Assembly: GCA_023267885.1 (NCBI GenBank)
Contig: JALNLB010000003.1
Coordinates: 12,792 to 76,791 of the forward strand
Origin: Candidatus Terraquivivens ruidianensis
GTDB lineage: Archaea > Thermoproteota > Nitrososphaeria_A > Caldarchaeales > Wolframiiraptoraceae
Length of the DNA stretch: 64,000 nt
Reading direction: 5' to 3'
Of the stretch, positions 1 to 64,000 are shown piece after piece; position 1 is the stretch's first letter, and every line of letters starts with the position of its first letter. The notes under the pieces are model-generated. The model searched no databases, had not been told where the DNA came from, and saw nothing but the letters and a program-made list of their open reading frames with translations. The translations under genes were made by a program, and so were the position numbers.

Positions 1-917
1 ATGGCTGATGGCTTAAGCTTGAGTATCTCTTGAACGGCTATGCCAGCCTTATGAAGGTCGTCAAAGTTTAGGAGTACCAGCCCTGTGTGCTTAGGCTTAT
101 TAATGACCCCCAGCTTAGCTGATACTATTATACCGAGCGTGCCCTCAGACGCGGCGAAAAGCCTCCCTAAATCTATGAAACCATCGTCGAATGCCTTGTC
201 AACTCTGTAGCCGGCGGAGTTCTTGCTAAGCCTCGGGAACCTGTTGCGTATCAGTTCACCATATTTTTCCATTAGCTTCCTTAACCCTTCGTATATTCTG
301 GCCTCGTGCGTATTCTTTGAGACGAGCTCTTTCCACTCGTCAGAATTTGGCTTAAGCCTTTTACACCTTATTATCTCACCCGAGCTCAAAACGACCTCAA
401 GGGATAGTATGTAATCGATGGTGGTACCGTACTTTACTGTGTGAGAGCCAGCAGCATTCGTTGAGATCATCCCGCCGATCGTGCAAAAGTCGGAGCTCGA
501 AGGGTCCGGCGGAAACACCTTACCATATTCCGCAAGGGCCTTATCGAGTACAGATTTGTAAATGCCCGGCTCTACGACTACGTAGTTTTCGTCGGGATTT
601 ATCTCCAAAATCCTATTCATGTACTTAGAAAAGTCGATAATTATTCCCTCTCCAACGGATTGGCCCAGAAGGCTACTGCCACCACCCCTTGCGGTCAAAG
701 TTATTCCGTTCTCAGAAGCGTACTTTACGACCTCCACGACGTCATCTTTTGACCTCGGAAGCACGACGCAAAGAGGCATTATGAAGTATGCGCTGGCATC
801 CGACGCATAGAGCGCTCTTTGCCAAGCCTCGGACAGCACGTCGCCAGATATCCGCTCCCGTAAGTCTGAAGCGACCTTTTCAGGTGTCTTGGTCAACATT
901 TTATCCGATTTAGACAT
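1..917 (-). CDS. FAD-linked oxidase (GlcD/D-lactate dehydrogenase-like), truncated by the window edge. The N-terminus begins at an ATG complementary to 915-917.
   Basis: I translated the minus strand by hand: MSKSDKMLTKTPEKV...GITLTARGGGSSLLGQSVG...IGGMISTNAAGS. This is the FAD-binding PCMH-type motif region. The frame stays open to position 1 and there is a TATA-like tttaaata about 20 nt upstream. Confidence 0.7.
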   Translation of the reverse strand, partial: MSKSDKMLTKTPEKVASDLRERISGDVLSEAWQRALYASDASAYFIMPLCVVLPRSKDDVVEVVKYASENGITLTARGGGSSLLGQSVGEGIIIDFSKYMNRILEINPDENYVVVEPGIYKSVLDKALAEYGKVFPPDPSSSDFCTIGGMISTNAAGSHTVKYGTTIDYILSLEVVLSSGEIIRCKRLKPNSDEWKELVSKNTHEARIYEGLRKLMEKYGELIRNRFPRLSKNSAGYRVDKAFDDGFIDLGRLFAASEGTLGIIVSAKLGVINKPKHTGLVLLNFDDLHKAGIAVQEILKLKPSA

Positions 918-1039
918 CACAACGGTCTCTATTTAAACTGGAGTTCCTAAGAAATACATGTAATGATTCTTACAATAATCTATACTCGTCTTATACTGCT
1001 TAAAGCTAGTGAACTCAAGGACGTAATATCGACAAGTGT

Positions 1040-2173
1040 TTACCTTCTTGTTTTTTCGGCGACCTTTATAGCTATGCCCTCAGCCATCTCCGCTGTAGTG
1101 GTCTGTCCTCCCATGTCATATGTCCTTAACCTTCCCTCGAGTATCGCTTCCGCTACGGCATCCTCTATGACCTTCGCAACCTCAACCTCGCCGAGCCACT
1201 CTACCATCATCTTGCCAGCCATTATCGCCGCTATTGGATTAGCCTTGTTTTTGCCAGCATGCTTTGGCGCAGAGCCGTGGACGGGCTCGAAGACCGCATA
1301 ATTGTCACCTATGTTGCCACTGTACGCGAATCCGAGACCTCCGACGAGTTGCGCCGCCAAATCTGAAAGTATGTCGCCGAACATGTTCTCGGCTACTATC
1401 ACGTCATGGTCGAGCGGATTCTTCAGCATCCACATACACATGGCATCCACGTTCGCCTCCCTATACTCTATATCTGGATACTCGCGTGCTATCTTTCTGG
1501 CAACGTTCAGCATCAGCCCGCCCGTCTCCCTTAACACATTCGGTTTATCGACGACCGTGACCGACCTCCTCTTGTACTTTCTCGTATACTCGAAAGCAGC
1601 TCTAACGATCCTCTCACAGGCCTGCCTCGTCATAACCCGGAGAGAAACCGCCACGTTTTCAAGGCCAAACTTTTCAAATTCCTTCATCCTATTGTTCTCG
1701 CATAGTGCGTCGAACACGTTTCTACTCAGCGGGTAGAACTCGACGCCTGCGTAAAGCCCCTCGGTGTTCTCTCTGAATATCACGATGTCTATGCCATCTC
1801 TATAGTTGAGGGGATTCCCTGGAAATGCTTTACATGGTCGCACGCACGCATAAAGGTCCAGCTCCTGCCTCAGTCGAACGATTGGGCTGTAGTACGTGAA
1901 GCCCTTTCCCCGAAGCTCTGGTGCGAGCTCCCTTTCAGCATCTTCCTTGGGCTTCGAGGTTATAGCGCCGAAGAGCGCGCAATCCGTCTCCCTTATAATT
2001 TTGAGCGTTCTGTCAGGTAGAGGGTTTCCTTCTTTGCACCAAAATTCCCAGCCTATATCGCCATGTATGTATTCTGCATCGAAGTTTGCCGCCTCCAAGA
2101 CCGTGAGCGCTGCCCTTATCACTTCGACACCTATCCCATCACCCGGTAGCACAGCAATCTTGTACTTTACCAT
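1040..2173 (-). CDS. Isocitrate / 3-isopropylmalate / homoisocitrate dehydrogenase family protein
   Basis: 377 aa. It has the IDH/IPMDH family signature ([26 protein letters not shown]). Confidence 0.85.
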
Positions 2174-2284
2174 GGGATTACGGCGTAAACCTCAGTTTTA
2201 AAACGTTTTCTATCCACGACTCTTCTGTTGACTTTAAAGTAAAAATTGCAGCTTTAGGCGATGCTTGTCATGTCGATATGCTAG

Positions 2285-2635
2285 TTAAGAGCCGCCGAGC
2301 AATAACTTCTGCTGCTTCTTGAATTCTTCTAAGACTATTTTTTTGACGAGGTCGCAGGCCTCAACGACTTTTGGGTTCGCTATCCTATAGTAGACGTTTG
2401 GCCCTTCTCGCCTTGTCTCGACTATACCTACATCACGGAGAATTGCGAGATGCTGAGAGAGATTTGCTTGAGCGACTCCGACTTCTTCGATCAATTCATT
2501 CACCGTCTTTTCACCTAATTTCAGCAGGTCAAGTACGTGAAGCCTCGTCGGATGGGCCATGGCTTTACAAAACTTTGCATGGACCTCGTAGAATGTTTTA
2601 CTGGCTTTGACCTCCGTATTCTGTTTCTGCCTCAT
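2285..2635 (-). CDS. ArsR/SmtB-family HTH transcriptional regulator with two Cys (possibly persulfide-sensing, SqrR/BigR-like)
   Basis: HTH region PTRLHVLDLL...TVNELIEEVGVAQANLSQHLAILRDVGIV. Cys residues sit at about 23 and about 93. It directly precedes the SQR-tusA-dsrE genes on the same strand. Confidence 0.8.
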   Translation of the reverse strand: MRQKQNTEVKASKTFYEVHAKFCKAMAHPTRLHVLDLLKLGEKTVNELIEEVGVAQANLSQHLAILRDVGIVETRREGPNVYYRIANPKVVEACDLVKKIVLEEFKKQQKLLLGGS

Positions 2636-3766
2636 TTAAGCCCATCCTTTCAAGACTGCACTCCAATATAGCTTTCCAACCAGCATCTTCGCATAATACC
2701 ACTTTCTGCTCAGCTTCGTCGGCTTTGGCGGGTTTTCGTAGTCGAAGACCATTGTTATGCCCTTCTTGAACCCTGCGTCGCAGAAGCATCGAACTTTACC
2801 ATCATAACGCCTTATTGTATCACTTCCCTTTATATCTGCCGCGATGTTTTCTGCCACGACCTTTGCTTCATAGTGGGCCGTGGCGCCCGCTTTCGATATC
2901 GGTATATCTGTAGCATCTCCGACAACATGAATATCATCGTAACCCTTTGCTCTGAGTGTATGCTTATCTGTCGGTATCCAGCCTCCCCTATTGCCCAGGC
3001 CCGAATCTTCTATTACTTTAGCGCCCCTATGGGGTGGGACAATTATCAGCAGGTCGTACTTTAGCGATTCACCCTCCAGCGAATGAACGAGCCTCTTCTC
3101 CGGCTCTATACGCTCTACGTTGAAAAGCTGTGTGTATTGGATGTCCTTTTTCTCCATAATCTCTTGGACTAGGGGTGCTACGGACTCCAGAGGGAAAACC
3201 CTCGGTAGAGGCGATAGGTAGTGGATCTCTATTTTGTGTCTAGAACCACGTTTCGTGAAGTAGTAATCGAGCTGACAGGCAGACTCCGCCGGTGCAGGTG
3301 GACATTTGTAGGGTATGCCGCCTATGCCAATCACAACCCTGCCGCCCGGAAAGCTATCGAGCGCCCTCCTCAGCCTTACTGAGGCATCAAGGTCGTAAAA
3401 GTGATGCGCGGCCTCGAAACCCGGCAACTCTTCAGGACACAACCTAGCACCTGTGGCCACGACCAAGTAATCGTAGCCCAAGATTCTGCCGGACTTTAAA
3501 CGGACTTTTCTATCGTCGGGCTTTATTAACGTAGCCTCGTCGATGATTAAGTCAACACGCCTATCGAGTAAGCGCCGTTCATCTCTGATCAAGTTCTCTG
3601 GCTTCTCGTCACCGAAGGCGACATAGATAAAACCCGGCTGGTAAACGTGTTTTCCTGTTGCGTCGACAAGCGTTATATTCACTTCGCTCGGAGAGACTTT
3701 TCTTGCTAGGACATTCGCTACTATCGTGCCACCTACTCCGCCGCCGAGTATCAGGACTTTCTTCAT
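2636..3766 (-). CDS. FAD-dependent pyridine nucleotide-disulfide oxidoreductase, sulfide:quinone oxidoreductase-like
   Basis: N-terminal GGGVGG Rossmann motif, 376 aa, and membership of the SQR/NDH-II family. Its neighbours are TusA and DsrE. Confidence 0.65.
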   Translation of the reverse strand: MKKVLILGGGVGGTIVANVLARKVSPSEVNITLVDATGKHVYQPGFIYVAFGDEKPENLIRDERRLLDRRVDLIIDEATLIKPDDRKVRLKSGRILGYDYLVVATGARLCPEELPGFEAAHHFYDLDASVRLRRALDSFPGGRVVIGIGGIPYKCPPAPAESACQLDYYFTKRGSRHKIEIHYLSPLPRVFPLESVAPLVQEIMEKKDIQYTQLFNVERIEPEKRLVHSLEGESLKYDLLIIVPPHRGAKVIEDSGLGNRGGWIPTDKHTLRAKGYDDIHVVGDATDIPISKAGATAHYEAKVVAENIAADIKGSDTIRRYDGKVRCFCDAGFKKGITMVFDYENPPKPTKLSRKWYYAKMLVGKLYWSAVLKGWA

Positions 3767-3768
3767 GG

Positions 3769-4011
3769 CTAACGTTTCTTCCGAACGATAAACTCTGCAT
3801 AGCCGTTACGGTCGAAAACCCCGATCAGCTCATGGCCAGCCTTCTCGACCCAGAGAGGTATATCACGCTTTGAGCCGCTGTCGGAAGAGTAAACACTGAC
3901 AACCTCGCCGACCTTAGCCTCCCTGATTGCCTTAATCAGCTCCATCAGAGGTCCTGGGCAGAAACTTCCTCTAGCATCGATTACCCTATCGACCTTAACG
4001 TCTTGGCTCAT
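3769..4011 (-). CDS. tusA: TusA-like sulfurtransferase
   Basis: 80 aa with the CPGP (CPxP) motif in ...[11 protein letters not shown]... Confidence 0.85.
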
Positions 4012-4029
4012 GCCGTTTCATCCCTCATC

Positions 4030-4458
4030 TTATATGAACAACGTTATCTTAGCATCCTTTGCTATATCGATGAACTCACCAACAGCTACGACATCGTCAA
4101 CGAAGTCCGCAAGGTCTTCTTTCTTCATCCCCATAAGGTCAAAGGTCATGGCGCATGCGTGCACCCTTACTTTTCCCAGCTCCTTTGCTTTCTTAAGTAT
4201 CTCGTACCATGGCTGGACGTTCTTCTGCTTCATCAGCTGCATCATGGCCTGGCCCATATCCTCAAAGTCCTTCGAGATTTTCATATTGGTGGTCAGCATA
4301 TCTTTCCTTAGCGCGTTTAAACCCCAGAAAGTCGCAAAGATGTCAACTTCCATACCCATCGCGACGGCACCGGAGGCGATTATGCTGACTGGGTAGAGCT
4401 TATCGACAGTTCCCGAGAAGAGCACTATGGCAAGTTTCTCTACCATCCAACTCACCAC
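4030..4458 (-). CDS. dsrE: DsrE/DsrF-like sulfur relay protein
   Basis: About 140 aa with the DsrE fold pattern IVLFSG...HACAMT. It lies in an operon with tusA. Confidence 0.75.
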   Translation of the reverse strand: MVSWMVEKLAIVLFSGTVDKLYPVSIIASGAVAMGMEVDIFATFWGLNALRKDMLTTNMKISKDFEDMGQAMMQLMKQKNVQPWYEILKKAKELGKVRVHACAMTFDLMGMKKEDLADFVDDVVAVGEFIDIAKDAKITLFI

Positions 4459-4529
4459 CTTAGTATATTCGAATATTATTATAATATATAAACCTTAACT
4501 CACTACATTGGGTTAAGGTATAACCCTGT

Positions 4530-4892
4530 TTATTGGAATACGTATCCGCAGAATGGACAGATGGTTGAACCCTGCTCGACTAGATGGTGGCAGCTCGGAC
4601 AGTGAAACGAAACAACTCTGTGTGGTTTTTCTGCAGGCTGCTTGACCTCCGGGAGTGGGTAGGGTATGGCTATCAACGTCTCTGTATGTATAACGTTTGG
4701 ATGCTTCTCGACAACCTCATATATGGTTTTTGATAGCTCCTCGAAATCTTTTGCGGCTAACACTAGGACAGCATCGTACCTGCCGAACACACTATGGGCC
4801 ATCTTAACGCCCTTGATCTTCCTAGAGGCTATGAGCTCATGCGATGTACCAGGAACAGTCCTGACCAAGACGAACGCTATAACGGGCATCAT
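4530..4892 (-). CDS. Stand-alone Lrp/AsnC ligand-binding (RAM) domain protein with a C-terminal Zn-ribbon
   Basis: RAM-like core (VLVRTVPGT...VFGRYDAVLVL) plus CPSCHH...CPFCG at the C-terminus. Confidence 0.6.
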   Translation of the reverse strand: MMPVIAFVLVRTVPGTSHELIASRKIKGVKMAHSVFGRYDAVLVLAAKDFEELSKTIYEVVEKHPNVIHTETLIAIPYPLPEVKQPAEKPHRVVSFHCPSCHHLVEQGSTICPFCGYVFQ

Positions 4893-5143
4893 TTCTCACT
4901 TTTGGAGCCAGTAAGCACTATAGCAGTCTCTGTATGAATCACGTTAGGAACCTTCTCGATTACCTTATAAACAACCTCACTCAATTTTTCTAAGCTCGGT
5001 ACTTCAACCACGACTATTGCATCAAACCTTCCAAAGACCGAGTCAGCTTGGACAACACCTTCGAGGCTGCCAACCTCTTTTATGTATTTCAGAACCTCCA
5101 TGGACGTGCCCGGCTTTGTCGTGAGCATCACATAAGCCCTCAA
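4889..5143 (-). CDS. Stand-alone Lrp/AsnC ligand-binding (RAM) domain protein
   Basis: 84 aa paralog of the downstream gene (VMLTTKPGT...VFGRFDAIVVV). It overlaps the next gene by 4 nt. Confidence 0.6.
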   Translation of the reverse strand: MRAYVMLTTKPGTSMEVLKYIKEVGSLEGVVQADSVFGRFDAIVVVEVPSLEKLSEVVYKVIEKVPNVIHTETAIVLTGSKSEK

Positions 5144-5207
5144 AACTTTTCACGACTAACCTTAAGCACAAAGTAGTATTTATGCGCTTTCTAGGTCTCG
5201 GTAAAAA

Positions 5208-5215
5208 TTATAAAT
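5208..5215 (+). promoter_or_regulatory. Candidate TATA box for the atpH-like/atpC transcript
   Basis: ttataaat lies about 29 nt upstream of the ATG at 5244. Confidence 0.35.
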
Positions 5216-5243
5216 CCCACAATCACCACTAAGTTGGCTTGAG

Positions 5244-5591
5244 ATGGCACTCGTGGACAAGGAAGGGTTCGAGAGCATCATCTCCCTGTTGGTAAACGTC
5301 GATAAAGAGCTGGACGAGTTGAGGGCATATGCCGAGAAGGCTAGGAGGGAAATCTTAGAGTTGGCCAAGAACGAAGTGGCCGTTGCTAAAGAGGAAGCGC
5401 TGAAGAGGGTGAGGACAGTAGCTGAGGAAATTATAAAACATGCCCAAGAAGAAGCCAAGGTTGAGGCGGAGAGAATAATAAAGAAGAATAAGGAGCTCTT
5501 GATGAAGCTAAAGGCAAATATGGAAGTTAGGCTTAGCGAGGCGATTCAGTTCACGATGGATGTGTTGCTGGGAAAGAAGGAAATAACATGA
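5244..5591 (+). CDS. atpH: A-type ATP synthase peripheral-stalk subunit (H/G-like coiled-coil protein)
   Basis: 115 aa, charged coiled coil (EEAKVEAERIIKKNKELL). It is translationally coupled (ATGA) to the subunit C gene. Confidence 0.5.
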   Translation: MALVDKEGFESIISLLVNVDKELDELRAYAEKARREILELAKNEVAVAKEEALKRVRTVAEEIIKHAQEEAKVEAERIIKKNKELLMKLKANMEVRLSEAIQFTMDVLLGKKEIT

Positions 5592-6637
5592 TGCTTCGAG
5601 ATTTGGGATACGTCGTAGGGAAGAGTTATGGCCTAAAGGGCAAATTGCTCCCGTACGCTACGCTGGAGGAGTTAGCCGGCTCCAAAAACCTCGAGGAGCT
5701 GGTCGAGAAGCTAAGGCCGACAGATTATGGTCCGTACGTATCTGGTCTCCCAAGACCGTTGAAGCCCACGAATATAGAGTTAGCGCTAAGAAGACACTTA
5801 GTCGAGGTTCACTTCGACCTAGCCATGAAATCAGAGAATGCTGGCATAATCCAGGCCTACTACATGAAATACTTGGCATCGAACCTCAAGACCATTCTAA
5901 AAGGCAAGGCCTTGGGCAAGGGCCACGAGGAGCTTTTGGAATTCGTTGACCTTAGGGCCGAGGAGCTAGTAAGAAGGAGGGATATGGTGGTAAGGGCTAT
6001 GGCAGCAAAGGACCTGGCAGAGGCCGTAAGATCATTGTCCGGAACGAAGTTTGGCGATGTGGCGGGCATGGCTATGGATCTTTACGAGAAAGAGAAGGAT
6101 CTAGTCGTCTTCGACGTAGCCATGGATAAGGCGTACTTCTCGGAGGTTCTGGGGGAGTTCAACAAGCTACGTTTCACGGAGCGTAAGAGGATCAGGCAGA
6201 TGGTGGCCGCCGACATAGACGGCTACACGGTATTGGCGATTATGAGGTCTAAATTGTGGAGGCTTACCGTCGCTGAGGCCAGACGCTTCTTGCTGGACAA
6301 AGCGATAAACATTCCGAGAGAAATTGTTGATATGATGCTCGAGGCCGAGAACGTGTCAGACATCCTATATATTTTAAAGGAAACTCCCTACAAAACCATG
6401 CTGCCTGAGCCGTCAGCACAGGATGCCGCCACGATAAGGTTACTCGAGGAAGCCTTCGAGAGGTTAGCCTTGAAGAAAGCATCGGATGCATTTTTGAGGG
6501 ATATATTCAGCGTCAGCATTCCCCTCGCACTCATTAGGCTCAAAGAGCTTGAAATAAGGAACGTGTCTATCATAACCGCGGGCGTCGATGGAGAGCTTGG
6601 CACCTCTAGAATACTTCAGAGGGTCGTGAAGCTTTAG
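5588..6637 (+). CDS. atpC: A-type ATP synthase subunit C (V0 d homolog)
   Basis: 349 aa alpha-helical protein in an operon with the stalk subunit. Its size and position fit AtpC. Confidence 0.6.
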   Translation: MMLRDLGYVVGKSYGLKGKLLPYATLEELAGSKNLEELVEKLRPTDYGPYVSGLPRPLKPTNIELALRRHLVEVHFDLAMKSENAGIIQAYYMKYLASNLKTILKGKALGKGHEELLEFVDLRAEELVRRRDMVVRAMAAKDLAEAVRSLSGTKFGDVAGMAMDLYEKEKDLVVFDVAMDKAYFSEVLGEFNKLRFTERKRIRQMVAADIDGYTVLAIMRSKLWRLTVAEARRFLLDKAINIPREIVDMMLEAENVSDILYILKETPYKTMLPEPSAQDAATIRLLEEAFERLALKKASDAFLRDIFSVSIPLALIRLKELEIRNVSIITAGVDGELGTSRILQRVVKL

Positions 6638-6918
6638 TAGAGTATTCTGAAGTCTTTAAACTCGCCCTTGTATTCATCCCACATAACATCTACCTTCTCT
6701 ACGATAGCATCCGGAGGTCCTTTGCGACACCACTCTATCATGGAAATGACTGCCTCCCTTTCGCCCTCGAAGACCGCCTCGACCCTGCCGTCAGGAATGT
6801 TCCTGACCCAGCCTTTCACGCCCAGCCTATCTGCCATCCTCTTTGTGTTGGACCTAAAGAATACGCCCTGTACGAGGCCGCTCACATATACATGGGCTCT
6901 GGCCTTCATACCGCTCAA
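6634..6918 (-). CDS. acyP: Acylphosphatase
   Basis: VQGVFFR and GWVRNxxDGRV motifs. Confidence 0.9.
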   Translation of the reverse strand: MSGMKARAHVYVSGLVQGVFFRSNTKRMADRLGVKGWVRNIPDGRVEAVFEGEREAVISMIEWCRKGPPDAIVEKVDVMWDEYKGEFKDFRILY

Positions 6919-6920
6919 CC

Positions 6921-7745
6921 TTAAACATCATGTTCAACTATACATCCGTAAGCAGCCGGAACCCTTCTGGATAGCCTGTCGAACCTAGACTCAACTATGC
7001 TGAGCAGGTCTATGTCACACGTGACTACCGTTGGCCCAGGCTGTGCTTGAGTTAAAACGACTGGATGGACGAACTTCTTGGTACCTTCCACCGGCATGCA
7101 AACGAAGGAACCCCCTGGATGAGCATGATCGGATACATTTACAGCTACGATGGGCGTCCTATTCTCAAGACATCTTGCCTTTACGTATAGGTGCCAAGGC
7201 TCTATGGCCTCTTCTACTATCCTTGAGGGATTGAATATTAGCTCCGCACCCCTCAGGGTTAAGCACCGGGCAGACTCTGGAAATGCAACGTCGTAGCATA
7301 CCATGATGCCGAGTTTGATGCCGTTAACCTCGAAGACCTCGAAATTTGTGCCGGGCTTAAAGAACCTCTTCTCATCCCTGAACAGGTGAACCTTCTTCTG
7401 CTTTCCCACCACGCTACCGTCTGGGGCTATCACGTATGCCGATACAAACATGTCATTCTTGTCCTCCTCGTATATTGCTCCAGGAATTATCGTTACGTTC
7501 AGTTCTTTAGCAAGCCGTGAGAACGTAGACAGGACATATTCAACAGAATTAACCACTTCGTCTATATACGGGAGAGGCTCTTTATGCAACCACATCTCAG
7601 GTAGGCAAACGATTTCCGCTCCGGCCTTTGCCGCAGCCCTTACGAGCGACTCTGCCTTTACTACGTTTTCTTTTATGCTTTCACCAAGCTCTATTTGGAT
7701 GGCAGCAACCCTCACGTTCTGTCTCAATCTGCCTCCATATAACAA
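6921..7745 (-). CDS. Carbon-nitrogen hydrolase (nitrilase superfamily)
   Basis: 274 aa with the E-K-C triad context (VCYDVAFPE). Confidence 0.8.
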   Translation of the reverse strand: MLYGGRLRQNVRVAAIQIELGESIKENVVKAESLVRAAAKAGAEIVCLPEMWLHKEPLPYIDEVVNSVEYVLSTFSRLAKELNVTIIPGAIYEEDKNDMFVSAYVIAPDGSVVGKQKKVHLFRDEKRFFKPGTNFEVFEVNGIKLGIMVCYDVAFPESARCLTLRGAELIFNPSRIVEEAIEPWHLYVKARCLENRTPIVAVNVSDHAHPGGSFVCMPVEGTKKFVHPVVLTQAQPGPTVVTCDIDLLSIVESRFDRLSRRVPAAYGCIVEHDV

Positions 7746-7816
7746 AGAGCTTTTTCTTAATTAATCATTATAAGCATTCTTTTAAATATGCCTTTGGGAT
7801 AAAGGTATGTCATAGC

Positions 7817-8806
7817 ATGGACAAGAAAGTCTTGATAACGGAACCTACTCCGTTTATCGAGGAAGAGTGGAAAATCCTTGAGAGGTATGCGAGCGTTAGG
7901 TTAGCGAAAGGTACAACGGAGGACGATTTGCTTGCTGAGGCAAAGGATGTGGACACGATATTGGTTGTCTACGCGAAAATCACGAGGAGAGTAATAGAAT
8001 CTGCACAACGTCTGAAAGGAATCGTGAGATATGGTATAGGCGTGGATAACGTGGATATACAGGCAGCAACGGAGAGAGGAATATACGTGGCCAACGTGCC
8101 GGATTACTGCGTAGGAACGGTTGCGGAGCATACGTTCGCACTACTCCTCGCATTAGCCAGAAGGATTATCTTAGCCGACTATACAGTCAAGAGCGCCAGT
8201 TGGAAGATTTGGACACAACAACCGATTGAGCTCATGGGCACAGACATTGAAGGTAAGGTATTGGGTCTGATAGGTATGGGTAACATAGGGAGAACCGTCG
8301 CTATTAAGGCTAAAGCTTTCGGCATGAGGGTTATGGCATACGACCCATACCTCGAAAAATACAGGGCAAGGTTGCTGGACGTGGAGCTCGTCGACTTGGA
8401 CACTTTGCTGAAGAACTCTGACTTCGTGTCGATTCACGTACCGTTGACATCGGAGACGCGAGGAATGATAGGTGAGAATGAATTGAAGAAGATGAAGAGG
8501 ACCGCATACCTAATTAACACGTCTAGGGGGCCGATCGTGAACGAGAGAGCGCTTTACGAAGCGCTAAAGGGTGGATGGATAGCCGGTGCAGCGCTCGACG
8601 TCTACGAGAAGGAGCCGCCGGACCGAGACAACCCGCTCTTCAAGCTCGATAACGTCGTCCTGACGCCCCACGTGGCATGGTATACGGAGGAGGCTCTAAA
8701 GCGGCTTAAGAGGTCCGTGGCCGAGGAGGCAATAAGAATGCTTAACGGTATGCCGCCTAAGAACCTCGTGAACAAAGACGTCCTTTTAGGTAAGAAAACA
8801 ATGTAA
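7817..8806 (+). CDS. D-isomer-specific 2-hydroxyacid dehydrogenase (phosphoglycerate dehydrogenase-like)
   Basis: GxGxIG NAD site (GLIGMGNIGRTVA). I moved the start to the ATG at 7817 (MDKKVLIT), because the track ORF starts 63 codons earlier inside the upstream gene. Confidence 0.8.
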   Translation: MDKKVLITEPTPFIEEEWKILERYASVRLAKGTTEDDLLAEAKDVDTILVVYAKITRRVIESAQRLKGIVRYGIGVDNVDIQAATERGIYVANVPDYCVGTVAEHTFALLLALARRIILADYTVKSASWKIWTQQPIELMGTDIEGKVLGLIGMGNIGRTVAIKAKAFGMRVMAYDPYLEKYRARLLDVELVDLDTLLKNSDFVSIHVPLTSETRGMIGENELKKMKRTAYLINTSRGPIVNERALYEALKGGWIAGAALDVYEKEPPDRDNPLFKLDNVVLTPHVAWYTEEALKRLKRSVAEEAIRMLNGMPPKNLVNKDVLLGKKTM

Positions 8807-8841
8807 AGATAGCGCTCCGAGACCCATAGTGGCGGTACACG

Positions 8842-10014
8842 ATGCAAAACTACGATTACGACCTCGTAGTCGTGGGTGCAGGGCCTGCCGGGCTTCTCAC
8901 GGCCAGGGAAGCCGCTGGCATGGGTTGTAGGGTACTCGTCCTTGAGGAGCATGAGGAGATAGGAAAGCCCGAGAGGTGCGCTGGCCTCTTCAGTATGTCC
9001 GGCCTTAAGGCGCTTGGTATACCTTTGTCTCAATCATACGTTCAGAACGTCGTCAGGGGTGCAGTATTCTTCTCGCCTTCTGGAAAGGCATTCGTTCTGG
9101 ATGCAAAGAGACCCGTAGCCGTCGTCTCGAATCGTGAGATGTTCGACAAATTCTTGGCACAGCAAGTAGCGCTTAATGGTGCAGAGATAGTTACTGGTGA
9201 AATGATTGTTAGAATAATTCCGGACGAAGATGTACCATCCGTCAAGACTTCTAGTTCCTCAATTTCGGCCAGAATGGTCGTTGATGCGGAAGGTCGGTCT
9301 GGATTCTTGGCAAGGCAAGTATGGAAAGATTGGAGACCTAAAGGCTGGATACCGATAATTCAGGCGGTCGTGGAAAACCATCGATTGGATAGGGACTTCG
9401 TTTATCTGTACTTCAAGGAGTACCTCAGGGACTTCTTTGCGTACTTGATTCCAATAGACAGCGAGCTGGGAAAGCTGGGCGTTGCGGCAAGAAAGGATAC
9501 GAGGAAGTTGTTCTTTCACTTCTTGCAAGAAGAGTTCGGACACGTTAAAACTCTGCTGACGACATCGGCATCCATATACACCGGTCCACCACTTGAACTT
9601 CGCCAGAGCGGTAGAGTGCTGGCCGTCGGAGATGTGGTTGGTCACGTGAAGGCTACGACTGGTGGTGGAGTAGTGTACGGCGGTCTTTGTGCCATAGAAA
9701 CAGGAAGGTACGTCGCAAACTTTCTCTTGAACGGGACAGGTATCCGTGAGTATCAGGAAAGGATGAGCAGAATATACGAACAATTGAAGTCCATACATAA
9801 GCTGCGCGTCCTTATCTCCCATATCCCGCCGAAATTCTATGACTCCCTATTCAAGGCAGCCAGCGACGTACATCTAGATATGTGGTTAAGCACTGAAGGA
9901 GACATGGATAGGCACGGCGATACGGTAAAGGCCATGCTCAAGTCAGGCATGGCGCTGAAGCTTTTTATGAGGACAAATTTCCAAGTACTGAAGGATGCTC
10001 TAAGCATTCCCTAG
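8842..10014 (+). CDS. Geranylgeranyl reductase family FAD-dependent oxidoreductase
   Basis: DLVVVGAGPAG FAD motif, 390 aa. Confidence 0.8.
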   Translation: MQNYDYDLVVVGAGPAGLLTAREAAGMGCRVLVLEEHEEIGKPERCAGLFSMSGLKALGIPLSQSYVQNVVRGAVFFSPSGKAFVLDAKRPVAVVSNREMFDKFLAQQVALNGAEIVTGEMIVRIIPDEDVPSVKTSSSSISARMVVDAEGRSGFLARQVWKDWRPKGWIPIIQAVVENHRLDRDFVYLYFKEYLRDFFAYLIPIDSELGKLGVAARKDTRKLFFHFLQEEFGHVKTLLTTSASIYTGPPLELRQSGRVLAVGDVVGHVKATTGGGVVYGGLCAIETGRYVANFLLNGTGIREYQERMSRIYEQLKSIHKLRVLISHIPPKFYDSLFKAASDVHLDMWLSTEGDMDRHGDTVKAMLKSGMALKLFMRTNFQVLKDALSIP

Positions 10015-10063
10015 GCGACGAGCTCATACTTTTATAGCAGTTGAGCTTCCGTCATAAGCTGAA

Positions 10064-10240
10064 ATGAAGCAGATAACGCTTCCAACTTGTTCGTGGTGTC
10101 ACAGGTCAATATTACCTGGCGAGAGAGCGGTGAGTTTTCCATGTCCGAACTGCGGAAGGGTGACGATATGGAGGTGCAGGGTTTGCAGGGAGCTGGCGAG
10201 GCCTTACGTCTGCCCCTCATGCGGGTTCGAGGGGCCATAG
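10064..10240 (+). CDS. Small Zn-ribbon protein (58 aa), unlisted in the ORF track
   Basis: I translated MKQITLPTCSWCHRSILPGERAVSFPCPNCGRVTIWRCRVCRELARPYVCPSCGFEGP. It contains four CxxC pairs and sits immediately upstream of EF-1beta. Confidence 0.6.
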   Translation: MKQITLPTCSWCHRSILPGERAVSFPCPNCGRVTIWRCRVCRELARPYVCPSCGFEGP

Positions 10241-10252
10241 GAGGAGTGGCTT

Positions 10253-10519
10253 TTGGCTAAGGTACTTGTGCTCATCAGGGTAATGCCGGTCGATGAGAAC
10301 GTCGATTTGGATGGGCTGGCCGATAAAATATCTAAAGGCCTTCCTAAGGGCATAGAGTTGCACGAGAGCAGAAGAGAGCCTCTCGCCTTCGGAGCGGAAT
10401 CCCTTTTAATGGCGTTTGCCATGCCAGACGAGGAGGGTCACGTTTACGCTCTTGAGGAATACCTGAAGGGCTTCCCCGAGATACAAGAGTTCATGACAGA
10501 ATTCGTAACTAGGGTTTAA
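10253..10519 (+). CDS. ef1b: Translation elongation factor aEF-1 beta
   Basis: 88 aa, VLIRVMPVD...GFPEIQEF. Confidence 0.85.
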   Translation: MAKVLVLIRVMPVDENVDLDGLADKISKGLPKGIELHESRREPLAFGAESLLMAFAMPDEEGHVYALEEYLKGFPEIQEFMTEFVTRV

Positions 10520-10573
10520 GGTATTTTAAACCTACCGCTTATCTCCCAAACTATACTTAAATAATGCACGCTG

Positions 10574-12763
10574 ATGATTTTTGATGAAATGAGCAGCAAG
10601 GAGCTTAGGCTTAGGGTCGTTGAGGCGAAGCAGCGCGACGTTGGCTATGGTATAGCGAGGATTGACAGGGATGTCGGAGCTTCCGCAGGCCTTACGACTG
10701 GAGATATAATTGAAATAAGGGGAAAGAAGGTCACGGCCGCTACGCTGTGGCTGGGCTACACAGAGGACGAGAAAGATACGATAAGGATAGACGGCTACAT
10801 AAGGAGCAATGCCGGAGCATCCTTGAACGACTATGTAACGGTCAGGAAGGCGCAGGTGAAGGAAGCCCAGCTGGTTATACTGGCGCCCGTGAATAACTCC
10901 ATCAAGCCCGACGATAATTTCATAAAGCTGGTGAAGAGCAGGCTAATAGAGTATCCGACGGTTCAGAAGAACATCGTGCCCGTTCTCTTCTTCGGCAACC
11001 TATTCACGTTCGCTGTCATACAGACAAGACCTATGGGAATCGTCAAGATAACACCTAGGACGAAGTTGATAGTGCAGGCGAGGTCGGTCCAAGAGAGGGT
11101 CTTCAGGACTAGCGTGACATACGAAGACATAGGAGGTCTTCAAGAGCAGATACAAAGGATAAGAGAGCTGATAGAGCTTCCGTTAAGATATCCTGAGCTT
11201 TTCCAGAAGCTTGGGATAGACCCGCCGAAGGGCATACTGCTTTATGGCCCACCCGGCTGCGGCAAGACACTCTTGGCCAAGGCCGTCGCAACGGAGGCCG
11301 ATGCCAACTTCATACTTATAAACGGACCTGAGATCATGAACAAATATTACGGCGAGACCGAAGCGCGATTAAGGGAGATATTCAGGAAGGCCGAGGAGGA
11401 AGCTCCGAGCATAATATTCATCGACGAAATAGATGCGATAGCACCAAAAAGGAGCGAGGTAACGGGTGAGGTCGAGAAGAGGGTTGTAGCCCAACTCCTT
11501 GCGCTCATGGATGGTTTGGAGTCAAGGGGCTCCGTAATCGTTATAGGTGCTACGAACAGGCAGAATGCGCTAGACCCGGCTCTAAGAAGACCCGGTAGGT
11601 TCGACAGGGAAGTAGAGATTGGGATACCCGATAAGAAGGCTAGGAAAGAGATACTTGACATACATACGAGGGGCATGCCATTAGACGAGAGCGTCGACTT
11701 GGACAGGCTGGCCGAGATCACCAAAGGCTACACCGGAGCTGACATAGCTGCGCTTTGCAGGGAAGCGGCCATGAGGGCCATACGCAGAATACTGCCGAGC
11801 ATAGACTTCTCAGAGGAGAAGATATCACCAGAATTGCTGAACAACCTTGCAGTGATGATGAAGGACTTCCAAGATGCCTACAAGGAGATAACGCCCACGG
11901 CCCTCAGGGAGGTCGAAATAGAGACGCCGACGGTGAGGTGGGAACAGGTGGGCGGACTCGAAGATGTGAAGCAAAGGTTGAGAGAGGCAATCGAGTGGCC
12001 TCTTAAATATCCCGAGAAGTTTGAGAGGCTCGGCATAAAGCCACCGAAGGGCATACTGCTCTACGGCCCACCTGGCTGCGGCAAGACACTCTTGGCCAAG
12101 GCGATAGCGACTGAGAGCGAGGCCAACTTCATATCAATAAAGGGACCTGAGATATTCAGCAAATGGGTTGGCGAATCGGAGAAAGCCATTAGGGAGATAT
12201 TCAGGAAGGCAAGGCAGGCAGCACCCTCAATAGTGTTCTTAGACGAGATAGAGTCCATAGTTCCTAGGAAGGACTTCTTAGAAGACAGCTCTGGTGTGTC
12301 GCACAGAGTAGCGAGCCAGCTCTTGGCCGAGATGGACGGAATAGAAGACCTGAATGGCGTAATCGCAATAGGTGCGACCAACAGGCCAGACCTACTGGAC
12401 CCCGCTATACTCAGGCCGGGTAGGTTCGATAGGCTAGTATACGTGCCACCGCCCGACGAGAAGTCAAGGCTTCAGATACTGAAGATATACACGGCTAAGA
12501 TGCCGCTTGCGGACGACGTCTCGCTTGAAGAGATTGCGAGCATGACCGAAGGCTACTCTGGCGCTGACTTAGAATCGCTGTGTAGAGAGGCTGCGTTATC
12601 CACGATCAGAAGAGGAGGGGAACCGGAAGTAGTAACAAAGCAGGACTTCCAAGAGGCCCTCAGACTCGTGAAGCCGAGCCTCTTGCCGCACATGATCAAA
12701 GAGTACGAGAAGATAGGTGAGCTACTGAGGTCTTCGGAAAAACCTTTAACCATGATAGGATGA
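10574..12763 (+). CDS. cdc48: Cdc48/p97 AAA+ ATPase (two AAA domains)
   Basis: Two GPPGCGKT Walker A motifs, an N-terminal Cdc48 domain and 729 aa. Confidence 0.95.
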   Translation: MIFDEMSSKELRLRVVEAKQRDVGYGIARIDRDVGASAGLTTGDIIEIRGKKVTAATLWLGYTEDEKDTIRIDGYIRSNAGASLNDYVTVRKAQVKEAQLVILAPVNNSIKPDDNFIKLVKSRLIEYPTVQKNIVPVLFFGNLFTFAVIQTRPMGIVKITPRTKLIVQARSVQERVFRTSVTYEDIGGLQEQIQRIRELIELPLRYPELFQKLGIDPPKGILLYGPPGCGKTLLAKAVATEADANFILINGPEIMNKYYGETEARLREIFRKAEEEAPSIIFIDEIDAIAPKRSEVTGEVEKRVVAQLLALMDGLESRGSVIVIGATNRQNALDPALRRPGRFDREVEIGIPDKKARKEILDIHTRGMPLDESVDLDRLAEITKGYTGADIAALCREAAMRAIRRILPSIDFSEEKISPELLNNLAVMMKDFQDAYKEITPTALREVEIETPTVRWEQVGGLEDVKQRLREAIEWPLKYPEKFERLGIKPPKGILLYGPPGCGKTLLAKAIATESEANFISIKGPEIFSKWVGESEKAIREIFRKARQAAPSIVFLDEIESIVPRKDFLEDSSGVSHRVASQLLAEMDGIEDLNGVIAIGATNRPDLLDPAILRPGRFDRLVYVPPPDEKSRLQILKIYTAKMPLADDVSLEEIASMTEGYSGADLESLCREAALSTIRRGGEPEVVTKQDFQEALRLVKPSLLPHMIKEYEKIGELLRSSEKPLTMIG

Positions 12764-12991
12764 ATGCCCTTGAACGTGAAGTCAGAGGTTCACTCCGCAA
12801 TCTTGGAAACTTTACGAAGGATGGGCGGAAAGGCGCTAGAGCAGAATCTGCTGGATGAGCTCAGGGCAAGAGGCCTGGAGCTAATGCCAGAGATGCTAAG
12901 GCAGGCTCTGCTGAAGCTGGAGATACACGACAAGGTTAGGGTCATGAGCTTAGACGCTGAGCGGAAGCTGATAGAGCTCATCGAGGGCTAG
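12764..12991 (+). CDS. Hypothetical small protein, translationally coupled to cdc48
   Basis: Its ATG overlaps the cdc48 TGA (ATGA). 75 aa. Confidence 0.4.
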   Translation: MPLNVKSEVHSAILETLRRMGGKALEQNLLDELRARGLELMPEMLRQALLKLEIHDKVRVMSLDAERKLIELIEG

Positions 12992-14025
12992 CCCAACCAG
13001 GCATCCAAGCTCGTCTCCCCCTTGCCCTTTTCTAAGGCAACCTTCAACTCAGCAAGTGCCTTATCTACCCTGTCGGATGAAAAGTCGTACTCCTCGCAGA
13101 GTATCGACTTGGTGACTGCGTAATCTATCTCCTTCCACTTAAGCGTGTAGTTGTCCGTGACGTTCGGCCTCAAGAAGGCTTGTCTTATCACTTCTGGAGG
13201 GATTTCTAAGTTTGCGTTCAACGCCTCTAAGACCTTTTCGGCATCTCCGTACTCCTTGACAAGCTTGAGGGCCTTCTTCGGCCCTATTCCTTTCACACCC
13301 TCGCAGTAGTCTGTCCCCACGAGTATGCCTATGTCTATCAAAAGCTCCCTCGTTATTCCCAAAGATGAGAGCAGGGCCTCGAGGCTTATCAGTTCAGGCT
13401 CGACCTCGACGTACACTTTCTTGCCCGGAAGCTTTCGCTTTCCGACTATGGACAGGTTCCTCACGAGCCTTGGCGAGCCGAAGAGTAGCGAGTCCATGTC
13501 TTGGGATGCGGACGCGTAAACGTCGCCCTTAGCGGTCATGTAAGCGGCTTGTGCCTCACCTTCCGACGGCGCTTGGACTGTTGGTATGCCCATGGCTTCA
13601 AGAAGCCTCCTCGAACTTTCCAGCATGTACTCTTCAAGCGTTGCCGCCCTCTGCGCGTACTTCCTGGCAGTCTCCACGTCGCCCCTCAGCAGAGCCTCCT
13701 CGTAAAGCTTCCCGGCCTCCTTCCTCAGCTCTACCCTTCTCTCGACCGTAGTTTGCTTCAGCTCCGGAGGCCTTCCGTCGAAGACATAGACCGGCTTGAT
13801 TCCCTTCTCAAGCAAGTTGATACTCCTGAAGAACAGACCGCTGAGGTGGCTGGTAATCCTGCCCCTGCTGTCCATGAGAGGCCTTCCGTCAGGGCCCCTG
13901 ATCGTCGCCAAGAACTGGTAGAGCATGTTGAACGCGTCTAATGCTATGGCCCTCCCCCTGAGCGATTCCAGCGCTATCGTCTGGACAGCCTCGGGCGGAA
14001 CTATGTCGCCCAGCTTCACGCCCAT
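12988..14025 (-). CDS. fen: Flap endonuclease FEN-1
   Basis: MGVKLGDIVP, the XPG N/I domains and the PCNA-binding C-terminus. Confidence 0.95.
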   Translation of the reverse strand: MGVKLGDIVPPEAVQTIALESLRGRAIALDAFNMLYQFLATIRGPDGRPLMDSRGRITSHLSGLFFRSINLLEKGIKPVYVFDGRPPELKQTTVERRVELRKEAGKLYEEALLRGDVETARKYAQRAATLEEYMLESSRRLLEAMGIPTVQAPSEGEAQAAYMTAKGDVYASASQDMDSLLFGSPRLVRNLSIVGKRKLPGKKVYVEVEPELISLEALLSSLGITRELLIDIGILVGTDYCEGVKGIGPKKALKLVKEYGDAEKVLEALNANLEIPPEVIRQAFLRPNVTDNYTLKWKEIDYAVTKSILCEEYDFSSDRVDKALAELKVALEKGKGETSLDAWLG

Positions 14026-14196
14026 GGCTCCTTCTGCACCGTAAGAAAGTGCGAGCTTGAAGTATAAGGGCGTATCTATGGTTCATGAAAAGCTGTCTTT
14101 CGGTCCCTGTAGTATGACGCTATTGAATTTCTCAGAGCAAACCCTCTCGAACTAGGAGAGAGCCCTTATATAAAACGCGATACAATAGGATAAACG

Positions 14197-14493
14197 ATGC
14201 GGGCAGTAGCCGTAGGTAGCAGGAGCTTCGTGCTGGGCTTCAGGCTTGCCGGCGTCAGAGGAGTTGAGGTCACCAATGCAAACGAGGCACTCTCTACAGT
14301 CAACAGGCTGATGAACGACCCAGAGATAGGGCTGATAATACTATCCGAAGAGCTGACATCCGAGATAAGAAACGAAATAAATGAGATAAGGACCAAAAAG
14401 CCTATGCCGCTCATATACGTATTACCCTCGTCCTCGACAGGCGCAAGGGATATGGACTATAGGTCTTTGCTCAGGCAAGTTTTAGGTATTTAG
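14197..14493 (+). CDS. atpF: A-type ATP synthase subunit F
   Basis: 98 aa, MRAVAVGSRSFVLGFRLAGV. Confidence 0.75.
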   Translation: MRAVAVGSRSFVLGFRLAGVRGVEVTNANEALSTVNRLMNDPEIGLIILSEELTSEIRNEINEIRTKKPMPLIYVLPSSSTGARDMDYRSLLRQVLGI

Positions 14494-14569
14494 GTGGGCA
14501 ATTTGACGAAAGGAAAAATAAATATATTGACTCAAAAAAGTGAAAACCAATTAATAGGTCGGTGAGCCC

Positions 14570-15421
14570 TTGACTTCTGTCATTTCTTTTCAGCATGCAC
14601 GAGGCGGCTCTGGCACTTCGCTCATTTCTATGATTAGCGCAAAGATCCTCTCAAGCTTTGGTAAGGTTGCTTTGCTGGAAATGGACTTCCTTAACCCTCT
14701 GCTACATCAAGTCTTTCCGCAAAAAACCTTGAAGGCACACGTTAACGACTTTATCTTTGGTGAGGCAAGCTTGGACGACGTGCTGGTAGACGTCGGACAA
14801 GAGGTTGATGCGAAGCCGAAGAATTTTTGGGTTGCTTACATGAATCCGCTTGAGGGCGCGAGGAAGAGGATGGAGTTTGCCGACGCTACACGGGATAAGC
14901 GGATAACTAAGACTTTTGAGAACGTTAGTTGGAGGGTCGAAGGCATGCCTTTAGACTTTGTTATGCTTGACATGGCACCGTGGAGTAACTACCTTAACGA
15001 CATAACATCCATAATATCGGATGTTGTATTCTTTATCATAAGGCCGAGCAGACTAGAGCTTACGTTGTTCCTCCATAGGTATGCAACGCAGCTCTCTCGT
15101 ATAATAGCGAAGGTTGTGCCCATAATCAACTTCTGCCCTTCGGATGACGAAGAATATGTCCAGATGATTATTAAGAGATTACAGGAGAATTGTCCAGAAT
15201 GTAAGAACGTTATCACCATACCGTATTACCAAGACCTTGCCTCGGGTCCAAGCAAGAAGCTAATCAAAGATTGCTCGCATCCTATATGCCGCGATTTAAG
15301 TAAAGCTATACTCAGTCCCGTCCCTAGAGAGAAGCCTTTTTTCAAAAACTCAAAAAACCATGAAACAAACGGACTAGTGGAAAGGTTGCAGGCTATCCAC
15401 TATCCTGAAAAAACTCCCTAA
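14570..15421 (+). CDS. ParA/MinD-fold (SIMIBI) P-loop protein with a degenerate Walker A motif
   Basis: It aligns to the deviant Walker A region (HARGGSGTS versus KGGxGKT), so both lysines are absent. The Walker B-like stretch FVMLDMAP is present. The track start is TTG. Confidence 0.55.
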   Translation: MTSVISFQHARGGSGTSLISMISAKILSSFGKVALLEMDFLNPLLHQVFPQKTLKAHVNDFIFGEASLDDVLVDVGQEVDAKPKNFWVAYMNPLEGARKRMEFADATRDKRITKTFENVSWRVEGMPLDFVMLDMAPWSNYLNDITSIISDVVFFIIRPSRLELTLFLHRYATQLSRIIAKVVPIINFCPSDDEEYVQMIIKRLQENCPECKNVITIPYYQDLASGPSKKLIKDCSHPICRDLSKAILSPVPREKPFFKNSKNHETNGLVERLQAIHYPEKTP

Positions 15422-15797
15422 AGTTTAGTATCCTGAGGGTCTCCGGCTCCGTTAGCTCTAGCCCATGGAGCACCCTTCCGAGCCTGTGGAGACCGTAGAA
15501 AACTTGTCTTACCGGTATGGGTTTAGGGAACTTCTCCATCGAATCAAAGTCTATCCTGAGTGTCCAACCCCTCCTTATGCACATCCTTATCTCCTCTTCC
15601 TCCATGTCCTTCAGGTGCACTACGTCCTTAATCCTTCCGTAACCCACGAATGAGTCCACGTTTTTCTTCATTATAAAGAAGACCATGCTTCCGGGCTCGA
15701 ACTTCCTCTTCAGGCCTGTGTAGTACCTCCTCTTGGAGAAGACATGCTCCTCGTTGTTTTCCCCGACAATCCTAAGGATGAAAGCGTTCGCCGTCAT
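15393..15797 (-). CDS. EVE/PUA-like domain protein
   Basis: 134 aa with an EVE-like core (GSMVFFIMKKN...FVGYGRIKDV). Confidence 0.5.
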   Translation of the reverse strand: MTANAFILRIVGENNEEHVFSKRRYYTGLKRKFEPGSMVFFIMKKNVDSFVGYGRIKDVVHLKDMEEEEIRMCIRRGWTLRIDFDSMEKFPKPIPVRQVFYGLHRLGRVLHGLELTEPETLRILNFREFFQDSG

Positions 15798-15933
15798 TTT
15801 TAATCAACGACTTTTTGTCTACTAATATTTAATGGAACTAATATACGTTCGGTAGCAAAGTGTTTTAGGTACGTTCAGAGACTTTATTCTAAGCCGTTTC
15901 CATGTGCTCGCTGAACGTAGTCTCCGGTACTGG

Positions 15934-15962
15934 TTCGCCTTTCCAGAAAATTTTTCTTATGA
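15934..15962. repeat. 29-bp direct repeat, left copy (TTCGCCTTTCCAGAAAATTTTTCTTATGA)
   Basis: A near-identical copy lies at 16531..16559. The two copies bracket the toxin-antitoxin cassette. Confidence 0.8.
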
Positions 15963-16035
15963 AGGTGGGTTCAAGCCTTAACCTTCAAAAACCTTATTAT
16001 GGAGCCTCACTAAAATGGAATTTTAGTGAAGTAAA

Positions 16036-16245
16036 GTGGTCAGAAGCTCCCTTTTAACGGACGACGACAGGGCCCTTCTCTTAAAGGTCAGCAACATGCT
16101 CGACGAGCTCTTGGAAACTCTTGGTGTCCTCGAGGATGAGGAGGTTATGAGGTCTATCGAGGAGGCCGAGGACGACGTCAAAGCTGGTAGGGTTAGAGGA
16201 TATGAGGAATTCATCGAGGAGCTGAAGAAGTCTGGAGAGATATGA
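16036..16245 (+). CDS. Type II antitoxin
   Basis: 69 aa acidic protein directly upstream of, and overlapping, a RelE/ParE toxin gene. Confidence 0.7.
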   Translation: MVRSSLLTDDDRALLLKVSNMLDELLETLGVLEDEEVMRSIEEAEDDVKAGRVRGYEEFIEELKKSGEI

Positions 16246-16297
16246 GCTTAAAGTTACCAAGTGTTTTGAAAAGGATTTCCGAAAACTTGACCCGCAG

Positions 16298-16489
16298 GTG
16301 AAAAGAAGGGTGGACTCGGCTATAAGAAGGCTTGGAGATGATCCCCGTCAAGGAAAACCCCTTAGGGGAGAGCTGTCTGGTAAATGGAGCCTAAGGGTTG
16401 GAGATTACAGGGTTATATACGTCGTAAACGAAGCAGAAAAGGCTGTCATACTCTACACAGTGAAGCATAGGAAGGTAGCGTACCGATGA
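16298..16489 (+). CDS. RelE/ParE-family toxin. The conserved N-terminus (YELKVTKCFEKDFRKLDP) is encoded upstream in frame without a canonical start, so this may be frameshifted.
   Basis: The C-terminal GDYRVIYVV...ILYTVKHRK is a RelE/ParE hallmark. The frame is open back to 16226. Confidence 0.65.
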   Translation: MKRRVDSAIRRLGDDPRQGKPLRGELSGKWSLRVGDYRVIYVVNEAEKAVILYTVKHRKVAYR

Positions 16490-16530
16490 ACGTATTCTTC
16501 GAACAAAAACGTTGTGGTTCTTGACGCTAT

Positions 16531-16559
16531 TTCGCCTTTCCAGAAAATTTTTCTTACGA
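16531..16559. repeat. 29-bp direct repeat, right copy (TTCGCCTTTCCAGAAAATTTTTCTTACGA)
   Basis: It matches 28 of 29 positions of 15934..15962. Confidence 0.8.
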
Positions 16560-16608
16560 TGACACTTTTGGAGCGCTCTCTATATATATAGCTGGTATTA
16601 GTTACGAA

Positions 16609-16632
16609 CACGGAAAAAATTTTTTTTCCGTG
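16609..16632. terminator. Perfect 24-bp palindrome CACGGAAAAAATTTTTTTTCCGTG between convergent genes, likely a bidirectional terminator
   Basis: It has a T8 tract on the + strand and a T6 tract on the - strand. It sits between the toxin 3' end at 16489 and the GT 3' end at 16687. Confidence 0.45.
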
Positions 16633-16686
16633 CAAGATGAACTAATCGTCCGAGGTGTTAAAGGAGTCTGGAGAGAACCTAACGCT

Positions 16687-19191
16687 TTAAGAGGGTAGCG
16701 CTCTGCTAAGGCTTGAAGCTCGGCTTTTTCGGTATGCTCTTCTGGCCAGAAGTAGCAGGAGTGCGAAAGGCAGGAATGCTAAAACGTTCTCGGGTATCAC
16801 GAGGTAGGTGTATTTGCCGGTATATCCCGTGTACATGGTTATAGGTACACGTACGACTCTAACACCTCCCGGTAATTCTTCTACTATAAATGACTGGTGT
16901 TGGAACCTGAGGTGTATGTAGCAGTTGGTACACGTCGGTAGGTTCACGGGCACGAAGACATCCTCCTCAAAGTCGCCATAATAAGTACCGCTGAAAGAAC
17001 CGCTTCCTATTTGTGTGCCCAAGTTGTTGGTATTGGGCGAGACATAAACCTCAACAGAACCTACCGTAGAGTCTGCCAACGAGTTCCCGGCGAAGTGGAA
17101 GACCCAAGTCCCATCGTCTGAATCTTGGAAGTTATAGGTTGACTCAGACCTCCAATAATAGTATGTAGATGAACTCAAACTTTGGGAACCGGATGGTTGG
17201 GTCGTACTCATCGTACCACTTCCTACTGTGGTGCCACCGTTGGGGTAAAGGTACAGGGTCTGATAAGGCACGTAGGCTTGAGCCTGCTGTATCGGCTGGA
17301 AGCTCACGAGAAGCATGAGCGACGTCGTCACGAATAATATGCCAGCCTTCCTCAACATGGAGGAATCTGGGCCGAACCTCGAACCGTAGAAGAGGAGCAC
17401 TCCCAAGCAAGCAGAAGCCAGGGCAGAGGCCGCATCGTAGAGCACAAGGGGCCCCATACCGAGGAGAAGCCTTAAGGGAATGTAGGAGGATACTACTGCC
17501 ACGACGCTGATGAGTAGCCTCGGCATCATGGCTCCGATTCGGATGCTTCGGCCCATCAGCCAAACGAGCGTGGCGATTCCCACGGATATGCTGGCCATCA
17601 AAATGGCGTACTCGGCCGGTTGTGGTATCCTGCTCCCTGACCCTTCGATGCTCGTCAGCAAGAGCTTAAGGAGGGCGTAGGCCAAGAAGGAGGATAGGAA
17701 CGATAGTATTGCGCAGGATACTATCCCTGACCTCTTCTTCATCGATTGCCTGCCCCTGAAGATTTTCCTGATGATGAACGCAAAGATGCCCTCGGTAATC
17801 TTTCCGGTCTTCAGCGTCCTGAACCAAGCAGACTCCTTTTTACTAAACAGCCCCTTGAGCGCAGCCATTGCCTGAAAGGTTGCCAAGACATGCATGAGCG
17901 GAATGAAGGTGAAAGCTCCCTTCCAATGCCTAGACGCCCTGTACTCTAAGTATAGACCAGTCAGGTTGACGAGTGGTATGGCCATCATGTTGGTGAGCAG
18001 TAGCGACCACCCGAAAATCGAGGTCCAGAACGGTATCTTCACCCTCAGGACTTCCGCAACCAACCATACGACCGTCCCAAGGATGAGGAACAAGCTGCTG
18101 AGGTAGTATGGGGATAGGTAGAGAAACTCCAGCTTCTCCCTCAACGATAAGAACTTGCTCCTAAGTATCTCCATGAAATAACGCTTCACAGCAAAGGTGT
18201 GGCCTTCAGCCCATCTTGCCCTCTGCCTAATCAGCGACATAAGGGTGGCGGGGCACTCGGCGGGCGCAGCTGCCAGCTGAGTGTACTTGACCTTGTAACC
18301 GTCCCGATAAAGCCTGAGCGTCAAGTCCCAGTCCTCCGTCAGGCTGTCCCTCCAGCCATACTGGCGTAGTATGTCGGCCCTTATCATGAAGACGCTACCT
18401 GATATCATACGCATACCCAGCATCAAATCGTTCACGAGCAACCTCTCAACCAAGTAGTTGCCCGCGTACTCGGCGCTCACGGCCTTCGTTATCCAGTTCT
18501 CGGAAGCGTTCAGGACGTGCCACTGGTAACCTTGAACTACAACGATCTCCCTAGAGCTGTACAGCTCGTCTAACATCTTACGTATGCCTCTGCCGTTCAG
18601 TTGACCGTTCTCGTATCCGTTACCGAATTCGTTAAGTAGCCTCTGGATTATGTCCTTTGGTGGTATGAAGTCTGCATCGAATACAACGACGTACTCCGCC
18701 TCATCGCTCATGAACTTGAGCGCCTCACGTAGCGCTCCACCTTTGAAGCCGCTCCTACTCTTCCTGTGGATTATCTTCACGCGCGGGTCTTTTTCATAGC
18801 GTCTCAATATGGTGGGCGTCGAGTCGGTCGAGTCGTCCACGACGATGACCTCGTATTTCGGGTAGTCCAAGGAAAGGAGAGCTTCCATGAGCCTCGCCGC
18901 AACCTTCTCTTCGTTGTAGAGGGGTATGTGGATACTCACCATCGGATAGTAGCCGTTACCTAAGGGGTCGGTAGTGCCGCCGTTCGTGTTGTGCCCGTTG
19001 TGCCTTAACTTTATACCGCCGTTCGTGTGGAATTTGTTGTTTCCGTTACCGTTGTTTCCATTCCTCTTGAAAAGTATGTAGGCCGTATATGCCAGCGCTA
19101 GATAGTACCTTATCGCGTACGTAAAGAAGAGTAAGCCGAATGCCAGGCTGAAGTACGGTAGTAGCTCAAGCACCTGCAACGCTATCGCCAC
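16687..19191 (-). CDS. Membrane-embedded processive family-2 glycosyltransferase (cellulose/chitin-synthase-like, QxxRW) with a C-terminal extracellular Ser/Thr-rich domain and a PEP/PGF-CTERM-like sorting signal
   Basis: DDSTD, DAD and QRARW motifs, multiple TM segments, and a C-terminal IPENVLAFLPFALLLLLARRAYRKSR tail. Confidence 0.8.
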   Translation of the reverse strand: MAIALQVLELLPYFSLAFGLLFFTYAIRYYLALAYTAYILFKRNGNNGNGNNKFHTNGGIKLRHNGHNTNGGTTDPLGNGYYPMVSIHIPLYNEEKVAARLMEALLSLDYPKYEVIVVDDSTDSTPTILRRYEKDPRVKIIHRKSRSGFKGGALREALKFMSDEAEYVVVFDADFIPPKDIIQRLLNEFGNGYENGQLNGRGIRKMLDELYSSREIVVVQGYQWHVLNASENWITKAVSAEYAGNYLVERLLVNDLMLGMRMISGSVFMIRADILRQYGWRDSLTEDWDLTLRLYRDGYKVKYTQLAAAPAECPATLMSLIRQRARWAEGHTFAVKRYFMEILRSKFLSLREKLEFLYLSPYYLSSLFLILGTVVWLVAEVLRVKIPFWTSIFGWSLLLTNMMAIPLVNLTGLYLEYRASRHWKGAFTFIPLMHVLATFQAMAALKGLFSKKESAWFRTLKTGKITEGIFAFIIRKIFRGRQSMKKRSGIVSCAILSFLSSFLAYALLKLLLTSIEGSGSRIPQPAEYAILMASISVGIATLVWLMGRSIRIGAMMPRLLISVVAVVSSYIPLRLLLGMGPLVLYDAASALASACLGVLLFYGSRFGPDSSMLRKAGILFVTTSLMLLVSFQPIQQAQAYVPYQTLYLYPNGGTTVGSGTMSTTQPSGSQSLSSSTYYYWRSESTYNFQDSDDGTWVFHFAGNSLADSTVGSVEVYVSPNTNNLGTQIGSGSFSGTYYGDFEEDVFVPVNLPTCTNCYIHLRFQHQSFIVEELPGGVRVVRVPITMYTGYTGKYTYLVIPENVLAFLPFALLLLLARRAYRKSRASSLSRALPS

Positions 19192-19726
19192 CAGTGCGCG
19201 TGCTGATGAACCAGAAGAGCATGAGCCAGCCGAACGTGACGAAGCTACCGAAATAGTCGTGGAATATTATGGCCGGACCTTTTCCAACGTATACGGCTAT
19301 GAGAGCTACGAGGGCTATCCTAAGTATGTTTACTAGGATTGTTCCCTGAAGGCCTACCAAGGTCGTCGTGAGCTTTCCGAGAAGGGATGAGGACGATTCC
19401 TTAAGGACGAGGTAGGATATGGCCGAGAATATCACGATGCTCTGCCAGCCTATGCAGTTCCAAGCTATGTACAGGGCAATTGCTCCGCCCGGCGCATTTA
19501 GGTAAACGATGGGGCCCGACAGCGTAGCCTCGAGCCCGAAAAGGGCCAGCATGGATGCCGTGAAGCGTGCCACGAGCGGAGCGATGTACGTCTCTATAAA
19601 CCACCATAGGCCGATCGACTTTATAATCTCCGTGAGAAACTCGTTAAAGGTGATGTAAAAAGGCATGATTATAAGGGTAAACGACGCGGCTATGAGAAGT
19701 ACGGCGTAGCCCCTTTCTTCCCTCAA
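19166..19726 (-). CDS. Exosortase/archaeosortase-family protein (small, 186 aa)
   Basis: Polytopic membrane protein with a Cys (WNCIGWQS) and an Arg (NILRIAL) about 47 residues apart, as in the exosortase core. It overlaps the GT gene start by 26 nt. Confidence 0.55.
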   Translation of the reverse strand: MREERGYAVLLIAASFTLIIMPFYITFNEFLTEIIKSIGLWWFIETYIAPLVARFTASMLALFGLEATLSGPIVYLNAPGGAIALYIAWNCIGWQSIVIFSAISYLVLKESSSSLLGKLTTTLVGLQGTILVNILRIALVALIAVYVGKGPAIIFHDYFGSFVTFGWLMLFWFISTRTGGDSVAGA

Positions 19727-19866
19727 CGCCGTTTAGCTCCGTGTTTTTAATACTTAAAAATAAATTTTTCCCTTATATAGTTATGTTAGGAAAAGCATCG
19801 GCCCTTATCACGTCTGACGTAGCAATTTATATATTCCGAAACAAGGCAACTAATGCCTGAAAGTGT

Positions 19867-20469
19867 ATGTCGGATGCTTTGGATAAAGTTCTCAAAAAGG
19901 TCGCTGAGGAGACCATGATGGAGTGCTTTTCTTTGTTGGACTCTGCCGAGAAGGATGCCATGGTGCTTTTGGATAGTGAAATGCGTGAGGCCAGCAGCGA
20001 GGCTGTGGAAATAATCGAATCGGCCAAGAGGCAGGCCGAGCTGGAGAGGTCTAGGATACTTAGCGTAGCAGAGGTTGAGGCTAGGAATGAGATGCTCATA
20101 CTCGTCGAGGAATACGTCAACATGGTCATAGAGCGTGCCATGGAAAAGCTGAGGCATACTCCAACCATGCCGGATTACAGGGATGCGATGAAAAAGCTAC
20201 TCCTCGAGGGCCTGAACGCTGTAGGAAGCGACGTAAAGGTATGGACGAATGCAAGGAGCATAGGCCTGCTGAGGGAGCTGGCCGAAGAGGTCTCTACGAG
20301 CACGGGCTTTAAGGTATATGTGGACGATGAAGCAATAGACTGCATAGCTGGCTTAAAGGTTAGCAGCTTGGACGGAAAGAGGGTCTTCGACAACACAGTC
20401 GAGGGAAGGCTGAGGCGCCTAAGGCCGGTCCTTAGAAGGGAAGTTGCCAAGCTGCTGGCCATCGAATAA
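19867..20469 (+). CDS. atpE: A-type ATP synthase subunit E
   Basis: 200 aa, directly upstream of atpA. Confidence 0.8.
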   Translation: MSDALDKVLKKVAEETMMECFSLLDSAEKDAMVLLDSEMREASSEAVEIIESAKRQAELERSRILSVAEVEARNEMLILVEEYVNMVIERAMEKLRHTPTMPDYRDAMKKLLLEGLNAVGSDVKVWTNARSIGLLRELAEEVSTSTGFKVYVDDEAIDCIAGLKVSSLDGKRVFDNTVEGRLRRLRPVLRREVAKLLAIE

Positions 20470-20511
20470 GATATTAATACGAATGGATGCGGCTAAGTGG
20501 GTGGACGTTTT

Positions 20512-22296
20512 ATGGGTATCGAAGGCAAGATAATATGGGTTGCAGGACCAGCGGTAAAGGCAGATGGTATGCTCGGCGCGAAAATGTACGAGACCGTTTA
20601 CGTCGGCGAGGAGAGGCTCATAGGCGAGATAATAAGGTTGACAGGAGACGTCGCCTTCGTACAGGTTTACGAGAACACTAGCGGGCTCTCGCCAGGAGAG
20701 CCTGTTTATGGTACTGGACAACCGCTCTCGGTCATGCTTGGCCCTGGAATAATAGGAAGCATCTACGACGGAGTTCAGAGACCCTTGGATAGGATTGCGT
20801 CTGCCATCGGGCCATTCGTGAAGAGAGGGGTCCAAGCCCCTCCGCTACCGTTCGAGAAGAGGTGGAGGTTTAAGCCTCTCGTAAAGAAAGGAGATGTGCT
20901 CAGCCCAGGAGACTTTGTAGGCGTGGTCCAAGAGACGCCTTTAGTTGAGTGCAGGATAATGGTGCCACCCGACAGCAAGGGCGGAGAGGTGGTTCACATA
21001 GCGGAAGAGGGAGACTACACGGTCGAGGATACTGTTGCAGTACTCTCTAAAAGTGGAGTAAACGAGGAGATAAAGCTGTACCATCGCTGGCCTGTCAGGA
21101 CGCCGAGACCCTTCAAGAGGAGGCTTAGTCCGGAGGTACCGCTCATCACTGGCCAAAGGGTCATAGACACATTCTTCCCGATGGCAAAGGGAGGAACCGG
21201 ATGCATACCCGGAGCATTCGGGACAGGCAAGACTGTCATGCTACACAACCTCGCCAAATGGAGCGACGCCAAAGTGATATTCCACGTGGGCTGCGGCGAG
21301 AGAGGGAACGAGGAGGCAGAAGTCCTGACGAAGTTCCCGGAGCTTACAGACCCTTACAGCGGAAGACCTCTCATGGAAAGGACGGCGCTGATAGCCAACA
21401 CGAGCAACATGCCCGTGGCCGCGAGGGAAGCTAGCATATACACCGGGGTCACCATGGCCGAGTTCTACAGGGACATGGGATACGACGTGCTCTTGGTTGC
21501 GGATTCGACGAGCAGATGGGCTGAGGCGCTGAGGGAGATAAGCGGTAGGCTCGAGGAGATGCCTGCAGAGGAGGGCTATCCAAGTTACCTCGCCAGTAGG
21601 CTTGCCGAGTTCTACGAAAGGGCTGGAAGGGTTGAGACGTTCGGAAGACCAGAAAGAATCGGGAGCGTCACGCTGATAGGCGCCGTCAGCCCGCCTGGCG
21701 GTGACTTCACGGAGCCGGTGACTACGCACACGATGCGCTTCATAAGGACCTTCTGGGGCCTCGACCCAAACTTGGCGTACAGCAGACACTATCCAGCCAT
21801 CAACTGGATAACGAGCTACTCGGGATACGTCGAAACCGTCAAGGTATACTGGGAGTCCCAGGTAAGCAAGGAGTGGTCTGAGCTCAGGTCCTACGTTTAC
21901 TCCATACTACAAAGGGAGGAGGAGCTCTTAGAGATAGTGAGGCTCCTTGGACCAGAGGCCCTGCCCGACGAGGAGAAGCTTTTGCTGGACGTAGCCAGGA
22001 TGGTAAGGGAGGGCTTCCTGCAGCAGAGCGCTTACGACGAAATGGATGCCTACTGCGACGTGAGAAAGCAGGTCAAGCTACTCGGGCTTTTCGCAGAGTT
22101 CCACAAACTGGCGGTAGATGCTCTCAAGCGGGGTGTGCCCTTGAAGAGCATAAGGGGTATGCCGATAATATTCAGGCTCATCAGGGCTAAGTCTGAGGTC
22201 AGGAACGATGAGGTCGAGAAACTCGACGCGTTGCTCGAGACGATGAGGTCTGCGTTCGAGAAGCTCATGGCTGAGGAGGTCGTGGCGGTGAGATGA
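20512..22296 (+). CDS. atpA: A-type ATP synthase catalytic subunit A
   Basis: GAFGTGKT P-loop. The start is the ATG at 20512 ([13 protein letters not shown]). No intein is present. Confidence 0.95.
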
Positions 22297-23708
22297 GCTT
22301 GAGCAAGGACAAGAGGTCAACGCCAGCTGGCCTGACGTACGGAACGATCAGCGAAATAAAAGGCCCACTCATGATAATAGAAGGCGTGACGAAGGCATCT
22401 TACGATGAGCTCGTGGAGATAGAGACGAGGGAAGGCGAGAGACGCCTGGCAAGGGTTCTTGAGGTCGGAATGGGCAAAGCAGTTGTACAAGTCTTCGAGG
22501 GGACGCATGGTCTATCAATAGAGGGCACGGTCGCGAGGTTCTTGGGCAGGGTCATGGAGCTTGGCGTATCGGAGGATATGCTCGGCAGGACCTTCGATGG
22601 ACTCGGAAGACCGCTCGACGGGTTACCGGAGCCGATACCGAGGGAGTTCAGGGACGTGAACGGTGAGCCAATTAACCCCGAGAGACGCGATTATCCGAGC
22701 GACTTCATACAGACAGGCATGTCAGCAATAGATGGAATGAACTCGCTTGTCAGAGGCCAGAAGCTACCGATATTCTCCGGCGCTGGCTTGCCGCACAACA
22801 TGCTGGCCGCGCAGATAGCTAGGCAGGCGACGGTTCCCGGCAAGGAAGAGGAATTTGCGGTTGTGTTCGCAGCCATAGGCGTCCAGAACGATGAGGCGAG
22901 GTTCTTCAAGGAGAGTCTCGAGAAGAGCGGAGCGATATCTAGGAGCGCCCTCTTCCTAAACTTGGCGGACGACCCGGCAATAGAGAGAATCATAACGCCG
23001 AGGATAGCGCTGACGCTTGCCGAGTATCTTGCTTTCTGGCACGACTACCACGTACTCGTAATCTTGACGGATATTACCAACTACTGCGAAAGCCTGCGGG
23101 AGATAAGCGCCGCGAGGGAAGAGGTTCCAGGAAGGAAGGGATATCCAGGATACATGTACACGGATCTTGCCTCGAACTACGAGAGGGCCGGAAGGATAAA
23201 AGGCAAGAAGGGCAGCGTGACGCAGATGCCCATACTGAGCATGCCGAGCGACGACATCACGCACCCAATACCAGACCTAACGGGCTACATCACGGAAGGC
23301 CAGATAGTTCTGAGCAGGGAGCTCTACAGGAAGGGAATATACCCGCCGATAAACGTGCTAATGTCTCTGAGTAGACTGATGGGACCCGGAATCATCGCCG
23401 AGAAAAGGACGAGGGCTGACCACGGTGACGTGAGCAACCAGCTTTATGCAGCCTACTCAAGGGCTGTTCAGTTAAGAGCCTTGGCTGAGATAGTGGGAAG
23501 GTCTGGTTTATCTGCAACCGACATAAAGTATCTGGAGTTCGGTGACCTATTCGAGCAAAGGTTCTTAAAGCAGGGCTATGACGAGAACAGGTCTTTGGAT
23601 GACACGTTGGAAATAGCTTGGGATATACTCTCGAGCCTGCCGGAGCAGGAGCTGACGAAGATAAAGGAAGAGCATATCCACAAATACTACAAAGCAAAGA
23701 GCAGATGA
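22293..23708 (+). CDS. atpB: A-type ATP synthase subunit B
   Basis: 471 aa regulatory subunit, overlapping atpA (ATGA). Confidence 0.95.
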
Positions 23709-23826
23709 TAAGCTCAGTTTTGGTATCGGCCTAAAGCTATCATACGACGCACGGTTCCTATGTAAACTACGTAATTTAATTCGGTTAGCCTTTTTACAGG
23801 TCGAATCTAAGTAACCCAAGGTAAGC

Positions 23827-24684
23827 ATGTCAGAAGCAAAGGAAGGCCGCAAGAGCTTAAGCAAGACCGTTGCGCTTATCGCGATCTGTGCTGCGCTCTA
23901 CGCAGCCGCAGCGGCTGCTACCTCGCCGATACCCACTCCTTGGGGTGTAGGCCATTTCAGGCCAGGCGTCATAGTACCTGCTTTGTTCGCATTAATCTCC
24001 ACACCTCTCGTAGCCGGAACAGGTGCCGCGATAGGAACATTCATGGCCAGCTTCATCCTCGCCACGTTTGGCCTAAGCAACCCGGCTCTGAGCTTGGTGT
24101 CGGGCGTTCCCGGGAACCTCGTTGGCTTCTACTTATTGGGCTGGTTACTATCTAAGGGCAGAACATGGCGTTCCTTCGTTTCCAGTAGCATCGTATCCCT
24201 ATTCGTCGGGAACTTCATAGCGGCGACCGGTGTGACGGCGTACTTCTCCTTCGTCGTGCCAACTTGGGCGGCATGGACGATTAATGAGAAGCTTCTTACG
24301 ATACTCGGCCTCACATTATTCTGGATGGTTACGATGATTCCGTTCGTCGTTGCCCTAGTGCCTCCGCTCTACAGAGGGATAGCGCCGATCGTATCGGAGA
24401 GGTTTGCCACGGCCGTGAGGTCCGAGGTTTTCGGCAACGACAAGCCTAGGGACCTACTATACAACTCGGTCATGATATTCTTGCTATTCGTGGCCATTTA
24501 TGTGGGCGTGGTTATGACGCCCTTCGGTGACGCCATCTTTAGCAAGGTCATCAGGCCCGAATACATCTTTTGGGTCAAGAACCTGTTCATAATAGCAGGT
24601 GGTACCGTGCTGGCGTTCGGGTTGACAGCGTCGTTCTTCATGGGCAAGAAGTTGTCCCCGGAAAGCATCGGACGGAGAATCTAA
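23827..24684 (+). CDS. Polytopic membrane protein (possibly an ECF-transporter S-component-like protein)
   Basis: 285 aa with 6-7 predicted TM segments. Confidence 0.4.
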   Translation: MSEAKEGRKSLSKTVALIAICAALYAAAAAATSPIPTPWGVGHFRPGVIVPALFALISTPLVAGTGAAIGTFMASFILATFGLSNPALSLVSGVPGNLVGFYLLGWLLSKGRTWRSFVSSSIVSLFVGNFIAATGVTAYFSFVVPTWAAWTINEKLLTILGLTLFWMVTMIPFVVALVPPLYRGIAPIVSERFATAVRSEVFGNDKPRDLLYNSVMIFLLFVAIYVGVVMTPFGDAIFSKVIRPEYIFWVKNLFIIAGGTVLAFGLTASFFMGKKLSPESIGRRI

Positions 24685-24740
24685 AGCATCGCGTCTTTAA
24701 GGGTTATTTAGAAGAAGCTCAAAACGGTTAGCGAAAGACA

Positions 24741-24847
24741 GGGGCCGTGGTCTAGCGGTATGACGCGCTCGCATAAGGCCGCCCTCACGGCACCTCGATA
24801 TGGCTGGGAAACGGCGGAGGTCGTGGGTTCGAACCCCACCGGCCCCA
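24741..24847 (+). tRNA. tRNA-Val(CAC) with two introns (about 13 nt in the D/anticodon junction region and about 23 nt in the anticodon loop)
   Basis: Acceptor GGGGCCG/CGGCCCC, anticodon stem CCGCC/GGCGG, loop CUCACG.., T-arm GTGGGTTCGAACCCCAC. CCA is not encoded. Confidence 0.75.
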
Positions 24848-24933
24848 TCCACGCGAACATTACGAAGAACCTCAGAAATATATCGAGTGAAGGTTAGAAA
24901 AACTAAAATCAAGTTGTTTACACATACCTTACC

Positions 24934-25812
24934 ATGAGTTTTGTCGGTTTCATAGGTCTCGGGCTTATGGGAAAGCCCATGGCGAGTAGGTTGCTGAAAG
25001 CTGGATATGAGGTGGTGGTGCATAATCGGAGCCCTAAGCCCGTGGAGGAGCTTGTCGCGTTGGGCGCCCTTCCCGCATCGTCACCTCGTGAGGTGGCTGA
25101 GCGGTCGGAGTTTATTATCACGATGCTACCTGACAATCCCGATGTACGTTCGGTCATCGCTGGGACCAACGGCGTAATCGAGGGAGTTAGAAAGGGTATG
25201 GTTGTTATCGACATGTCCACGATCTCGCCCTCTCTTGTTCGGGAGCTCCATAAGATGTTGGCCGATAAGGACGTAGATCTTCTCGATGCGCCAGTATCTG
25301 GAAGTACGATGGCCGCAGAGGCTGGTACCCTTACCATCATGGTTGGTGGAAAGCAGGAGGCCTACGAGCGAGCTCTACCGCTTTTCAGGGCTATGGGTGA
25401 CAAAATCTTTTACATGGGCGACCCGGGAATGGGAGCTTACACCAAGCTTTGTAACCAGATAGCTGTTGGCCTCAACCTCCTCGCAACCTGTGAGGTCCTC
25501 CTCTTAGCCAAAAAGGTCGGCTTAGACCAGCAGAAGGTTATCGAAGTCCTCAGCACCGGCGCGGGCAACTCTTGGCAACTCACCACACTCGGTCCACGAA
25601 TTATAAAGCGTGACTTCAGGCCTGGCTTCAAGGTTCAGCACTTACGGAAAGACTTACGCATCATTCGGGAGATTGCCGAGCAGCTTGGTCTACCGTTGAT
25701 TGGTATCAGCTCGGTGGCCGAACTTGTCAAAGCTTTAGACCAGAAAGGACACGGGACCGATGGAACTCAATCGCTAATAACGTTACTGGAAGAGTTGGCC
25801 GGTATGGGGTAG
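24934..25812 (+). CDS. 3-hydroxyisobutyrate / 2-hydroxy-3-oxopropionate reductase family (NAD-binding)
   Basis: FIGLGLMGxPMA motif, 292 aa. Confidence 0.85.
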   Translation: MSFVGFIGLGLMGKPMASRLLKAGYEVVVHNRSPKPVEELVALGALPASSPREVAERSEFIITMLPDNPDVRSVIAGTNGVIEGVRKGMVVIDMSTISPSLVRELHKMLADKDVDLLDAPVSGSTMAAEAGTLTIMVGGKQEAYERALPLFRAMGDKIFYMGDPGMGAYTKLCNQIAVGLNLLATCEVLLLAKKVGLDQQKVIEVLSTGAGNSWQLTTLGPRIIKRDFRPGFKVQHLRKDLRIIREIAEQLGLPLIGISSVAELVKALDQKGHGTDGTQSLITLLEELAGMG

Positions 25813-25946
25813 CCGCATTTTTATCCTCAGATACCTGAGCGAAGGTTCTGTTCAGGCTAAGATAAAGGTTTGAAGACATGTTAATTTTAGGACCGATTTG
25901 CTAAGAATAAAGCTTGGCCTGATCGAAACTTTGCCTGAATAAACTT

Positions 25947-26108
25947 TTAGCGCTTTATCTCTCGCCTCTTCCACCTGAGATTCCTACTTCTGCACTTTCT
26001 GCACTTTTCTGCGGAGGCCGGATTCCTTACGCCGCAATTTCTGCATATCTTCACGTAGAGCTTGCGTCTCTGGGCCAGCTGTAGTAGCTCGGTATCCCTT
26101 ATAGGCAT
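25947..26108 (-). CDS. rpl40e: Ribosomal protein L40e
   Basis: KICRNCGVRNPASAEKCRKCRSRNLRWKRRE is the zinc-ribbon L40e signature. The start is taken at MPIRDTEL. Confidence 0.8.
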   Translation of the reverse strand: MPIRDTELLQLAQRRKLYVKICRNCGVRNPASAEKCRKCRSRNLRWKRREIKR

Positions 26109-26245
26109 GTCAGCGGTTGCCCCTAAAGCCACTAAATAAGGCCTTTCTTAAACTTTATTCTTTCAGCAAGCCCATATCCTCGGGGAAAGTATTTATTTAG
26201 GGCTCAGAAGATATCCTCAGTAGTCCCGCTAGTAGAAAAATACTG

Positions 26246-26536
26246 GTGAGTAAAATGTCAAAGGAGCAACCGGCGTCTACGATACTCGTAGGGAAGAAGC
26301 CTCTGATGAACTACGTGTTCGCGTGCTTGACGAGTCTTCAGAGCGGTTCTAATAACCTAGTCGTAAAGGCCAGGGGACGGGCGATAAGCAAGGCGGTCGA
26401 CCTAGTCCAGATACTTCAGCAAAGGTTCCACAAAGACTTGAAGATAACGGACATAAAGATAGGTACTGAGCAGGTAACGGGTCAGGACAACCGGACGGTA
26501 AACGTGAGCACGATAGAGATCAGCATAAGCAGGTAG
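26246..26536 (+). CDS. albA: Alba (Sso10b) chromatin protein
   Basis: VGKKPLMNYV...VVKARGRAISKAVD...VSTIEI. Confidence 0.9.
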   Translation: MSKMSKEQPASTILVGKKPLMNYVFACLTSLQSGSNNLVVKARGRAISKAVDLVQILQQRFHKDLKITDIKIGTEQVTGQDNRTVNVSTIEISISR

Positions 26537-26558
26537 CCGACATCCCGGCGACTAGAAA

Positions 26559-27212
26559 ATGGGTAGTCATGCCGCAGCGGGCTACTTGGTGGTGTGCAGG
26601 ATGGAAATGCCAGTGTGTGCGTTCGACTTAAGGACTGGTATATTCTGCGAAAGGTGTGAAGAGAAGGTCAGACGTGGCGAAGTATCAGAGTTGGACATAA
26701 GGGTAATGAAGAGTCTCTTGGAGCTGGAGAAGACTTTCCACCAGCTCCAATCCATGTGCTACGTAAAGAGCGTGGACACTAAAGATACAATAGCCGTGGT
26801 GCTGAGGAATGGAAATCTGAACGCGATGTCCCAACAATCGTTGGCATCGCTAAGGAGGAAACTCTCGGACATCCTGGGCAAGAACGTTAAGCTCATTGAG
26901 GACTCTTCCGACATAGGTAGGTTCTTGGAACCACTCGTCGCACCGGCGAGGATAGTCGCCATCAACAAGATATGGCTGCCCGACAACTCCATGGAGATAA
27001 GGATAATCCTTGACGAGGAGAGGGGCCTAAAGCTTAGCGTTGAATCCATTCAGGAAATTGCGAGGGTAACGAAGAGCGTGAATCTCAAGGTGGACTTTGC
27101 GAGAAGGTCATGGAAAAGGATGCTACCAGTAAAGCAGAAGGTAGTGAAGGAAGCGGATGCCCCTGAAGATAGGGATAAAAGACGGAACAAAAATCATCTA
27201 GTAAACGTCTAA
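26559..27212 (+). CDS. Zn-ribbon plus KH-like RNA-binding protein (NusA/Dim2-like), uncertain
   Basis: N-terminal CxxxxxxxxxCxxC followed by two KH-like segments (GKNVKLIEDSSDIGRFLEP...). Confidence 0.35.
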   Translation: MGSHAAAGYLVVCRMEMPVCAFDLRTGIFCERCEEKVRRGEVSELDIRVMKSLLELEKTFHQLQSMCYVKSVDTKDTIAVVLRNGNLNAMSQQSLASLRRKLSDILGKNVKLIEDSSDIGRFLEPLVAPARIVAINKIWLPDNSMEIRIILDEERGLKLSVESIQEIARVTKSVNLKVDFARRSWKRMLPVKQKVVKEADAPEDRDKRRNKNHLVNV

Positions 27213-27239
27213 AGCGGGATGGTTGTTTTGGTCAAGAAG

Positions 27240-28538
27240 ATGTGGATTAGAACGCACGTTGCACGCCAGATAAAGCCAGAATTGAATGGCCAAGAGGTCC
27301 ACTTGGTCGGATGGGTTCATGAGGTTAGGGATCTGGGCGGCATAAAGTTCATCTTGCTTCGCGACGCATCAGGGCTTTGTCAAGTCTCCGCCAGAAAGTC
27401 TGAGTTATCACAAGGTATGGTTTCGGCACTGGAGGGGCTTGGTAGCGAGGACGTCGTTTACGTTAATGGCGTCGTCAGTGAGGAGCCGAAGGCGAGGCTA
27501 GGCGTTGAGGTCAAGCTAAAGGAGCTAAGGATTCTTAGCAAAGCACGGCAACCAATACCTTACGACGTAACAGGAAAGGTTCCGGCCGGCATGGACACAA
27601 GACTCAATTATAGAATACTTGACCTCCGAAAGCCCGAGAACAAGGCAATATTCAAGATAGCCACCACGGCGCTCGAAGCGATAAGGGAGTTTTTCTTGAA
27701 GGAGGGCTTCGTAGAGGTTAGAACACCGAAGATAATAGCCACGGCTACAGAGGGTGGCGCGGCCCTCTTCCCTGTTCAGTACTTTGAGAGAACCGCATAC
27801 CTCGCCCAGAGCCCGCAGCTTTACAAGGAGCAACTCACGACAGTTTTCGAGAAGGTCTTCGAGATAGGTCCGTTCTTCAGAGCTGAGGAGTCGCACACAA
27901 GAAGGCATGTGAGCGAGTTTACGTCGGTAGACATAGAAATGGCATTCGCTGACCTTTACGACGTCATGAACGTCTTGGAGAGGTTGATTGCATACGTAAT
28001 CGGCGCCGTCATTAAGAATAACGCGGAGGAGTTGAATTTACTGGACGTCACGCTTAAGCCCATCCAGCTACCGTTAAAGAGGTTCACGTACAAGGATATG
28101 CTGGAGGAACTCAGAAAGGAAGGAAGGGAGCTAAAATGGGGCGACGACTTCGGAACCGAAGAGAACAGGATACTCGGCAAGAAGCATCCTTACTACTACT
28201 TCATAACACACTTCCCGACGAAGGCTAAGCCGTTCTACATACAGCCCTGCGAGGATGACCCGCAAATTTCGGAGTCATTCGACCTAATGTATCAGTGGCT
28301 TGAACTCGCGTCAGGGGGAACGAGAGTATCCGATAGAAGTCTGCTAGAGAGGAGGCTGAGGGAGCAGGGTCTAAACCCCGAGAGCTTCAAGAGTCATCTC
28401 TCTGTCTTCGACTATGGAATGCCTGTCCACGCAGGATGGGGTCTTGGATTTGATAGGCTGACGATGGTACTCACCAAGAGGACGAATATACGGGAGGTTA
28501 TACTCTTCCCGAGGGACAGATTCAGGCTCGAGCCTTAG
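27240..28538 (+). CDS. aspS: Aspartyl-tRNA synthetase (archaeal type)
   Basis: Class II motifs (FRAEESHTRRHVSEFTSVDIEMAF). The start is taken at MWIRTH. Confidence 0.9.
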   Translation: MWIRTHVARQIKPELNGQEVHLVGWVHEVRDLGGIKFILLRDASGLCQVSARKSELSQGMVSALEGLGSEDVVYVNGVVSEEPKARLGVEVKLKELRILSKARQPIPYDVTGKVPAGMDTRLNYRILDLRKPENKAIFKIATTALEAIREFFLKEGFVEVRTPKIIATATEGGAALFPVQYFERTAYLAQSPQLYKEQLTTVFEKVFEIGPFFRAEESHTRRHVSEFTSVDIEMAFADLYDVMNVLERLIAYVIGAVIKNNAEELNLLDVTLKPIQLPLKRFTYKDMLEELRKEGRELKWGDDFGTEENRILGKKHPYYYFITHFPTKAKPFYIQPCEDDPQISESFDLMYQWLELASGGTRVSDRSLLERRLREQGLNPESFKSHLSVFDYGMPVHAGWGLGFDRLTMVLTKRTNIREVILFPRDRFRLEP

Positions 28539-28545
28539 TGATAAG

Positions 28546-29625
28546 TCAAAGCAAGCCCGCTTGAATCAGTGTCGCGACTATCAAAAGGTTTAGGAGCGCT
28601 AGCGGTATCAGGACTCTCCAGCCAAGGTCAAGCAGCTTGTCTAAGGTAATCCTCGGAAACACGCCTCTGAGCAGGAGTACCAAGAAAACAACGATCAGGC
28701 TCTTGAGTATTAACCAGAAAGGCCCCAAGATGCTTTCGGGCACACCCGCTATCGAGGGCCCGTGCCAACCTCCAAGAAAGAGCAGGGCGGTAAGGATTGC
28801 GACGGCATCGAGCTTTATGTAAGCGGCAAGATAGAACAGCGCAAAGTACGCACCCGTGTATTCTGTCTGCCATCCGCTGACTAGCTCCTGCTCAGCCGTC
28901 GGAAGGTCAAACGGAACCCTCTCGACCTCGGCGATGGAGGTTATTAAGAATACGATGAATCCCAAGAGGGCTGGTATTATGAAAGGTAGCCCTGCTTGCG
29001 CCTCCACTATCCTTTCTAAGTTGAATGACCTTGCGGCTAAGGTTACGCTGGCAATCGCCAAGAAGAATGGGACCTCGTAGGAGAACACTTGGAAGGCGAA
29101 CCTGACCATTCCGATGAAGCTGTACTTGCTTCTCGATGCCCATCCGGCCACGAGTATCGTGATTGGTGTTACCGCCAGTATAACAAAGACCAATAGGAGG
29201 CTGATATCCGAGGGATATATCACCCAGCCAGGGCCTAGGGGTAGGAAGGCAAAGGTTAGTATCGAAAGGGCGCCGCACAGGATTGGCATGGAAACGTAAA
29301 GCGGCTTTACGGCCTTCTCGGGGACTATCAGTTCTTTGGACAAAAGCTTCACGGCGTCGGCCACAAGCTGGAGGAGACCTGCATACTTACCTACGTGAAG
29401 GGGTCCTAACCTTACCATCACCCTAGCTAAGAGTTTCCTCTCGAACCATATCGTGAACATGACGAAGGTGAGTATGAAAAGTATCCCAGGAAATACTATT
29501 GCCTTTATGAAAGCATCGCTGTGTAAGAACAGTATGAAGTCTCTCAATGGTTGTGACAAATCGTTAAGGAAGTTGGCAGCGGCCTTTGCGTACTCCTGAA
29601 GAATTGGCGATAACAACCCACTCAT
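28546..29625 (-). CDS. nuoH: NADH-quinone oxidoreductase subunit H
   Basis: 359 aa polytopic protein in the NuoH/ND1 family. Confidence 0.85.
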   Translation of the reverse strand: MSGLLSPILQEYAKAAANFLNDLSQPLRDFILFLHSDAFIKAIVFPGILFILTFVMFTIWFERKLLARVMVRLGPLHVGKYAGLLQLVADAVKLLSKELIVPEKAVKPLYVSMPILCGALSILTFAFLPLGPGWVIYPSDISLLLVFVILAVTPITILVAGWASRSKYSFIGMVRFAFQVFSYEVPFFLAIASVTLAARSFNLERIVEAQAGLPFIIPALLGFIVFLITSIAEVERVPFDLPTAEQELVSGWQTEYTGAYFALFYLAAYIKLDAVAILTALLFLGGWHGPSIAGVPESILGPFWLILKSLIVVFLVLLLRGVFPRITLDKLLDLGWRVLIPLALLNLLIVATLIQAGLL

Positions 29626-29626
29626 C

Positions 29627-29980
29627 TCATATTCCCTGAATCAGCCTCTTTAAGTTTATGCTAACGAATACTGAGGAGAACGCCAGAATTGCTAGGAAGA
29701 TAGTCACCCTCATGAGAGCGTCCGGTGTTTCGAAGATATAGAACAGGGAGACTAGGACGAGTATGGCTATGACCGCATAAACGACGTAGACCAATAGGTA
29801 AGGGAAGTACTGTATGGGGAATTGTAGCGTACGCCACTCGAAGGGTTTTTGGCCACACTCGAAGGTGAGGACTTTCGTCCTCTTGACCCTTCTATGACTT
29901 AATAGCATTCCCAACAGAACGAAGAGCAGCGATACCAAAAACGCCACCACGACGAATATCAGCAAGGCTTTCACGCTCAT
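29627..29980 (-). CDS. nuoA: NADH-quinone oxidoreductase subunit A
   Basis: FECGQKPF motif, 117 aa. Confidence 0.8.
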   Translation of the reverse strand: MSVKALLIFVVVAFLVSLLFVLLGMLLSHRRVKRTKVLTFECGQKPFEWRTLQFPIQYFPYLLVYVVYAVIAILVLVSLFYIFETPDALMRVTIFLAILAFSSVFVSINLKRLIQGI

Positions 29981-29998
29981 GGCAGCGACCCCTCGAAC

Positions 29999-30352
29999 TC
30001 AGAAACCTCGCATCCTCTTAACTTTAAATTCTAAGCCAGTCGACAGTATGTTGGCCCTTACTATCGTGTAGACAGCTTGGCTGACTAGATGGGCATGGGT
30101 TTCCGTGTCTAACTTGCCACCCGCTTGCCTATACGTTGAGTATATGGTATTAACGTTGTCCCTCAAATCCTCGAAACTTGGGAGCTCCTTTCCGTCTAAG
30201 CTTTCGCATAGGTGCTGTGCCTTCTCGACGAAGGAGTAATCCTCGGTCTCGACAAACGCCCTTAGGTTCTTGAGAACATCCTTTATACCGTCTCTCAATT
30301 TGAGCATCTCTTCCCTGAGCCTAATAGGCGAAACCTTCTCGGCCATTACCAT
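29999..30352 (-). CDS. Hypothetical protein embedded in the nuo cluster
   Basis: 117 aa soluble protein with no recognisable motif. Confidence 0.4.
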   Translation of the reverse strand: MVMAEKVSPIRLREEMLKLRDGIKDVLKNLRAFVETEDYSFVEKAQHLCESLDGKELPSFEDLRDNVNTIYSTYRQAGGKLDTETHAHLVSQAVYTIVRANILSTGLEFKVKRMRGF

Positions 30353-31269
30353 ACCAACCTCCTGAAGACCATCCTCGTCCTTTCTATGACGTTAAGCTCC
30401 GGAGGAACGCCGGTAACGTTAAGCTCTTCTGGTCTCTTAGCGAGCATGTTAGGTGTGTATACCAGCTCCCTTCTGCTGATGGCCGATATCTCGAACTCGC
30501 TCGTCATCTCTAGGGCTTGGAATGGACACGCGTCAACACAGAATCCACACATCACGCATCTTCCGTAGTCGACCGACGGGAACAAAGACCTCTTGTTCTG
30601 CTTGTATCCCATGTCTATTTTGCGTACGAGGACCTTCACTGTAAAGTCGTGCTTTGAAAGTTCAACTGACGCAGACTCCGTTGCCGCCTCATGCTTTCTA
30701 AGTTCCCAGCCTGCGGTCCTAAGTTTCTCCACAGCGGTGTAAACCTTCTGGTAGAGAATCTCAACAGCCCTTGCGTCAAAAATTGGCTCGAGGTTCAGCT
30801 TAATTTCATACCCTCCCTCTATCTTTATAACTTGCCTAATATCCGTCGGCGTCCAGAAGAAGGAGCTGAGGGAGTTATACTGGATGTAACTAGGCTCGGC
30901 CGAGAATGAGCTCACGATTGCATCCAAGGCTCCCACAATTTCTGGTGTAGATGCTTTGAAGTGTTCATAACATTTCTCGTCCATAACGATGACGACATCG
31001 AAGCCATAAGTCATCGTTATGGCTTCTGCTATATTCTGACACGCCAAGTCGCAAGAGCCGCAGCCGGTGCACTTTTCCATATAAAGCATGTGCCTTCCTT
31101 TGCTACCAGGATACCCTATGCCTGCCTTAGGGTCGAACCTGTAACCCTCATCTGGTAGGTTCGGAACCTTTTCATACGGCCACTTCACCGTGTAGGGCTT
31201 TAGGAACACGTGCTTCAACCCTGAGTATATCGGCATTAGCGTCCTCTTAACACCCTGAGCTATACCCAT
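30346..31269 (-). CDS. nuoI: NADH-quinone oxidoreductase subunit I with a large insertion between its two 4Fe-4S motifs
   Basis: CTGCGSCDLAC and CVMCGFCVDACP are separated by about 170 aa. Confidence 0.75.
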   Translation of the reverse strand: MGIAQGVKRTLMPIYSGLKHVFLKPYTVKWPYEKVPNLPDEGYRFDPKAGIGYPGSKGRHMLYMEKCTGCGSCDLACQNIAEAITMTYGFDVVIVMDEKCYEHFKASTPEIVGALDAIVSSFSAEPSYIQYNSLSSFFWTPTDIRQVIKIEGGYEIKLNLEPIFDARAVEILYQKVYTAVEKLRTAGWELRKHEAATESASVELSKHDFTVKVLVRKIDMGYKQNKRSLFPSVDYGRCVMCGFCVDACPFQALEMTSEFEISAISRRELVYTPNMLAKRPEELNVTGVPPELNVIERTRMVFRRLVW

Positions 31270-31275
31270 GTGAAC

Positions 31276-32493
31276 TCACCTGTCACACTCTACCGGCCAG
31301 TAATTCAGCGACCAGTATATTATCGGTACGTCCGCAATCCTAACTTCCCTGATTAGGTGAGGTATCGCTATGATGTTCCTGAAGGAGGGCGAGCATATCT
31401 TCACCCTGTAAGGCCTGTCCGTTCCGTCGCTTCTAATGTAGATAGAGCACTGCCCCCTAGCCGCCTCTGCGCTCGCGAAAACCTCGCCAGCAGGAACCCT
31501 TATCGTGACAGGATGCTGCTTCAGCTTGACGGGCCCCTCGGGCATCTGCTCGATGGCCTGCTTGATTATCCTGACGCTTTCCTTCATCTCGTAGTAGCCC
31601 ACCATCATTCTTGAGTAGCTGTCGCATCCCTCCATGGTCGGCACGTTGAACTTGATGTATGGGTACGCATCATAGGGTTCATCTATTCTCGTGTCAGACT
31701 TCACGCCCGAACCCCTCAAGACAGGGCCAACCACACCCAAGGACACCGCATCCTCCTTCTTAAGCACACCGATACTCTTCGTTCTATAGATGAATATCGA
31801 GCTGTCGAGGAGCATCGGATAGTATTCGTCAAGCCTGGTATCGAAGAAGTCGCACACTGCGAGGGCATACTTCCGGAAGTCCTCGGGTACCTCGCCGCCG
31901 GGATAATCCTTTCCCAGCATCATGCGGTAGTACCTCCTGAAGTCTTTCATGAGCTCCTTGGGAACGTTGACTGGCGCATCGTTCCTAACACCACCAGGAA
32001 CGAAGTACGAATGCGTTATCCTCTGACCGCCTATCAGCTGCGTCAGGTCCACGAGGTACTCTCGGTCGCCGAAGCACCACATGTACATCGTCGCGTGACC
32101 TGCGAAGACACCCATCAGGCCCAGCCAGTAAAGGTGGCTGCATATTCTCTGGAGCTCGGCCATTATGACTCTCAGGTATTTCGCCCTTTCTGGAGGCTCA
32201 ACACCCATGAGCCTCTCTACAGCAAGAACGTACGGATAGGTCATGCCGGCAGAGTCGAGTATCGCCGGCCTCTCGAGGTGAGGTATGTTCGTTATCCATG
32301 TCTTGTACTCGCACATCTTCTCCTCGCCCCTATGGACGAAGCCAGGGTCTGGGTCGCACCTAACCACGACGTCACCTACGACTGTGAGTATCATTCTAAA
32401 GTGGCCGGTCCCGGGATGTTGTGGCCCCATGCTGAACGTGAGCGCTGGCCCGCCTTCGTAGACCTCTAACGACTTTACTTCTTCTCTAGCCAT
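31276..32493 (-). CDS. nuoD: NADH-quinone oxidoreductase subunit D
   Basis: 405 aa in the NuoD / [NiFe]-hydrogenase large-subunit-like family. Confidence 0.9.
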   Translation of the reverse strand: MAREEVKSLEVYEGGPALTFSMGPQHPGTGHFRMILTVVGDVVVRCDPDPGFVHRGEEKMCEYKTWITNIPHLERPAILDSAGMTYPYVLAVERLMGVEPPERAKYLRVIMAELQRICSHLYWLGLMGVFAGHATMYMWCFGDREYLVDLTQLIGGQRITHSYFVPGGVRNDAPVNVPKELMKDFRRYYRMMLGKDYPGGEVPEDFRKYALAVCDFFDTRLDEYYPMLLDSSIFIYRTKSIGVLKKEDAVSLGVVGPVLRGSGVKSDTRIDEPYDAYPYIKFNVPTMEGCDSYSRMMVGYYEMKESVRIIKQAIEQMPEGPVKLKQHPVTIRVPAGEVFASAEAARGQCSIYIRSDGTDRPYRVKICSPSFRNIIAIPHLIREVRIADVPIIYWSLNYWPVECDR

Positions 32494-32494
32494 T

Positions 32495-33004
32495 TTAACG
32501 CTCCCTCCCCGGAACTACGTACTCCTTCCTCAGCGGAGGCTTGTCCGACCAAAATTCGGGTAGAATCAACCTCCTTAGGTCTGGATGCCCCTCGAAGCTG
32601 ACGCCTAACATCTCGTAGACTTCGCGTTCATGCATCTCCGCACCTTTCCAAATGTTAACCAAGGATGGCATGATTGGGTTTGAGAGGCTAACCTTCGTTG
32701 ACAATGAGAGCGTCACACCTCTAAGCACATCTGAGGATAGGCTACTGACATGGTAAATTACCTCTAACCCATCTTGTGCCTTGCTGGGCAGCCTTGATAA
32801 ATCCACACTCGTTACACCCTTCACATAATCCATCCCCCATTCCGATTTCAAGTATTGGGCAACATCTTTGATACGGTCAGGAGCGATGAGAATCTTCACT
32901 ATCTTCTTTGGTTCTACAATTACTTCCAGAACTTTATCGCCAAACTTCTCCCTCAAATCGTCGACGAGCTTATTCAAAACATCCTCTGCAACCGACAAGT
33001 TCAC
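32495..33004 (-). CDS. nuoC: NADH-quinone oxidoreductase subunit C
   Basis: 169 aa, positioned between nuoB and nuoD. Confidence 0.8.
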   Translation of the reverse strand: MNLSVAEDVLNKLVDDLREKFGDKVLEVIVEPKKIVKILIAPDRIKDVAQYLKSEWGMDYVKGVTSVDLSRLPSKAQDGLEVIYHVSSLSSDVLRGVTLSLSTKVSLSNPIMPSLVNIWKGAEMHEREVYEMLGVSFEGHPDLRRLILPEFWSDKPPLRKEYVVPGRER

Positions 33005-33684
33005 CTAATCACCTCGTTCATTATCTTGTCCCTAAGCATCAGTATCCCCTGAAAGAGTGTCTCGGGCCTTGGCGGGCATCCAGGTATGTAGACGTCCACG
33101 GGAATTATGTCATCTATGCCTTGGATCACGTTGTACGAGTCCTTCGCGTAAAGTCCGCCGCTTATGGCACAAGCCCCCATGGCTATGACCCACTTCGGCT
33201 CCGGCATTTGGTCATAGATCAGCCTGACCCTTTGAGCCATCTTTGCCGTGACCGTGCCCTCAATCAGGAGAACGTCCGACTGTCTCAACGAGCCAACTGC
33301 CGTAAGCCAGCCGAACCTTTCAGGGTCGTACCTCGGCCCGCTCAGGGCCGCAAACTCAACGGAGCAGCATGCCGTCGTGAGGTGAACGGGCCACATCGAG
33401 CAGAGCCTTCCCCAATTTATTATGTACTTGATAAGCGATAGGTTCTTTAACTTATAAATTACATACCTTAGCCTTCCCTTTCCTTCTTCGTAAACGCATC
33501 CGGGCTTATATCTCCTCAGCACTTCGTCAACATCGCTTCTCGGCACAACCTCCTCCTCAACAGATTCTATCACCGTCTTGGAGTTGCCTAAACTGTAACC
33601 GAAAGTGCCAGCCTTACGGTGAAAGGTTTTCATCGGATAATTGCTATAAATCAAGAAATCGTGCACCCCTGCGATGCCGAGCAT
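33001..33684 (-). CDS. nuoB: NADH-quinone oxidoreductase subunit B
   Basis: Cys ligands (CCSVEF ... GACAISGG ... IPGCPP). Confidence 0.9.
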   Translation of the reverse strand: MLGIAGVHDFLIYSNYPMKTFHRKAGTFGYSLGNSKTVIESVEEEVVPRSDVDEVLRRYKPGCVYEEGKGRLRYVIYKLKNLSLIKYIINWGRLCSMWPVHLTTACCSVEFAALSGPRYDPERFGWLTAVGSLRQSDVLLIEGTVTAKMAQRVRLIYDQMPEPKWVIAMGACAISGGLYAKDSYNVIQGIDDIIPVDVYIPGCPPRPETLFQGILMLRDKIMNEVIR

Positions 33685-33719
33685 ATGGTCCCATATTTAA
33701 ATTCTTGTTAAAGCTTTTG

Positions 33720-34337
33720 CTACAATATACGTCTAGATTTTGAGTAGAGCTTGACGGCGTAAAATAAGACAGTTACCGCGATGGGCACGATTAACAGTAT
33801 AGACCATCTAGGCATGTAAGGAGGTAAGGTTGCGAACGGTGCTGCTAGTGCGGCGACGATCAGCGAGAGGACGAACATGAACGCTATGAACCTTGTGCCC
33901 GACCTAGGGTCCGCGAGCAACTTCAGGAATGACTCCACCAAACCGTCCCTGAGCTTTTTCTCACGAATGGAATACAATCCATAAACTTCCCTACCTACTT
34001 CCTCAAATAGAGCCGGGTCGTCAGCGCCGAAGAAGTCCTCCCTCAACCATGCAGCAACCTCTCCATTCCTTTTTAGGAAAATCCCGTTTCCTATAACTTC
34101 GGCATTAAGGTTCCTGAGCTTCGCAAACTTCCTTGTTAGTGCTACGAAGTTTCTGTCGAACTTGATGTTTGTGCTTCCCGCCATCCCAATTATTGGTTTA
34201 TCGAAGAAGTATACCCTATTGACGACGAAACCGTTCGCCTCGAACTCGGGCATCCTATCCTGAACCGTTATCCTTGGAACGCCTTTCCGTAGTTGCTCCC
34301 TAACATATTCTTGGGCCTTCAGGAAAGCCTCCGACAA
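33720..34337 (-). CDS. Hypothetical C-terminally membrane-anchored protein upstream of nuoB
   Basis: 205 aa with two C-terminal TM helices. Confidence 0.4.
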   Translation of the reverse strand: MSEAFLKAQEYVREQLRKGVPRITVQDRMPEFEANGFVVNRVYFFDKPIIGMAGSTNIKFDRNFVALTRKFAKLRNLNAEVIGNGIFLKRNGEVAAWLREDFFGADDPALFEEVGREVYGLYSIREKKLRDGLVESFLKLLADPRSGTRFIAFMFVLSLIVAALAAPFATLPPYMPRWSILLIVPIAVTVLFYAVKLYSKSRRIL

Positions 34338-34621
34338 CAGCCACCACGGTTTTACTCAGAAGCTTCTAATATTAAAAATTATTACGGTCCCAAAAAATAG
34401 TTATATTTTCCACATGCTGGATTATACGGGAGTTCGATGGTGCTAAGGATATCGATATCCGCGGCTGGCCTCAGGGAGGTTTTCGCGATAGTCGTCCTGT
34501 TTTTGATATTCCTAGCTACGTTAATGATTGTCGTGGTGCTTGCTGCATTCCTTAAGACATTCGGAACAGAAATAAGCAAGTACGTGCTGGACTTGGCCCT
34601 CAGGGTTGTGGGGTAGCCAAA

Positions 34622-35257
34622 TCAGATGTAGTAGTATCTCCTAAGCCCAGCCCTGTAGATTAACGTGATAATTAAGCCCGTGATGAAACCCCCTATATGT
34701 GCGACGTAAGCAACCGAACCAAGCGGCATCGCTATCGCATAAAGTAACTGTATCAGTGCCAGCCCGAATATCACGACGATGGCAGGTGCTGCGACGGGAA
34801 TCAAACCCAAGAACACGAACAGCCTCCTGAATGGAAATAGGACAGCATAGCTCGCCATCACACCGAATATCGCGCCGGAAGCACCTATGGCGGGTCTGTA
34901 CGCATCTTCGGGGAATAAGCCGTATATGTAAGCGGAGTGGAACACGCCTGCGAGTATGCCGGATAGAAAGTACAATAGGGTGAACTTTTTGGAGCCGTAA
35001 GCGATTTCGCAGTCCCTACCAAGGAGAAAGAGCGCATACATGTTGAAAAATATATGGAAAAAATCCGCGTGCAAGAACATGGACGTTATGAGCCCGTGAA
35101 AGGCCATACCGTTCATGATAGATGCAGGAACGACACCAAAGGTATATACCAGCTTTGTCATATCCCTATTCGATAATGTCAGCATGTAAACAAAAACTGC
35201 CAAGTTGATCAGTATGATGGCATAAACCACTTTAGGCCTTTCGTGGACGTAGTACAT
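34622..35257 (-). CDS. Rhomboid-family intramembrane serine protease
   Basis: GASGAIFG (catalytic Ser) and AHIGG (catalytic His). Confidence 0.85.
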   Translation of the reverse strand: MYYVHERPKVVYAIILINLAVFVYMLTLSNRDMTKLVYTFGVVPASIMNGMAFHGLITSMFLHADFFHIFFNMYALFLLGRDCEIAYGSKKFTLLYFLSGILAGVFHSAYIYGLFPEDAYRPAIGASGAIFGVMASYAVLFPFRRLFVFLGLIPVAAPAIVVIFGLALIQLLYAIAMPLGSVAYVAHIGGFITGLIITLIYRAGLRRYYYI

Positions 35258-35437
35258 TCTGCGTGGTGTGTTAGTTCGGCTTTATATATTTTAAACAACA
35301 ACGAAAATTAAATAAGAGCTATGCCATAACATGTTGATGGTGGCGATGAAGAACCAGAGTTACACGGATTAGTGACGAAGAGGCATTTGTCGGAGCCACC
35401 GTTAAACGGCCTGTCAAAAAATTGGTTTAGTAGGTCC

Positions 35438-35767
35438 TTATGCACCGAGTATAAAGAACGCGATGACTATGCCGTAGATAGCCAGCGCTTCGGCGAACGC
35501 AGCGACTATTATCGCCGTGGTCCTTATCTCGGGTCTCTCGGCAGCAGCTGCCAAGCCAGCCGAGCCAGCCCTCGCGATACCGAAGCCAGCCGATATGACA
35601 GCGACGCTAAATGCTATGGCGGCAGAAAGGGTCTTCGGAAAGAGTTCTGGCACTTCTTGGGGAGCAGCGGCCACCGGCGTCATAAATGATGCCACCAAAG
35701 AAAGCACGAGCAGGGACGCAAACACCAACTGACCAATAACACCTAACTTCAACACCCTTAAGCGCAC
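35438..35767 (-). CDS. atpK: A-type ATP synthase proteolipid subunit K
   Basis: Two-helix proteolipid with the AEALAIYG carboxylate motif. Confidence 0.8.
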   Translation of the reverse strand: MRLRVLKLGVIGQLVFASLLVLSLVASFMTPVAAAPQEVPELFPKTLSAAIAFSVAVISAGFGIARAGSAGLAAAAERPEIRTTAIIVAAFAEALAIYGIVIAFFILGA

Positions 35768-35809
35768 CTCTTTTGCGTGAGGCTTTCAGTGCTTAGCATC
35801 TTATAAGGC

Positions 35810-36010
35810 TTATCGCAAAACGTTTCTCTTATACCTTTCAGCAAATACTACCACCAGCACGGTCCAGCATAGCGCGAATATTCCCCAGCCCAAAATTGAG
35901 AACGTATTGAGAAAATCTAACATCCTTAAGATTATCAGCAAAATGATTGGAGGACCTGTGAATAGTATGGCCAACAACGTTGACCTTAGCAGTAGCTCCC
36001 TACGTCTCAT
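35810..36010 (-). CDS. Small membrane protein (66 aa)
   Basis: Two TM helices, in an operon between atpD and atpK. Confidence 0.35.
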   Translation of the reverse strand: MRRRELLLRSTLLAILFTGPPIILLIILRMLDFLNTFSILGWGIFALCWTVLVVVFAERYKRNVLR

Positions 36011-36261
36011 CAGGACACCCAGGATAACCCTCTTAAGGCGCTTAATATTGACGAAAGCCTGCGCCTCCTAAGCCTCTCTTTTTCACACGAGAGAACTTCA
36101 TGGTGAGTTCTCCTAAGCGTGTTCATCTGTGCGGATTGGTCTTGCCTAGTCCTTTCGGCTATCTCCCTTCGGGCGTTAAGTTCTTCCTTTAGCCCCTCCC
36201 TCAATTTTCCGAGAAACTTCTCGGAGAACTTCTTTTTTACGACCTTACCCGAAGCCACCAT
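36010..36261 (-). CDS. Small charged coiled-coil protein (possible A-ATPase stalk component)
   Basis: 83 aa, K/R/E-rich. An SD-like GGAGG precedes its start. Confidence 0.4.
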   Translation of the reverse strand: MVASGKVVKKKFSEKFLGKLREGLKEELNARREIAERTRQDQSAQMNTLRRTHHEVLSCEKERLRRRRLSSILSALRGLSWVS

Positions 36262-36281
36262 ACGAACTCCTTCCTACATGG

Positions 36282-36425
36282 TCACCGTTGCTTACTCAGA
36301 ACCTCATAGGCTTTTTTCAGAATTTCTTCTGTCTTGGACCCTATGTCTTTCACGTACGCCTCCTTCTTATCCTTCACAACCTTCTTGGCCCTCTCGAAGA
36401 CTTTCTCAACCTCCTTAACTTGCAT
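36282..36425 (-). CDS. Unlisted 47-aa coiled-coil ORF overlapping the atpD stop (possible A-ATPase small subunit)
   Basis: I translated MQVKEVEKVFERAKKVVKDKKEAYVKDIGSKTEEILKKAYEVLSKQR. Its ATG overlaps the atpD TAA. Confidence 0.45.
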   Translation of the reverse strand: MQVKEVEKVFERAKKVVKDKKEAYVKDIGSKTEEILKKAYEVLSKQR

Positions 36426-37071
36426 GCGAACCTACCTCCATTAACTCAAGCTTCTTTTTGACGTGCTTCAGCTTGACGAAATCGTCCCTTTCTCTCTCCT
36501 CGAGCGTCATGGATATGAACTTTATCGCGTCCTTGTATTTGGGTATGACGACGTGCTCGAGGGCATTAAGGAGGCGCTGGGTCTTCTTCAACTCCTCGGC
36601 AAGCCTGAAGATGGCGTTCTCGAGTTCTGCTGCCCTGCAGACAGTGCCGACCAACTCCTTGAACATGCTGGCCGCCTCATCCAGCGAGACGGACGTATCC
36701 GCGAAGCCGTAGGTGAGCCCCATCCTTCCGCTATCTACCTCCACTATGGGTATGCTTATCCCTATGATGGTCCTTGATTTTGCCCTGACGGAAACCGTTT
36801 CAGGAACGTTGGCGGCAACACTCTGCAACCTCAAAGGTCCCATGCTAAGCAAGCTCTCATGTAGAGCGCCGTAGGCTTTCATGAGCGGCTCCATGAGTTT
36901 TCGTCTCGCCTCCTCAGCCTCCTCTATGAGCTCGTTCAGCCTCCTTACGAGTATGTCCCTCTTGTCCTCCAGTATCCTGTAAACGTTTTGGGCAACCTGC
37001 AAGGAGCGGCGTATCCTTATCAGCTCCAACTTCGTCGGTAGGTACTTTCCGCCAAAGCTTACGGACAACAC
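36415..37071 (-). CDS. atpD: A-type ATP synthase subunit D
   Basis: PTKLELIRIRRSLQVAQ N-terminus, 218 aa. Confidence 0.9.
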   Translation of the reverse strand: MLSVSFGGKYLPTKLELIRIRRSLQVAQNVYRILEDKRDILVRRLNELIEEAEEARRKLMEPLMKAYGALHESLLSMGPLRLQSVAANVPETVSVRAKSRTIIGISIPIVEVDSGRMGLTYGFADTSVSLDEAASMFKELVGTVCRAAELENAIFRLAEELKKTQRLLNALEHVVIPKYKDAIKFISMTLEERERDDFVKLKHVKKKLELMEVGSHAS

Positions 37072-37116
37072 CCACCACCATTACCCGAAAACTCTATAAT
37101 GCATTTGATGGTAGCA

Positions 37117-37938
37117 TCATAATAAAACAGGCTTTATTTCTTTCTTCACATGAAAGAGGCACTTCTCATGGCCAGTGTTTATACACTCGAGCTCCGTCAC
37201 AGTCCAGTCTCCGCCGAACAACTTTGATAGGTAGCCTACCAAAATGCCCCTGCGTAAGTTGCCGGCTGGTCCATTCACGACGCCTGACAGAAAGGTACAC
37301 TCAACATGTTCCCATATCTTAATACGAAACTCGTCTTTCGAGATAGTGTCAAGCTCATACTTTGAAAACCAACCAAATATCCTTCCTGTTTGTAATGCAA
37401 GCTCTAGTAAAGTTTTCGGCGCCGCTCCAGCCTCTAACAGCGGCTTGTAAGTGTTAGCCATGAATTCTCCCACCGTTAAACCTAAATGATACAGGAAAAT
37501 TGCTGCACCTTCCCCAAACTTTTCGTACAAACCGTTGAATAACCCCTTTAAGTGTGCATAAGTAAAAATCGTAGCCCTTTCGTTAAATATACTGAGCTCT
37601 TCGTAATATTGCGAGAAGGCTGCCGAGCCTACGGAGTTTATACTAAACTCATTATAATCAACATAACAAACTTCATCCATGCTTTCAAGCTCTTTTATCA
37701 AACTCCTAAAATCTGAGACTGGAACATCTGTAACGTCCAAGTAAATCGCATTGAATATGCCTTTGCTTTCTTCTGACGTAGCGCTTGTTATGCAACCAAC
37801 CACGTTAATATTTCGGGTATGTATGGCGTTGAAAACTTTAGCGAGCGTACCAGGAACGTCCTTTAGGATGAGGTTGAGCGTCGTTACTCTTCTACCACGT
37901 CTAAACACCAACAAGGGTAAATCTAAGCTTTTGCCCAA
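37117..37938 (-). CDS. ACT-domain plus V4R-domain protein
   Basis: N-terminal ACT-like LNLILKDVPGTLAKVFN. C-terminal V4R-like region with conserved Cys/His (HVECTF...NTGHEKC). Confidence 0.45.
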   Translation of the reverse strand: MGKSLDLPLLVFRRGRRVTTLNLILKDVPGTLAKVFNAIHTRNINVVGCITSATSEESKGIFNAIYLDVTDVPVSDFRSLIKELESMDEVCYVDYNEFSINSVGSAAFSQYYEELSIFNERATIFTYAHLKGLFNGLYEKFGEGAAIFLYHLGLTVGEFMANTYKPLLEAGAAPKTLLELALQTGRIFGWFSKYELDTISKDEFRIKIWEHVECTFLSGVVNGPAGNLRRGILVGYLSKLFGGDWTVTELECINTGHEKCLFHVKKEIKPVLL

Positions 37939-37989
37939 GCATCAAGCACCGCCAATAAAATAAATTTTTTATTATATAACTATTATTAA

Positions 37990-38727
37990 TTACCGTGCGG
38001 GTACGAATGCACTCGTAACTTCTTCCCATCTGAGTACGAACATGAGCGGCCTAGCTCCGGTGGACTCAGCAATTTCGGATAGCAATGCCTTTACGCTGGA
38101 CGGCTCGACACCCAGCTTAACTGAAAAGGCATAGCTAAGGGGCGTAAGAACCTTCATCTCGACGACATTATCGCTAACTCCTCTCGAATCCATGAACTCC
38201 TCGGCTTCAATCGGTGTAAGGTCCAGAGCTAGGACGGCATCTAACCCGCCCCTCAGAAAGTCCATGAAAAAATTAACGGAAAGGTCCGAAATAGTCCCCT
38301 TCATGGGAATGATGCCTAAGGGGAGTCTCTCGACTATGCCAAATGTTCTGATAAACTCGCTCCGTCCTATCCTTTTTATCTTCAATCGTGCCATGAGTTT
38401 CTTAACAGGAATCGCAACTGTTGAGGTTTTACCACTTTCATTTGGGTATATAACGTGTATTTCCTTAGATGAACCAACCTCAGAAACCTTTGAGGTCCTT
38501 TCTTCTCCCTGCCCGACGGATACTGGATAGTAGCAAAGCTTGTCCAGCACGTTAAGCGTAAATTTCGCGCCATCACCCTTAACGACAAACCAGCCATCAT
38601 CGTTAAACTCGACTGAAGCCTGCGTGTTGGCCCTTTCCAATAGTATGCGTAACCAAGAGTTCATGTCTGACAGAACCTTCGAGCTATCCTTTCTCCAAGT
38701 CCTCTCGGCTATAGGTATGGCAACCAT
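37990..38727 (-). CDS. Hypothetical protein
   Basis: 245 aa with no recognisable motif. Confidence 0.35.
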   Translation of the reverse strand: MVAIPIAERTWRKDSSKVLSDMNSWLRILLERANTQASVEFNDDGWFVVKGDGAKFTLNVLDKLCYYPVSVGQGEERTSKVSEVGSSKEIHVIYPNESGKTSTVAIPVKKLMARLKIKRIGRSEFIRTFGIVERLPLGIIPMKGTISDLSVNFFMDFLRGGLDAVLALDLTPIEAEEFMDSRGVSDNVVEMKVLTPLSYAFSVKLGVEPSSVKALLSEIAESTGARPLMFVLRWEEVTSAFVPAR

Positions 38728-38812
38728 TCTAAACGAACCAATTGGGGAGCTTGCCGAAAAACTTTAGCAAGTTTTAAATAAGTAATGCTAACAACATTAT
38801 TAACGAAATCTT

Positions 38813-40135
38813 TTGTACGAGAAAGGCACGCAAAAAGTATTGGATGCTTTACTGAACGATAAGTTTACGGATGGAATTATAGGACCAAGCGTAAAGATGC
38901 TGGGCCCGGTTAAAAACGGTGGCCTAATACTCTACGTAACGACGCCGGGATGCTGGGGTCCGATGATCACACCTACTATAAGAGGAGGCCACGAGGTCAA
39001 CGTTCCTGTAGCAGTCGATGATGCGTCTGTCGGTGATGCCGTAGCCATAAGTATCGAATCGATAAGGGTTAGGTCCAAAGCAACGTCGTCTGGAACGGAC
39101 AGGCCTGTTAACGGCGCCTACGTCGGAGACCCTTACGTGGCAAAGAAGTGTCCCAACTGCGGTGAGCCTTGGCCGAAATCAGCACTCGAGGGCATAGGCT
39201 TGGAGGCAATAAAGTGCGAGAAGTGTGGTTCACCTTCGTCTCCCTTTAGGATGGTTAATGGTTACACAATCGTCTTCGACGAGCGTAGGTGTCTCGGCGT
39301 GGCTGTCAGAGAAGAGGTAGCAAGACGTCTCGCGGCCGATGGTTACGCTTGGATGGACATACCGAGAAACTCAAGGCAATTCCCCGTGATAATTGCGGCT
39401 AAGGCTGACTTAGTAGGTCTCTCCATGAGGCTGAGACCGTTCCTTGGCCAGCTTGGAACCACACCCAGCGTCGACATACCTGACTCCCATAACGCTGGAG
39501 ACTTCGGCACATTCCTTATAGGCGCGCCCCACAAGTATGCGATAACTGAGCAGCAGTACAAGGAGTGTATAACGGACGGTCACCTCGACATAGACTCCGT
39601 GAGGGAGGGCGCTGTACTCGTCGCGCCCGTAAAGCTGGATGGTGCTGGAATCTATGCTGGTGATGCCCATGCCCAGCAGGGAGATGGTGAAGTAGCCGGA
39701 CACACAACGGACATCTCGGCCGAGGTTAAGGTTAGGGTAAACGTGATAAAAGGTCTGAACCTAAAAGGGCCGCTCCTCTTCCCACCACTTGAAGACCTAC
39801 CGCCGCTAGCCAAGCCAATGTGTGTCGAAGAGTGGGCACTCGTTAAGAGGCTGGCGAACGAATATGGCTTAGAACCAGAACCATGGTTGCCAGTCCAAGT
39901 CATAGGAACGGGTCCGAACATAAACAAGGCTGCCGAGACGGGCTTTTCGAGAGCCTCCGAGCTATTCGATATGTCCGTGGATGAGGTGAGGAACAGGGTG
40001 ACCGTGGCTGGTGCCGTGGAGATAGGTAGGCTGCCGGGCGTGGTTCAGGTCACGTTGCCCGTACCCGTGAAGAAGATGAAGGAGTTGCGGCTCTACGAGA
40101 TAACCAAGAAGTTATACGCACCGCCCTTTGAATAA
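38813..40135 (+). CDS. Acetamidase/formamidase (FmdA_AmdA family) with an inserted Zn-ribbon
   Basis: 440 aa. CPNCGE...CEKCG is inserted in the N-terminal half. Confidence 0.7.
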   Translation: MYEKGTQKVLDALLNDKFTDGIIGPSVKMLGPVKNGGLILYVTTPGCWGPMITPTIRGGHEVNVPVAVDDASVGDAVAISIESIRVRSKATSSGTDRPVNGAYVGDPYVAKKCPNCGEPWPKSALEGIGLEAIKCEKCGSPSSPFRMVNGYTIVFDERRCLGVAVREEVARRLAADGYAWMDIPRNSRQFPVIIAAKADLVGLSMRLRPFLGQLGTTPSVDIPDSHNAGDFGTFLIGAPHKYAITEQQYKECITDGHLDIDSVREGAVLVAPVKLDGAGIYAGDAHAQQGDGEVAGHTTDISAEVKVRVNVIKGLNLKGPLLFPPLEDLPPLAKPMCVEEWALVKRLANEYGLEPEPWLPVQVIGTGPNINKAAETGFSRASELFDMSVDEVRNRVTVAGAVEIGRLPGVVQVTLPVPVKKMKELRLYEITKKLYAPPFE

Positions 40136-40210
40136 AGAAGCTCAGCGCAACTAACTTTACCGTCGTTCGTTAGTTTTAGTGTGGGATATCGAAAGAACTA
40201 ATCCGATTGC

Positions 40211-40218
40211 TTTATATT
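40211..40218 (+). promoter_or_regulatory. TATA box for tfe (tttatatt)
   Basis: It lies about 28 nt upstream of the GTG at 40246, inside the track-predicted ORF start. Confidence 0.45.
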
Positions 40219-40245
40219 TTTGCGCGTAGCATACGTATCTTTGGG

Positions 40246-40761
40246 GTGCCGGACTTCCTGTTGATAATCGACGAGGATACGGTCCTCGAGGTGATGAGGT
40301 TGGTCGGCGGCGAAGAGGCGGTCAGCATAGTGAGATTCCTAATAAAGAACCCGTCCAAAAGCGATGAGGAGATAGCCTCTGCCCTAGGAATGAATATAAA
40401 GGACGTGAGAAAAATTCTCCACAAACTCATCGAGTATTCCCTTCTTACGTATGAGGTAGCAAAGGACAAGGACACGGGACATAGGATATTCAGGTGGAGG
40501 GTTCAGCAGGACCAAGTCTTAGGCTATATAAAGACTCAGATAAGGAGGATGACAGAAAGGCTCAGGGCTAGGCTGGAGTACGAGCGGTCCCATCAGTTCT
40601 ACTATTGCGGCACGAAGGGGTGCAGGAAGTATACTTTCGAAGAGGCCGTCGATAAACTCTTCAAATGTCCAGTATGCAATAACACGTTGAACTACTACGA
40701 TAACAGCAGGATGATAGAGGCGCTTACGCAGAAACTTCAGGTCTTGGAGAAAGCGATTTAG
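40246..40761 (+). CDS. tfe: Transcription factor E (TFE alpha; TFIIE-alpha homolog)
   Basis: Winged helix (DEEIASALGMNIKDVRKILHKL) plus a C-terminal Zn ribbon (CGTKGC...CPVC). The start is re-assigned to a GTG downstream of the TATA box. Confidence 0.75.
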   Translation: MPDFLLIIDEDTVLEVMRLVGGEEAVSIVRFLIKNPSKSDEEIASALGMNIKDVRKILHKLIEYSLLTYEVAKDKDTGHRIFRWRVQQDQVLGYIKTQIRRMTERLRARLEYERSHQFYYCGTKGCRKYTFEEAVDKLFKCPVCNNTLNYYDNSRMIEALTQKLQVLEKAI

Positions 40762-40784
40762 TCTCCCACCCGCATCTAAATTGT

Positions 40785-41315
40785 ATGAAATTGGTCGTCT
40801 TGAGGCTGGGCCATAGGTTACACAGAGACGAAAGGGTTACGACGCACGTTTGCCTGACCGCTAGGGCATTCGGTTGCGATGGCATCATCATTTCGGGACA
40901 GCCGGATGAGGGTGTGAAGAAATCTGTGGAGGACGTAGTCCAGAGATTCGGCGGCAAGTTCTTCATTGAGATAAGGCAAGACTGGATGAAAGTTATGAAA
41001 GGTTGGCTGGAGTCCGGGGGCGAAGTGGTGCACCTGACTATGTACGGGCTCCCGTTGCCTGAGGTCATCGAAGGGATAAGGTCCTCTGACAAGGATAAGC
41101 TCATCGTCGTAGGCTCCGAGAAGGTACCGAGGAAAGTTTACGAGATGGCAACATGGAATGTATCCGTGACGAGCCAACCAATATCCGAGGTTGCGGCGCT
41201 GGCCGTCTTCCTTGACTGGTTCCAGCAGCATCGTGAATTTTACATAAACTTCGAGAATGCAAAAATTAAGGTGATCCCCTCACCAAGGGAAAAGAAGGTA
41301 GTACGTCTTGCATAG
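40785..41315 (+). CDS. trm56: tRNA (cytidine56-2'-O)-methyltransferase aTrm56 (SPOUT)
   Basis: MKLVVLRLGHRxxRDxRVTTHVCLTARAFG. Confidence 0.85.
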   Translation: MKLVVLRLGHRLHRDERVTTHVCLTARAFGCDGIIISGQPDEGVKKSVEDVVQRFGGKFFIEIRQDWMKVMKGWLESGGEVVHLTMYGLPLPEVIEGIRSSDKDKLIVVGSEKVPRKVYEMATWNVSVTSQPISEVAALAVFLDWFQQHREFYINFENAKIKVIPSPREKKVVRLA

Positions 41316-41404
41316 TGGACCAAAGAGTGTACGGGCGCCTCACTATATTGTCGTCTTATCAAAGAAAGCGCGTTTGTAAAGTCGTAGGGCTCTTTATCCT
41401 CTTG

Positions 41405-42211
41405 CTAGATGCTTATCCCGAAAATACTTAAGATGAATTTTAGAGAAACGTATAGGAAGACGATTCCGAAGACCAGTTTTATATAAGAGGCTGGAACCTT
41501 TGGTACAAGTCTTGAACCTATCTGCGCTCCTATTGCCGTTCCAGCTCCAAGGGATAGCGCAGCAACCACATCTACCAATCCTTGATATATCTTGAACGCT
41601 CCCGAAATGACCGCCATGCTTATGAATGATGCTAAAGACGTTCCTACAGCTATCTTAACAGGTGATCCGAGAAGATATATCATCGAAGGAACTAAAGCGT
41701 AGCCACCCCCTAGACCGACGATACCCGTTAGCACCCCTATGATGAGCCCTATTGATGATTTAGCTAAAGCACTTCCAGGAACGAGGTTTCCAGTTTTTGC
41801 CTCCACTCTTCTCTTAATACCTCCCTCGTATATCATTCTTAGAGAAACGTATAGAAAGGCTACTCCTAAGATAATTTTTAGTAATGGTAGTTGTCCCACT
41901 AGATACTGGAAAGTAATCGAACCGAGTAACGCACCTACTGCGCCTGACATGGCCACGATTATTGTAGTTCTATAATCCACGTTTCTTATCTTTATATGGG
42001 CTATCGAGCCTGATGTTGCCGTGATTATAACGGCAGTAATAGTCGTCCCAATGGCTACAGGCAAGTTATAGTTGAAGAGGAAGTAAAGGGCTGGAAGCAT
42101 CACAACACATCCACCAGTTCCCAAGAATCCCCCAAGAATCCCTGCAAGCAAACCAAAGATTATTAAAACAATTACGAATATTATCTCCATAGATGCCCAG
42201 ATATTGTCCAA
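41405..42211 (-). CDS. TauE/SafE-family sulfite/anion exporter (DUF81)
   Basis: 268 aa with two internal repeats of GxxGG membrane motifs. Confidence 0.8.
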   Translation of the reverse strand: MDNIWASMEIIFVIVLIIFGLLAGILGGFLGTGGCVVMLPALYFLFNYNLPVAIGTTITAVIITATSGSIAHIKIRNVDYRTTIIVAMSGAVGALLGSITFQYLVGQLPLLKIILGVAFLYVSLRMIYEGGIKRRVEAKTGNLVPGSALAKSSIGLIIGVLTGIVGLGGGYALVPSMIYLLGSPVKIAVGTSLASFISMAVISGAFKIYQGLVDVVAALSLGAGTAIGAQIGSRLVPKVPASYIKLVFGIVFLYVSLKFILSIFGISI

Positions 42212-42575
42212 TATAGCTATATTTAAATATAGCTATATTTTACTTTTGAATATGCATCTAAAAATGAGAAACCTAAACAGGTTTAAAGCTAAAATCTTCA
42301 GAACTCTCTCAGACCCTGCGAGGCTTAAAATTCTGGAATGCTTGCGTAACGGAGAAAAGTGCGTCTGCGAAATCGTCTCATATGTTGGGATAGCCCAGCC
42401 GATGGTTTCTAGGCATTTATCCATTCTAAAGAAGTGCGGGCTCATTATGGACAGGAGAGAGGGAAACAAGCGGTTCTATTCTGTGACCAATCCAGCCATA
42501 TTCAAGGTAATCGACATGATTGACAAAAGCTTTGCGGATATTCTTACAAAACACGTTATTAAGCAAATAGTTTAA
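42204..42575 (+). CDS. ArsR-family HTH regulator
   Basis: LSDPARLKILECL...CVCEIVSYVGIAQPMVSRHLSILKKCGL. Confidence 0.85.
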   Translation: MSNIAIFKYSYILLLNMHLKMRNLNRFKAKIFRTLSDPARLKILECLRNGEKCVCEIVSYVGIAQPMVSRHLSILKKCGLIMDRREGNKRFYSVTNPAIFKVIDMIDKSFADILTKHVIKQIV

Positions 42576-42607
42576 AGGAAAAGCAATACGCCAAATACCC
42601 AAATAGT

Positions 42608-42704
42608 TGGTGGGCCGGCCCGGATTCGAACCGGGGATTTCCACCGCTTCCTGTAGTCTTAGCCTAAGTCAGGGTGGCGTCATACCAGGCTAGACCACCG
42701 GCCC
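42608..42704 (-). tRNA. tRNA-Val(GAC) with an approximately 20-nt anticodon-loop intron. CCA is encoded.
   Basis: The reverse complement reads GGGCCGG..CCACC CUGAC[intron]GC GGTGG..CCCGGTTCGAATCCGGG CCGGCCC A CCA. Confidence 0.75.
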
Positions 42705-42801
42705 TAAGTATTCAAACCCCAAGCTGTTGATATATATCTATATCCTTAAACAGACGTCTTTCGGACGGCTGATGGATTTTCAACGTGAACGTAACGCGAG
42801 G

Positions 42802-42990
42802 CTACGCGCGATTCCCGTTTGCTTGCTGCGCTCCGTACGGCTGAGCCTCCTGTTCGTTGAATTTCTCCAACAACCTCCTGATGGCGTCCTTAACGAACTC
42901 CGCCCTACTGCTATACCCTGCCTTGTACAGTATCCTATCTATTTGAAGACCTATCTCCTCTGGAATCTTCACGGTTACGTAGCGTGTCAT
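42802..42990 (-). CDS. Ribbon-helix-helix (CopG/NikR-N-like) DNA-binding protein
   Basis: 62 aa, TRYVTVKIPEEIGLQIDRIL... Confidence 0.6.
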   Translation of the reverse strand: MTRYVTVKIPEEIGLQIDRILYKAGYSSRAEFVKDAIRRLLEKFNEQEAQPYGAQQANGNRA

Positions 42991-43205
42991 AGAGGTTCAT
43001 GTATGACACTAAAAGCTAATTGATAAACATAACTAAGTTTTTTGTAAGAAAAATATAGGAACAGAATTTTTGGACACTTTTTGCGGATAATCCATGTAAT
43101 ACTTTATATTATGGTGCAAAAATCTTAAAATATGCATAGGACAATGATTACGCAAACTTCTGTGCCCTCTTTCTATTATAGAAGCACCGCAGGAGGATCT
43201 GGGGC

Positions 43206-44009
43206 ATGGATTCCTTCCTTTTGATGTTGAACGAGGTTCTAACGGATGCGAGTAAGGCGTTGTCTAGCAAGTCAAGGTACGACATACTGACCGCTCTGTC
43301 AAAAGGAAAGATGACGATACTGCAGATTGCAAAGGAAACTGGCCTAAGCCAGATGACCGTTAGGTTTCACCTTAAAACGCTGATTGAGGCAGGTCTAGTA
43401 AGGAGAAGTAACGCGTGTAGGACTGGAGGAGCTGGAAGACCGGGTACGTTGTACGAGCTCTCTAAATCCTTAACGATGATGTCGTTCCCGCCTAGGCAGT
43501 ACATGCTTTTGTCATACGTGCTTCTGTCGGCTCTTAAAGAATCTTTGGGAGAGGTACAAGCAAGAGCCGTCATGTACCGATTTGGTAAGAAATTAGGCCA
43601 GAGCTTCAGGATGGATATCGAAAGGGTCTTCATGAATGATAACGACTATACCGCAGAAAAATTCGCCAACCATCTGATTAACGCATGTTTTAAAAAGATT
43701 GGAATAATCGCCGAGCCTGCCAAGGTCGATGAGAAGGAATTGGTCTTAAAGTTCTACAACTGTCCTTTCGAGGAAGTGGCGCGGAATTATGCAGGCTTAA
43801 TCTGCGATGGGTTTGACAACGGCTTTTACGACGGTTTGTACATGAATATGCACAACAGGAGCTTTATGTGGAAAAAAACAAAGAGCATAGTAAAAGGAGA
43901 TGAATGCTGTGAGCATATAATATTCCTAACTTCGGGAGATAACAAAAAGCCATTCTACGAAAACAATATAAATAATCAGAAGAGCGTCAAATTCCAGGTG
44001 CCCCGGTAG
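43206..44009 (+). CDS. HTH (ArsR/MarR-like) regulator fused to a V4R-like sensory domain
   Basis: N-terminal wHTH (MTILQIAKETGLSQMTVRFHLKTL). C-terminal Cys-containing V4R-like domain (CPFEE...CDGF...CCEH). Confidence 0.5.
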   Translation: MDSFLLMLNEVLTDASKALSSKSRYDILTALSKGKMTILQIAKETGLSQMTVRFHLKTLIEAGLVRRSNACRTGGAGRPGTLYELSKSLTMMSFPPRQYMLLSYVLLSALKESLGEVQARAVMYRFGKKLGQSFRMDIERVFMNDNDYTAEKFANHLINACFKKIGIIAEPAKVDEKELVLKFYNCPFEEVARNYAGLICDGFDNGFYDGLYMNMHNRSFMWKKTKSIVKGDECCEHIIFLTSGDNKKPFYENNINNQKSVKFQVPR

Positions 44010-44109
44010 CGCAGATCGGGAGCGCGCCCGGCTGAAGACGTGTTGTTAGTCACCGGGGTGTCGTGGGTTCAAGGTCTCCTTAAAGGAGATGGAAATCCCA
44101 CCCGGGGCA
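44000..44109 (+). tRNA. tRNA-Phe(GAA) with two introns (14 nt in the anticodon loop and about 20-22 nt in the T-loop)
   Basis: GCCCCGG..GCGC..CCCGG CUGAAG[..]A CCGGG GUGUC GUGGG UUCAA[..]AU CCCAC CCGGGGC A. The 5' end overlaps the stop of the upstream CDS. Confidence 0.7.
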
Positions 44110-44123
44110 TCGCATCAACTTTT

Positions 44124-44699
44124 TTATAATCTAATGAAATACCTCCTCCACAACAGGAGCGTAAGGTATCCGGCCAAAGCTCCGCTAAAGGTACCGCCCA
44201 TCAATATGGCGACGTAAAGCCAGGGCGACCATGGCATGAAGCCCAACATGACGGTTACATACATGCTCAGGATACCGATAGTACCCGTGCTCAACGTTAA
44301 GGCAACTATAAGCCTACCAGCCCTTACGTCGCCACTCAAAGTTTTTACTTTAAATATGTAAAAAAGGCCATCTATCGTCAGACCGTATGCTATGGCGAAG
44401 ACTAAGGAGAACGTGAAGAAGCCCGGCCTCCATATCTGCGTCAACAGCCCGCCTATCGTGGCAACGTATGTGGCGCCCATCCTGCCAAGCAGCAAGGAGG
44501 ATAGCGAGAGGAGTAGCGCTTGGACTATCACCAAAAGCTTGTCGAGTGGTGAGGGCAGTATAACTTTAGATACGAAGATGATGATGCCGAAGAGGGTGGC
44601 CGCGGCAATCCTTTTGGTTAAAGGTTTAGCGGTAGTCATGTTTTTGGCAGCATTCACTATGCACTTACTATTCTTTTTAACCTTTCCCTTTGCGACCAA
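44124..44699 (-). CDS. Polytopic membrane protein
   Basis: 191 aa with 5-6 TM helices. Confidence 0.4.
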   Translation of the reverse strand: MVAKGKVKKNSKCIVNAAKNMTTAKPLTKRIAAATLFGIIIFVSKVILPSPLDKLLVIVQALLLSLSSLLLGRMGATYVATIGGLLTQIWRPGFFTFSLVFAIAYGLTIDGLFYIFKVKTLSGDVRAGRLIVALTLSTGTIGILSMYVTVMLGFMPWSPWLYVAILMGGTFSGALAGYLTLLLWRRYFIRL

Positions 44700-44808
44700 A
44701 AATTTCCTGATAAAATAACTAGCTGGAGTTTTTAAGCTTAAGTTTACGGTCAGTAAACTTTAATTCAAAGCTCCCAACAACTGTTATACTCAGCTTGGGT
44801 GTTTTTCC

Positions 44809-45351
44809 ATGAGAGCTGAGGATGAGGCGCTTCTAAGGGTAGCGGAGTTGATGGCTTTGAGCGCAAGGACTGCGCCGAAGGCGAGGGGTACGGACTCGCT
44901 GAGCGTAGCAATCGTCCACGATGAGAATGATAAAGAGAAGCTGGCAAAAACTATGGAGGAGTTGGCCGACGAACTCGGACAGGCGTTCTTTAAGCGAGAT
45001 GCGCAGAACGTGAGGCAATCGCCAGTCGTCTTCTTGCTTGCTGTGAAGGCCACGGAGCCGAAGCGATTGGATTGCAGCGCCTGCGGGTATAGGACGTGTA
45101 GCGATTTTGAAAAAGCACCGAAGAGTATGGGCAGAGCCTACAGGGGGCCAACGTGTGCTATGTATGTCACAGACCTAGGCATAGCAGCAGGCTCAGCAGC
45201 AAAGACGGCAAGCATGCTCAACGCTGACAACAGGATAATGTACACGATAGGTACGGCAGCCCTTAGGCTTGGGCTGATAGAGGGCGACATTGCCTTGGGC
45301 ATACCGCTCTCGGCGAGTGGGAAGAGCCCGTACTTCGACAGAAAATTTTAG
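44809..45351 (+). CDS. Ferredoxin-domain protein (DUF2148/COG4739-like)
   Basis: CSACGYRTC...C cluster motif, 180 aa. Confidence 0.4.
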   Translation: MRAEDEALLRVAELMALSARTAPKARGTDSLSVAIVHDENDKEKLAKTMEELADELGQAFFKRDAQNVRQSPVVFLLAVKATEPKRLDCSACGYRTCSDFEKAPKSMGRAYRGPTCAMYVTDLGIAAGSAAKTASMLNADNRIMYTIGTAALRLGLIEGDIALGIPLSASGKSPYFDRKF

Positions 45352-45353
45352 GG

Positions 45354-46904
45354 CTAGCAGGCCTCTATCGTGCTCGGCGGCTTTGGCGTCGTGGCATACG
45401 CTACCATCGTCACGTTACCTACTTCGTTCACTATCCTTTTCGATATTCTATCGAGCAAATCCATATCTGGCCTGTACCAATCTGCCGTCATTCCATCCTC
45501 GCTCTCGACAGCCCTTACTACGACCACGTAACCCTCGGCCCTAACGTCTCCCATCACACCTGTCCAAGAGCTATCGGTTACTACGGCGAACGCCTGCCAA
45601 ACCTTATCGTAAACTCCAGCCCTCCTGAACTCCTCCTCAACTATCGCGTTGGCCTCTCTGCATATTCTGAGCTTCTCCTCCGTGACCTCGCCGATTATCC
45701 TGACGGCCAGTCCAGGCCCTGGAAACGGATGGCGTGACACTATCTCTTCGGGTATGCCGAGCTTCCTAGCAACCTCCCTGACCTCGTCCTTGTAAAGGTC
45801 CCTGAGAGGCTCCACGAGCTTCAACCTTAAGCCAGCGGGAAGGCCTGCCACGTTGTGATGAGTCTTTATGAGAGCAGAGCCAGAGCCCGCGAAGCCGCTC
45901 TCTATCCTATCAGGGTAAATCGTCCCTTGGGCCAGCCAACGAGCCTTAGGTATCTTCGCAGCCTCCTCCTCGAAGACCTTCGCGAACTCCTCGCCGATAA
46001 TCCTCCTCTTCTCCTCCGGGTCCTTCACACCCTTAAGCCTTAACAGGAACCTGTCTGCTGCTTTCACGAAAACGAGGTTAACTATGCCCATGCGTCTCAG
46101 GGTCGAGACAACCTGCTCCGTCTCGCCCTTTCTCATTAAGCCGTGGTCGACGAATATGCAGTAGAGCCTCTCGCCGAGCGTCCTACCCAGCAGGACGGAT
46201 GTCGTGACGGAATCGACGCCTCCGCTGACGGCGCAGACAACGTACTCGTTTGGCGGAACGGTTGCGGCTATCTCCCTGCTCATCTCCTCGACCCTGTCCA
46301 TGGGCTTCCAGTCGCACCTGAAGCCGCAAACATCCACCAAGAACCTCCTAAGTATCGCGTTTCCCATCTGGGTGTGCTTAACCTCGGGATGGAACTGGAC
46401 GCCGTAAATCGGCCTTTCGGCATGTCTCATGGCAGCTACGGCACGCCTTTCAGTTAACGCCAAGACTTTAAAATCGAATGGAGACCTCACCACAGAATCC
46501 ATGTGGCTCATCCACGCGATGAACTGCTCCGGCATGTCCATGAACAGAACGTCTCGCTTGATAACCCTGACAGACGTCCTGCCGTACTCCATGAGGGTGC
46601 CGCGCTCGAGCTCTCCGTTGAAAGCCCGGGCTATGAGCTGGTGGCCATAGCATATGCCGAGCACTGGGACTGGGACCTTCGATAAATCTTCGGCCGAGAG
46701 TTTCGGAGCATCTGGCTCGTCGACGCTTCGAGGACCCCCGGACAGAATGATACCAAGGGTTTCATAATTCCCCGAAAAAACTTCCTCGAGGGACGTCCTG
46801 AAGGGCACTATCTCAGAGTACACGCCAAGCTCCCTGCACCTCCTAGCTATCAGGTGCGTGTACTGTCCGCCGAAGTCTATTATCGCTACCCTCTGCGGCC
46901 TCAT
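45354..46904 (-). CDS. guaA: GMP synthase (glutamine-hydrolysing), fused GATase plus ATP-pyrophosphatase
   Basis: GICYGHQ and SGGVDS motifs. The start is taken at MRPQRVAIID. Confidence 0.9.
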   Translation of the reverse strand: MRPQRVAIIDFGGQYTHLIARRCRELGVYSEIVPFRTSLEEVFSGNYETLGIILSGGPRSVDEPDAPKLSAEDLSKVPVPVLGICYGHQLIARAFNGELERGTLMEYGRTSVRVIKRDVLFMDMPEQFIAWMSHMDSVVRSPFDFKVLALTERRAVAAMRHAERPIYGVQFHPEVKHTQMGNAILRRFLVDVCGFRCDWKPMDRVEEMSREIAATVPPNEYVVCAVSGGVDSVTTSVLLGRTLGERLYCIFVDHGLMRKGETEQVVSTLRRMGIVNLVFVKAADRFLLRLKGVKDPEEKRRIIGEEFAKVFEEEAAKIPKARWLAQGTIYPDRIESGFAGSGSALIKTHHNVAGLPAGLRLKLVEPLRDLYKDEVREVARKLGIPEEIVSRHPFPGPGLAVRIIGEVTEEKLRICREANAIVEEEFRRAGVYDKVWQAFAVVTDSSWTGVMGDVRAEGYVVVVRAVESEDGMTADWYRPDMDLLDRISKRIVNEVGNVTMVAYATTPKPPSTIEAC

Positions 46905-47099
46905 TCCTACCGTACTCGGATAAAGCATCGTAGGCGCACGAATTAAAGCTGTCTGTTGCAGTAATACTAAACAATTAAGCGATGTTCTTGGAAAATTCTC
47001 ACAGAGCATGACTTAATATGGATGGATGGGCTTGCCACCGTCCTTTAGGCTAAATTTTAAGAGCACCCGTACGCGTTTAAAGCTTGTCGGGCTTTGGAC

Positions 47100-47175
47100 G
47101 GGCCGGTGGTCTAGCGGCTATGACGCTGCCCTTACGAGGCAGAGGTCGTGGGTTCGAGTCCCACCCGGCCCACCA
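47100..47175 (+). tRNA. tRNA-Val(UAC), intron-less. CCA is encoded.
   Basis: Canonical cloverleaf with anticodon loop CUUACGA. Confidence 0.85.
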
Positions 47176-47710
47176 AGGTATTGGAAGTCTTAAGCTTAGG
47201 AACTTGTATAACAACAATCTCTATGAACCACTCACGCACATCCATATATCGGTATGACGTTTGCCACATCATATAATGCGTGCTCAAAGCATCTGGCCAT
47301 CGAGAATACTCTGAAATTGCAGAGAGGTAGGACCGGTGGAAAACCTACAAGTTTGAACCTCCTTTCTAGGAATTATGTACCTCGTTTTTCTAGCATGGTT
47401 GTTCATTCCCAAGTTTCTTTAAACACCCTTTCATAGATAATGTAACCGCGACAGTGCTATAATATCAGACGTACCGTCATAGAACCATCATCGACCACGT
47501 TTATTTCATAAGTACCATTATAAACTTGCGAGATTAAGGATGGTGCATAGCACCTACCGTTTGTTATTGTGAGCACGACACCTATCGGATAGCTCCATTC
47601 TGCACCATGAATCGTCCAGATGCTGCTAGGCTGAAGACTGATCATGAACAGAGCTCTCGTGTTATTTCAGGTTCCGAACGGTTATGTGAACTTTCGACCA
47701 AAAGGATAGT

Positions 47711-48343
47711 TCATCGCATGTATGAGGCTATCAAAGTAATCCCGCGTCTTTCCGCCTCCTTACTTGCTGAAGGATGTATGAGGTAGCCGAACATCAATTT
47801 GTATGCTGGCATGCCGAGATAATTCTCAATAATCTTCACCTTTCGGTCAAACTCCTCGACGTCCCTGCCGTATATTCTTGACCTAACCTCTCCTACAACC
47901 TTAACCGTCTCGCCGTTTTTCTTGCCGTCGCCGTAGAGGTCAACCTGTACCTCCTCACCATCTATAACAAAAAATGTCCTACCGACCTCGACCTCTATGC
48001 CCTCATGTCTATAAAGCCAGCCGGGGACAACGACCTGTGCTATATCCTCAAGCCCGAAGCCAATAACCTCTGATAACTTGCCTACCTGAACCGCAAGCTC
48101 TTTTAGCGCCGCATCTGTCCTCTGCTGAGCCTCAGCAAGCCTTGCCACCGCATCCTCCAGCCTCCCAACCCTTTCCTCTGTCCTCTGCTGAGCCTCAGCA
48201 AGCCTTGCCACCGCATCCTCCAGCCTCGTGCTCGACCTCCTCAAATCTTCCATTCCTAGCATTCCGGCTACGGCATACCTGAATTCTTCGTCTTCTCTTA
48301 GTAACCTGATGAACTTCTTTTTTGTCTGGCTACTTACGGACAT
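47711..48343 (-). CDS. Coiled-coil protein with a C-terminal PD-(D/E)xK-like/DUF3782-like domain. It contains an internal 21-aa tandem repeat.
   Basis: RLEDAVARLAEAQQRT appears twice, encoded by a 63-bp tandem duplication. Confidence 0.45.
   Translation of the reverse strand: MSVSSQTKKKFIRLLREDEEFRYAVAGMLGMEDLRRSSTRLEDAVARLAEAQQRTEERVGRLEDAVARLAEAQQRTDAALKELAVQVGKLSEVIGFGLEDIAQVVVPGWLYRHEGIEVEVGRTFFVIDGEEVQVDLYGDGKKNGETVKVVGEVRSRIYGRDVEEFDRKVKIIENYLGMPAYKLMFGYLIHPSASKEAERRGITLIASYMR
48113..48226. repeat. Tandem direct repeat, two copies of a 51-bp core with period 63 bp
   Basis: tctgtcctctgctgagcctcagcaagccttgccaccgcatcctccagcctc at 48113 and again at 48176. Confidence 0.85.
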
Positions 48344-48657
48344 CCTGCAGCACGTCTAGCCTTTCTAATATAAAACCATTCAATACGCGCACTCACATAG
48401 TCCATCGCTGGCCTACTTAGAAAGGGTTTTTACTGTACAATAATTTCTGGATAGTTCAGATGTTCTTGAAAGCATCCAGAGAGTATTGCCTCGTCGCAGC
48501 CCCACCAGCTCTGCCGTTTCATAGGAGATTCTGCATGTAATACCGTGAAATTCTTAAAGGCGCTTTGACGGTGTGCTTTAAATTTTTGACTTCTACGTTC
48601 TGATTCCTTGAAATTTTGTGTATTCTAATCAGTAGAATGTCTCTAGAAACGAGCTGG

Positions 48658-48665
48658 TTAAATAA
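48658..48665 (+). promoter_or_regulatory. Candidate TATA box for the giant surface-protein gene
   Basis: ttaaataa lies about 38 nt upstream of the ATG at 48704. Confidence 0.3.
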
Positions 48666-48703
48666 AGCAGGTACAAGCATTCGGTCGCAAAATTGCGAGC
48701 GTG

Positions 48704-51700
48704 ATGAGAAAAATGGATAGACGTGCGAAGATAACCGCGCTGGCGCTTTTGGTAGTGATGGTTGCGGCAGTTATACTTCCTGCCGCGATCGTTCAGGTTA
48801 CAACAGCGCAGGCATACCATGAGGCATGGTTCAAGATAGTCACTTCTGCATGGAAAGGAACCCATAGATGGGAGTTCACAGGTTTTCCAGGTACGGGCTC
48901 TTTGGGCACTACAGGCTATTGGGATGAATATTATCCGCCAGTCTTCCCGATAGCAGACCAGTGGGGTATAATACCTGCAAGGTACAACCTAACGAAGATA
49001 GGTTCTGACGGTATCCCGACGTTGGAGCCGAACGTCGAGGTCGCAGTTTACTACCCGACAGGTCTTGAACCAAACCCCGTTGCATATTCTACGTTCACGC
49101 CGAACGGTACTGGCTTCGTAAAGGTTACATGGCCTAAAGACTGGCAAAACGTCACTATAGCAGTAAAGGCAAAGAGCTGGTACGGAGAGCCGATAAGGAC
49201 ATCTTCCAACAGGCTATACGAAGGAATTATACTGTTTATGATTAAGATAAATGCTACTAGGTACGAGTACGTTCGCAACGGCATAACTTCTGGTACTCTG
49301 TGGAGACCTAACGCGACCTTCATGTACAACGGTAGAGTAGGCATTCATCCATTCCTAGGAATGTTTGACTTTAGATACAGCGGGCCGGTTGTGTTCTGGT
49401 CGAAGGTAAGAGCCGACTCGGCCATTACCGACCTAGGTCCGGGTGCGTTCGCAGCATTCCACGCCAACGCTTCATACGCATTCCTTGCCAACTGCTCAAT
49501 TCTGTGGAAGAAGTTCCACACGCACACTTGGTATGGCATAAGGGACAACCTAAGCTATGCCCAGGTAAGGGTATACGACCTGAACTACACTGCCAACTCC
49601 CTTGGAGGAGTATCGGCACTGAGCGAGGCAACGCTGGTCGGAGCTGGAGTAACGAAGGCTCTCTACAGAGGTGATTCAAAGCTCAGGGATGCGGCTGACG
49701 GTCAGACTCCTTGGATACCCATACCCACCCAGACATTCCACCTGGGACTGAGGCTACCGTTCGCCCTCAGACATCCAACTGGAGATTTTGGCTTCGGCAA
49801 CGCCAGCTTCCCAGCAGGCCAGGCTAACACTGGCCCCCATCTGAACGCTACCGTCAGAGTTTGGTGGGAGACCGTCCTAGTAAACCAGACGAGGTACAGC
49901 TTCTGGGACAACCATACCATTTCTGAGAATCCAGACAGCATTATGGACACTTACGTAGACGCACCAGGTCCTCTAAACTTCACGCGTGGCGGATGGTTCA
50001 AGACACAAGATTACCATGGTATAGCGCCAAACCATAACAGCTCGTTAAACCACCTGAACTGTACGGTGTTCTACGCCAAGTTCCAGGCGAACGATACTGA
50101 CACGAGGGCAAAACACAGGACCTTCGGCGACGCTCTGGTCGATGCTCAAGTGCTAATAGTGTTGACGAAGCAGAAGGCAGGCGATGCAGGGCCAGTAGTT
50201 TACTTTGATAAGGATGAGATTGGTCTGACGAATGCTTCCAACACAGCGCTCCCAGGCCGTCATCCAGGCTATACAGACACCGTAAAGGGCTCCTCCATGG
50301 TGGGAGCTGAGGCCAACTTTACTGCTTTAGGTTACATGAGGTTCCCGAACTCATCGGTATTCTACTATGGAGGATACAAGATTGGAACTACACAGAAGGA
50401 TGTTAACCACCCATGGGTACTATACGACTACCCAGTAGTCTTCCACCCGGAGGATGCTGTGAACAGAGCAGAGGCTCTGGAGAGGCCGTGCACGAAGATA
50501 GTAAACATCAAGGAGCTGAACACGATAAGCCTTGACGATGACAAAGACAAGTGGGGCACTTTCAAGGGCATATTGGTACAAGTTAAGTGGAAGGGAGGTC
50601 CTGCTGGCGTATACGGAGGAGAATTCGTAACTGTAAACTCGACGCATATAACTAACCCATACGCCATAGCCCTCCGCAACGCATCATGGATTGTGCCTAC
50701 GAACCCAATACTGGTCAGGGCGACCCACGATGCTCTCAGCAGGTTTGATACGCCCGCCATCATGAGAGACCAGTACGGTATCAGAGGCCCGGTCTTCCCC
50801 AGACTCAGCAGGGGTGTTCTCACGCTTGGCGGCATATACCTTCTCAACTGTACTGTTTACGACCTTATGCTCCAGATAGTCGACAAGATGCTATCACCGC
50901 TCGAGCCTGCTGACACGAAGGTAGTCCTATACAGGCCGAACGGTCCTCCGGTAGAGTTCCAGGGCCTGCCTACAGAGCATACTGTACTGCTATCCGATGG
51001 AACACCAGTCTACAACGTCGTATTCTATGACTGGATATCGGCTAACGGAACGTTGTTGCTATTCCAGCTACCAGGCGATACGGGCGCTTATGGCATCAGG
51101 GTCTACTACCAAGGCGTTCTCGTCTACGATGAGCTGTTCCTGATACCCAAGCTGATAAAGACAGAGAACCTTACATTGGTAACGAACGTCTATAAGGTTC
51201 TGATAAAGGTGACGGATGCGCACGACGAGGGCTTGGCTTACACACCCGTATGGTACATACACCCAACTTACGGAGAAGTATTGGTCAACACTGCAGATGA
51301 CGGTAAGATAGATTTAGGAAAGACACCAATACCTGTCGGCGGTGGGGTAACGCTACCCACGCTGAAGTTCACTGGTGTTTACTGGAAGGGAGTTAAGGTA
51401 AAGTTCCTTGTGAAGGATGCGGTAAAGTATCCAGACGGCACGACGGCTGACTCAGAGCCTGACGGTTCCGTGTTCGTAGATACATCTAAGAGCGCATACA
51501 CGCCGATAATCGTTAGGGCAAGGATAACTGACCTAATATTCTACACATGGGACTTCCAGAAGGTTGAGAAGATAAACAATGTCAACATAACGATGTCTTG
51601 GTGGGGATACAACATAACGACTGGCAAGATTATAAAGTTCATAGAGACGATGGACCCAGGCGAAAGTAAGGACGTCGACCCGACAAAGCCAAGGCCGCCT

Positions 51701-54700
51701 ATCGGCGTACCGTGGGATTTGGCATTTGACCTGCAGAATTACAACACCTCAAGGATAGTCGCCCAGTTCTTCAGATACAAGATTACTTACTACATGGGCG
51801 AGGCCAAGGTGGTATTCCACCAGATGCCTGCTCTTGATGAGGAGGTCAACAGGCCTTGCATAAACGTAACGACGTCTACTATGACATGGAGATGGACCGG
51901 CTCGAACCATGAGAGGAAGCATTTCTCTGAGCTAATAGGTTGGGCCGGAGGCGCGGGTACATTCGCCGGAAACGCAACGCCTGGCTCTAACCTGTGGGAC
52001 AGTGTTACGACAGCTGAAGATGAGGCACATGGAAGGGTCGTGCTAAGGGTTATACCCAAGGCATTCAACCCTGACGTTTACTACGAAGACATAATCAAGG
52101 CTCTGAAGTTCGAGGAGCTTACGTTCTGCCAGAGGATAGCCATCGACCTTCCGCTCTGGGCTATGGGCTTCGACGTCGTTGCGATAAACGGTGAGAGATG
52201 GCTTGGCGGCGCAGAGTTCACGATAGTCAACGACGTAAACAGGACGATGATAACGCTAGTGACGAAGAGCGATGCGCCGATAACGCTAAGGTCGATAGTG
52301 AACAAGACGAACCCATTACTATCTAGGATATGGTGGAACAGCTCATCCCACTGGACGACTTACAACTTAGGCCCAAGCGGTAGGGCTAGGATACACGTAC
52401 CCGTCGCAGGCCAGGCGATGGTCGGCGCGATTGGAAGGGGATACAGGACAGAGTCCCTGACCTTCAAGACCGACATGGGTGTTACAGTGAGGAACTTCAC
52501 TTGGTACAGGTACGGCGGCGTATGGGCCGCTAACATAGGTCCGTGGCCAGACCGGGTCTCTGCTAACTACACGTTCTACGTGACGCCGAACGTAGCGCTG
52601 AAGGATGCATGGGCCACGAAGAAGACGATGGTTAGGGTCTGGGTCTGGAGCTTTGCAGAAGGCACGATGCCAGCAAAATACGACATTCCGTACATCTACG
52701 ATAAGCAGCTACTCAGGGTTCCGCTGCCCGTTGGCTTCATAACGCTGGAGCTGACTGACCAGGGTGGCGCTAGACCACTCAAGTACGCTTTTGTAAACAT
52801 AACAGCCCACATCAACGCTACTGTAGATGATGTGTGGCCGAGGTTCGTCGTCTACCCAGGGCCTGACGGAAAGGCACAGTGGGCAGGAAAGGTCGATTCT
52901 GAAGGAAAGGCAGAGATAATCGCACCGACTGCAGGATACCTGAACTACACGAGCAAGAAGTTTGGATATGAAGGTGATCCAGTAAGGTTCAAGACCTTCA
53001 ACATAACGGTATACTGGTACCTGAACAGCAGCGTCGTCTACGAGGCTTACTTCAACCTGACGAAGATGGGATGGAAGGTAGACAAGGTAGCGGTTGCAGA
53101 CGTCGTTCTGCACCACACGATATGCTCAGACCTTAACAGGGTAGTCAAGGGACTATACGCAGACGTGGCATGGAGGAACGTGACGGCGCCTGCCAATTTC
53201 GTGCACCCAGGCATACTGACTGCCGACGACGAGAAGTGGACGTGGACGCTGACGGAGATAGACGAGACGAAGGGGAAGGCAGCATGGACAACTGGAACAG
53301 TCGAGCTTAACCTAGTACCGACGGCTATGAAGTTCAAGGTCTACGACTGGTTCCTACAGAGGGAAGTCACGTGGAACGTAAGCCATCTATGGAGGGTCGC
53401 AGCGTGGTACACCGACCTGAAGAAAGGACCCGTACAGTTCGAAGGCGAGAGCTACAAGCAGCTGATGTTCGGTAGCGGCACTGATAAGTCACCAGTCAAC
53501 TCTGCTGTCTACATAATAATAGGCGCAGCACCATTCGACCACACGACGTACAGATGGACGAGAGCGAGCACTGATGTGCTAAGCGGCTGGTGGCCGGCAA
53601 CTACTGGTAGTGATGCGGACGGAAGTGGAGCACGATTTGTTGGTAAGATAGGCAGGTATCATCCTGTTACTTCGATAGGACTCATCGATTACTACGGTAC
53701 CGTCAAGACCAAAGAGGTCGTCGAGGCAACAAGGACAGTCAAGCTAGTGGCGCTTAAGCTGAACGCAACAGACTTGGCAGTAAAGGTAGCATGGCAGAGA
53801 GGAGAGAACGAGACGGCCACTTACATAACTGGTCCGCTGGTAGGCTGGAAGGTAAAGCTGACCTACGTACCGCCATACGAGTACCTATCTGATGCTGAAA
53901 GGGATGCTCTATGGACTGCATGGAGGAGGACGCTGGAGGTAACGACAGATGACGAGGGATTTGCATGGTTCAGGAGTGGTGACACACCGGAGACGGTCAT
54001 ATGGAACGCAAGCAGGATAAAGGCAGGAATGACCAGGGAGGCATCATGGCTTGTCGTCAGCCCGCCTGCTTACATGCTGAACGAGAAGGACCCGTACTGG
54101 CGTGACAACGTCGTAAAGCCTGGCGCTGAGGCACACGGCCTTAGCGTCTTCGAGGGAACGCAGGACCCAGCTGCCATGGTCGGCGTAGACCTTACACCGG
54201 AGGGATACTTCTCATGGCTGCCAGACCCATCGCTATGGGTAAGTGATGAGTGGTTTAGCACTATCTACTCCTTGTATGGCTATCCAGGTATGTGGACTTT
54301 CTATAACGAGTGGGGTGCAGGACTATGGTTGCCTTCACTCTTTGGCGAGGGATACAGTGGAAGCTCCGGATGGGCAAGGATAGCAGGCGCATGGTACGCA
54401 AGGATAAACGTATGGCCTAACAACCCAGCGACATCCCAGCACGTGCCTTACACGCCAGTGTTCCAGTACATGGAAGTAACGGCACAGATAAGGGACTTCA
54501 ACGGAAGGCCGCTGCCAGGCGCATTCTTCTGGATGATAGACTCGGTAACTGGCAAGACGGCAGGCTGGTCCTATGCTGGTAAGGACGGCCTCACTGAAAA
54601 AGTATACCTGAGGAAGCCTGAGTTCACCCTGCTGCTCAGAGTCCACTACCTAGGCAGGGATGCTGAAGGCCATCCAGCATGGCCGTTCAACGCCTTCGGA

Positions 54701-56086
54701 AAGTGGCCGGCTAGCTACTACAGCGATGCAGACGAGACAGAGCCAGGACCTGGAATATTCGGAGAGCTAGCAAAGAGGGTAAAGGTAACGACATTAGCCC
54801 ACGAGTATCATGGTGTTTGGAGGGTCAGGCCAGGCGTCCACTGGGATATAACGGCGAGGATATTCGACATAAGGGTAAGGCATTACTACGAGACTGCTAA
54901 GCCGATAGAGGTTGATGCAACGTTCTACAGGGAGTTCCCAGATAAGCTAGGTGGAACGGTTGAGTTCAAGGCTAAGGAGATCATAGAGGTCAAGAGGCTG
55001 AACAGGGGAACCTACGAGGAGATAGCCAAGTGGCTCGGAGTTGCAGTAGGAAGGAAGAGCTTCGACCTTAGCGCTGCCAACGTAGGAACGGTCGCCGCCG
55101 AGCTTGAGTGTGCCGTCGGTGACATAAGCGTGACCGCCAAGGACATAACTGGAAGGGTGCTGAGTGACGCCATCGCAAAGTTCGAGGGCGTCGAGCAGAA
55201 GCTGACGATACCGCCGGAGATACTTGAGAAGTACGGTATTGCGAGCGAGGAGGATGCTAAGACGTTGAAGGCAGTAGGCGCAGTGTTCGTGACGAGGTTG
55301 CCGATACCGACGAACATAAGGTACAGCCTAGACCTCTCATGGACCTCGCCTGACTTCGGAACGGATGCAAAGGTCTCAGTGGTCGACACGGTCAGCGGAC
55401 TTAACGCCAGGAGGGAGATAACGCTGCCTGTTGGCGTCGTTACGATCAACGTCGTGGACGGCAAGGGAAGGGCCATAGCAGGAGCCGAGGTGTCGCTAGG
55501 ACCAGTAAAGGCTAAGACAGATGCAGCAGGAAAGGCGGTGTTCGAGAGCGTACCGCTCGAGAGGGAAGGCAGGGGCATAGCCTACCAGATAACCGTCACA
55601 CGCGAGGGTGAGGTGGTCTACAGGGAGACCGAGACCTTCTCGGTAGCTAAGACCTCGATAACGGTCATAGGAGAGCTGTATGACCTTAGTGTGCTGGTGA
55701 AGGGTGCCGCAGGCCAAGGCCTGCCGTTCGCAACGGTAACGTTGAAGAGGGCAGGCGTGGTGGTGGGACACTTCACGACCGACGAGGGAGGTGCAGTGAC
55801 GATACCGAAGCTAGTGGCCGCAGACTACGAGGTAGAGGTTGCGTACAAGGGATACACAGGGACGGCCACCATCTCGAAGGCAGACCTGACGGCTGGCAAG
55901 AGGGCTGAGGTAACGCTGCCGCCATACGTAGAGATAGCCGGCATGCCTCTGACGTTCGCCACGTTCCTAGCCTTGATAATCGGCATAGTCCTGCTGGTCA
56001 TAGTAGTAGTCGTCATAGCATTCGAGTACGTGCGCTGGCGCGGTAGAAGGGTGGGAATATTCCCGCCTCCGCCACCAAAGAAGTAG
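48704..56086 (+). CDS. Giant (2460 aa) secreted, sequon-rich surface protein with a C-terminal TM anchor. It is a candidate S-layer or stalk glycoprotein.
   Basis: Signal peptide, more than 40 N-x-S/T sequons, two C-terminal CarboxypepD_reg/Cna-B-like beta-sandwich repeats, a TM helix and a RRVGIFPPPPPKK tail. Confidence 0.7.
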   Translation: MRKMDRRAKITALALLVVMVAAVILPAAIVQVTTAQAYHEAWFKIVTSAWKGTHRWEFTGFPGTGSLGTTGYWDEYYPPVFPIADQWGIIPARYNLTKIGSDGIPTLEPNVEVAVYYPTGLEPNPVAYSTFTPNGTGFVKVTWPKDWQNVTIAVKAKSWYGEPIRTSSNRLYEGIILFMIKINATRYEYVRNGITSGTLWRPNATFMYNGRVGIHPFLGMFDFRYSGPVVFWSKVRADSAITDLGPGAFAAFHANASYAFLANCSILWKKFHTHTWYGIRDNLSYAQVRVYDLNYTANSLGGVSALSEATLVGAGVTKALYRGDSKLRDAADGQTPWIPIPTQTFHLGLRLPFALRHPTGDFGFGNASFPAGQANTGPHLNATVRVWWETVLVNQTRYSFWDNHTISENPDSIMDTYVDAPGPLNFTRGGWFKTQDYHGIAPNHNSSLNHLNCTVFYAKFQANDTDTRAKHRTFGDALVDAQVLIVLTKQKAGDAGPVVYFDKDEIGLTNASNTALPGRHPGYTDTVKGSSMVGAEANFTALGYMRFPNSSVFYYGGYKIGTTQKDVNHPWVLYDYPVVFHPEDAVNRAEALERPCTKIVNIKELNTISLDDDKDKWGTFKGILVQVKWKGGPAGVYGGEFVTVNSTHITNPYAIALRNASWIVPTNPILVRATHDALSRFDTPAIMRDQYGIRGPVFPRLSRGVLTLGGIYLLNCTVYDLMLQIVDKMLSPLEPADTKVVLYRPNGPPVEFQGLPTEHTVLLSDGTPVYNVVFYDWISANGTLLLFQLPGDTGAYGIRVYYQGVLVYDELFLIPKLIKTENLTLVTNVYKVLIKVTDAHDEGLAYTPVWYIHPTYGEVLVNTADDGKIDLGKTPIPVGGGVTLPTLKFTGVYWKGVKVKFLVKDAVKYPDGTTADSEPDGSVFVDTSKSAYTPIIVRARITDLIFYTWDFQKVEKINNVNITMSWWGYNITTGKIIKFIETMDPGESKDVDPTKPRPPIGVPWDLAFDLQNYNTSRIVAQFFRYKITYYMGEAKVVFHQMPALDEEVNRPCINVTTSTMTWRWTGSNHERKHFSELIGWAGGAGTFAGNATPGSNLWDSVTTAEDEAHGRVVLRVIPKAFNPDVYYEDIIKALKFEELTFCQRIAIDLPLWAMGFDVVAINGERWLGGAEFTIVNDVNRTMITLVTKSDAPITLRSIVNKTNPLLSRIWWNSSSHWTTYNLGPSGRARIHVPVAGQAMVGAIGRGYRTESLTFKTDMGVTVRNFTWYRYGGVWAANIGPWPDRVSANYTFYVTPNVALKDAWATKKTMVRVWVWSFAEGTMPAKYDIPYIYDKQLLRVPLPVGFITLELTDQGGARPLKYAFVNITAHINATVDDVWPRFVVYPGPDGKAQWAGKVDSEGKAEIIAPTAGYLNYTSKKFGYEGDPVRFKTFNITVYWYLNSSVVYEAYFNLTKMGWKVDKVAVADVVLHHTICSDLNRVVKGLYADVAWRNVTAPANFVHPGILTADDEKWTWTLTEIDETKGKAAWTTGTVELNLVPTAMKFKVYDWFLQREVTWNVSHLWRVAAWYTDLKKGPVQFEGESYKQLMFGSGTDKSPVNSAVYIIIGAAPFDHTTYRWTRASTDVLSGWWPATTGSDADGSGARFVGKIGRYHPVTSIGLIDYYGTVKTKEVVEATRTVKLVALKLNATDLAVKVAWQRGENETATYITGPLVGWKVKLTYVPPYEYLSDAERDALWTAWRRTLEVTTDDEGFAWFRSGDTPETVIWNASRIKAGMTREASWLVVSPPAYMLNEKDPYWRDNVVKPGAEAHGLSVFEGTQDPAAMVGVDLTPEGYFSWLPDPSLWVSDEWFSTIYSLYGYPGMWTFYNEWGAGLWLPSLFGEGYSGSSGWARIAGAWYARINVWPNNPATSQHVPYTPVFQYMEVTAQIRDFNGRPLPGAFFWMIDSVTGKTAGWSYAGKDGLTEKVYLRKPEFTLLLRVHYLGRDAEGHPAWPFNAFGKWPASYYSDADETEPGPGIFGELAKRVKVTTLAHEYHGVWRVRPGVHWDITARIFDIRVRHYYETAKPIEVDATFYREFPDKLGGTVEFKAKEIIEVKRLNRGTYEEIAKWLGVAVGRKSFDLSAANVGTVAAELECAVGDISVTAKDITGRVLSDAIAKFEGVEQKLTIPPEILEKYGIASEEDAKTLKAVGAVFVTRLPIPTNIRYSLDLSWTSPDFGTDAKVSVVDTVSGLNARREITLPVGVVTINVVDGKGRAIAGAEVSLGPVKAKTDAAGKAVFESVPLEREGRGIAYQITVTREGEVVYRETETFSVAKTSITVIGELYDLSVLVKGAAGQGLPFATVTLKRAGVVVGHFTTDEGGAVTIPKLVAADYEVEVAYKGYTGTATISKADLTAGKRAEVTLPPYVEIAGMPLTFATFLALIIGIVLLVIVVVVIAFEYVRWRGRRVGIFPPPPPKK

Positions 56087-56120
56087 GAGCCTGCGGCGCT
56101 CCTACAAATCCCCCTTTTTA
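56087..56120 (+). terminator. Hairpin plus T-tract terminator after the giant gene
   Basis: GGAGC-ctgcggc-GCTCC followed by cccccttttta. Confidence 0.4.
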
Positions 56121-56134
56121 TTGGTAAAATTCAC

Positions 56135-56980
56135 GTGCTAGGAATATCTCTGCATCTTTATGCAAGCCCTAAGCTTTATTATGAGCTAGACGGCTCGCCT
56201 TATACAAAAGCTTATCAAATAGTAAAGCTAATATATTTAATGAAAATGTGGATTCCGAGATGGTTAGGAGAAGGTTATGCTAGGCTCTACTCCTCTTTTT
56301 CTCGTGGTATATTCACGTTTGACGATGTCTGCAAGAGGTTAGGACTCAGCTCCAGTAGGGCGCACATATTCTTATCGGCGTTAAGAAAATCAGGGGCACT
56401 GATAGATTTTAGAAGAGGACGGCCTAGGCTCTACAGGCTCCTCGAACCTAGAAGCTTCATGCTCGTCGCCTCCGGCATAGCGAGCAGACCGCCTAACATC
56501 CAAGGAGAGTACGTGCAGCTGGTATACGACGTCCTGAGAGCCTTGAGGGCGAGCTTAAACCCGATTTCAATGACCGTTTACGGCTCGGTCGCCAGAGGAT
56601 CCGCAGGGCCAACGAGCGACGTAGACATCCTCGTCGTTTCAGACGAATTCAAGGGGAGTTTAGCATCGAGGATAGATAGGTTGCTCGAGGTTGAGCGCGA
56701 CACGGATATACGGGATGAGCTTAAGCTTCTTAGGTCGCACGGAATACACGCTAGCTTAAGCTTTTACCCGATAAGGAGGGAAGAAGCAGGGAAGCTTCCG
56801 CCCCTCTTGCTGGACGTGGCTTACGAGGCGGCCATATTGTTAGATGACGGCTTCCTGAACAACCTTCTCTCAAGATTAAGGTCTAAGCTTGAGCTAATAG
56901 GAGCTAAGCGTTACGTGCTTCAGGACGATAATTGGTACTGGGACCTAGGACCAAGGGCCTCCGAGGTCTGGGCTTTATGA
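56135..56980 (+). CDS. wHTH plus nucleotidyltransferase (Pol-beta superfamily), the MNT-like partner of HEPN
   Basis: VYGSVARGSAGPTSDVDILVV. Confidence 0.75.
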   Translation: MLGISLHLYASPKLYYELDGSPYTKAYQIVKLIYLMKMWIPRWLGEGYARLYSSFSRGIFTFDDVCKRLGLSSSRAHIFLSALRKSGALIDFRRGRPRLYRLLEPRSFMLVASGIASRPPNIQGEYVQLVYDVLRALRASLNPISMTVYGSVARGSAGPTSDVDILVVSDEFKGSLASRIDRLLEVERDTDIRDELKLLRSHGIHASLSFYPIRREEAGKLPPLLLDVAYEAAILLDDGFLNNLLSRLRSKLELIGAKRYVLQDDNWYWDLGPRASEVWAL

Positions 56981-57402
56981 GTGCCCTATTGAGGTTGGCT
57001 AAAGCTTACTTAAGGCAGGCTGCTGACAGGCTAGCAGACGCTAAGGGCGCACTCGAGAGGGGCAACTACCCCTATGCCCTTAGGCTCTCGCAGGAATGTG
57101 TAGAGCTTAGCTTAAAGGCATCGCTTAAGATGGTAGGGATCGAGTATCCAAAGGTTCATGACGTTTCGGACGTCTTGCTAGATTACAGGGAGAGGTTCCC
57201 AGCATGGTTCAAAGAGAAGGTAGATTTCCTCGCTGAAACTTCTAGAAAGCTTAGTAGCAAAAGGGGACTCAGCTTCTACGGTGGAGAGGAGGCTCTGCTC
57301 TCACCCGAGGAGCTGGTAAGCAAAGAGGATGCTGAGGAAGCCATGAGACGCGCCTCAGATACGCTGGAGCTGGTAAGTCGCCTCATGCCCTGTATTGAGT
57401 AA
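56977..57402 (+). CDS. HEPN-domain protein (PF05168-like), coupled by ATGA to the NTase gene
   Basis: LRQAADRLADAKGALERGNYPYALRLSQECVELSLKA. Confidence 0.7.
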   Translation: MSALLRLAKAYLRQAADRLADAKGALERGNYPYALRLSQECVELSLKASLKMVGIEYPKVHDVSDVLLDYRERFPAWFKEKVDFLAETSRKLSSKRGLSFYGGEEALLSPEELVSKEDAEEAMRRASDTLELVSRLMPCIE

Positions 57403-57545
57403 TTGGACATCAGCCGTCATAGAGGAAGCATCCCATGTAGCCTATTTTCCTTTATGTAAATCCTATCCCCATCAGCGTATAACGTCTAGACGTCCATATC
57501 TTAAACCCTTAGGAAACGTATTTCTATGGCTAATCTTACAGAATT

Positions 57546-58565
57546 GTGACGAATAAGATGGGGAGAGCGCGCATCCTGCTACCGTTAATGGTCCTGCTTC
57601 TCGTAATGCAGTTATTGGTGGTCAACTCACAGCCCGTGCCGGGAGGCTCCTTCGATAGTGCGGGTGAGGTACGCTTAGAGGTTGGAAAAACGGCGCTGGT
57701 TAGTAGTAGCCTTTCACAATTAGAGGACCATTACTATAGGCTATCTGGAGTGAGCGCTGGACACGAGCTGGATCTGAACATAAGCATACGCTCTAAGGAG
57801 GGAGGAATGGTGATGGTATCGCTCTTTACGGAGAAGAAGGCAAAGGTGCTAGACGAGAAGTTTGTCTTAAGGGACGAGGAGCTGAGAAATATACCCCTGA
57901 GGTGGTTGACGGAAAAGGGAGGCGACTTCTACCTCAAGGTAAGCGCGGTCGGAGGAAGCCACGAGTACAACGTTTCGGCAACGCTCTTGGATAGGAGGGA
58001 TGCGGGAAAGAAGGAGGCAGGCTCGAGCATAGAGGACGCGACGTACGTAGGCATGGCATCCTATGGCATGGAGCTTTCCCTATCGGGCTACCTCGCCGCA
58101 TCGGGCGCTGGTGACGACTTTACGGACTTCTACGTCTTCGACACAATGTTGAGGAAGATGGAAGCCGTCAGGATTACCGTGCTACCCGATGCCGGTATGT
58201 CCCTAGAAGCATCCCTACATCTTCCAGACGGCTTTACGGTTACCCGAAACGGCTCCGCATCTCCGGGCAAGGGCTTTACGCTGACGCTTAAGGGAGATAT
58301 AGCAGGCAACAAGACCTTCTACCTGAAAGTTTCCAACATGGACGGCCATGGAGGCGGCGGAAGGTACTCCGTATACATCAATGCTTTTAACCTAACCGCA
58401 CCGAAGCTGGAGCCAAAGGTAAAGATAAACCTGGTGGACAAGGAGCTGGCAAGGCAGCTGATAATAATCTCAGTAGCCGTTATAGCGGGGATGACCGTCG
58501 TAGCCCTCGTCCTAAGGAGGAAAAGCGCCTCGGCCGAAGAGTGGTACGGAGCCTATCAGTATTAG
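57546..58565 (+). CDS. Secreted protein with two beta-sandwich (PPC-like) repeats and a C-terminal TM anchor
   Basis: Signal peptide, sequons NIS/NVS/NGS/NKT/NLT, and a C-terminal IIISVAVIAGMTVVALVLRRK helix. Confidence 0.6.
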   Translation: MTNKMGRARILLPLMVLLLVMQLLVVNSQPVPGGSFDSAGEVRLEVGKTALVSSSLSQLEDHYYRLSGVSAGHELDLNISIRSKEGGMVMVSLFTEKKAKVLDEKFVLRDEELRNIPLRWLTEKGGDFYLKVSAVGGSHEYNVSATLLDRRDAGKKEAGSSIEDATYVGMASYGMELSLSGYLAASGAGDDFTDFYVFDTMLRKMEAVRITVLPDAGMSLEASLHLPDGFTVTRNGSASPGKGFTLTLKGDIAGNKTFYLKVSNMDGHGGGGRYSVYINAFNLTAPKLEPKVKINLVDKELARQLIIISVAVIAGMTVVALVLRRKSASAEEWYGAYQY

Positions 58566-58716
58566 CGAAGGAACCTTTGGGTTTGGTGGCGATAACATCC
58601 GGAGATAGGGATGATAGCATAAAGAAGACAGTCAAAAACATCGTCGGTAATCTCTCAGCAAGCTCGCAGCTTATGATAGCTTAAATACCCCGGGTAAAAA
58701 TTTAACATCGAGCGGT

Positions 58717-59109
58717 ATGGGTTTGGATGCCTTAGCAAAGCTATTTGAAGGTGAGGAGAAAGTTTTAGTCGCCTACGTATTCGGCTCGTATGCGAAGGGG
58801 GTTGCTACGCCCAGGAGCGACTTCGACATAGCCGTTCTTTTGTCGGAGACCCCGCAGAGATTGCTCGACTACTACCTGCACCTTATTAACAGGCTGTCTG
58901 AAGTCCTAGGAGACAGCATAGACCTAGTGATACTTAACGTTGTTCCTCCCGCGCTTAAACATCAAGTTATAAGATATGGCAAGCCGATTTACATTCGGGA
59001 CGAGCAGGCAAGGATAGTTTTTGAGGCAAGAGCCATAAGCGAATATCTGGATTTCGCCAGAATCTTGAAGAGGTATGATGAATGTTTGATGAGACGCATC
59101 CTAGCATAG
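58717..59109 (+). CDS. Minimal nucleotidyltransferase (MNT) antitoxin
   Basis: GSYAKGVATPRSDFDIAVL. Confidence 0.8.
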   Translation: MGLDALAKLFEGEEKVLVAYVFGSYAKGVATPRSDFDIAVLLSETPQRLLDYYLHLINRLSEVLGDSIDLVILNVVPPALKHQVIRYGKPIYIRDEQARIVFEARAISEYLDFARILKRYDECLMRRILA

Positions 59110-59537
59110 ATGAGACGTTAATCCTAGCCAAAATGGGCAAGCTAAACCAATACCTGAAATATCTAAACGAGCTTCGAAAATGTAGCCTAGAAGAATTCAA
59201 GGATGATTTTAAGATAAGCGGGTCTGCCGAAAGATACCTTCAAGTAGCCATCGAATGCGTAATCGACATAGGTAATGAGATTATTTCCTCTCTCCAACTC
59301 AAAAGGCCGGAACGCTACAGGGACATCCCGTACATACTTTCTGAAGCGAAAATAATACCAAAAAACTTTGCAGAGACGTTCGCAACGATGATAGGATTCA
59401 GAAACCTATTAGTACACGACTACGCATCAATAAACCTTGACATGGTTTATGAATTCCTCCAGAAGAAACTTCAAGACTTTGAAGCCTTCATGAGACACGT
59501 CTCCAAATGGCTTAAAGAAGCCAAGAATGTTTATTAG
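59082..59537 (+). CDS. HepT/DUF86 HEPN toxin
   Basis: The Rx4HxY motif FRNLLVHDY. It overlaps the MNT gene. Confidence 0.8.
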   Translation: MFDETHPSIDETLILAKMGKLNQYLKYLNELRKCSLEEFKDDFKISGSAERYLQVAIECVIDIGNEIISSLQLKRPERYRDIPYILSEAKIIPKNFAETFATMIGFRNLLVHDYASINLDMVYEFLQKKLQDFEAFMRHVSKWLKEAKNVY

Positions 59538-60005
59538 AACGTCGCCTCGGGAACTTTGCAACTTATATTATCCACTCTCGGTCCATAAACAGTAAAAGAG
59601 CGACGACCCGAGAGTTGGAAAACCTTGGGACTGGTTTTACCCACCACATAAAATAGCCAAAAAGGCTTACTAAACATAACAGTCATCGATATGGCTTCAA
59701 GAAGGGTTGAGGATGTAGGACAGCAACTCTTATCGCTACCAAAGCAATACAAGCAACGGCTTACTCTAACCTGACATAAGCTTTCTCAAGGTTGCCCTGC
59801 CCCTCGGCGAGCTTCATAACGAATTCTCCTAACTTTGTGACGGCCTCTTCCAGCCCTAAGCTCGCCCCTTATGTCTCAATAATGACCTATCAGAGATAGT
59901 ATTTTATGAGCGTTCAATTTATTTTCAACAATTTTCATTCATCGAAAAGGTTCGAGCCTTTTGGAAAGAAAAACCTTATAAGAAAACTGGCGACTCATCC
60001 AAAAG

Positions 60006-60395
60006 GTGCGTTTAATGGATGCATGCCCTGTCCTTAAATTGTTGAGGAGCATTAGGGTGAGGGCTATCAGGCATGGAACTTATTACAGGAATCTAACCAG
60101 CATAGAGAGGGCTATAACCGAGCTGTCTATTAGATGTAGGATAAAGTTCAGGAGCTTTAGGCTTCTTATGGTAATTGCGAGGATAATCGTCAAGCTACGT
60201 AAGTACACGCCCATATCCTTTTTCGACAGAATTCTATCGTTGGGAAAGGAGCTTGTCAAAAAGGTTTCGCTAATAGCCTATAGCTGGGGTAACGTGTCCG
60301 CCCTGTCTTGGATAGAAGACAGGACTTTTGTCGTTTACTTAGGCATGATGGTGCTCCAAAGGCCGTTCTCAATGTTGATTACCAACTACGCATAA
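60006..60395 (+). CDS. Hypothetical basic protein (may be a gene fragment)
   Basis: 129 aa, R/K/I/L-rich, with no recognisable motif. Confidence 0.25.
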   Translation: MRLMDACPVLKLLRSIRVRAIRHGTYYRNLTSIERAITELSIRCRIKFRSFRLLMVIARIIVKLRKYTPISFFDRILSLGKELVKKVSLIAYSWGNVSALSWIEDRTFVVYLGMMVLQRPFSMLITNYA

Positions 60396-60466
60396 CTTTC
60401 ATGGAGCTCGTATAACATCGACGGGTGTTTAACGACATTAAGCAAAGATAAGAGAACCCGTGAAAA

Positions 60467-61393
60467 ATGGAAGTGAGCGGCTTGGAAGATACTTCTGAAT
60501 CTATTAAGGGCAACTACAAAGTCGTTGCGTGCATACCTGCATACAATGAGGAGAGGACGATAGCGAAGGTTATACTAAAGGCGCAGAAGCATGTAGACGT
60601 GGTCCTAGTCTGCGATGATGGCTCGGCCGATATGACAGCGGAGATTGCCGGGAGGATGGGAGCAACGGTCCTGAGACACGAGAACAATAAGGGGAAGGGT
60701 GCCGCTTTGAGGACGCTATTCGATGCGGCTCTGAAGATGGATGCCGATATAGTCGTCACTCTGGATGCCGATGGTCAGCATGACCCTGATGACATTCCAG
60801 TACTCATAGAACCTATAAAGCAAAATATGGCGGACATCGTCATAGGTTCAAGGTTTTTATCGTCAACAAAAGACGTTCCGCTTTACAGAAGGTTCGGGAA
60901 CAAGATATTAAATTTCTTAACAAGTACCGCATCTAAAAAGCGGTTAACAGATACGCAGAGTGGATTTAGGGCATACTCGTTTGGGGCAATTAAGAGCATA
61001 ACGATAATCGAGGATGGTATCGGTGTTGACTCGCAAATAATAATGGACGCACTCAAAAAGAACCTAAGGATAGTTGAGAGGGGGATATCCGTTCACTATG
61101 AAAAGGGGACATCAACATATAACCCAGTTACTCATATGAGTAACGTTATTGTCTCAATCATAAACTATGCTATCAGAAAGAGACCACTCACACTGGTTGG
61201 AGTCCCCGGATTTCTCATTTCTATTGCCGGGTTCGGTCTAATAGTATATGTTATACAGAGATTCTTTGAAGTGAAAGAGCTTGCGGTGGGTACCATGTTC
61301 ATAGGAGCTCTGATATTCATGATAGGAATTTTCATGATGCTCACGGCTATCATGCTTTATGCTATAACAGGCATAACTACTAGCAGACAGTAA
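60467..61393 (+). CDS. GT2 polyprenyl-phosphate glycosyltransferase (DPM1/GtrB/AglD-like) with C-terminal TM helices
   Basis: ACIPAYNEE...DDGSAD...DADGQHDP. Confidence 0.8.
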   Translation: MEVSGLEDTSESIKGNYKVVACIPAYNEERTIAKVILKAQKHVDVVLVCDDGSADMTAEIAGRMGATVLRHENNKGKGAALRTLFDAALKMDADIVVTLDADGQHDPDDIPVLIEPIKQNMADIVIGSRFLSSTKDVPLYRRFGNKILNFLTSTASKKRLTDTQSGFRAYSFGAIKSITIIEDGIGVDSQIIMDALKKNLRIVERGISVHYEKGTSTYNPVTHMSNVIVSIINYAIRKRPLTLVGVPGFLISIAGFGLIVYVIQRFFEVKELAVGTMFIGALIFMIGIFMMLTAIMLYAITGITTSRQ

Positions 61394-61417
61394 TATGATG
61401 AGGGCGTACATACCATA

Positions 61418-62293
61418 ATGTCCAGCAATAGTGTTAAAGAGCCTGGAAGTGTTTGGCAGGACTTTGCAAAAACCCAGTCCATAGTAGAAAGAGCTGTTAG
61501 GCATCCCTATACAACCTTCCTTAACGTCGTTGAGGGTCGCCTCGTAAATGTTATACTTCGTCAACTCAGTGGTGACTCATACATTTTGGATGTTGGCTGC
61601 GGAACTGGAAGGTGGACGGTAAACATTGCTAAACACGGGGTTAACGTGGTCGGAGTTGACGTAGCCCCGGACTTCATAAAAATGGCGAAGGTCTGGGCTG
61701 TTAAGAAGGGTATAAGAGGTTACACGGATTTTGTCGTTGCAGATGTGAAATCTCTACCATTTAACTGTGACAGCTTACACGGCGCTCTTTGTATAGGCGT
61801 CCTGCAACATCTACAAAGCGTAATCACGATAGCCCATGCACTCCAAGAGATGAAAAGAGTTTTAAGGAATCGGGCATTAATAGTCATGAGGGAGCTGGCA
61901 CCGAAACAGAAAAATGAATACATCATATCACCTTGGTCGCCACCTGCTTTAGCGTTCAGCGTAGGAGAGTGGAAGAAGATGTTTTCTAATGTTAATTTCC
62001 GAGTTAATGAAGTTCGCGGGTTCGAGGTTGCGCCTTTGATGCTCATGTTTGCACGTATTAGCAGGGTACTCTCTGCCAGCCTTCTGTCCAACTACAAACT
62101 AAACCCCTCCCATAAAACATTTCCAATTTTTAAAATTCTTTACATGCTGTTCAGGAACATGGCAGCAATAATATCCTTGCCGTTTGAGCTCCTTTTACAA
62201 TGTAGGTTAGTAGGGATTTCTGAGTTCAAACTTTTTCTGCTTGAAGTTACAAAGGACGATCATACAATAACTAACAAGGGACGGGACGAATAG
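61418..62293 (+). CDS. Class I SAM-dependent methyltransferase
   Basis: LDVGCGTGRWT motif I. Confidence 0.7.
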   Translation: MSSNSVKEPGSVWQDFAKTQSIVERAVRHPYTTFLNVVEGRLVNVILRQLSGDSYILDVGCGTGRWTVNIAKHGVNVVGVDVAPDFIKMAKVWAVKKGIRGYTDFVVADVKSLPFNCDSLHGALCIGVLQHLQSVITIAHALQEMKRVLRNRALIVMRELAPKQKNEYIISPWSPPALAFSVGEWKKMFSNVNFRVNEVRGFEVAPLMLMFARISRVLSASLLSNYKLNPSHKTFPIFKILYMLFRNMAAIISLPFELLLQCRLVGISEFKLFLLEVTKDDHTITNKGRDE

Positions 62294-62339
62294 AAAAAAA
62301 GGATTTAGAAGGTAGCACCCCCGAACCAACTAGAATATA

Positions 62340-63050
62340 ATGAGAGAAATGTTAAGAATTCTAAGCACAGAGAACAGCATGATACGTCCAGTAATTCAGC
62401 TTTTAATGCTTAAAAGAGCAACCCGTTTTACTAAAAAGTGCCTAGGCACTGAAGAAGTGAACATAACTTCTGATCTGCTAGCCCTTCAAAATCATCTTAA
62501 ACGCTTGATAGATAGCTTTCCTGATAAAGGCTTTAGACGTGATTATTGGCTAAGCCCTTATCCAGAAGTAATACTGTACACGCTTCTTAGAACTCTTCGA
62601 CCCAGAACAGTTGTCGAGACAGGTGTTTCAGGTGGGATATCGTCAAGTTATATGTTACAAGCATTAAAAGATAATGGGTGTGGCATGCTTTATTCTATAG
62701 ACCTACCGTCTTCAAGATATCGTTACAGATACAAGTCCGGTTGGATGGTTCCAGAACATCTCAGAAATAGATGGTCCTTAATTATCGGGGATTCTAAAAA
62801 GGAACTGAAGCCACTACTAATAAACCTTAGAGAGATAGATGCATTTTTCCATGATAGTCTCCATACATATGAACACATGCTCTGGGAATACAAGACCGTG
62901 TGGCCTTTTATTCGCTGGGGAGGTCTTTTGATTTCAGATGACATCCAATCAAACAGAGCGTTTCACCATTTTAGCAAGATTATAAACCGGAAAACTTACT
63001 CCTACAGGAAGGGTCCCTTTACATATTTGGGCGTGATAAGAAAATCTTAG
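62340..63050 (+). CDS. SAM-dependent O-methyltransferase (TylF/MycF/CmcI-like)
   Basis: VETGVSGGISS...LYSIDL. Fold pattern of the macrocin-O-MT family. Confidence 0.6.
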   Translation: MREMLRILSTENSMIRPVIQLLMLKRATRFTKKCLGTEEVNITSDLLALQNHLKRLIDSFPDKGFRRDYWLSPYPEVILYTLLRTLRPRTVVETGVSGGISSSYMLQALKDNGCGMLYSIDLPSSRYRYRYKSGWMVPEHLRNRWSLIIGDSKKELKPLLINLREIDAFFHDSLHTYEHMLWEYKTVWPFIRWGGLLISDDIQSNRAFHHFSKIINRKTYSYRKGPFTYLGVIRKS

Positions 63051-63080
63051 TTTTAATACCGCGTGGGAGCCTACATCCTG

Positions 63081-64000
63081 ATGTCTGAATACGTCGTAAT
63101 AGACCCATCAGAACGAACATTTACGGGTTCGCGCATAAACTTAAGTGCTCCTCCAAGGGTTTCGTTTGTTATTCCAACGCTGAATAATGAGAAGACTATA
63201 GGTGCATGCCTTGAGAGCATCAGACATCAAGATTATCCTGAAATTGAAGTGATAGTCGTGGATGGATATTCTAAAGATAAAACGGTCGAGATAGCGAATA
63301 GGTATGCGGATATAGTGCTCTTTGATAAAGGGACATACGGTAGCGCATGCAAGCTGGGCTTTGAGAATGCAACAGGAGAGATAGTGGGCATGTTCGATGC
63401 AGACATTATATTTCCACATCCAAATTGGCTAAGGAACGCCGTAAAGTACTTTAACTATAACGATAGGGTTAGCACCGTTGAACCCTTTAATATAGTTCCT
63501 AAGAATGCATCCATATTCGCAAAAGCGTACTCGGCATTATCTCTTGAACTGATTTTAGAAAGGATAAGGACGGGACGAGGTGTACTTGGAGGAGGAAACT
63601 GTCTTTTATGGAAGGATGCCGTGGTAAAGTCTGGAGGAATAGACGGGAGACTCCACTGGGGTGCCGACTTTACTTGGGCAAAAAACCTGAAGGAAAGTGG
63701 GTACATGGTAGTTTATACATCCGACCCTGTCTATCACATAACTATGAGCACGCTCAGAGAGTTCTTACGGAAACAGATTTATGGGGCCAGAACGTTTACT
63801 GGCTTAGGGTTTGACTTAATGGGCTTAAATAAATCAGAGCTCTTACGACAGCATATGGTGGTAGGAATGAGAGGCCTCAAAAAGATGTTCCTTAATAGAG
63901 AACGAGAATGGATAGTATATCCCCTACTTTTAGGTGCCAGGGTGCTCTCATACGGCACGATATCATTAAGAAACATTTTCATAAAGCAAAGTGAAAAGAA
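63081..64000 (+). CDS. GT2 glycosyltransferase, truncated by the window edge
   Basis: I translated VSFVIPTLNNEKTIGACLESIRHQDYPEIEVIVVDGYSKDKT...DADI. The frame stays open to the end of the window. Confidence 0.75.
   Translation, partial: MSEYVVIDPSERTFTGSRINLSAPPRVSFVIPTLNNEKTIGACLESIRHQDYPEIEVIVVDGYSKDKTVEIANRYADIVLFDKGTYGSACKLGFENATGEIVGMFDADIIFPHPNWLRNAVKYFNYNDRVSTVEPFNIVPKNASIFAKAYSALSLELILERIRTGRGVLGGGNCLLWKDAVVKSGGIDGRLHWGADFTWAKNLKESGYMVVYTSDPVYHITMSTLREFLRKQIYGARTFTGLGFDLMGLNKSELLRQHMVVGMRGLKKMFLNREREWIVYPLLLGARVLSYGTISLRNIFIKQSEK

Follow-up and report, generated by a model that had tools for sequence, protein, structure and literature searches.

An archaeal operon for sulfide oxidation and sulfur relay with its own ArsR-family regulator and a putative thiol switch distinct from the SqrR/BigR site

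Does an archaeal ArsR-family regulator that carries two cysteines and is encoded together with genes for sulfide oxidation and sulfur relay sense reactive sulfur, and does it do so in the manner of SqrR and BigR? The ArsR-family persulfide sensors described in the literature consulted form a single cluster, all bacterial, and use a cysteine pair on α2 and α5 (SqrR C41/C107 and BigR C42/C108); they are defined by a persulfide-dependent tri- or tetrasulfide bridge and by loss of DNA binding. The locus studied here lies in 64,000 nucleotides of contiguous archaeal DNA, hereafter called the window, and a preliminary description of it had named the regulator SqrR/BigR-like. Our comparison argues, with moderate confidence, for an autoregulated sulfide-oxidation and sulfur-relay operon that encodes its own repressor with a thiol-based switch. 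The host, which had been taken for a crenarchaeon, is registered at NCBI as a "Nitrososphaerota archaeon" MAG and is not a classical crenarchaeon.

As shown in Table I, the four open reading frames at 2285-4458 all lie on the minus strand. They are co-directional and tightly packed, with intergenic gaps of 18, 2, and 0 nt from dsrE to arsR, and the order of transcription is dsrE2B-like, tusA, type III-like sqr, and arsR, with the arsR ATG directly 3' of the sqr stop codon (TAAATG). Given this strand and order, the operon ends with the regulator gene and is not headed by it. The preliminary description was right about the packing and the common direction, but it had the regulator heading the operon and directly preceding the structural genes. 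Its naming of an SQR-like flavoprotein, a TusA with a CPxP motif (here CPGP), and a DsrE-family protein with the context HACAMT was borne out by the reading frames and the domain matches.

Table I. Coordinates in the window of the operon genes and of the predicted elements around them
Feature	Position	Strand	Basis
Possible archaeal terminator, T5 run	2241..2245	-	about 40 nt downstream of arsR stop; read from the sequence alone
ArsR/SmtB-family repressor, 116 aa, last operon gene	2285..2635	-	HTH_5 (PF01022) and NF033788 above cut-offs
SQR-like (SQR/FCSD-like) flavoprotein, 376 aa, nearest type III SQR	2636..3766	-	PDB and NCBIfam matches
TusA sulfur carrier, 80 aa	3769..4011	-	PF01206, 78.8 bits vs 28.6 cut-off; Cys18 in CPGP
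DsrE2B-like sulfurtransferase, 138 aa, first operon gene	4030..4446	-	PF13686 DrsE_2, 108.6 bits
Shine-Dalgarno-like GGTGGTGA, upstream of dsrE ATG 4446	4452..4459	-	from sequence
Putative ArsR operator, minus strand TAATATTCGAATATAC	4463..4478	.	conserved palindrome
Predicted promoter TATA region: TTTATATA 4485-4492, TTATAATA 4478-4485	4478..4492	-	from sequence; directly upstream of operator
Inverted repeat of the preliminary description, ACCTTAAC-N12-GTTAAGGT	4492..4519	.	upstream of TATA box; probably outside the switch

The dsrE reading frame had been called from the GTG at 4458 (4030-4458). The ATG at 4446 is the likelier start, given the Shine-Dalgarno-like sequence upstream of it and the length of the orthologues, which is 138 aa, and a GGTGA motif is kept at an equal distance from the dsrE start in the related loci L001, L002, L015, and L093. 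The active-site Cys98 within HACAMT is invariant in 35 of 35 homologues, and the best PDB match of the protein was 2qs7 (E = 7e-40), published under the name S. solfataricus DsrE2B. The NCBIfam DsrE2 model reached only 70 bits against a cut-off of 210, and thus the protein is not a DsrE2 equivalog. Cys18 of TusA is likewise invariant, in 32 of 32 neighbouring homologues. Side-by-side genes for a DsrE-family protein and TusA are also found in the archaeal Sulfolobales (Metallosphaera cuprina and S. solfataricus), where the DsrE3A/DsrE2B-TusA pairs adjoin sHdr genes; the window pair instead shares an operon with SQR and a dedicated ArsR, and no sHdr genes adjoin this operon.

The flavoprotein matched Pyr_redox_2 (75.6 bits) and FCSD_central (31.4 bits) and, among PDB chains, human SQOR (E = 4e-42). 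It contains the FAD-binding GGGxGG, and its Cys155 (YKCPPAP) and Cys327, conserved in 37 and 36 of 38 homologues, align with the two redox cysteines of SQOR in "pvkCagap" and "ytsCpl". The window protein is shorter; its last residue, 376, is paired with human residue 394 in a chain of 418 residues, and the alignment stops where human SQOR runs on into its C-terminal membrane helices. Its best NCBIfam match was the type III model NF049943 (369.7 bits vs 525), an "exception" model built for a selenoprotein subtype. Type III SQR occurs, for example, in Caldivirga maquilingensis.

The dsrE-tusA-sqr-arsR block recurs amid differing flanking genes, at 44-87% ArsR identity, in Nitrososphaeria-type archaea, Methanomassiliicoccales, and Conexivisphaerales, with arsR as the last gene in L001-L004, L006, L013-15, L019, L020, L025-28, L037, L041, L052, L067, L083, and L093. 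An operon that joins arsR to sqr, tusA, and dsrE is thus present in the window and in at least 19 other archaeal loci. This recurrence supports the view that regulator and sulfur genes belong together as a conserved unit of function, and the link between regulator and sulfur-gene operon that had been proposed for the window holds in the same comparison.

The regulator scored well above the cut-offs of HTH_5 (55.3 bits vs 22) and NF033788 (92 bits vs 55). Its AF2 model (pLDDT 91) has exactly the elements α1-α2-α3-α4-β1-β2-α5, and Foldseek matched it to ArsR structures (TM 0.65-0.88), the nearest solved ones being Rv0081, NolR, SqrR, and HlyU. There are exactly two cysteines, Cys23 (codon 2567-2569) and Cys94 (codon 2354-2356), in agreement with the earlier placing at about 23 and about 93; in the model they lie within α1 (residues 2-26) and α5 (residues 88-112), respectively, and both are conserved among orthologues. 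The best match in sequence as well as structure was Rv0081 of M. tuberculosis (65.7 bits; TM 0.75-0.86), which has Phe at the position of Cys23 and lacks the α5 cysteine. Rv0081 belongs to cluster 3 of the ArsR sequence similarity network (SSN) and is tied to the hypoxia response, whereas the window ArsR is linked to sulfur genes.

The kinship suggested for the window regulator was with SSN cluster 4, which comprises SqrR (Rhodobacter capsulatus), BigR (Xylella), HlyU, YgaV, and SoxR/sHdrR (Hyphomicrobium). These proteins share the winged-helix ArsR/SmtB fold with the window ArsR at ∼34-36% identity, have two cysteines of which one is on α5, are encoded beside sqr, sulfurtransferase, or sulfur-oxidation genes, and, like the window protein, are presumed repressors acting on a palindromic operator. 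If the window ArsR were a true cluster 4 sensor, it would use the homologous α2-α5 dithiol. BigR and SqrR were indeed its second and third best PDB sequence matches (E = 3e-14 and 4e-13), the fold is common, the two cysteines are at similar spacing (71 vs 66 residues), and the gene adjoins sqr and sulfurtransferase genes. However, in ungapped phmmer alignments and in two MAFFT alignments BigR C42 and SqrR C41 fall on Asp36 of the window protein and BigR C108 falls on Leu102, whereas Cys23 and Cys94 fall on BigR Leu29 and Val100. Relative to the SqrR/BigR pair, the window cysteines lie 13 residues earlier, in α1, and 8 residues earlier on α5. BigR residues are numbered from what we presume to be its sequence, which reproduces the aligned PDB chain fragment.

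The same distinction is seen in the rest of the protein and in its relatives. The BigR equivalog model NF040642 reached 66.9 bits against a cut-off of 155, and Rv0081, which is no persulfide sensor, is the better match. The recognition helix reads QANLSQHL in the window ArsR and QAAVSQQL in SqrR, and the operator of the window clade, AATATT-CG-AATATT, is unlike the ATTC-N8-GAAT sqr box of SqrR/BigR. None of 91 loci has Cys at the SqrR/BigR sensing positions, and among the 150 nearest representatives Cys is outside the six commonest residues at positions 36 and 102 (D, N, H, Y, E, and S at position 36). With Asp36 and Leu102 where the sensing cysteines would be, the window ArsR is not of the SqrR/BigR type. 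The preliminary description had named misaligned cysteines as the observation that would overturn its proposal, and the two pairs do not align; homology of the sensing sites is refuted, and use of the cluster 4 dithiol is hardly credible. An analogous, as opposed to homologous, thiol switch is plausible and is our best reading of the comparison.

The distribution of the two cysteines was followed in the 150 closest 50%-identity representatives from an exhaustive search of 1.84 billion representatives. Cys was found at position 23 in 135 of them, at position 94 in 93, and at both in 85; position 94, when it is not Cys, is most often Phe or Tyr. By these sequence comparisons, the window ArsR is in a separate and widespread ArsR clade with a near-invariant α1 cysteine, distinct from SqrR/BigR. 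This clade includes archaea, whereas cluster 4 is described, in the literature consulted, for bacteria only. Since one-third of the clade is without the second cysteine, a two-Cys bridge cannot hold as the mechanism for all members.

A palindrome, AATATTCGAATATT, precedes the arsR operons of this clade: in 72 of 88 loci the best 20-mer match of the whole locus lies no more than 130 nt upstream of the first gene. Uniform placement predicts 1.8 of 88 loci and overstated the enrichment; 40 composition-matched shuffled palindromes raised the expectation to a mean of 13, and although one of them reached 65 loci, the real motif was above all 40. The exact operator core was also found upstream of bacterial arsR-first operons outside the set from which the motif had been derived. 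In the window, 13 of 14 positions agree with this consensus, a perfectly palindromic 12-bp core, ATATTCGAATAT, occupies 4465-4476, and the site is the sole match to the motif in the 64 kb. This site, flanked by the TATA box and the dsrE start, is the putative operator of the window ArsR. The operator is identical in L093, an 84% relative, which also keeps the TATA box and has the block GTTTATATATTAT.ATAATATTCGAATATACTAA conserved. This block is deleted in L001, the closest relative, which has lost the TATA box and half of the operator; regulation may therefore be dispensable or rewired in L001.

A different element upstream, the CCTTAAC inverted repeat, had been put forward as the operator. 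The repeat is present, although its arms are 8 bp long (4492-4499 and 4512-4519, with a 12-nt spacer) and not 7 bp at about 4486..4511. It was rejected as the operator: it is missing from both L093 and L001 (84% and 87% identical), of which L093 does keep the 4463-4478 palindrome, and as RNA it folds no better than shuffled sequences (z = -0.83). A TauE/SafE gene with its own ArsR, reported elsewhere in the window, was found as described (TauE at 41405-42211, with a divergent ArsR to 42575); this pair has its own, different palindrome and no match to the operon operator. A wider regulon of the window ArsR within the 64 kb was rejected, the motif having no second match there.

We considered whether the cysteines merely belong to the structural core, with a repressor that is constitutive, gated by another ligand, or not the regulator of this operon at all. 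In our own alignment, other ArsR proteins have buried hydrophobic residues where the window protein has Cys23 and Cys94 (Phe40 and Tyr111 in SmtB), and hence the two cysteines could be partly structural. Co-presence of the two cysteines (85 observed vs ∼84 expected) revealed no coupling, a test that is uninformative because Cys23 is nearly invariant, and the operator is missing in L001. Against this explanation, which we regard as very improbable, the α1 cysteine is present in 90% of the representatives, which are clustered at ≤50% identity, a retention that mere hydrophobicity of the site would not usually bring about; the operator is conserved before the operon across domains; and the genes keep their order, arsR being translationally contiguous with sqr.

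If the cysteines are reactive, the neighbouring genes point to what they may react with. In archaea, Chloroflexota, Actinomycetota, and other groups, members of the clade adjoin genes for SQR, DsrE, TusA, thioredoxin, or OsmC. Among 89 related loci (58 two-Cys and 31 one-Cys, with L003 left out as a duplicate of L002), a same-strand SQR, DsrE, or TusA gene was present within 3 kb in 35 of the 58 and 14 of the 31, respectively. A strong SQR match was found in 34 of 58 two-Cys loci vs 1 of 31 one-Cys loci (Fisher p = 6e-8, a value not corrected for phylogeny). Several of the remaining loci have a PF02635 DsrE, thioredoxin, or OsmC gene directly 3' of arsR, and some clade members are without informative neighbours.

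These neighbourhoods also bear on the idea of a general thiol-oxidation sensor, in which disulfide stress, peroxide, or electrophiles would oxidise Cys23 and the regulon would serve thiol stress more widely, with the sulfur genes as only one part of it. Clade members directly precede thioredoxin genes in L024, L042, and L086, OsmC genes in L090 and L010, and CoA-binding genes in L048 and L008, and RexT, of ArsR cluster 6, senses H2O2 through Cys. The division into one-Cys and two-Cys members resembles that of OhrR. In this MarR-family regulator, 1-Cys forms have a single sensing cysteine and 2-Cys forms an added resolving one; OhrR differs from the window clade in that its fold family is unrelated and its inducers are organic peroxides. 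The dominant neighbours, however, are DsrE, TusA, and SQR, all sulfane-sulfur handlers, the two-Cys members go with the polysulfide-making enzyme SQR, and many of the hosts are anaerobes (Methanomassiliicoccales, Hadarchaeota, and Anaerolineales). We judge a general thiol sensor rather unlikely.

ArsR/SmtB proteins are classically metal sensors with α5 sites, and NCBIfam names the window protein a "metalloregulator." Cys23 and Cys94, possibly from both subunits, might thus form a thiolate site or hold a bridging cluster at the α1/α5 dimer interface, with the sulfur linkage secondary. H19 and D95 are near the cysteines, and the arsR of L009 stands among metal-handling genes (P-type ATPase, Zip, and SOD). 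Yet H19 alternates with Gln, and position 95 may be D, E, N, A, or K. In one-Cys members a dimer would offer no more than two thiolates, no metal transporter is found in or adjoining the operon in the window and its archaeal relatives, and a canonical ArsR of the CVC type is encoded separately in the window. We consider a metal or metalloid sensor quite unlikely.

The gene order, the positions and conservation of the cysteines, the linkage to sulfur genes, and the conservation of the operator, as brought out by comparison of the loci, are consistent with the following course of events for the autoregulated thiol switch. From its family, SQR would oxidise sulfide to enzyme-bound sulfane sulfur, which TusA and the DsrE2B-like protein would take over as protein persulfides and pass onward. 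An ArsR dimer would bind the palindrome AATATTCGAATAT(A) at 4463-4478 and repress its own operon; with the TATA box on one side of this site and the dsrE start on the other, a bound repressor would keep the transcription machinery from assembling. The thiol sensor probably detects sulfane sulfur. Sulfane sulfur from SQR, or carried by TusA and DsrE, would modify Cys23, and in two-Cys members Cys94 would resolve this modification into a di- or polysulfide link, so that DNA binding loosens and the operon is derepressed. Repression itself, the inducing species, and the chemistry at the cysteines are what we infer from these comparisons. The arrangement further suggests that, in archaea without glutathione, the product of SQR is received by protein carriers, TusA and DsrE2B.

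Our literature searches for the operator string, an archaeal persulfide-sensing ArsR, or TsoR returned nothing relevant, and they brought up no account of a sulfane-sulfur sensor in archaea. On our best reading, this unstudied clade adds a new sensing site to the ArsR fold. We tentatively propose, at somewhat less than even confidence, that it represents a second, independently evolved sulfane-sulfur switch in this fold, in which a nucleophilic α1 cysteine is joined by an optional resolving α5 cysteine, gained or kept where the operon has a polysulfide-making SQR, and that the clade spans archaea and bacteria with one operator. Because the regulator, the operator sequence, and the target genes are all predicted, the hypothesis is directly testable in vitro. 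If it is true, the window ArsR would be among the first identifiable transcription sensors of reactive sulfur in archaea, and the clade would offer a regulatory marker for sulfur-cycle genomics. A separate clade with its cysteines elsewhere in the fold, tied to SQR, DsrE, and TusA in archaea, Chloroflexota, and Actinomycetota, would then mean that sulfur sensing arose more than once on the ArsR scaffold.

Four ORFs fill 2285-4458 on the minus strand, with intergenic gaps of 18, 2 and 0 nt and the sqr stop and arsR start codons joined as TAAATG, in agreement with the preliminary description of tightly packed, co-directional genes for an ArsR regulator, an SQR-like protein, TusA and a DsrE-family protein. 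The strand sets the order of transcription as dsrE > tusA > sqr > arsR, and the regulator, which had been placed at the head of the operon, is thus its last gene. ATG 4446, with GGTGGTGA ahead of it, is most likely the dsrE start; dsrE orthologues are 138 aa long with GGTGA equally far from the start. An identical ArsR protein is on record from an NCBI "Nitrososphaerota archaeon" MAG.

Coordinates of the operon, its promoter and other features (window positions unless a related locus, L, is named)
Feature	Coordinates	Strand	Details
DsrE-family protein	4030-4446/4458	minus	PF13686, 108.6 bits
TusA	3769-4011	minus	78.8 bits; Cys18 in CPGP
SQR-like flavoprotein	2636-3766	minus	family match
ArsR/SmtB regulator	2285-2635	minus	family match
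Putative operator	4463-4478		sole match in 64 kb
TTTATATA/TTATAATA	4478-4492		beside operator
Repeat ACCTTAAC-N12-GTTAAGGT	4492-4519		rejected as operator
Promoter region compared, window	4447-4529
Promoter region compared, L001	4089-4140
Promoter region compared, L093	692-771
Two Lrp/AsnC-domain proteins	4530-5143		co-directional with operon
TauE/SafE and its ArsR	41405-42575	TauE/SafE minus, ArsR divergent
Palindrome ATATAGCTATAT, two copies	42211-42222; 42227-42238		12 bp
Second ArsR	probably 42252-42575
HTH-ATC_hydrolase-like fusion	43206-44009
2461-aa ORF	48701-56086
DsrE with in-frame stop, L046	6313-6700
DsrE with in-frame stop, L080	3530-3910
DsrE with in-frame stop, L017, L022, L034, L050, L051, L054, L058

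Among solved proteins, the regulator matched the bacterial persulfide sensors BigR (3e-14) and SqrR (4e-13), and matched Rv0081 better (3e-17). Its cysteine pair had been equated with the SqrR/BigR sensing pair. In alignments without gaps over the compared region, with placements confirmed in two MAFFT alignments, Asp36 occupies the position of BigR C42 and SqrR C41 and Leu102 that of BigR C108, while BigR has Leu29 and Val100 opposite Cys23 and Cys94; the equivalence therefore does not hold. BigR residues are numbered on a sequence that reproduces the chain fragment in the alignment. In an AF2 model (pLDDT 91), α1 spans residues 2-26 and α5 residues 88-112; Cys23 lies towards the end of the former and Cys94 in the second turn of the latter. 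The cysteine pair of the known persulfide sensors is on α2 and α5. The BigR equivalog model scored 66.9 bits against a cut-off of 155. Because three defining features failed, namely both cysteine positions and this score, the regulator is not a SqrR/BigR-type sensor.

The motifs HAxxCK in α1 and xACxL in α5 occur exactly 71 residues apart in most of 86 word-indexed homologues. Free of cysteine selection bias, phmmer was run exhaustively against 1.84 billion representatives clustered at 50% identity. Of the best 150 matches, 135 have Cys at position 23, 93 have it at position 94 (the rest having mainly Phe or Tyr there) and 85 at both; neither position 36 nor position 102 has Cys among its six most frequent residues in these matches. 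On the counts of 135 and 93, what defines the clade is its near-invariant α1 Cys, which an α5 Cys may or may not accompany.

The comparison of genomic context covered 80 species-representative loci of GTDB genomes and a further 13 that exact protein look-up had located. The dsrE-tusA-sqr-arsR block recurs, with unrelated flanks, in archaea named Nitrososphaeria, Nitrososphaerales or Nitrosopumilales and in Methanomassiliicoccales and Conexivisphaerales; Chloroflexota have arsR-dsrE-sqr, and members with the α1 Cys only (one-Cys) have arsR-dsrE(-tusA) in Actinomycetota and Eubacteriales. Counting strong same-strand matches within 3 kb, an SQR, DsrE or TusA gene accompanied 35/58 two-Cys and 14/31 one-Cys loci. 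A strong SQR match was present in 34/58 two-Cys versus 1/31 one-Cys loci (Fisher p = 6e-8, without phylogeny correction). All these counts are lower bounds because many contigs are incomplete and the HMM missed PF02635-type DsrE. Across L012-L091, likewise without phylogeny correction, one-Cys members adjoin DsrE(-TusA) only and the second, α5 Cys tracks SQR. By comparison of loci, the conserved cysteines of the clade track sulfur-trafficking genes. The most serious rival is that the regulator senses thiol oxidation in general, since Hadarchaeota members lie upstream of thioredoxin (or face a DsrE gene) and a Nanoarchaeia member lies upstream of OsmC. Exceptions include L009, with metal-handling neighbours, and L011, with uninformative ones. 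That Cys23 and Cys94 form a metal site, or are purely structural, is less likely.

Directly upstream of the operon are two small proteins with an Lrp/AsnC ligand-binding domain only, one bearing a C-terminal zinc ribbon; the pair is kept there only in the closest relatives, L093 (84% identity) and L001 (87%). Two-Cys arsR is followed, in Chloroflexota relatives, by a PF02635 DsrE gene whose active-site position is taken exactly by an in-frame stop (VAT*GTC); the frame runs on for ~40 codons past it, which makes the product a candidate selenocysteine-containing DsrE. The SQR family beside it also has a selenoprotein subtype as its best NCBIfam model.

The enzymes of the operon look functional. 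The best solved relative of the DsrE protein is 2qs7 (E = 7e-40), published as S. solfataricus DsrE2B. All 35/35 homologues of the window's DsrE keep its Cys98 (HACAMT), and all 32/32 of TusA keep Cys18. The SQR-like protein matched human SQOR (E = 4e-42), with Cys155 (YKCPPAP) and Cys327 aligned to both SQOR cysteines and kept in 37/38 and 36/38 neighbouring homologues, respectively. Its top NCBIfam model, type III SQR, scored 370 bits against a cut-off of 525, this model being a selenoprotein subtype.

In distant archaeal loci, TAGAATATTCGAATATTCTA and close variants recur directly past a TATA-like box upstream of dsrE. In arsR-first loci of bacteria and archaea, which played no part in defining the motif, the exact core ATATTCGAATAT is found 20-60 nt ahead of arsR. 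When every whole locus was scored with the 20-mer, the best match fell within 130 nt upstream of the operon's first gene in 72/88 loci, against 1.8 expected under uniform placement. Because 40 composition-matched shuffled palindromes reached a mean of 13 loci and a maximum of 65, AT-rich intergenic bias accounts for only part of the signal. The count-matrix consensus is AATATT-CG-AATATT, an arrangement different from the SqrR operator, ATTC-N8-GAAT. The window's putative operator has TTTATATA/TTATAATA on one side and the dsrE Shine-Dalgarno sequence and ATG on the other, and a dimer bound there would obstruct promoter use. In L093 the TATA box and operator are unchanged and the sequence upstream of both has diverged; in L001 a ~36-nt deletion removed the TATA box and half of the operator, and there the operon may be deregulated or else transcribed by read-through. 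The inverted repeat first proposed as the operator is conserved in neither relative, and its RNA fold is unremarkable.

The TauE/SafE gene and its own ArsR, also noted at the outset, are indeed present. This second ArsR is placed outside the C23/C94 clade because it has a classical α3 CVC motif and an α2 Cys, and the palindrome repeated in its intergenic region differs from the operon operator. Less than 2 kb from the pair is a third ArsR-family gene, an ArsR-type HTH fused to an ATC_hydrolase-like domain. The 2461-aa ORF, whose sole match is C-terminal and CarboxypepD_reg/prealbumin-like, is probably a giant surface protein.

Comparison of loci shows a conserved operon whose promoter carries a likewise conserved operator, together with a regulator clade dedicated to it. 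We suggest that an ArsR dimer at the palindrome represses its own operon, and that Cys23 would be modified by sulfane sulfur made by SQR or carried by TusA/DsrE2B, these two proteins serving as acceptors of the SQR product. In two-Cys members, Cys94 would turn this modification into a di- or polysulfide link that disturbs the dimer core at α1/α5 and weakens DNA binding. In function, the system would resemble the sqr and sulfurtransferase operons controlled by SqrR/BigR. In the literature found, the reactive-species ArsR clusters described are the SqrR and RexT types only, both bacterial, and several large ArsR clusters have unknown inducers; no match to an archaeal counterpart sensor or to the operator string was found there. 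The system would be a thiol switch of the ArsR family that controls an operon for sulfide oxidation and sulfur relay. Its operator is defined, both archaea and bacteria have members, and its proposed sensing site, placed differently from that of SqrR/BigR, apparently evolved independently.

Follow-up and report, generated by a model that had tools for sequence, protein, structure and literature searches.

A gene block between atpF and atpE-A-B of Candidatus Terraquivivens is probably an old accessory cluster carrying one recently inserted toxin-antitoxin cassette

Accessory genes enclosed by conserved neighbors are familiar from lineage-variable genomic islets, where flanks are conserved and content differs between close relatives, and where integrases, tRNAs, att signatures and recent acquisition are part of the picture. 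Among described gene pairs, a small exosortase-family gene overlaps a multipass GT2 gene in the pairing of XrtG with the TIGR03111 glycosyltransferase and in that of XrtP with its GT2 (NF053846). A ParA/MinD-fold protein, BcsQ, is genetically linked to the BcsA/PgaC-like GT2 synthase of bacterial cellulose synthesis, together with a BcsR-like peptide. Type II RelE/ParE cassettes combine a small upstream gene with an overlapping toxin gene in a compact unit. Here we describe an archaeal locus that resembles each of these systems in part.

We analyzed a DNA stretch of 64,000 nucleotides (the window), whose closest genomes are those of Candidatus Terraquivivens (Caldarchaeales/Aigarchaeota) and not of Thermoproteales, the group from which the original prediction had drawn its relatives. 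As that prediction stated, the A-ATP synthase genes form two units on one strand, split by accessory genes. The gene for A/V-ATPase subunit F, atpF (14197-14493, + strand; PF01990, 68 bits), is the left border of the slot, and atpE (19867-20469, + strand; PF01991, 70 bits), atpA (20497-22296, + strand) and atpB (22293-23708, + strand) form the right border; between them lie six unrelated genes over 5.3 kb. The conserved flanks comprise CDC48, FEN1 and atpF on the left and atpE-A-B and ECF-S on the right. Functional readings of the cargo genes follow their family similarity and are given below as putative roles.

The module of GT2 synthase and archaeosortase that had been proposed for the right part of the block was recovered by profile searches. 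A short archaeosortase/exosortase-family protein of 186 aa (19166-19726, − strand; PF09721, 49 bits; TIGR04178, 47.1 bits against a cutoff of 23) is encoded next to a processive-synthase-like membrane glycosyltransferase of 834 aa (16687-19191, − strand; PF00535, PF13641 and PF13632), and since the 3′ end of the archaeosortase gene overlaps the start of the GT2 gene, the two form one operon. None of the archaeosortase subtype models (ArtA-F, thaumarchaeosortase, XrtG, XrtX and others) was passed, with scores of 16 to 31 bits against cutoffs of 55 to 425; the motifs WNCIGWQ, NILRIA and FHDYFG are conserved in homologues at L016 and L017. The GT2 protein is partially similar to PgaC, CelA and the XrtP- and XrtG-associated GT2 proteins, and its C-terminal part is an extracytoplasmic-type domain. 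The window and the near-identical genome L003 differ at 36 points, about 25 of which fall in a hypervariable patch of that domain (17034-17128, − strand).

The GT2 protein ends in a tripartite signal (16690-16797, − strand; tail ...VIPENVLAFLPFALLLLLARRAYRKSR) made up of an IPEN motif, a hydrophobic helix and an Arg/Lys cluster, which is the sequence pattern of the C-terminal signal carried by archaeosortase partner proteins. The same arrangement, [IVM]PE[NYGT] followed by a helix and a basic tail, was found in most unfused GT2 homologues, and the other homologues are GT2-exosortase fusions. Because the synthase itself ends in this signal, it may be the substrate of the adjacent archaeosortase. 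The overlap of the two genes, the partial model matches and the fused homologues are shared with the XrtG and XrtP pairs; the present pair differs in that no subtype model was passed and in that its host belongs to the archaeal Caldarchaeales, and the IPEN-helix-basic ending of its GT2 protein is a feature for which tails were examined in this GT2 family only. The pair also recurs outside the genus in other genomic contexts, away from atp genes. Family similarities suggest a surface-polysaccharide module in which the neighboring sortase would cleave or anchor the synthase, and the combination of this pair with a sorting signal on the synthase is a candidate for follow-up in archaeal envelope biology.

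At the left of the block, the protein predicted earlier as a ParA/MinD-fold pseudo-ATPase proved to be ParA/MinD-like with a degenerate P-loop. The ParA-like protein (283 aa; 14570-15421, + strand) matched AAA_31 weakly, and its profile matched structures of the ParA/MinD/Mrp/Soj/ParF group (3vx3 with an E value of 1e-7, PF-32, Soj, MinD and ParF), with similarity to the ParA/MinD P-loop ATPase family extending across the fold; a homologue at L017 passed AAA_31 (37 bits; cutoff, 27). The Walker A motif of the ParA/MinD family reads KGGxGK[ST]. In the window protein it is RGGSGTS, and in homologues RGG(S/A)GTS or KGGSGTT, so that a threonine aligns to the lysine of GK[ST] and the catalytic lysine of the deviant Walker A is missing, which makes ATP hydrolysis by the ParA-like protein unlikely. 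Only four close homologue clusters were found.

The adjacent gene encodes p134, a conserved protein of 134 aa (15393-15797, − strand), and is convergent with the ParA-like gene, which it overlaps by 29 nt. Its family comprises 62 clusters, and the window protein had no match in Pfam, NCBIfam or PHROG. The EVE/PUA-like label assigned to it earlier was not confirmed: EVE (PF01878) gave sub-threshold matches in 4 of 44 family members (best E value, 0.004) and none in the window protein. Searches of p134 against the PDB, by single sequence and by profile, returned chance matches only, and AlphaFold modeling reached a pLDDT of 40.6 for p134 (single sequence) and of 38.1 for the ParA-like protein (five-sequence alignment), a quality too low for a fold search. 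The convergent pair recurs in the distant contig L018, and p134 appears to be the obligate partner of the ParA-like protein; this defines a conserved pair that is likewise a candidate for envelope follow-up.

Outside the genus, L017 carries a distant ParA-like homologue 2.4 kb from an archaeosortase-GT2 pair, and this homologue has a faint match to BcsQ (E value, 0.009). The linkage of a ParA/MinD-fold protein to a BcsA/PgaC-like GT2 synthase is what the locus shares with the BcsQ system; in contrast, the ParA-like protein fails the BcsQ model, lacks the Walker A lysine and appears to have p134 rather than a BcsR-like peptide as its partner. One could imagine, though we think it rather improbable, that the core is an undescribed archaeal surface-polymer machine, in which GT2 would be the sole dedicated substrate of a neighboring mini-archaeosortase through the IPEN-type signal, a catalytically dead ParA/MinD-like protein and an EVE-like p134 would position or gate GT2, and the long stay of the core head to head with atpE might link envelope synthesis to the energy state of the cell.

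We next turn to the spacers at the block ends. An A/T-rich spacer (14494-14569, + strand; GC, 0.36) with a TATA-like box lies upstream of the ParA-like gene, and similar A/T boxes are found in L011 and L009. At the other end, the archaeosortase gene and atpE diverge from a 140-bp spacer (19727-19866) common to all carriers; the TTTATATA box and about 75 bp upstream of atpE are kept in nine of nine aligned lineages, whatever lies further upstream, including L001 and L002, where atpF adjoins atpE. Because the atpE promoter is conserved in every aligned lineage, the genes on either side of the slot probably belong to different transcription units, and because it is kept even where atpF is the neighbor, no operon would have been broken, contrary to the view that a conserved operon had been interrupted. 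Read from these upstream sequences, atpF alone and atpE-A-B are predicted to be separately promoted units, and the independent atpE promoter would explain why the slot is permissive. Such a permissive slot is hereby documented in Caldarchaeales ATPase gene clusters. A scan for sigma-70 promoters and intrinsic terminators gave counts at or below the shuffle expectation and is uninformative for an archaeon.

Across about ten related lineages, we found at least five states of the atpF-atpE interval. At least four further lineages carry the four-gene core (the ParA-like gene, p134, GT2 and archaeosortase) in this position: L011, with the order atpF, ParA-like gene, p133, GT2, archaeosortase, atpE; ERZ6864471, whose core is spread over L009/L010 and L012 (no overlap was found between the contig ends of L010 and L012); L020; and L021, where GT2 is frameshifted. 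For the most part the carriers come from MAGs or metagenomes, with some split across more than one contig. Partial blocks occur in L013/L014, where the slot holds p134 alone, and in L015, where the archaeosortase gene is split over two reading frames and adjoins atpE. In L008, the slot is occupied by an intact M20 peptidase gene, of which decayed fragments remain in L005, L006 and L007. The block is absent from L001/L004 and L002, and clean spacers of 130 bp in T. tengchongensis and 118 bp in T. tikiterensis mark its absence from those species at the atpF-atpE site only. The proposal of an insertion hotspot therefore stands insofar as the site is variable and the toxin-antitoxin cassette is specific to one lineage, and it is not supported for the whole block as an insertion into a conserved operon. 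Both observations that the original prediction had named as refuting, shared gene content in relatives and uniform composition, were largely made.

The age of the core was assessed from its divergence and from trees of the flanking genes. Orthologues at the same site were 55 to 73% (ParA-like protein), 73 to 76% (p134), 70 to 78% (GT2) and 80 to 82% (archaeosortase) identical to the window proteins; AtpF was 72 to 83% identical across all related loci and AtpE 72 to 78%, and in these genomes the cargo and the AtpF and AtpE proteins have diverged to a similar extent. In neighbor-joining trees (AtpE+A+B+ECF-S and FEN1+AtpF), the window and T. tikiterensis were split from the rest with 96 to 100% bootstrap support, with inner branches at 36 to 82%, and this split places carriers on both sides. 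The trees are unrooted because the AtpE searches of genomes, metagenomes and a protein database reached down to 72% identity only. Carriers are thus not monophyletic, which favors ancestral presence with differential loss, the polarity that we infer for this locus.

Taken together, we consider it probable that the block is an old, vertically inherited accessory cluster in a permissive spacer, with a core ancestral to the sampled lineages that was then differentially lost and a cassette that was added later. The ancestor shared by the sampled lineages would already have had the four core genes, seated between the atpF and atpE-A-B units, and these would later have been kept, pruned, replaced or deleted, lineage by lineage; in the window lineage, the RelE/antitoxin cassette with its 29-nt repeats was subsequently inserted into the inner spacer that separates p134 from GT2. 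On this account, the block is older than the species and its variation stems mostly from loss. The conserved flanks, the content that differs between close relatives, the nested toxin-antitoxin insertion and the decaying pseudogenes in some lineages are shared with lineage-variable genomic islets, whereas the lack of an integrase, tRNA or att signature, the native composition and a core as old as the genus-level clade, not recently acquired, set the locus apart from them.

The alternative that fares best is that the core was absent from the ancestor and spread by homologous recombination through the FEN1/atpF and atpE/atpA flanks, with repeated gain at the same site. We regard this as doubtful. 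Presence is patchy among near-equidistant lineages, the flanks are highly conserved (CDC48, 94 to 95% identity; AtpB, 94 to 97%) and all differences between the window and L003 fall inside the block, hinting at allele exchange; however, the cargo of different carriers has diverged as deeply as fast-evolving core genes, so any transfers must be ancient, the partial states (p134 only; broken archaeosortase or GT2) are simpler as decay and the composition is native.

Far less probable is that the whole 5.3-kb block entered the window lineage recently by horizontal insertion, as a mobile element or its remnant. Although sliding-window GC is lower over 14.2 to 17 kb, the dips are due to spacers with a GC of 0.36 to 0.39, and every block gene lies within 2 standard deviations of 40 reference genes of the window for GC, GC3 and codon score, that is, within native composition. 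The 10-bp AAAAATAAAT found at both block ends (14513 and 19757) was rejected as a target-site duplication, since L011, L009 and L012 do not share it at the corresponding ends and it resembles the promoter A/T boxes; no conserved terminal duplication was found when the window was compared with the other carriers. No integrase, transposase or other recombinase was detected among the six block proteins (Pfam, NCBIfam and PHROGs), no tRNA lies near the block (the nearest in the window are at 42.6 and 47.1 kb) and there were no viral matches (repeat and RelE against IMG/VR). The block is missing at the site in T. tengchongensis and T. tikiterensis, and it contains a toxin-antitoxin cassette with direct repeats, as a recent arrival might, but orthologous blocks with 55 to 82% identity exist in at least four other lineages. 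Recent insertion is thus contradicted for the four-gene core, both by synteny and by GC and codon usage, and holds for the cassette only. An accessory-looking block that splits housekeeping genes need not be a recent insertion, a tempting misreading that the old, differentially lost cluster corrects.

It is similarly improbable that the position itself is functional. On this reading, the ParA-like protein and/or p134 would act on the A-ATPase (in its assembly, localization or regulation), or envelope synthesis and energy supply would be coregulated by the divergent promoters of the archaeosortase gene and atpE. L013/L014 have kept p134 as the sole gene of the atpF-atpE interval after losing the rest, and the divergent spacer is found in all carriers, but two species have no cargo at the site, both the ParA-like gene and the archaeosortase-GT2 pair are located apart from atp genes outside the genus, and atpE has an unchanged promoter whether the block is there or not.

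The toxin-antitoxin cassette is a lineage-specific, recent insertion, and it dates the one truly recent event in the block. Cassette and repeats were found in the window and L003 only and are absent from the four other block-carrying lineages. As had been predicted, a RelE/ParE-family toxin (16232/16298-16489, + strand) is bracketed, together with its antitoxin, by direct repeats of 29 nt (15934-15962 and 16531-16559, + strand), which are identical at 28 of 29 positions; the first copy contains the palindrome AGAAAAtTTTTCT. Exact copies of the 26-nt repeat core numbered two in the window versus zero expected from shuffles. A coding remnant beneath the repeats was rejected, their three-frame translations yielding stops only, and a viral origin of the cassette was likewise rejected, as repeat and RelE are absent from IMG/VR.

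The toxin passed PF05016 (38.1 bits; cutoff, 23) and TIGR02385 (29.6 bits; cutoff, 27.9) and aligned with phrog_1213 over its full length (E value, 5e-21). It is 85 aa long from a CTG at 16232, as in the GCA_038850335.1 record, and 63 aa long from the first canonical start, a GTG at 16298; the homologous N terminus is in frame from 16232, with no ATG, GTG or TTG before 16298 (residue 23), and the ATG at 16242 belongs to a different frame. A gene call covers the toxin in L003. Its frame is overlapped by that of the antitoxin (69 aa; 16036-16245, + strand), which had no family match in Pfam or NCBIfam. The passing of both toxin models, the small overlapping upstream gene and the compact unit of about 0.6 kb placed in an intergenic spacer are shared with type II RelE/ParE cassettes; the antitoxin without a known-family match, the toxin frame without a canonical start before residue 23 and the bracketing repeats are differences.

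The terminator-like palindrome noted in the original prediction, located where the RelE and GT2 genes converge, proved to be a hairpin with a perfect 10-bp stem (16609-16632; ΔG of −14.5 kcal/mol for a 56-nt stretch; z score, −3.8). Its T-run differs in length by 1 nt between the window and L003.

Using an ORF list and family scans of the window, we confirmed that atpF (14197-14493, + strand, PF01990) and the genes atpE (19867-20469, PF01991), atpA (20497-22296) and atpB (22293-23708) lie on the same strand with six genes between them. These encode a ParA/MinD-like protein of 283 aa (14570-15421, +), a 134-aa protein, p134 (15393-15797, −), whose gene shares 29 nt at its 3' end with the ParA-like gene, an antitoxin candidate of 69 aa (16036-16245, +), a RelE/ParE toxin (to 16489, +), a GT2 glycosyltransferase of 834 aa (16687-19191, −) and an exosortase/archaeosortase-family protein of 186 aa (19166-19726, −) whose gene overlaps the GT2 start. 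The predicted 29-nt direct repeats do lie on either side of the toxin-antitoxin pair (15934-15962 and 16531-16559, 28/29 identical, far beyond chance expectation), and the terminator-like palindrome is a hairpin with a 10-bp stem at 16609-16632, where the RelE and GT2 genes converge. Downstream of atpB comes an ECF S-component gene. ATPase genes in the Terraquivivens group are already scattered; in the window, atpC (PF01992) is found at 5588-6637, 8 kb upstream of atpF with unrelated genes between, and atpD, atpI and atpK do not adjoin atpB.

The original prediction named Thermoproteales as the related taxon, which a genome scan with AtpE did not bear out: it pointed to Candidatus Terraquivivens tengchongensis, at 78% identity, and T. 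tikiterensis, at 72%. The genus Terraquivivens belongs to the Wolframiiraptoraceae, order Caldarchaeales (Aigarchaeota) (PMC9246946). The window itself is 99.85% identical to contig JAWCLY010000001.1 of GCA_038850335.1.

Synteny across these relatives argues against the proposal that the whole 5.3 kb (14494-19866) is an accessory insertion in a conserved operon, as relatives hold the same core genes between atpF and atpE. GCA_033581195.1 (L011) carries the ParA-like gene, p133 (the p134 counterpart), GT2 and archaeosortase without the toxin-antitoxin cassette; JGI 3300005800 (L020 and L021, 90% nucleotide identity in their contig overlap) carries the four core genes, also without the cassette, with a frameshifted GT2 in L021; and ERZ6864471 (L009/L010 and L012, two contigs) has the four core genes and, at the inner p134/GT2 junction, three additional unrelated ORFs. 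T. tengchongensis (L001, L004) and T. tikiterensis (L002) have nothing but spacers of 130 and 118 bp, respectively, and the T. tengchongensis flanks otherwise match the window (CDC48, small ORF, FEN1, atpF; atpE-A-B, ECF-S). L013/L014 retain only a p134 homologue (137 aa, 75% identical), and in L015 an archaeosortase homologue split into two reading frames abuts atpE. An M20/ArgE-type peptidase gene also occurs beside atpE at graded decay: intact and adjoining atpE in L008 (457 aa; 200-1573), truncated upstream of atpE in L007 (1-653), on a short contig that ends before atpF, and reduced to 660-700 bp of scattered fragments in L005 (363-1023) and L006 (1966-2662).

Nor did the suggested compositional deviation appear: per-gene GC, GC3 and synonymous-codon score all fell within 2 sd of 40 window reference genes. 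Sliding-window GC falls to 0.43-0.47 across 14.2-17 kb because of four spacers at GC 0.36-0.39 and a slightly AT-richer ParA-like gene (z −1.2). Family scans found no integrase or transposase among the block proteins, and there is no tRNA near the block. With the core at the same site in relatives and its composition native, the accessory reading largely fails for the core block. The sole candidate for a terminal duplication of the block was not kept in other carriers.

We built neighbour-joining trees (200 bootstraps; unrooted, without outgroup) on AtpE+A+B+ECF-S and on FEN1+AtpF. The splits {window, T. tikiterensis} and {L008/L006, L013} received 96-100% support, with other branches unresolved; given the first, the strongest split has carriers of the core (the window; L011; L009/L012) on either side. 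The cargo proteins have diverged as much as AtpF and AtpE of the same genomes. On the simplest reading, the common ancestor of the sampled lineages already had the four-gene core, which would later have been lost, pruned or replaced, several times over, in different lineages; the intermediate states (p134 alone; broken reading frames in the archaeosortase and GT2 genes) are consistent with loss. Because the trees are unrooted and without outgroup, repeated gain of the core via homologous flanks keeps some probability, although we consider it unlikely. We favour differential loss: the slot is variable and probably ancestral, with one recent toxin-antitoxin insertion nested inside, which is ordinary genome dynamics around a moderately interesting cargo.

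The predicted insertion hotspot thus stands for the toxin-antitoxin cassette, which is recent, but not for the rest of the block, which is probably an ancestral core. Among the compared loci, the cassette and its repeats are restricted to the window and the near-identical GCA_038850335.1, and in other carriers the p134/GT2 junction spans 112-270 bp or holds different genes; the inner p134/GT2 spacer is therefore a currently active insertion point. A search for a mobile-element source of the cassette found none. In ERZ6864471, the equivalent junction (L012 12576-14404; L010 3755-3970) holds ORFs of 239, 171, 73 and 72 aa with no match in Pfam, and the ending of both contigs there suggests a repeated or mobile element. 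A stretch of 26 nt just past the GT2 stop (16651-16676) matches the antitoxin gene's 3' end (16215-16240) at 85% identity and may be a second-cassette relic or a chance match (p ~0.03 by rough estimate). From codon 16232, a CTG that the public record gives as the start, the RelE frame shows homology to full-length RelE, but it holds no ATG, GTG or TTG before 16298 (window 16223-16300); the ATGA shared with the antitoxin stop, with its ATG at 16242, falls in another frame. The toxin may use an unusual start or be frameshifted, or the sequence may contain an error.

About 75 bp 5' of atpE, with a TTTATATA box, are conserved in 9/9 aligned lineages, whether the neighbour is atpF, p134, an archaeosortase or a peptidase gene. 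Judged by this conservation, atpE-A-B seems to be served by a putative promoter of its own, even where atpF is adjacent; the spacer content would then break no operon, which may explain the site's tolerance of cargo.

For the cargo (archaeosortase, GT2, ParA-like protein and p134), we infer all functions. The archaeosortase passed the family signature and no subtype model, and GT2 shows no more than partial similarity to PgaC, CelA and the synthases associated with XrtP and XrtG. The GT2 C-terminus consists of IPEN, a hydrophobic helix and an Arg/Lys cluster; since an [IVM]PE[NYGT]-type tail also occurs in most unfused homologues, and many others are GT2-exosortase fusions, the synthase may, judging by these sequences, itself be the substrate of the sortase. 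A second GT2-domain match lies near the window end (63153-63416), where a stretch of about 100 aa shares 37% identity with the block GT2. The pairing of archaeosortase and GT2 is found again in other Caldarchaeales, away from atp genes, once with a ParA-like homologue 2.4 kb off (L017) that has the same degenerate P-loop, HSKGGSGTT. Alongside the pair is a large multi-pass membrane protein without a Pfam match (666 aa in L017 4247-9905; a 372-aa fragment in L016 1-4133). Between the window and GCA_038850335.1, about 18 kb of flanks are identical and all 36 differences lie within the block (16145-18571); some 25 bunch at 17034-17128 and alter a loop in the C-terminal domain of GT2 (GNSLADS-TVGSVEV versus GVSNKKGFMTGYVDV), where a third allele, P0001, has a mixed sequence. 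The patch suggests recombination or a diversifying surface loop.

The ParA-like protein can be aligned to ParA/MinD/Mrp structures, with Thr where the Walker A lysine is expected. The p134 gene is convergent with it even in a distant contig, L018 (1029-1644), where, as in L019 (587-1163), a p134 homologue (46% identity) overlaps the C-terminus of a ParA-like gene tail to tail; with this recurrence, the two look like an obligate pair beyond Terraquivivens. The p134 protein is present as predicted; its family comprises 62 clusters, whose similarity to EVE is at best sub-threshold. Elsewhere in the window, a very long ORF of 2461 aa occupies 48701-56086 on the + strand.

Follow-up and report, generated by a model that had tools for sequence, protein, structure and literature searches.

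A predicted RelE/ParE-type toxin–antitoxin module between 29-bp direct repeats at a variable site in an archaeal A/V-type ATPase gene cluster

Toxin–antitoxin (TA) modules are a typical cargo of integrated elements and are resistant to loss. For the spread of type II TA modules from one archaeal chromosome to another, there is little documentation of the junctions themselves. CIME-type elements, known from the streptococcal ICE families, are integrase-less remnants bounded by att sites. In integrons, the attC site is at least about 55 bp long, with an R''/L''-L'/R' dyad and a GTTRRRY core; TA cassettes with their own promoter occur in chromosomal superintegrons, and there are archaeal integrons too.

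Integrated elements of Thaumarchaeota and Crenarchaeota are bounded by attL and attR. Thaumarchaeal att sites measure from 8 bp to more than 25 bp, with a median of 17, and crenarchaeal ones 29–69 bp; 15 of 68 thaumarchaeal integrated elements are intergenic, the smallest one described is 2.6 kb long and has an integrase, and one thaumarchaeal element contains a VapBC pair (PMC6563490). The dif modules of Acinetobacter are small modules, TA pairs among them, that are bounded by 28-bp XerC/D sites (PMC6449649, PMC13141974). The dif site consists, within its 28 bp, of two 11-bp imperfect inverted arms and a spacer of approximately 6 bp, and Thaumarchaea are reported to be without XerA (PMC2958812).

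Here we describe a locus in a 64-kb stretch of DNA from Candidatus Terraquivivens ruidianensis, a hot-spring archaeon of an Aigarchaeota/Nitrososphaerota lineage, referred to below as the window, in which two direct repeats flank a predicted TA module. Like the archaeal elements bounded by attL and attR (PMC6563490), the locus has 26–29-bp direct repeats (29 bp, with 28 of 29 positions identical and 26 of them in an exact run) around DNA that is absent in relatives, and its target is intergenic. Unlike them, the segment is a single instance, measures 0.57 kb against their minimum of 2.6 kb and has no integrase in or beside it; specifically, neither the called genes nor Pfam revealed an integrase, transposase or other recombinase in the segment or in approximately 10 kb on each side.

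The repeat pair and the operon between its copies

Both copies of the repeat lie on the forward strand. The left copy (TTCGCCTTTCCAGAAAATTTTTCTTATGA) occupies positions 15934..15962. The right copy (ending in CTTACGA) occupies 16531..16559, in the 3' untranslated stretch, 42 nt past the toxin stop codon and upstream of a hairpin with a T-run. An approximate-match scan confirmed the 29-mer TTCGCCTTTCCAGAAAATTTTTCTTA(T/C)GA at both positions, as reported in the initial annotation, with 28/29 identical positions and a start-to-start distance of 597 bp. The sole mismatch is the T/C difference at repeat position 27, and exact identity extends over the 26 initial nucleotides. When up to 3 mismatches are allowed, the window contains two matches, against 0.00 expected from 100 dinucleotide-preserving shuffles, and blastn aligns the pair with an E-value of 9e-11 even in the local search space; the claim that the repeat is not random thus stands. 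No further copy was found at up to 7 substitutions in the window together with 16 fetched loci (165 kb in total). The idea that the 29-mer might be a common intergenic motif, raised as a counter-possibility in the initial annotation, does not fit its occurrence within the 64 kb, where it has two copies only. Among the repeats of at least 20 nt surveyed in the window, no other long direct-repeat pair is intergenic; the remaining ones are paralogous coding segments or tRNA 3' halves. The edges of the repeat are sharp. In gapped alignments of the neighbouring 70–80 nt, 126/500 and 133/500 shuffles equal the score of the respective flanks, and a longer gapped repeat extending into the flanks was rejected, as flank similarity is no better than in shuffled controls.

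At 99.85–99.98% identity to the window, two NCBI MAG assemblies (GCA_038850335.1 and GCA_038870235.1) and one contig from Logan (SRR27730043), all of the same species, each show the repeat pair complete with its T/C mismatch. Because both copies recur in three independent assemblies, the repeat is not an assembly artefact, and because they are identical across these assemblies, the pair appears fixed in the species. A chance resemblance or assembly artefact, in whose favour nothing speaks except the AT-rich core of the motif, is therefore effectively refuted as the origin of the pair by the shuffles, by the blastn E-value and by the three assemblies. One contig (L002) ends 17 nt into the left repeat and was considered as a sign of a mixed population of filled and empty sites; the break lies off the expected branch point, the 26-nt repeat falls below the Logan k-mer length of 31, and the break is uninformative.

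On reading, the 29-mer itself holds a short dyad (AGAAAA-T-TTTTCT) and a run of five T. A coding remnant was considered, in which one frame of the 29-mer reads FAFPENFSY and the T/C difference is synonymous, and it was rejected, being without a supporting ORF or homolog. A reading for C/D-box motifs gave nothing convincing, and a search of positions 15300–17000 gave no Rfam match.

The repeat-bounded segment is 568 bp long (15963..16530, forward strand) and comprises a promoter-like box, a palindrome, two genes and a 41-bp tail. ORF and profile analysis bears out the earlier description of its content, in that only an antitoxin gene and a toxin gene lie between the copies, with 73 bp on their 5' side and 41 bp on their 3' side. 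With a GC content of 0.463, the segment does not depart from the normal range of the window (mean 0.495, sd 0.04). The toxin is of the RelE/ParE family and is annotated by NCBI with 85 codons from a CTG at 16232 (16232..16489, forward strand; frame 16232/16244–16489). It scores above the cutoffs of both PF05016 (E 1.2e-11; 45.4 bits, cutoff 23) and TIGR02385 RelE_StbE (29.6 bits, cutoff 27.9), and it matches phrog_1213, a RelE-like toxin, with an E-value of 4.8e-21. The full-length toxin frame has no ATG, GTG or TTG ahead of an internal GTG at 16298, from which 63 aa would be read, and a canonical start codon is likewise missing in homologs at 65–69% identity. The antitoxin ORF (16036..16245, forward strand) has 69 aa and a GTG start, and 14 nt of it are shared with the toxin frame. 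It matches no family at meaningful E-values in Pfam, NCBIfam or PHROG. Homologous 70-aa ORFs precede the homologous toxins at two other loci (L010 and L011), so that the pairing of antitoxin and toxin is conserved. With the toxin above its profile cutoffs and an antitoxin upstream of it, the assignment to a RelE/ParE TA module holds, and the segment is predicted to be a complete, self-contained operon of this type and nothing else.

The segment also carries putative control signals of its own. An A-run with a TATA-like box (AAAAACCTTATTAT) lies at 15987..16000 on the forward strand, 36–49 nt 5' of the antitoxin start, the box proper being 15993–16000, and is a putative promoter; similar boxes occur 30–45 nt 5' of other genes in the window, for example GAAAAACCTTATAAG before the ORF at 60006. 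Downstream of this box and ahead of the start codon lies a perfect inverted repeat of 10 bp (TCACTAAAAT-gga-ATTTTAGTGA; 16007..16029), which is the likely autoregulatory operator of the TA operon. Its family and its layout lead us to expect that the module works as a standard autoregulated RelBE-type system. Outside the repeat-bounded segment, a perfect hairpin, CACGGAAAAAA-TT-TTTTTTCCGTG, with T-runs on both strands, lies at 16609..16632, in the interval that separates the TA operon from the convergent glycosyltransferase gene, and is probably a bidirectional terminator. From the end of the left copy of the repeat there are 30 nt to the cassette's TATA-like box and 44 nt to the palindrome, while the divergent gene has its TATA-like box approximately 100 nt away from this copy. 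The proposal that this copy could double as an operator is therefore unsupported, because it overlaps neither divergent promoter; the palindrome is the obvious candidate.

The genomic site and its state in relatives

The TA operon lies at a variable spot between atpE and atpF, within an otherwise conserved A/V-type ATPase gene cluster. Its left neighbour (15393..15797, reverse strand, divergent from the operon) encodes a 134-aa PUA-like protein of the ASCH/YTH/EVE fold and has a TATA-like box approximately 30–40 nt 5' of its ATG (near 15826–15835). The AlphaFold model of this protein (pLDDT 82) resembles PUA-like domains of the ASCH, YTH and EVE types, but the protein has no Pfam match; the earlier label of an EVE gene is thus tenable only at the level of the predicted fold. 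The right neighbour (16687..19191, reverse strand, convergent with the operon) encodes a family-2 glycosyltransferase of 828–834 aa.

The nearest relatives available share approximately 76% amino acid identity and approximately 81% nucleotide identity. Homologs of the PUA-like protein are either 100% identical or at most 77% identical, with no intermediates found. The genome-contig collection held no relative of the PUA-like protein, and in metagenome contigs the sole result of an alignment query was a locus at 52% identity whose synteny differs. Four states occur 5' of the PUA-like gene. In GCA_033581195.1 (L005/L006), the glycosyltransferase gene, a 112-bp spacer and the PUA-like gene follow one another; in JGI 3300005800 (L009), the same two genes are separated by a 251-bp spacer. 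In L007, the ATPase E-subunit gene, atpE, adjoins the PUA-like gene, and in L008 an unrelated partial ORF does so. None of these loci has TA genes at this position, and only here are TA genes found next to the glycosyltransferase gene. A 72-aa ORF 5' of the PUA-like gene in L008 was considered as an integrase N-terminus and rejected, as it has no family hit and no homolog.

Because relatives join the same flanking genes with neither TA genes nor, by tblastn, a TA relic in their loci, the module is an indel relative to every available relative. If the cassette and one repeat are removed, a spacer of 292 bp is left here, close in length to the 251 bp of L009. Relatives without the module at the syntenic position exist, but neither MAFFT alignment nor sensitive blastn against the reconstructed empty site revealed a single-copy 29-mer in their spacers, which are too diverged to be aligned. 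For this reason, gain and clean loss are not separable at the nucleotide level. The simplest reading of the gene arrangements is that the module was gained in the present lineage at a locally variable spot.

Neither the repeat nor the cassette could be placed in a family. An exact scan for the 22-nt core CCTTTCCAGAAAATTTTTCTTA gave no match in genome, metagenome and viral contig collections, which evidently do not include the source species. The repeat region had no match among plasmid and phage records, and no related cassette was found in plasmid or phage databases or in viral contigs. The window has a single RelE-like ORF, and the toxin protein is recorded in its present context only. The nearest toxin homologs share 65–69% amino acid identity and lie at three loci (L010, L011 and L012), whose identity of approximately 71% at the nucleotide level covers the coding region only (16051–16473 of the window). 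Neither the 29-mer nor any convincing flanking repeat surrounds the cassettes at these loci. At L010, an AT-rich 18-mer pair (16/18) lies around a ParE pair and may be due to chance. The initial annotation had asked whether the 29-mer marks other cassettes or is an att-like or MITE-like element. This finds no support, as the 64 kb contain only two copies and there is no match in the collections or among plasmids and phages. Taken together, the repeat-flanked module looks like a one-off insertion scar rather than a member of a recognisable mobile-element family.

Origin of the repeat-bounded module

We propose, with a probability of about 0.5, that one recombinational insertion of DNA bearing the cassette, at a shared sequence of approximately 26 bp, left the two 29-bp copies as its junction scars. 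In this scheme, a horizontally acquired RelE/RelB-type module would have entered, on a single occasion, the spacer that separates the genes for the PUA-like protein and the glycosyltransferase, when the DNA that carried it recombined with the chromosome at the shared sequence. The route may have been of the Campbell type, with a tyrosine recombinase acting in trans at an att-like site, or recombination at short homology; either would leave one copy on each side, as in attL and attR. The T/C difference at position 27 would then mark where the shared segment ends, or else have arisen by later mutation. After its insertion, the module would be driven by its own TATA-like promoter, from which the antitoxin and the overlapping toxin would be expressed. 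The antitoxin, alone or in complex, would repress this promoter via the palindrome at 16007–16029, and the toxin would act as an mRNA interferase. The module could still be lost by a precise deletion if the two repeats recombined.

Since the closest available relatives lack the module at the syntenic site, it is most economically read as an insertion that duplicated its junctions, and we infer gain as the direction of the event. To this extent the original suggestion of mobilisation is sustained; a mobile family is without support. Additionally, a repeat of 26–29 bp is within the reported size range of archaeal att sites, and intergenic targets are documented (PMC6563490). Against a single insertion stand the lack of a recombinase nearby, of a second instance of the 29-mer in the collections searched and of a deviating GC content, as well as the homologous cassettes, which have neither the 29-mer nor comparable flanking repeats.

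The main rival, which we regard as unlikely, holds that TA cassettes were present in tandem or in succession and that the 29-mer is the cassette's own 5' boundary rather than a duplicated target. It rests on a 26-nt stretch of the right flank (16651..16676, forward strand; 11 nt away from the stop of the glycosyltransferase gene) that matches the 3' end of the antitoxin gene (16215–16240, encoding EELKKSGE) at 22/26 positions. This stretch may be a relic of a second cassette, earlier or duplicated and since decayed, in which case the 29-mer could be a boundary borne by the cassette. Two related TA cassettes would once have stood head to tail, or a new one would have recombined by homology into a remnant, and the downstream unit would have decayed to the 29-mer at 16531–16559 and the antitoxin 3'-end fragment at 16651–16676. 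The 22/26 stretch is collinear with the 29-mer, in the order A1-B1-A2-B2, and was reached in 0/300 shuffles under strict scoring, with an E-value of 8e-4 in the local search space. The mismatch rates of the two matches, 1/29 and 4/26, are indistinguishable by eye, the sample being too small, and TA genes pile up in tandem in related archaea (the L010 and L012 islands). However, the 91-nt interval from the right 29-mer to this stretch is not significantly similar to the cassette (336/400 shuffles score as high), the spacing is unequal (120 versus 281 nt) and a second toxin has left no trace. Under looser scoring, moreover, the right flank as a whole is only marginal (7/400 shuffles), and a purine-rich stretch that codes for E and K is easy to match by composition. 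The 22/26 stretch also hints at a history more complicated than a single insertion. A related reading, in which the 0.6-kb unit of cassette and one 29-mer is a minimal mobile TA cassette without a recombinase of its own, moved in trans, we hold to be very improbable; a recombinase of the host or of another element would recognise the 26–29-bp site, and 16651–16676 would be what is left of a previous cassette that had used this docking site.

That the module is instead what is left of a larger, integrase-bearing element at a 29-bp att site, internally deleted down to the TA pair, appears quite unlikely. Such a remnant would be CIME-like, integrase-less and flanked by attL and attR; the direct repeats around the module do have the length of att sites, TA modules are in general typical cargo of integrated elements that resists loss, and the VapBC pair of the thaumarchaeal element (PMC6563490) offers a precedent. 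It would nevertheless need two or more deletions whose end points lie no farther than 73 bp and 41 bp from the TA genes and which spare both att sites, yet the 568 bp contain no pseudogene debris and no integrase relic was detected nearby. Distinctly improbable, in our view, is that the 29-mer is a functional cis-element, such as a protein-binding site, terminator or promoter element, that serves the TA operon or its neighbours, the identity of the copies being maintained by selection or gene conversion and no insertion having taken place. Its dyad and T5 run, the latter of which could aid archaeal termination, would suit this role, as would the position of the left copy between two divergent promoters. 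The invariance of both copies across strains would also agree with it, but carries no information because the strains diverge by only 0.02–0.15% overall. The copies are, moreover, not equivalent in position, since one precedes the promoter and the other falls in the 3' UTR. Neither TATA-like box is touched by the 29-mer, and the cassette has a much better palindrome of its own. No other gene in the 64 kb has the 29-mer, and it is conserved neither beside homologous TA pairs nor beside orthologous flanking genes. A single insertion at a shared sequence thus remains the reading that we prefer. As it stands, the locus presents a TA module that was probably gained by insertion and whose junction repeats are unusually clean, at present a single scar and chiefly of value for annotation.

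Comparison with known operons and mobile architectures

The module resembles the RelBE/ParDE operons in its toxin profile matches above cutoffs, its small overlapping upstream antitoxin, the palindrome between its putative promoter and the start codon, and the patchy distribution that points to horizontal transfer. It differs from them in that the antitoxin is in no curated family and the toxin frame is without a canonical start.

Several architectures were rejected. A transposon, insertion sequence or MITE is disfavoured by the lack of terminal inverted repeats, by a repeat of 29 bp as against a target duplication of 2–15 bp, and by the presence of two repeat copies and one cassette. A CRISPR array, defined by at least 3 regularly spaced repeats with spacers of approximately 25–50 bp, is not what two copies 597 bp apart represent, and no such array occurs in the window. 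A casposon architecture was likewise rejected.

By analogy, the locus shares with CIME-type remnants a pair of att-like repeats round a short cargo without a recombination module; unlike them, it has no known parent element and no signs of accretion or mobilisation in cis. The locus also resembles integron cassettes, where repeated recombination sites flank one small cassette that in some cases is a TA pair. As an attC site, however, the 29-mer was rejected, being too short, containing no GTT on either strand and having only a 6-bp AT dyad. No integrase, and thus no IntI gene, was found within approximately 10 kb, and the window holds no cassette array. The 29-mer was also rejected as a dif site, with an arm complementarity of 4/11 in the 29-mer itself and of 6–7/11 when flanks are included, compared with a mean of 6.4 and a maximum of 9 in shuffles.

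The locus provides a clean example of a complete RelE-type module, as predicted, that is bounded by 26–29-bp direct repeats at a site variable among relatives. In particular, it has in common with the dif modules of Acinetobacter a small module without a recombinase, in their case often a TA pair, between sites of approximately 28 bp, although the sites of dif modules are usually inversely oriented and multi-copy. Should further instances or an excised form be found, they would point to a system of small, trans-mobilised cassettes in archaea, and if that reading were true, such a system would be an archaeal counterpart of integron cassettes or of the Acinetobacter dif modules.

Initiation of the toxin gene

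The full-length toxin frame (16232-16489, + strand) of the RelE/ParE toxin–antitoxin (TA) cassette contains no ATG, GTG or TTG in the region 16232-16300 until an internal GTG at 16298, and the NCBI annotation takes the CTG at 16232 as the start codon. Specifically, this CTG lies 14 nt inside the 3' end of the antitoxin gene (…AAGTCTGGRGARATAT…), and the same CTG is conserved at the same position in homologs that share only 65-69% amino acid identity, as seen at nucleotides 3990-4030 of both L010 (GCA_014361085.1) and L011, two loci that carry such homologs. Many of the toxin homologs in the databases are called at 59-63 amino acids, from an internal start. Taken together, the sequences suggest a subfamily-wide non-canonical initiation, or a termination–reinitiation coupling, either of which would keep translation of the toxin dependent on that of the antitoxin.

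A variable spot between atpF and atpE

The interval that separates two ATPase subunit genes, atpF and atpE, varies in gene content, as revealed by comparison of 14197-20469 of the window with the corresponding loci of relatives (L005, L007, L008 and L009, the first from GCA_033581195.1 and the last from JGI 3300005800). In L007 the gap holds the PUA-like gene only, in L005 an archaeosortase-like gene, a glycosyltransferase and a 237-aa gene are added, in L008 an unrelated ORF is present, and in the window the TA pair is added. The product of the PUA-like gene, the left neighbour of the cassette (15393-15797), matches no family in Pfam, NCBIfam or PHROG; its structural model adopts a PUA-like ASCH/YTH/EVE fold, with a Foldseek E value of 3.5e-5 to ZmASCH (5y6b). 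In a set of 5.8 billion proteins its homologs form only six clusters, none of them from outside this archaeal lineage.

On the right side of the cassette, a stretch at 16651-16676, in the non-coding flank 11 nt from the stop codon of the glycosyltransferase gene, matches the 3' end of the antitoxin gene (16215-16240) at 22 of 26 positions; it is possibly a vestige left by a second cassette. Within the glycosyltransferase gene itself, 24 of the 31 between-strain differences (indels included) fall within approximately 95 nt (17034-17128), in the C-terminal, non-catalytic part, the strains being otherwise 99.85% identical. This cluster marks either a recombination tract or a patch of local hypervariability.

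L002, a Logan contig (SRR27730040), is 100% identical to the window and begins at 15950, ending 17 nt into the left repeat. This contig end was considered as a sign of filled/empty polymorphism and rejected as uninformative, because the repeat length does not account for the break.

Other repeats and a tRNA in the window

A perfect 51-nt direct duplication with a 63-nt spacing occupies 48114-48227 and overlaps the ORF listed at 47711-48343 (- strand). Additionally, a 107-nt tRNA at 24741-24847, detected by Rfam (43.7 bits) and missed by ARAGORN, presumably contains an intron; its 3' half resembles that of the tRNA-Val at 47100-47175.

A TA island and a TA array at related loci

In L010, a TA island at 3800-6650 packs four small toxin/antitoxin-like pairs into 3 kb, and an AT-rich 18-nt direct repeat (16/18 identical; 5919-5936 and 6630-6647), which may be due to chance, brackets a ParE pair. 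In L012 (JGI 3300045889), three copies of an approximately 540-bp gene (490-1035, 2982-3527 and 4821-5411) alternate with different TA pairs, namely HEPN, ParE, MNT/HepT and PIN/MazE. This gene contains internal 33-nt repeats, its 180-195-aa product matches the acylphosphatase profile, and two of the three copies are 99-100% identical. The L012 locus is a TA array in which the bracketing direct repeats are whole genes.

Follow-up and report, generated by a model that had tools for sequence, protein, structure and literature searches.

Can a polysaccharide synthase itself be the target of a sortase? This question is raised by two overlapping genes in the window, the 64,000-nucleotide stretch of archaeal DNA that we have analyzed. 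The larger gene codes for a GT2 synthase which ends in a putative sorting signal, the smaller one for a membrane protein of the exosortase/archaeosortase type. We consider it probable that the two form an exosortase/archaeosortase system of the dedicated, one-to-one kind, in which the synthase itself is the target: By analogy with known systems, the small neighboring protease most likely reads the tag of the synthase. The pairing of a sortase with a tail-bearing synthase is found in about 200 species of archaea and bacteria, and no curated description of it was found. It offers a direct way into the still unexplained connection of exosortases with polysaccharide synthesis. The host belongs to Nitrososphaerota and is similar to Ca. 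Wolframiiraptoraceae, not to Thermoproteales, as the preliminary description of this DNA had assumed.

The synthase and the small membrane protein

The synthase gene and its predicted parts are the following:

16687..19191, minus strand: processive-type GT2 synthase with ecto domain and putative C-terminal sorting signal, 834 aa (profiles, BcsA alignment)
18157..18954, minus strand: predicted cytoplasmic GT2 catalytic domain, aa 80-345 (Pfam matches, BcsA alignment, motifs in alignment A2)
17731..18132, minus strand: membrane part of the synthase core, aa 354-487 (hydropathy, tail-less homologs)
17362..17730, minus strand: four extra TM helices, aa 488-610 (lineage-specific; TM counts)
17275..17361, minus strand: signal-peptide-like TM, aa 611-639 (alignment A3, AF2 model)
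16804..17274, minus strand: predicted extracytoplasmic beta-jelly-roll domain, aa 640-796, acidic and S/T/G/Y-rich
16720..16803, minus strand: putative tripartite sorting signal, aa 797-824 (LVIPEN, helix VLAFLPFALLLLLA, basic RRAYRKSR)

Pfam matches and hydropathy agree with the layout suggested earlier for this protein (N-terminal TM segment, Asn/Gly linker, GT2 domain, multi-TM block). A TM region is followed by an N/G-rich linker (aa 43-79) and by the catalytic domain, which matches PF00535 (89 bits), PF13641 (75 bits) and PF13632 (51 bits). The motifs D119-D120-S121, D172-A173-D174, T285-E286-D287 and Q323-R324-x-R326-W327 align to those of BcsA. These four processive-synthase motifs, which include the D, DxD and Q(R)xRW already recognized in the preliminary description, are unchanged over the 21 homologs in alignment A2. 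Judging from these features, the 834 aa protein can be classified as a BcsA-like processive GT2.

The membrane part of the core closes with a strongly basic cytoplasmic loop past KTGKITE, with 11 K/R in aa 450-486. Three tail-less homologs (P0188, P0163 and P0150) terminate at the point equivalent to this loop, around aa 487. Extra helices such as those in aa 488-610 are absent from most homologs: Among 115 dereplicated homologs, there is one TM between the GT core and the ecto domain in 84 cases, three in 11 and five in 2. The protein in the window has five. The number is odd in 98 of the 115; where it is even, hydrophobic beta-strands seem to have been counted as TMs, or one helix seems to have gone undetected. 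The hydropathy profile, the positive-inside rule and the TM parity agree in placing the ecto domain on the outer side of the membrane and the basic tail on the inner side. The sorting reading stands in this respect, which a C-terminal tail predicted in the cytoplasm had been expected to contradict. The S/T/G/Y-rich extracellular domain is present as described, with a length of about 157 aa rather than about 190. Its model points to a jelly-roll of the CBM/CocE-C-terminal type, in line with the CBM-type fold suggested before.

The TM which precedes the ecto domain has a basic n-region (LRK), an h-region and a c-region (QQAQA), so a signal peptidase cut before Tyr640 is possible. Alignment A3 has A or G at position -1 in 16 of its 17 rows, and A, T, I, V or S at -3. 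The A-x-A enrichment is small by a crude proteome-style count (32% vs 22%) and clear in the curated alignment. The linker at this point is the sole stretch with pLDDT below 50 in the AF2 model of the synthase.

The small gene, its presumed catalytic codons and the region upstream are located as follows:

19166..19726, minus strand: short-form exosortase/archaeosortase-family protein, 186 aa, six-helix, TTG start (TIGR04178, PF09721)
19454..19456, minus strand: Cys91 codon (WNCIGWQS), presumed catalytic nucleophile (invariant in alignment A1)
19319..19330, minus strand: Asn133-Ile-Leu-Arg136 codons (NxxR, in NILRIAL), presumed catalytic Arg (N133 and R136 invariant in A1)
19259..19261, minus strand: His156 codon (FHDY; invariant in A1)
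19727..19866, minus strand: AT-rich intergenic region, divergent to atpE (read off the sequence)

This 186 aa protein, whose sequence matches the NCBI MAG protein P0001 at 100% identity, had been proposed to be exosortase/archaeosortase-like. Profile searches place it in this family, with 47.1 bits for TIGR04178 (cutoff 23) and 49.2 bits for PF09721 (cutoff 25.7). Its AF2 model (pLDDT 82) has six helices and a three-stranded sheet (residues 67-86). Cys91 is found at the start of helix 4, immediately past the sheet, N133 and R136 in the outer third of helix 5, and His156 close to the start of helix 6. All four residues are invariant over the 19 sortase homologs of A1, which are 30-80% identical. 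The preliminary description had asked for a conserved Cys/Arg/Asn triad: These three residues are indeed invariant, but the triad inferred for the family is Cys/Arg/His (Haft 2023 preprint). In ArtA, the active-site residue is also a Cys, Cys-173 (PMC7157517). Fused forms fix the N-terminus of the sortase in the cytoplasm, and when the helices are counted from there, Cys, Arg and His come to lie on the side of the outer leaflet.

Both ORFs are confirmed and overlap. The overlap is 26 nt, as given in the preliminary description, only if the synthase starts at GTG 19191; the MAG annotation starts it at TTG 19179 (829 aa), which leaves 14 nt. TATA-like runs (ctatataag and tttatttttaag) are found 25-55 nt upstream of the TTG of the sortase, so 19727..19866 likely contains the promoter of the pair. 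The location between A-ATPase genes had been seen as an accessory insertion. This is not supported: The position beside atpE/A/B is kept in relatives about 80% identical, so it is not a recent insertion.

The putative sorting signal and its association with the sortase

The tail of the synthase consists of L797-V-I-P800-E801-N, a 14-residue hydrophobic stretch and RRAYRKSR. The tripartite structure described earlier is confirmed by 134 distinct signals, whose consensus is h-x-V-P-E-x-x-L..A-P-h-I-P followed by basic residues. V is found in 79% at -1, E in 98% at +1 and L in 64% at +4; within the helix, A is found in 72% at +10 and P in 90% at +14. This last Pro is missing from the synthase in the window, which counts against the sorting reading. 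P800 and E801 are the sole invariant columns in the ecto-plus-tail alignment. The motif joins its helix directly, without a spacer, as in PEP-CTERM and PGF-CTERM (Haft 2023 preprint). A search with the PEP, PGF and PEF-CTERM models had been suggested; none of the curated CTERM models run against this tail fits it.

A strict tail pattern was scanned over the 2345 complete ORFs of 80 sortase loci, and 63 are positive. GT homologs make up 45 of them, and another 14 are ORFs immediately upstream of the sortase which are split or truncated at an edge; one is a non-GT neighbor of a sortase and three look random. The tail is not due to chance. Its conservation marks it as a specific signal rather than a generic membrane anchor.

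Tail and sortase occur together. Starting from the sortase, a GT is found within 600 nt in 34 of 45 well-flanked loci and within 1.5 kb in 5 more; only 3 sortase loci (L014, L022, L067) have no tail protein nearby. Starting from the GT, in a dereplicated set, a sortase is near 26 of 29 tail-bearing GTs and near 1 of 10 tail-less ones (Fisher p = 9e-6), and in this single case the tail has decayed. At three loci with a tail-bearing GT (L106, L130, L135), the nearest 3.7-7 kb contain no sortase. Both kinds of exception count against the sorting reading. The preliminary description would have been abandoned if GT homologs lacked the tail and were never adjacent to the small gene; on the contrary, the tail is conserved in them and co-occurs with the sortase. 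As for the genes of about 193 aa which follow tail-less GTs, we have rejected them as sortases (hhalign probability 0.06%).

The strongest support for this reading is given by natural fusions and a stand-alone tail protein. In the metagenome set, 8 of 61 clusters are fusions of about 950 aa in the order GT, ecto domain, IEVPE[ND]-helix-DRRR, sortase. The fused sortases keep the catalytic residues, with endings NVLRI...FH[DN]YGG. In locus L009, a stand-alone protein of 410 aa starts with a signal peptide, continues with ecto repeats and carries VVVPEL..APLIP..RR; its gene is located between a tail-bearing ORF and the sortase. Another non-GT tail protein (L078, 417 aa) adjoins a sortase. The tail is thus portable. 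A point against the sorting reading is that the ecto domain may be as short as about 22 aa (P0085/L005), so the cargo of sorting need not be a folded domain.

Comparison with known systems

The hosts of the pairing are archaea, Chloroflexota, Patescibacteria and Dormibacterota; Firmicutes are not among them. The nearest known system is found in Firmicutes: exosortase G (XrtG, TIGR03110), with a Firmicu-CTERM target and an associated GT2 (TIGR03111). There, too, a small dedicated cluster unites BcsA/PgaC-like GT2 genes and one CTERM target with a short exosortase (about 190 aa). Matches are weak, 27.5 bits for the sortase (cutoff 102.75) and E = 8e-11 for the synthase with TIGR03111 (cutoff 364 bits). 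XrtG systems encode their target as a small protein of its own, and their GT models, of about 440 aa, have neither ecto domain nor tail; here the synthase has both, so to speak carrying the target, which is sometimes also fused to the sortase. Its signal and its hosts are different as well. The earlier statement that this arrangement was undescribed is therefore only partly right: Short exosortases beside GT2 genes are known (XrtG, XrtP), the novelty is a sorting target built into the synthase.

The PEP-CTERM/exosortase A system of Gram-negative EPS loci (EpsH, XrtA) shares the superfamily, the tripartite signal logic and the association with polysaccharide biosynthesis. The consensus core of PEP-CTERM is VPEP, which resembles the V-P-E core of our tail; the second Pro is missing here, with N, Y or S at +2. 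XrtA has 8 TMs and about 270-500 aa, with many targets per genome, which are secreted proteins and not the synthase. The proteins in the window score 23.7 bits with TIGR02602 (cutoff 105.55) and 23 with XrtA (cutoff 208).

Archaeosortase A, which acts on the PGF-CTERM of the Haloferax volcanii S-layer glycoprotein, is the sole archaeal member with experimental support. Its Cys-dependent removal of the C-terminal helix is coupled to lipid attachment, through a proposed thioester resolved by archaetidylethanolamine (PMC7157517). It is our template for the mechanism, although it differs in its PGF signal, many substrates and larger size. The ArtA model is absent among the profile matches of the 186 aa protein, and no pssA/pssD-like genes were seen near the module. 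A comparison with the Art subfamilies had been suggested for this protein; neither it nor 18 further family members tested reach any named-subfamily cutoff. ArtC, ArtE and ArtF match weakly, with 22-29 bits against cutoffs of 95-150. ArtE (TIGR04124) and ArtF (TIGR04293) are archaeal and short (models of about 150-170 aa) and share the conserved core region; the 186 aa protein scores 29.1 with ArtE (cutoff 95) and 22 with ArtF (cutoff 150), and none of the 19 members comes near either cutoff.

BcsA-BcsB also combines a processive GT2 (D, DxD, TED, QxxRW) with an extracytoplasmic jelly-roll partner on a single C-terminal helix. Natural BcsA-BcsB fusions, later split, are found in acetic acid bacteria. 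However, Bcs systems have no sortase, our synthase has no PilZ domain, and it scores 52-63 bits with the BcsA models (cutoffs 699-992).

Proposed mechanism and alternative explanations

With ArtA/PGF-CTERM and XrtA/PEP-CTERM as models, we infer that the sortase cleaves the tail of the synthase. The signal helix would dock in the sortase, and Cys91 would attack the chain at or just past Pro800-Glu801, on the outer side of the membrane. This would set free the helix with the basic tail and leave a thioester intermediate for a nucleophile to resolve. For ArtA, the amine of a lipid head group has been proposed; the same could apply here, with water or the glycan as further possibilities. As a result, the jelly-roll domain would end up at the mouth of the glycan channel, either anchored anew or set free. 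A point against this mechanism is that fusion of substrate and sortase in cis implies one turnover per enzyme, which is odd for a protease.

Such fusions would suit a stable complex, in which the C-terminal helix is a permanent BcsB-like anchor and the small protein a sortase-derived scaffold or regulatory subunit which binds it uncut. So would the degenerate motifs in fusions with the order sortase-ecto-tail, often VSE or VDE and sometimes with a charged helix, which do not look like good substrates; the ecto domain is also dispensable in some lineages. We nevertheless regard this explanation as unlikely. Pseudo-enzymes usually lose residues such as Cys, Arg and His, which are invariant here down to 30% identity, fused forms included. 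An invariant Pro-Glu at the border of the helix, together with a basic cluster, is typical of sorting signals that are cleaved, and the ecto domain is no more alike to BcsB than to generic CBM jelly-rolls, with higher scores for CocE/NonD. Still less credible, in our opinion, is a general sorting system, in which the sortase serves many surface proteins encoded elsewhere and the tail of the synthase is one of many or irrelevant. EPS loci are the classic setting of exosortases (Haft 2023 preprint), as with XrtA, bacterial members are found in larger clusters (epimerase, GT4, methyltransferase, GT-C-like membrane protein), and there are the few non-GT tail proteins in L009 and L078. Against this, the tail is essentially limited to the neighbor of the sortase among about 2,300 flanking ORFs, the synthase alone carries a PE tail in the 64-kb window, and paralogous tail-less GTs are found without sortase. 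Consecutive genes in a one-to-one relation define a dedicated system (Haft 2023 preprint); the pair has this one-to-one adjacency, often with overlapping genes and sometimes as GT-signal-sortase fusions.

A further proposal is compatible with a dedicated system, and we hold it as tentative: a polyprotein, cut by signal peptidase after A637-Q-A639 and by the sortase at P800-E801. Its products would be a synthase of about 640 aa and a jelly-roll protein of about 160 aa with a modified C-terminus, comparable to the separate targets of XrtG systems. The conserved -1 and -3 positions, the basic n-region and the c-region, disordered in the AF2 model, favor it, as does the fact that 84 of 115 homologs have a single TM between the ecto domain and the end of the GT core, which is cytoplasmic; the L009 stand-alone protein has a true signal peptide where the synthase has this TM. 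On the other hand, the h-regions, with 20-28 residues, are longer than one would expect of a cleaved signal peptide and suit signal anchors, the crude count shows little A-x-A enrichment and the family has no experimental precedent. If both cuts take place, the ecto domain would be excised at both ends, and the gene would amount to a synthase fused to an XrtG-type separate CTERM target.

One more gene is found near the pair:

14570..15421, plus strand: ParA/MinD-like ATPase, 283 aa (weak PF13614 match)

It is outside the sorting pair. In about 31 archaeal loci a homolog lies upstream of the GT, at a distance of 0.5-1.5 kb, whether or not this GT has a tail; the ATPase is possibly an accessory partner of the synthase.

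The sortase and the synthase

Two overlapping open reading frames are found on the minus strand, as had been proposed and as a reading of the sequence confirms. Their main features are the following:

19166..19726, minus strand: sortase gene, 186 aa, TTG start
16687..19191, minus strand: glycosyltransferase (GT) gene, 834 aa from GTG 19191
17275..17361, minus strand: signal-peptide-like transmembrane (TM) segment of the GT, aa 611-639, with an n-region, an h-region and a c-region of small residues

The size of the overlap depends on the start codon. The 26 nt given in the preliminary description are correct if the GT starts at GTG 19191, while the TTG at 19179 used in the MAG annotation gives a GT of 829 aa and an overlap of 14 nt. 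The sortase is 100% identical to an NCBI "archaeosortase/exosortase family protein" from a Nitrososphaerota MAG (contig JAWCLY010000001.1, GCA_038850335.1). The earlier assignment of the host to Thermoproteales has to be corrected: The closest named relative is Ca. Terraquivivens tikiterensis (Nitrososphaerota, Ca. Wolframiiraptoraceae), whose small protein is 82% identical.

The small protein belongs to the exosortase/archaeosortase family, as had been suspected. It matches TIGR04178 with 47.1 bits (cutoff 23), as do 19/19 family members, and it is also above the cutoff of PF09721 (49.2 bits, cutoff 25.7). None of the named subfamilies (ArtA-F, XrtA-X, CrtA/C, thaumarchaeosortase) is reached: The best scores are 30.6 bits for CrtC (cutoff 225), 29 for XrtX (cutoff 170), 29.1 for ArtE (cutoff 95) and 27.5 for XrtG (cutoff 102.75). 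The same result is obtained with its homologs, 0/19 of which reach a named subfamily cutoff, and no member of their alignment does better than E = 1e-9.

This alignment contains 19 sortase homologs from archaea and bacteria, with 30-80% identity. Cys91 (in WNCIGWQS), Asn133 and Arg136 (N-x-x-R) and His156 (FHDY) are invariant, and so is an N-terminal PF..TFN block. For the exosortase/archaeosortase family a catalytic triad of Cys, Arg and His has been inferred (Haft 2023 preprint), and in archaeosortase A (ArtA) the active-site residue has been found experimentally to be a Cys (PMC7157517). Six helices and a three-stranded sheet (residues 67-86) are seen in the AlphaFold2 model (pLDDT 82). Helix 4 begins with Cys91, helix 5 has Asn133 and Arg136 in its outer third, and His156 is close to where helix 6 starts. 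When helices are counted from a cytoplasmic N-terminus, Cys, Arg and His would be toward the outside, provided that helix 2 (aa 21-38) spans the membrane. A sequence search of the PDB gave no homolog and a fold search gave no match: The best Foldseek hits are rhodopsins (E = 0.28). An exhaustive search of 1.84 billion representative proteins with the sortase profile detected 84 clusters with E <= 1e-30 and 299 with E <= 1e-10. In a pattern scan with one genome per species, relatives are found in 201 species, which include Caldarchaeales/Aigarchaeota, Bathyarchaeia, Chloroflexota/Anaerolineae, Patescibacteria and Dormibacterota.

The GT contains Pfam GT2 domains. The motifs of processive synthases, those which had been claimed (D, DxD, Q(R)xRW) and also TED, align with those of the bacterial cellulose synthase BcsA: D119-D120-S121, D172-A-D174, T285-E-D287 and Q323-R-A-R-W327. 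These four motifs are invariant in the alignment of 21 GT homologs. None of the named equivalogs, which would predict the product, is reached (PgaC 101.7 bits for a cutoff of 422, CelA 62.9 for 699, NodC 44.6 for 550).

The topology of the GT has been predicted from hydropathy and the positive-inside rule, which are mutually consistent. Processive synthases form their glycan channel with TM helices past the catalytic domain, and the candidates here are the hydrophobic helices at aa 354-449, which align with TM helices of BcsA by sequence and hydropathy. The predicted order is a cytoplasmic catalytic domain, the core membrane helices, a basic cytoplasmic loop (aa 450-486, 11 K/R), five TM helices, an outside segment, a final helix and RRAYRKSR inside. 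The outside segment is the extracytoplasmic (ecto) domain, predicted at aa 640-796: 157 aa, acidic and rich in S, T, G and Y. Among 115 dereplicated homologs with the C-terminal signal, the number of TMs between the KTGxITE motif and the ecto domain is one in 84, three in 11, five in 2 and seven in 1. In the 17 cases with an even number, hydrophobic beta-strands of the ecto domain seem to have been scored as TMs or, in the homolog P0075, one helix seems to have been missed. The odd counts therefore place the ecto domain consistently outside. The orientation proposed initially, with the catalytic domain inside and the S/T-rich domain outside, is thus in agreement with hydropathy, the positive-inside rule and the parity of the TMs.

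A linker rich in Asn and Gly (NGNNGNGNN...; 18955..19065, minus strand, aa 43-79) is found between the N-terminal TM and the catalytic domain. It recurs in distant homologs, and many GT homologs have a second NG-rich insert after the DAD motif. Several bacterial GTs with the signal, from Anaerolineae and relatives, are larger, 970-1110 aa, and contain a response-regulator receiver domain, PF00072 (homologs P0125, P0139, P0140, P0145, P0151 and P0182). Most of them also contain PF03118, similar to the C-terminal domain of the RNA polymerase alpha subunit. This suggests a direct two-component control of the synthase.

The sorting signal and the ecto domain

The GT ends in a tripartite tail of the sortase type, as the preliminary description had recognized: LVIPEN, the helix VLAFLPFALLLLLA and RRAYRKSR, which finishes 10 aa before the stop. 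Such signals have three parts at the extreme C-terminus: a motif, the TM helix which it abuts and a basic cluster (Haft 2023 preprint). In the GT the motif adjoins the helix with no spacer, which is also the case for the PEP-CTERM and PGF-CTERM motifs (Haft 2023 preprint). The same order, [IVM]-P-E-x before a hydrophobic helix and then a basic cluster, is found at the end of most of the best 120 GT homologs. In a logo of 134 such signals, all distinct, V is found in 79% at position -1, followed by P, E (98%) and N/Y/S at +2, with L in 64% at +4; in the helix, A is found in 72% at +10, P in 50% at +11 and P in 90% at +14, followed by basic residues. The tail of our GT has the Ala at +10 and lacks the Pro at +14. 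When ecto domain and tail are aligned (17 rows), Pro and Glu are the only invariant columns.

Twelve archaeal and bacterial tails do not match any curated CTERM model (PEP-, PGF-, PEF-, VPXXXP-, Firmicu-CTERM and others) up to E = 10, in a search of eight tails against NCBIfam r20 and four against Pfam whose HMMER filters may hide very weak matches. GT homologs of about 500 aa without a tail also exist. No other protein with a PE tail is found in the 64-kb window: The GT is the only one. A stop-to-stop open frame of 2474 aa (48662..56086, plus strand) ends in a hydrophobic helix and a short basic stretch and lacks a PE motif; its product is probably a large surface protein, which has an ordinary C-terminal anchor and is not processed by the sortase.

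The TM that precedes the ecto domain has the features of a signal peptide: a basic n-region, an h-region and a c-region of small residues (LRK...QQAQA|Y640 in our GT). Position -1 is A or G in 16/17 aligned rows, and A, T, I, V or S is found at -3. The linker before the ecto domain is the sole low-confidence stretch of the structure model, which is disordered there. Most homologs have no TM other than this signal-peptide-like one between the GT core and the ecto domain. A crude count with all sequences gives a modest enrichment of A-x-A, 32% compared to 22%; its segment finder mis-called beta-strands as TMs, and we have relied on the curated alignment instead. As the enrichment is only modest, a cut by signal peptidase has to be inferred: Judging from these sequence features, the ecto domain might be excised at both ends, by signal peptidase and by the sortase.

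The ecto module is very variable, with lengths between about 22 aa and more than 1,500 aa, and in some cases it contains Laminin_G_3 and DUF2341 domains. Comparison by hhalign of the ecto domain and tail alignment with tail-bearing proteins from two other loci (L009 and L011) is weak or absent outside the tail, so the ecto domains are not one sequence family. The L009 protein matches the CocE/NonD C-terminal region weakly, and the model of our ecto domain resembles the same region by fold. Its similarity to BcsB does not exceed that to generic CBM jelly-rolls, and the CocE/NonD matches have higher scores. In some Caldarchaeum GTs of 629-634 aa, similar to P0085, the module is reduced to about 22 aa with two Cys, AQA|YPPPPDPCIDPGGCWDDIDIPEN (L005:8554-10443). 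This shrinkage indicates that the conserved element is the signal, not a folded domain. In Ca. Terraquivivens tikiterensis the GT (L001:932-3434) is split within the ecto domain, as an ORF of 673 aa and a tail-bearing ORF of 154 aa, which may be either a frameshift or an assembly error.

Association with the sortase and possible role

Two surveys show that signal and sortase are found together. The survey which starts from the sortase covers 80 genome loci, 45 of them with at least 3 kb on both sides. A GT is found at no more than 600 nt on the same strand in 34 of these 45, and 30 of the 34 pass a strict tail pattern. In five more loci the GT is within about 1.5 kb, and in three there is a truncated, frameshifted or non-GT tail protein nearby. 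Neither a GT nor a tail protein is found near the sortase in only three loci (L014, L022 and L067). The strict pattern matches 63 of the 2345 complete ORFs in the sortase-first loci: 45 GTs, 14 edge-truncated or split ORFs directly upstream of the sortase and one non-GT neighbour; 3/63 matches are apparently random.

The survey which starts from the GT covers 80 metagenome loci and six chosen loci with tail-less GTs, dereplicated at 90% identity. For the counts in the table, Fisher's exact test gives p = 9e-6. The co-occurrence that the preliminary description proposed to check is therefore found across genomes, and the fusions described below are further cases.

Table. Signal on the GT and presence of the sortase in the GT-first survey
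GT with tail: sortase present 26, absent 3
GT without tail: sortase present 1, absent 9

The single tail-less GT with a sortase (L120) has a decayed tail, with MFD in place of VPE. A search at maximum sensitivity with hmmsearch found no hidden sortases in L100, L106, L123, L130 and L135. We have also considered genes of about 193 aa which follow two tail-less GTs as divergent sortases; they were rejected (hhalign probability 0.06%). Three GTs of a clade with LLVPEY (L106, L130 and L135) have the signal with no sortase within 3.7-7 kb, and in a sister locus (L138) the sortase is 307 nt downstream of the GT on the opposite strand. The pair can thus be unlinked.

Fusions of about 950 aa make up about a quarter of the best GT homologs, and GT-sortase fusions are 8/61 clusters in the metagenome set. 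The GT comes first, then TM, ecto domain and IEVPE[ND]-helix-DRRR, and the sortase domain follows after a linker of about 25 aa: The signal is kept even with the enzyme in cis, and the N-terminus of the sortase must be in the cytoplasm. A second type is found in Bathyarchaeia, where the sortase domain (hhalign probability 99.96%) comes first, followed by TM, ecto domain and tail. These proteins have 430-475 aa (L011:3913-5316, L026:5093-6469, P0213, P0223, P0225, P0237, P0245 and P0279) and are located between a tail-bearing GT and a second short sortase. Their motif is often VSE or VDE, not VPE.

Only a few non-GT proteins were found to carry the tail. One of them (L009:309-1541, plus strand) is a stand-alone protein of 410 aa. 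It has a classical N-terminal signal peptide where the GTs have the TM that precedes the ecto domain, and continues with two ecto repeats and VVVPEL..APLIP..RR; its gene is between a tail-bearing ORF and the sortase. Another one, of 417 aa, adjoins a sortase (L078:6579-7832). These cases show that the signal is portable.

The best-supported interpretation is a dedicated pair of sortase and target, in which the target module (ecto domain and VPE signal) is fused to the synthase. Other explanations appear less satisfactory. The C-terminal helix might be a non-proteolytic anchor similar to that of BcsB, with the sortase as a scaffold subunit, and the invariant Cys/Arg/His triad argues against this possibility. 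The sortase might also be a general sorting system. A dedicated system is recognized by consecutive genes in a one-to-one relation (Haft 2023 preprint), which is what we find, together with the fusions. This one-to-one adjacency, the GT-signal-sortase fusions and the confinement of the tail to the neighbour of the sortase all argue against a general system.

If the dedicated sortase works as ArtA does, Cys91 would attack at or beside Pro800-Glu801, on the outer face of the membrane, the helix and the basic tail would depart, and a nucleophile such as a lipid amine, water or the glycan would resolve the thioester. The analysis itself establishes the family membership, the conserved catalytic residues, the conservation and topology of the signal, the co-occurrence and the fusions; cleavage, its exact site and the acceptor are what we infer by this analogy. 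We would give a low probability to a more specific proposal, that the sortase takes the ecto module as acyl donor and joins its new C-terminus, ending in Pro-Glu, covalently to an acceptor made at the synthase exit, either the nascent glycan or a membrane lipid. If this were true, a single step at the exit would put together polymer, carrier domain and anchor. Each GT-target-sortase fusion would be a machine which processes itself, with a single turnover, and lineages with a 22-aa ecto module would make a small peptide-glycan or peptide-lipid conjugate. It would also be the first concrete mechanism linking exosortases to exopolysaccharide synthesis.

The arrangement had been considered undescribed. 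We have found no published account of it in the literature searched, which covered exosortases together with GT fusions, cellulose synthase or Patescibacteria, but short exosortases beside GT2 genes are already curated: There are models for GTs associated with XrtG (TIGR03111) and with XrtP (NF053846). The XrtG system is the closest analogue. Its annotation in Lactiplantibacillus plantarum comprises XrtG, a target protein with Firmicu-CTERM and two associated GTs (PMC12854382). In our case, on the other hand, the target is part of the synthase, and synthase, target and sortase are sometimes a single chain; there is no named subfamily for the sortase and no curated model for the signal; the family is found in archaea and in bacteria other than Firmicutes; and the ecto module has no fixed size.

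Exosortases were named after their genomic association with exopolysaccharide loci, and a link with exopolysaccharide synthesis was proposed in 2006. To our knowledge, it has not been established how sorting and glycan synthesis are connected at the molecular level. Here the connection is physical: The signal is part of the synthase, the two genes overlap, and synthase, signal and sortase are a single polypeptide in many organisms. A purely genomic link becomes a physically defined, testable system of two genes or one. Such a minimal system would make it possible to map where the chain is cut, what the acceptor is and how polymer export is affected, and to test the enzyme on a single known substrate. 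The natural fusions of enzyme and substrate could be used for structural work on a protease family for which PDB searches gave no solved relative. An uncurated sortase subfamily and a new CTERM signal are also defined. Annotation would benefit in Caldarchaeales/Wolframiiraptoraceae, Bathyarchaeia, Chloroflexota, Patescibacteria and Dormibacterota, whose proteins of this kind are at present named only "glycosyltransferase" and "exosortase/archaeosortase family protein".

Genomic neighbourhood

The sortase-GT pair is divergent from atpE-atpA-atpB, and atpF is found 2.2 kb past the GT. The pair had been described as an accessory insertion between A-ATPase genes, which does not hold for a recent event: Relatives with about 80% identity (L001 and L002) have the same placement by atpE/A/B, and the GC content is unremarkable. 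This is therefore a lineage-conserved synteny; more distant Caldarchaeales have a different context. Other genes in the vicinity are the following:

16036..16245 and 16298..16489, plus strand: ParE-family toxin (PF05016) and 69-aa putative antitoxin, between the GT and the next conserved gene
14570..15421, plus strand: ParA/MinD-like ATPase, weak PF13614 match

As the toxin pair is without a match in locus L001 of Ca. Terraquivivens, it is probably the sole accessory element here. A scan for sigma-70 promoters and terminators was uninformative, the host being an archaeon. About 31 archaeal loci (for example L081:5036-5821 and L083:4658-5443) have the ParA/MinD-like ATPase at a distance of 0.5-1.5 kb from the GT, which may be tail-bearing or tail-less. 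The ATPase may be a partner of the synthase, as BcsQ is of bacterial cellulose synthase. Bacterial members of the family belong to larger clusters, which also encode an epimerase, a GT4, a methyltransferase and a polytopic membrane protein of large size.
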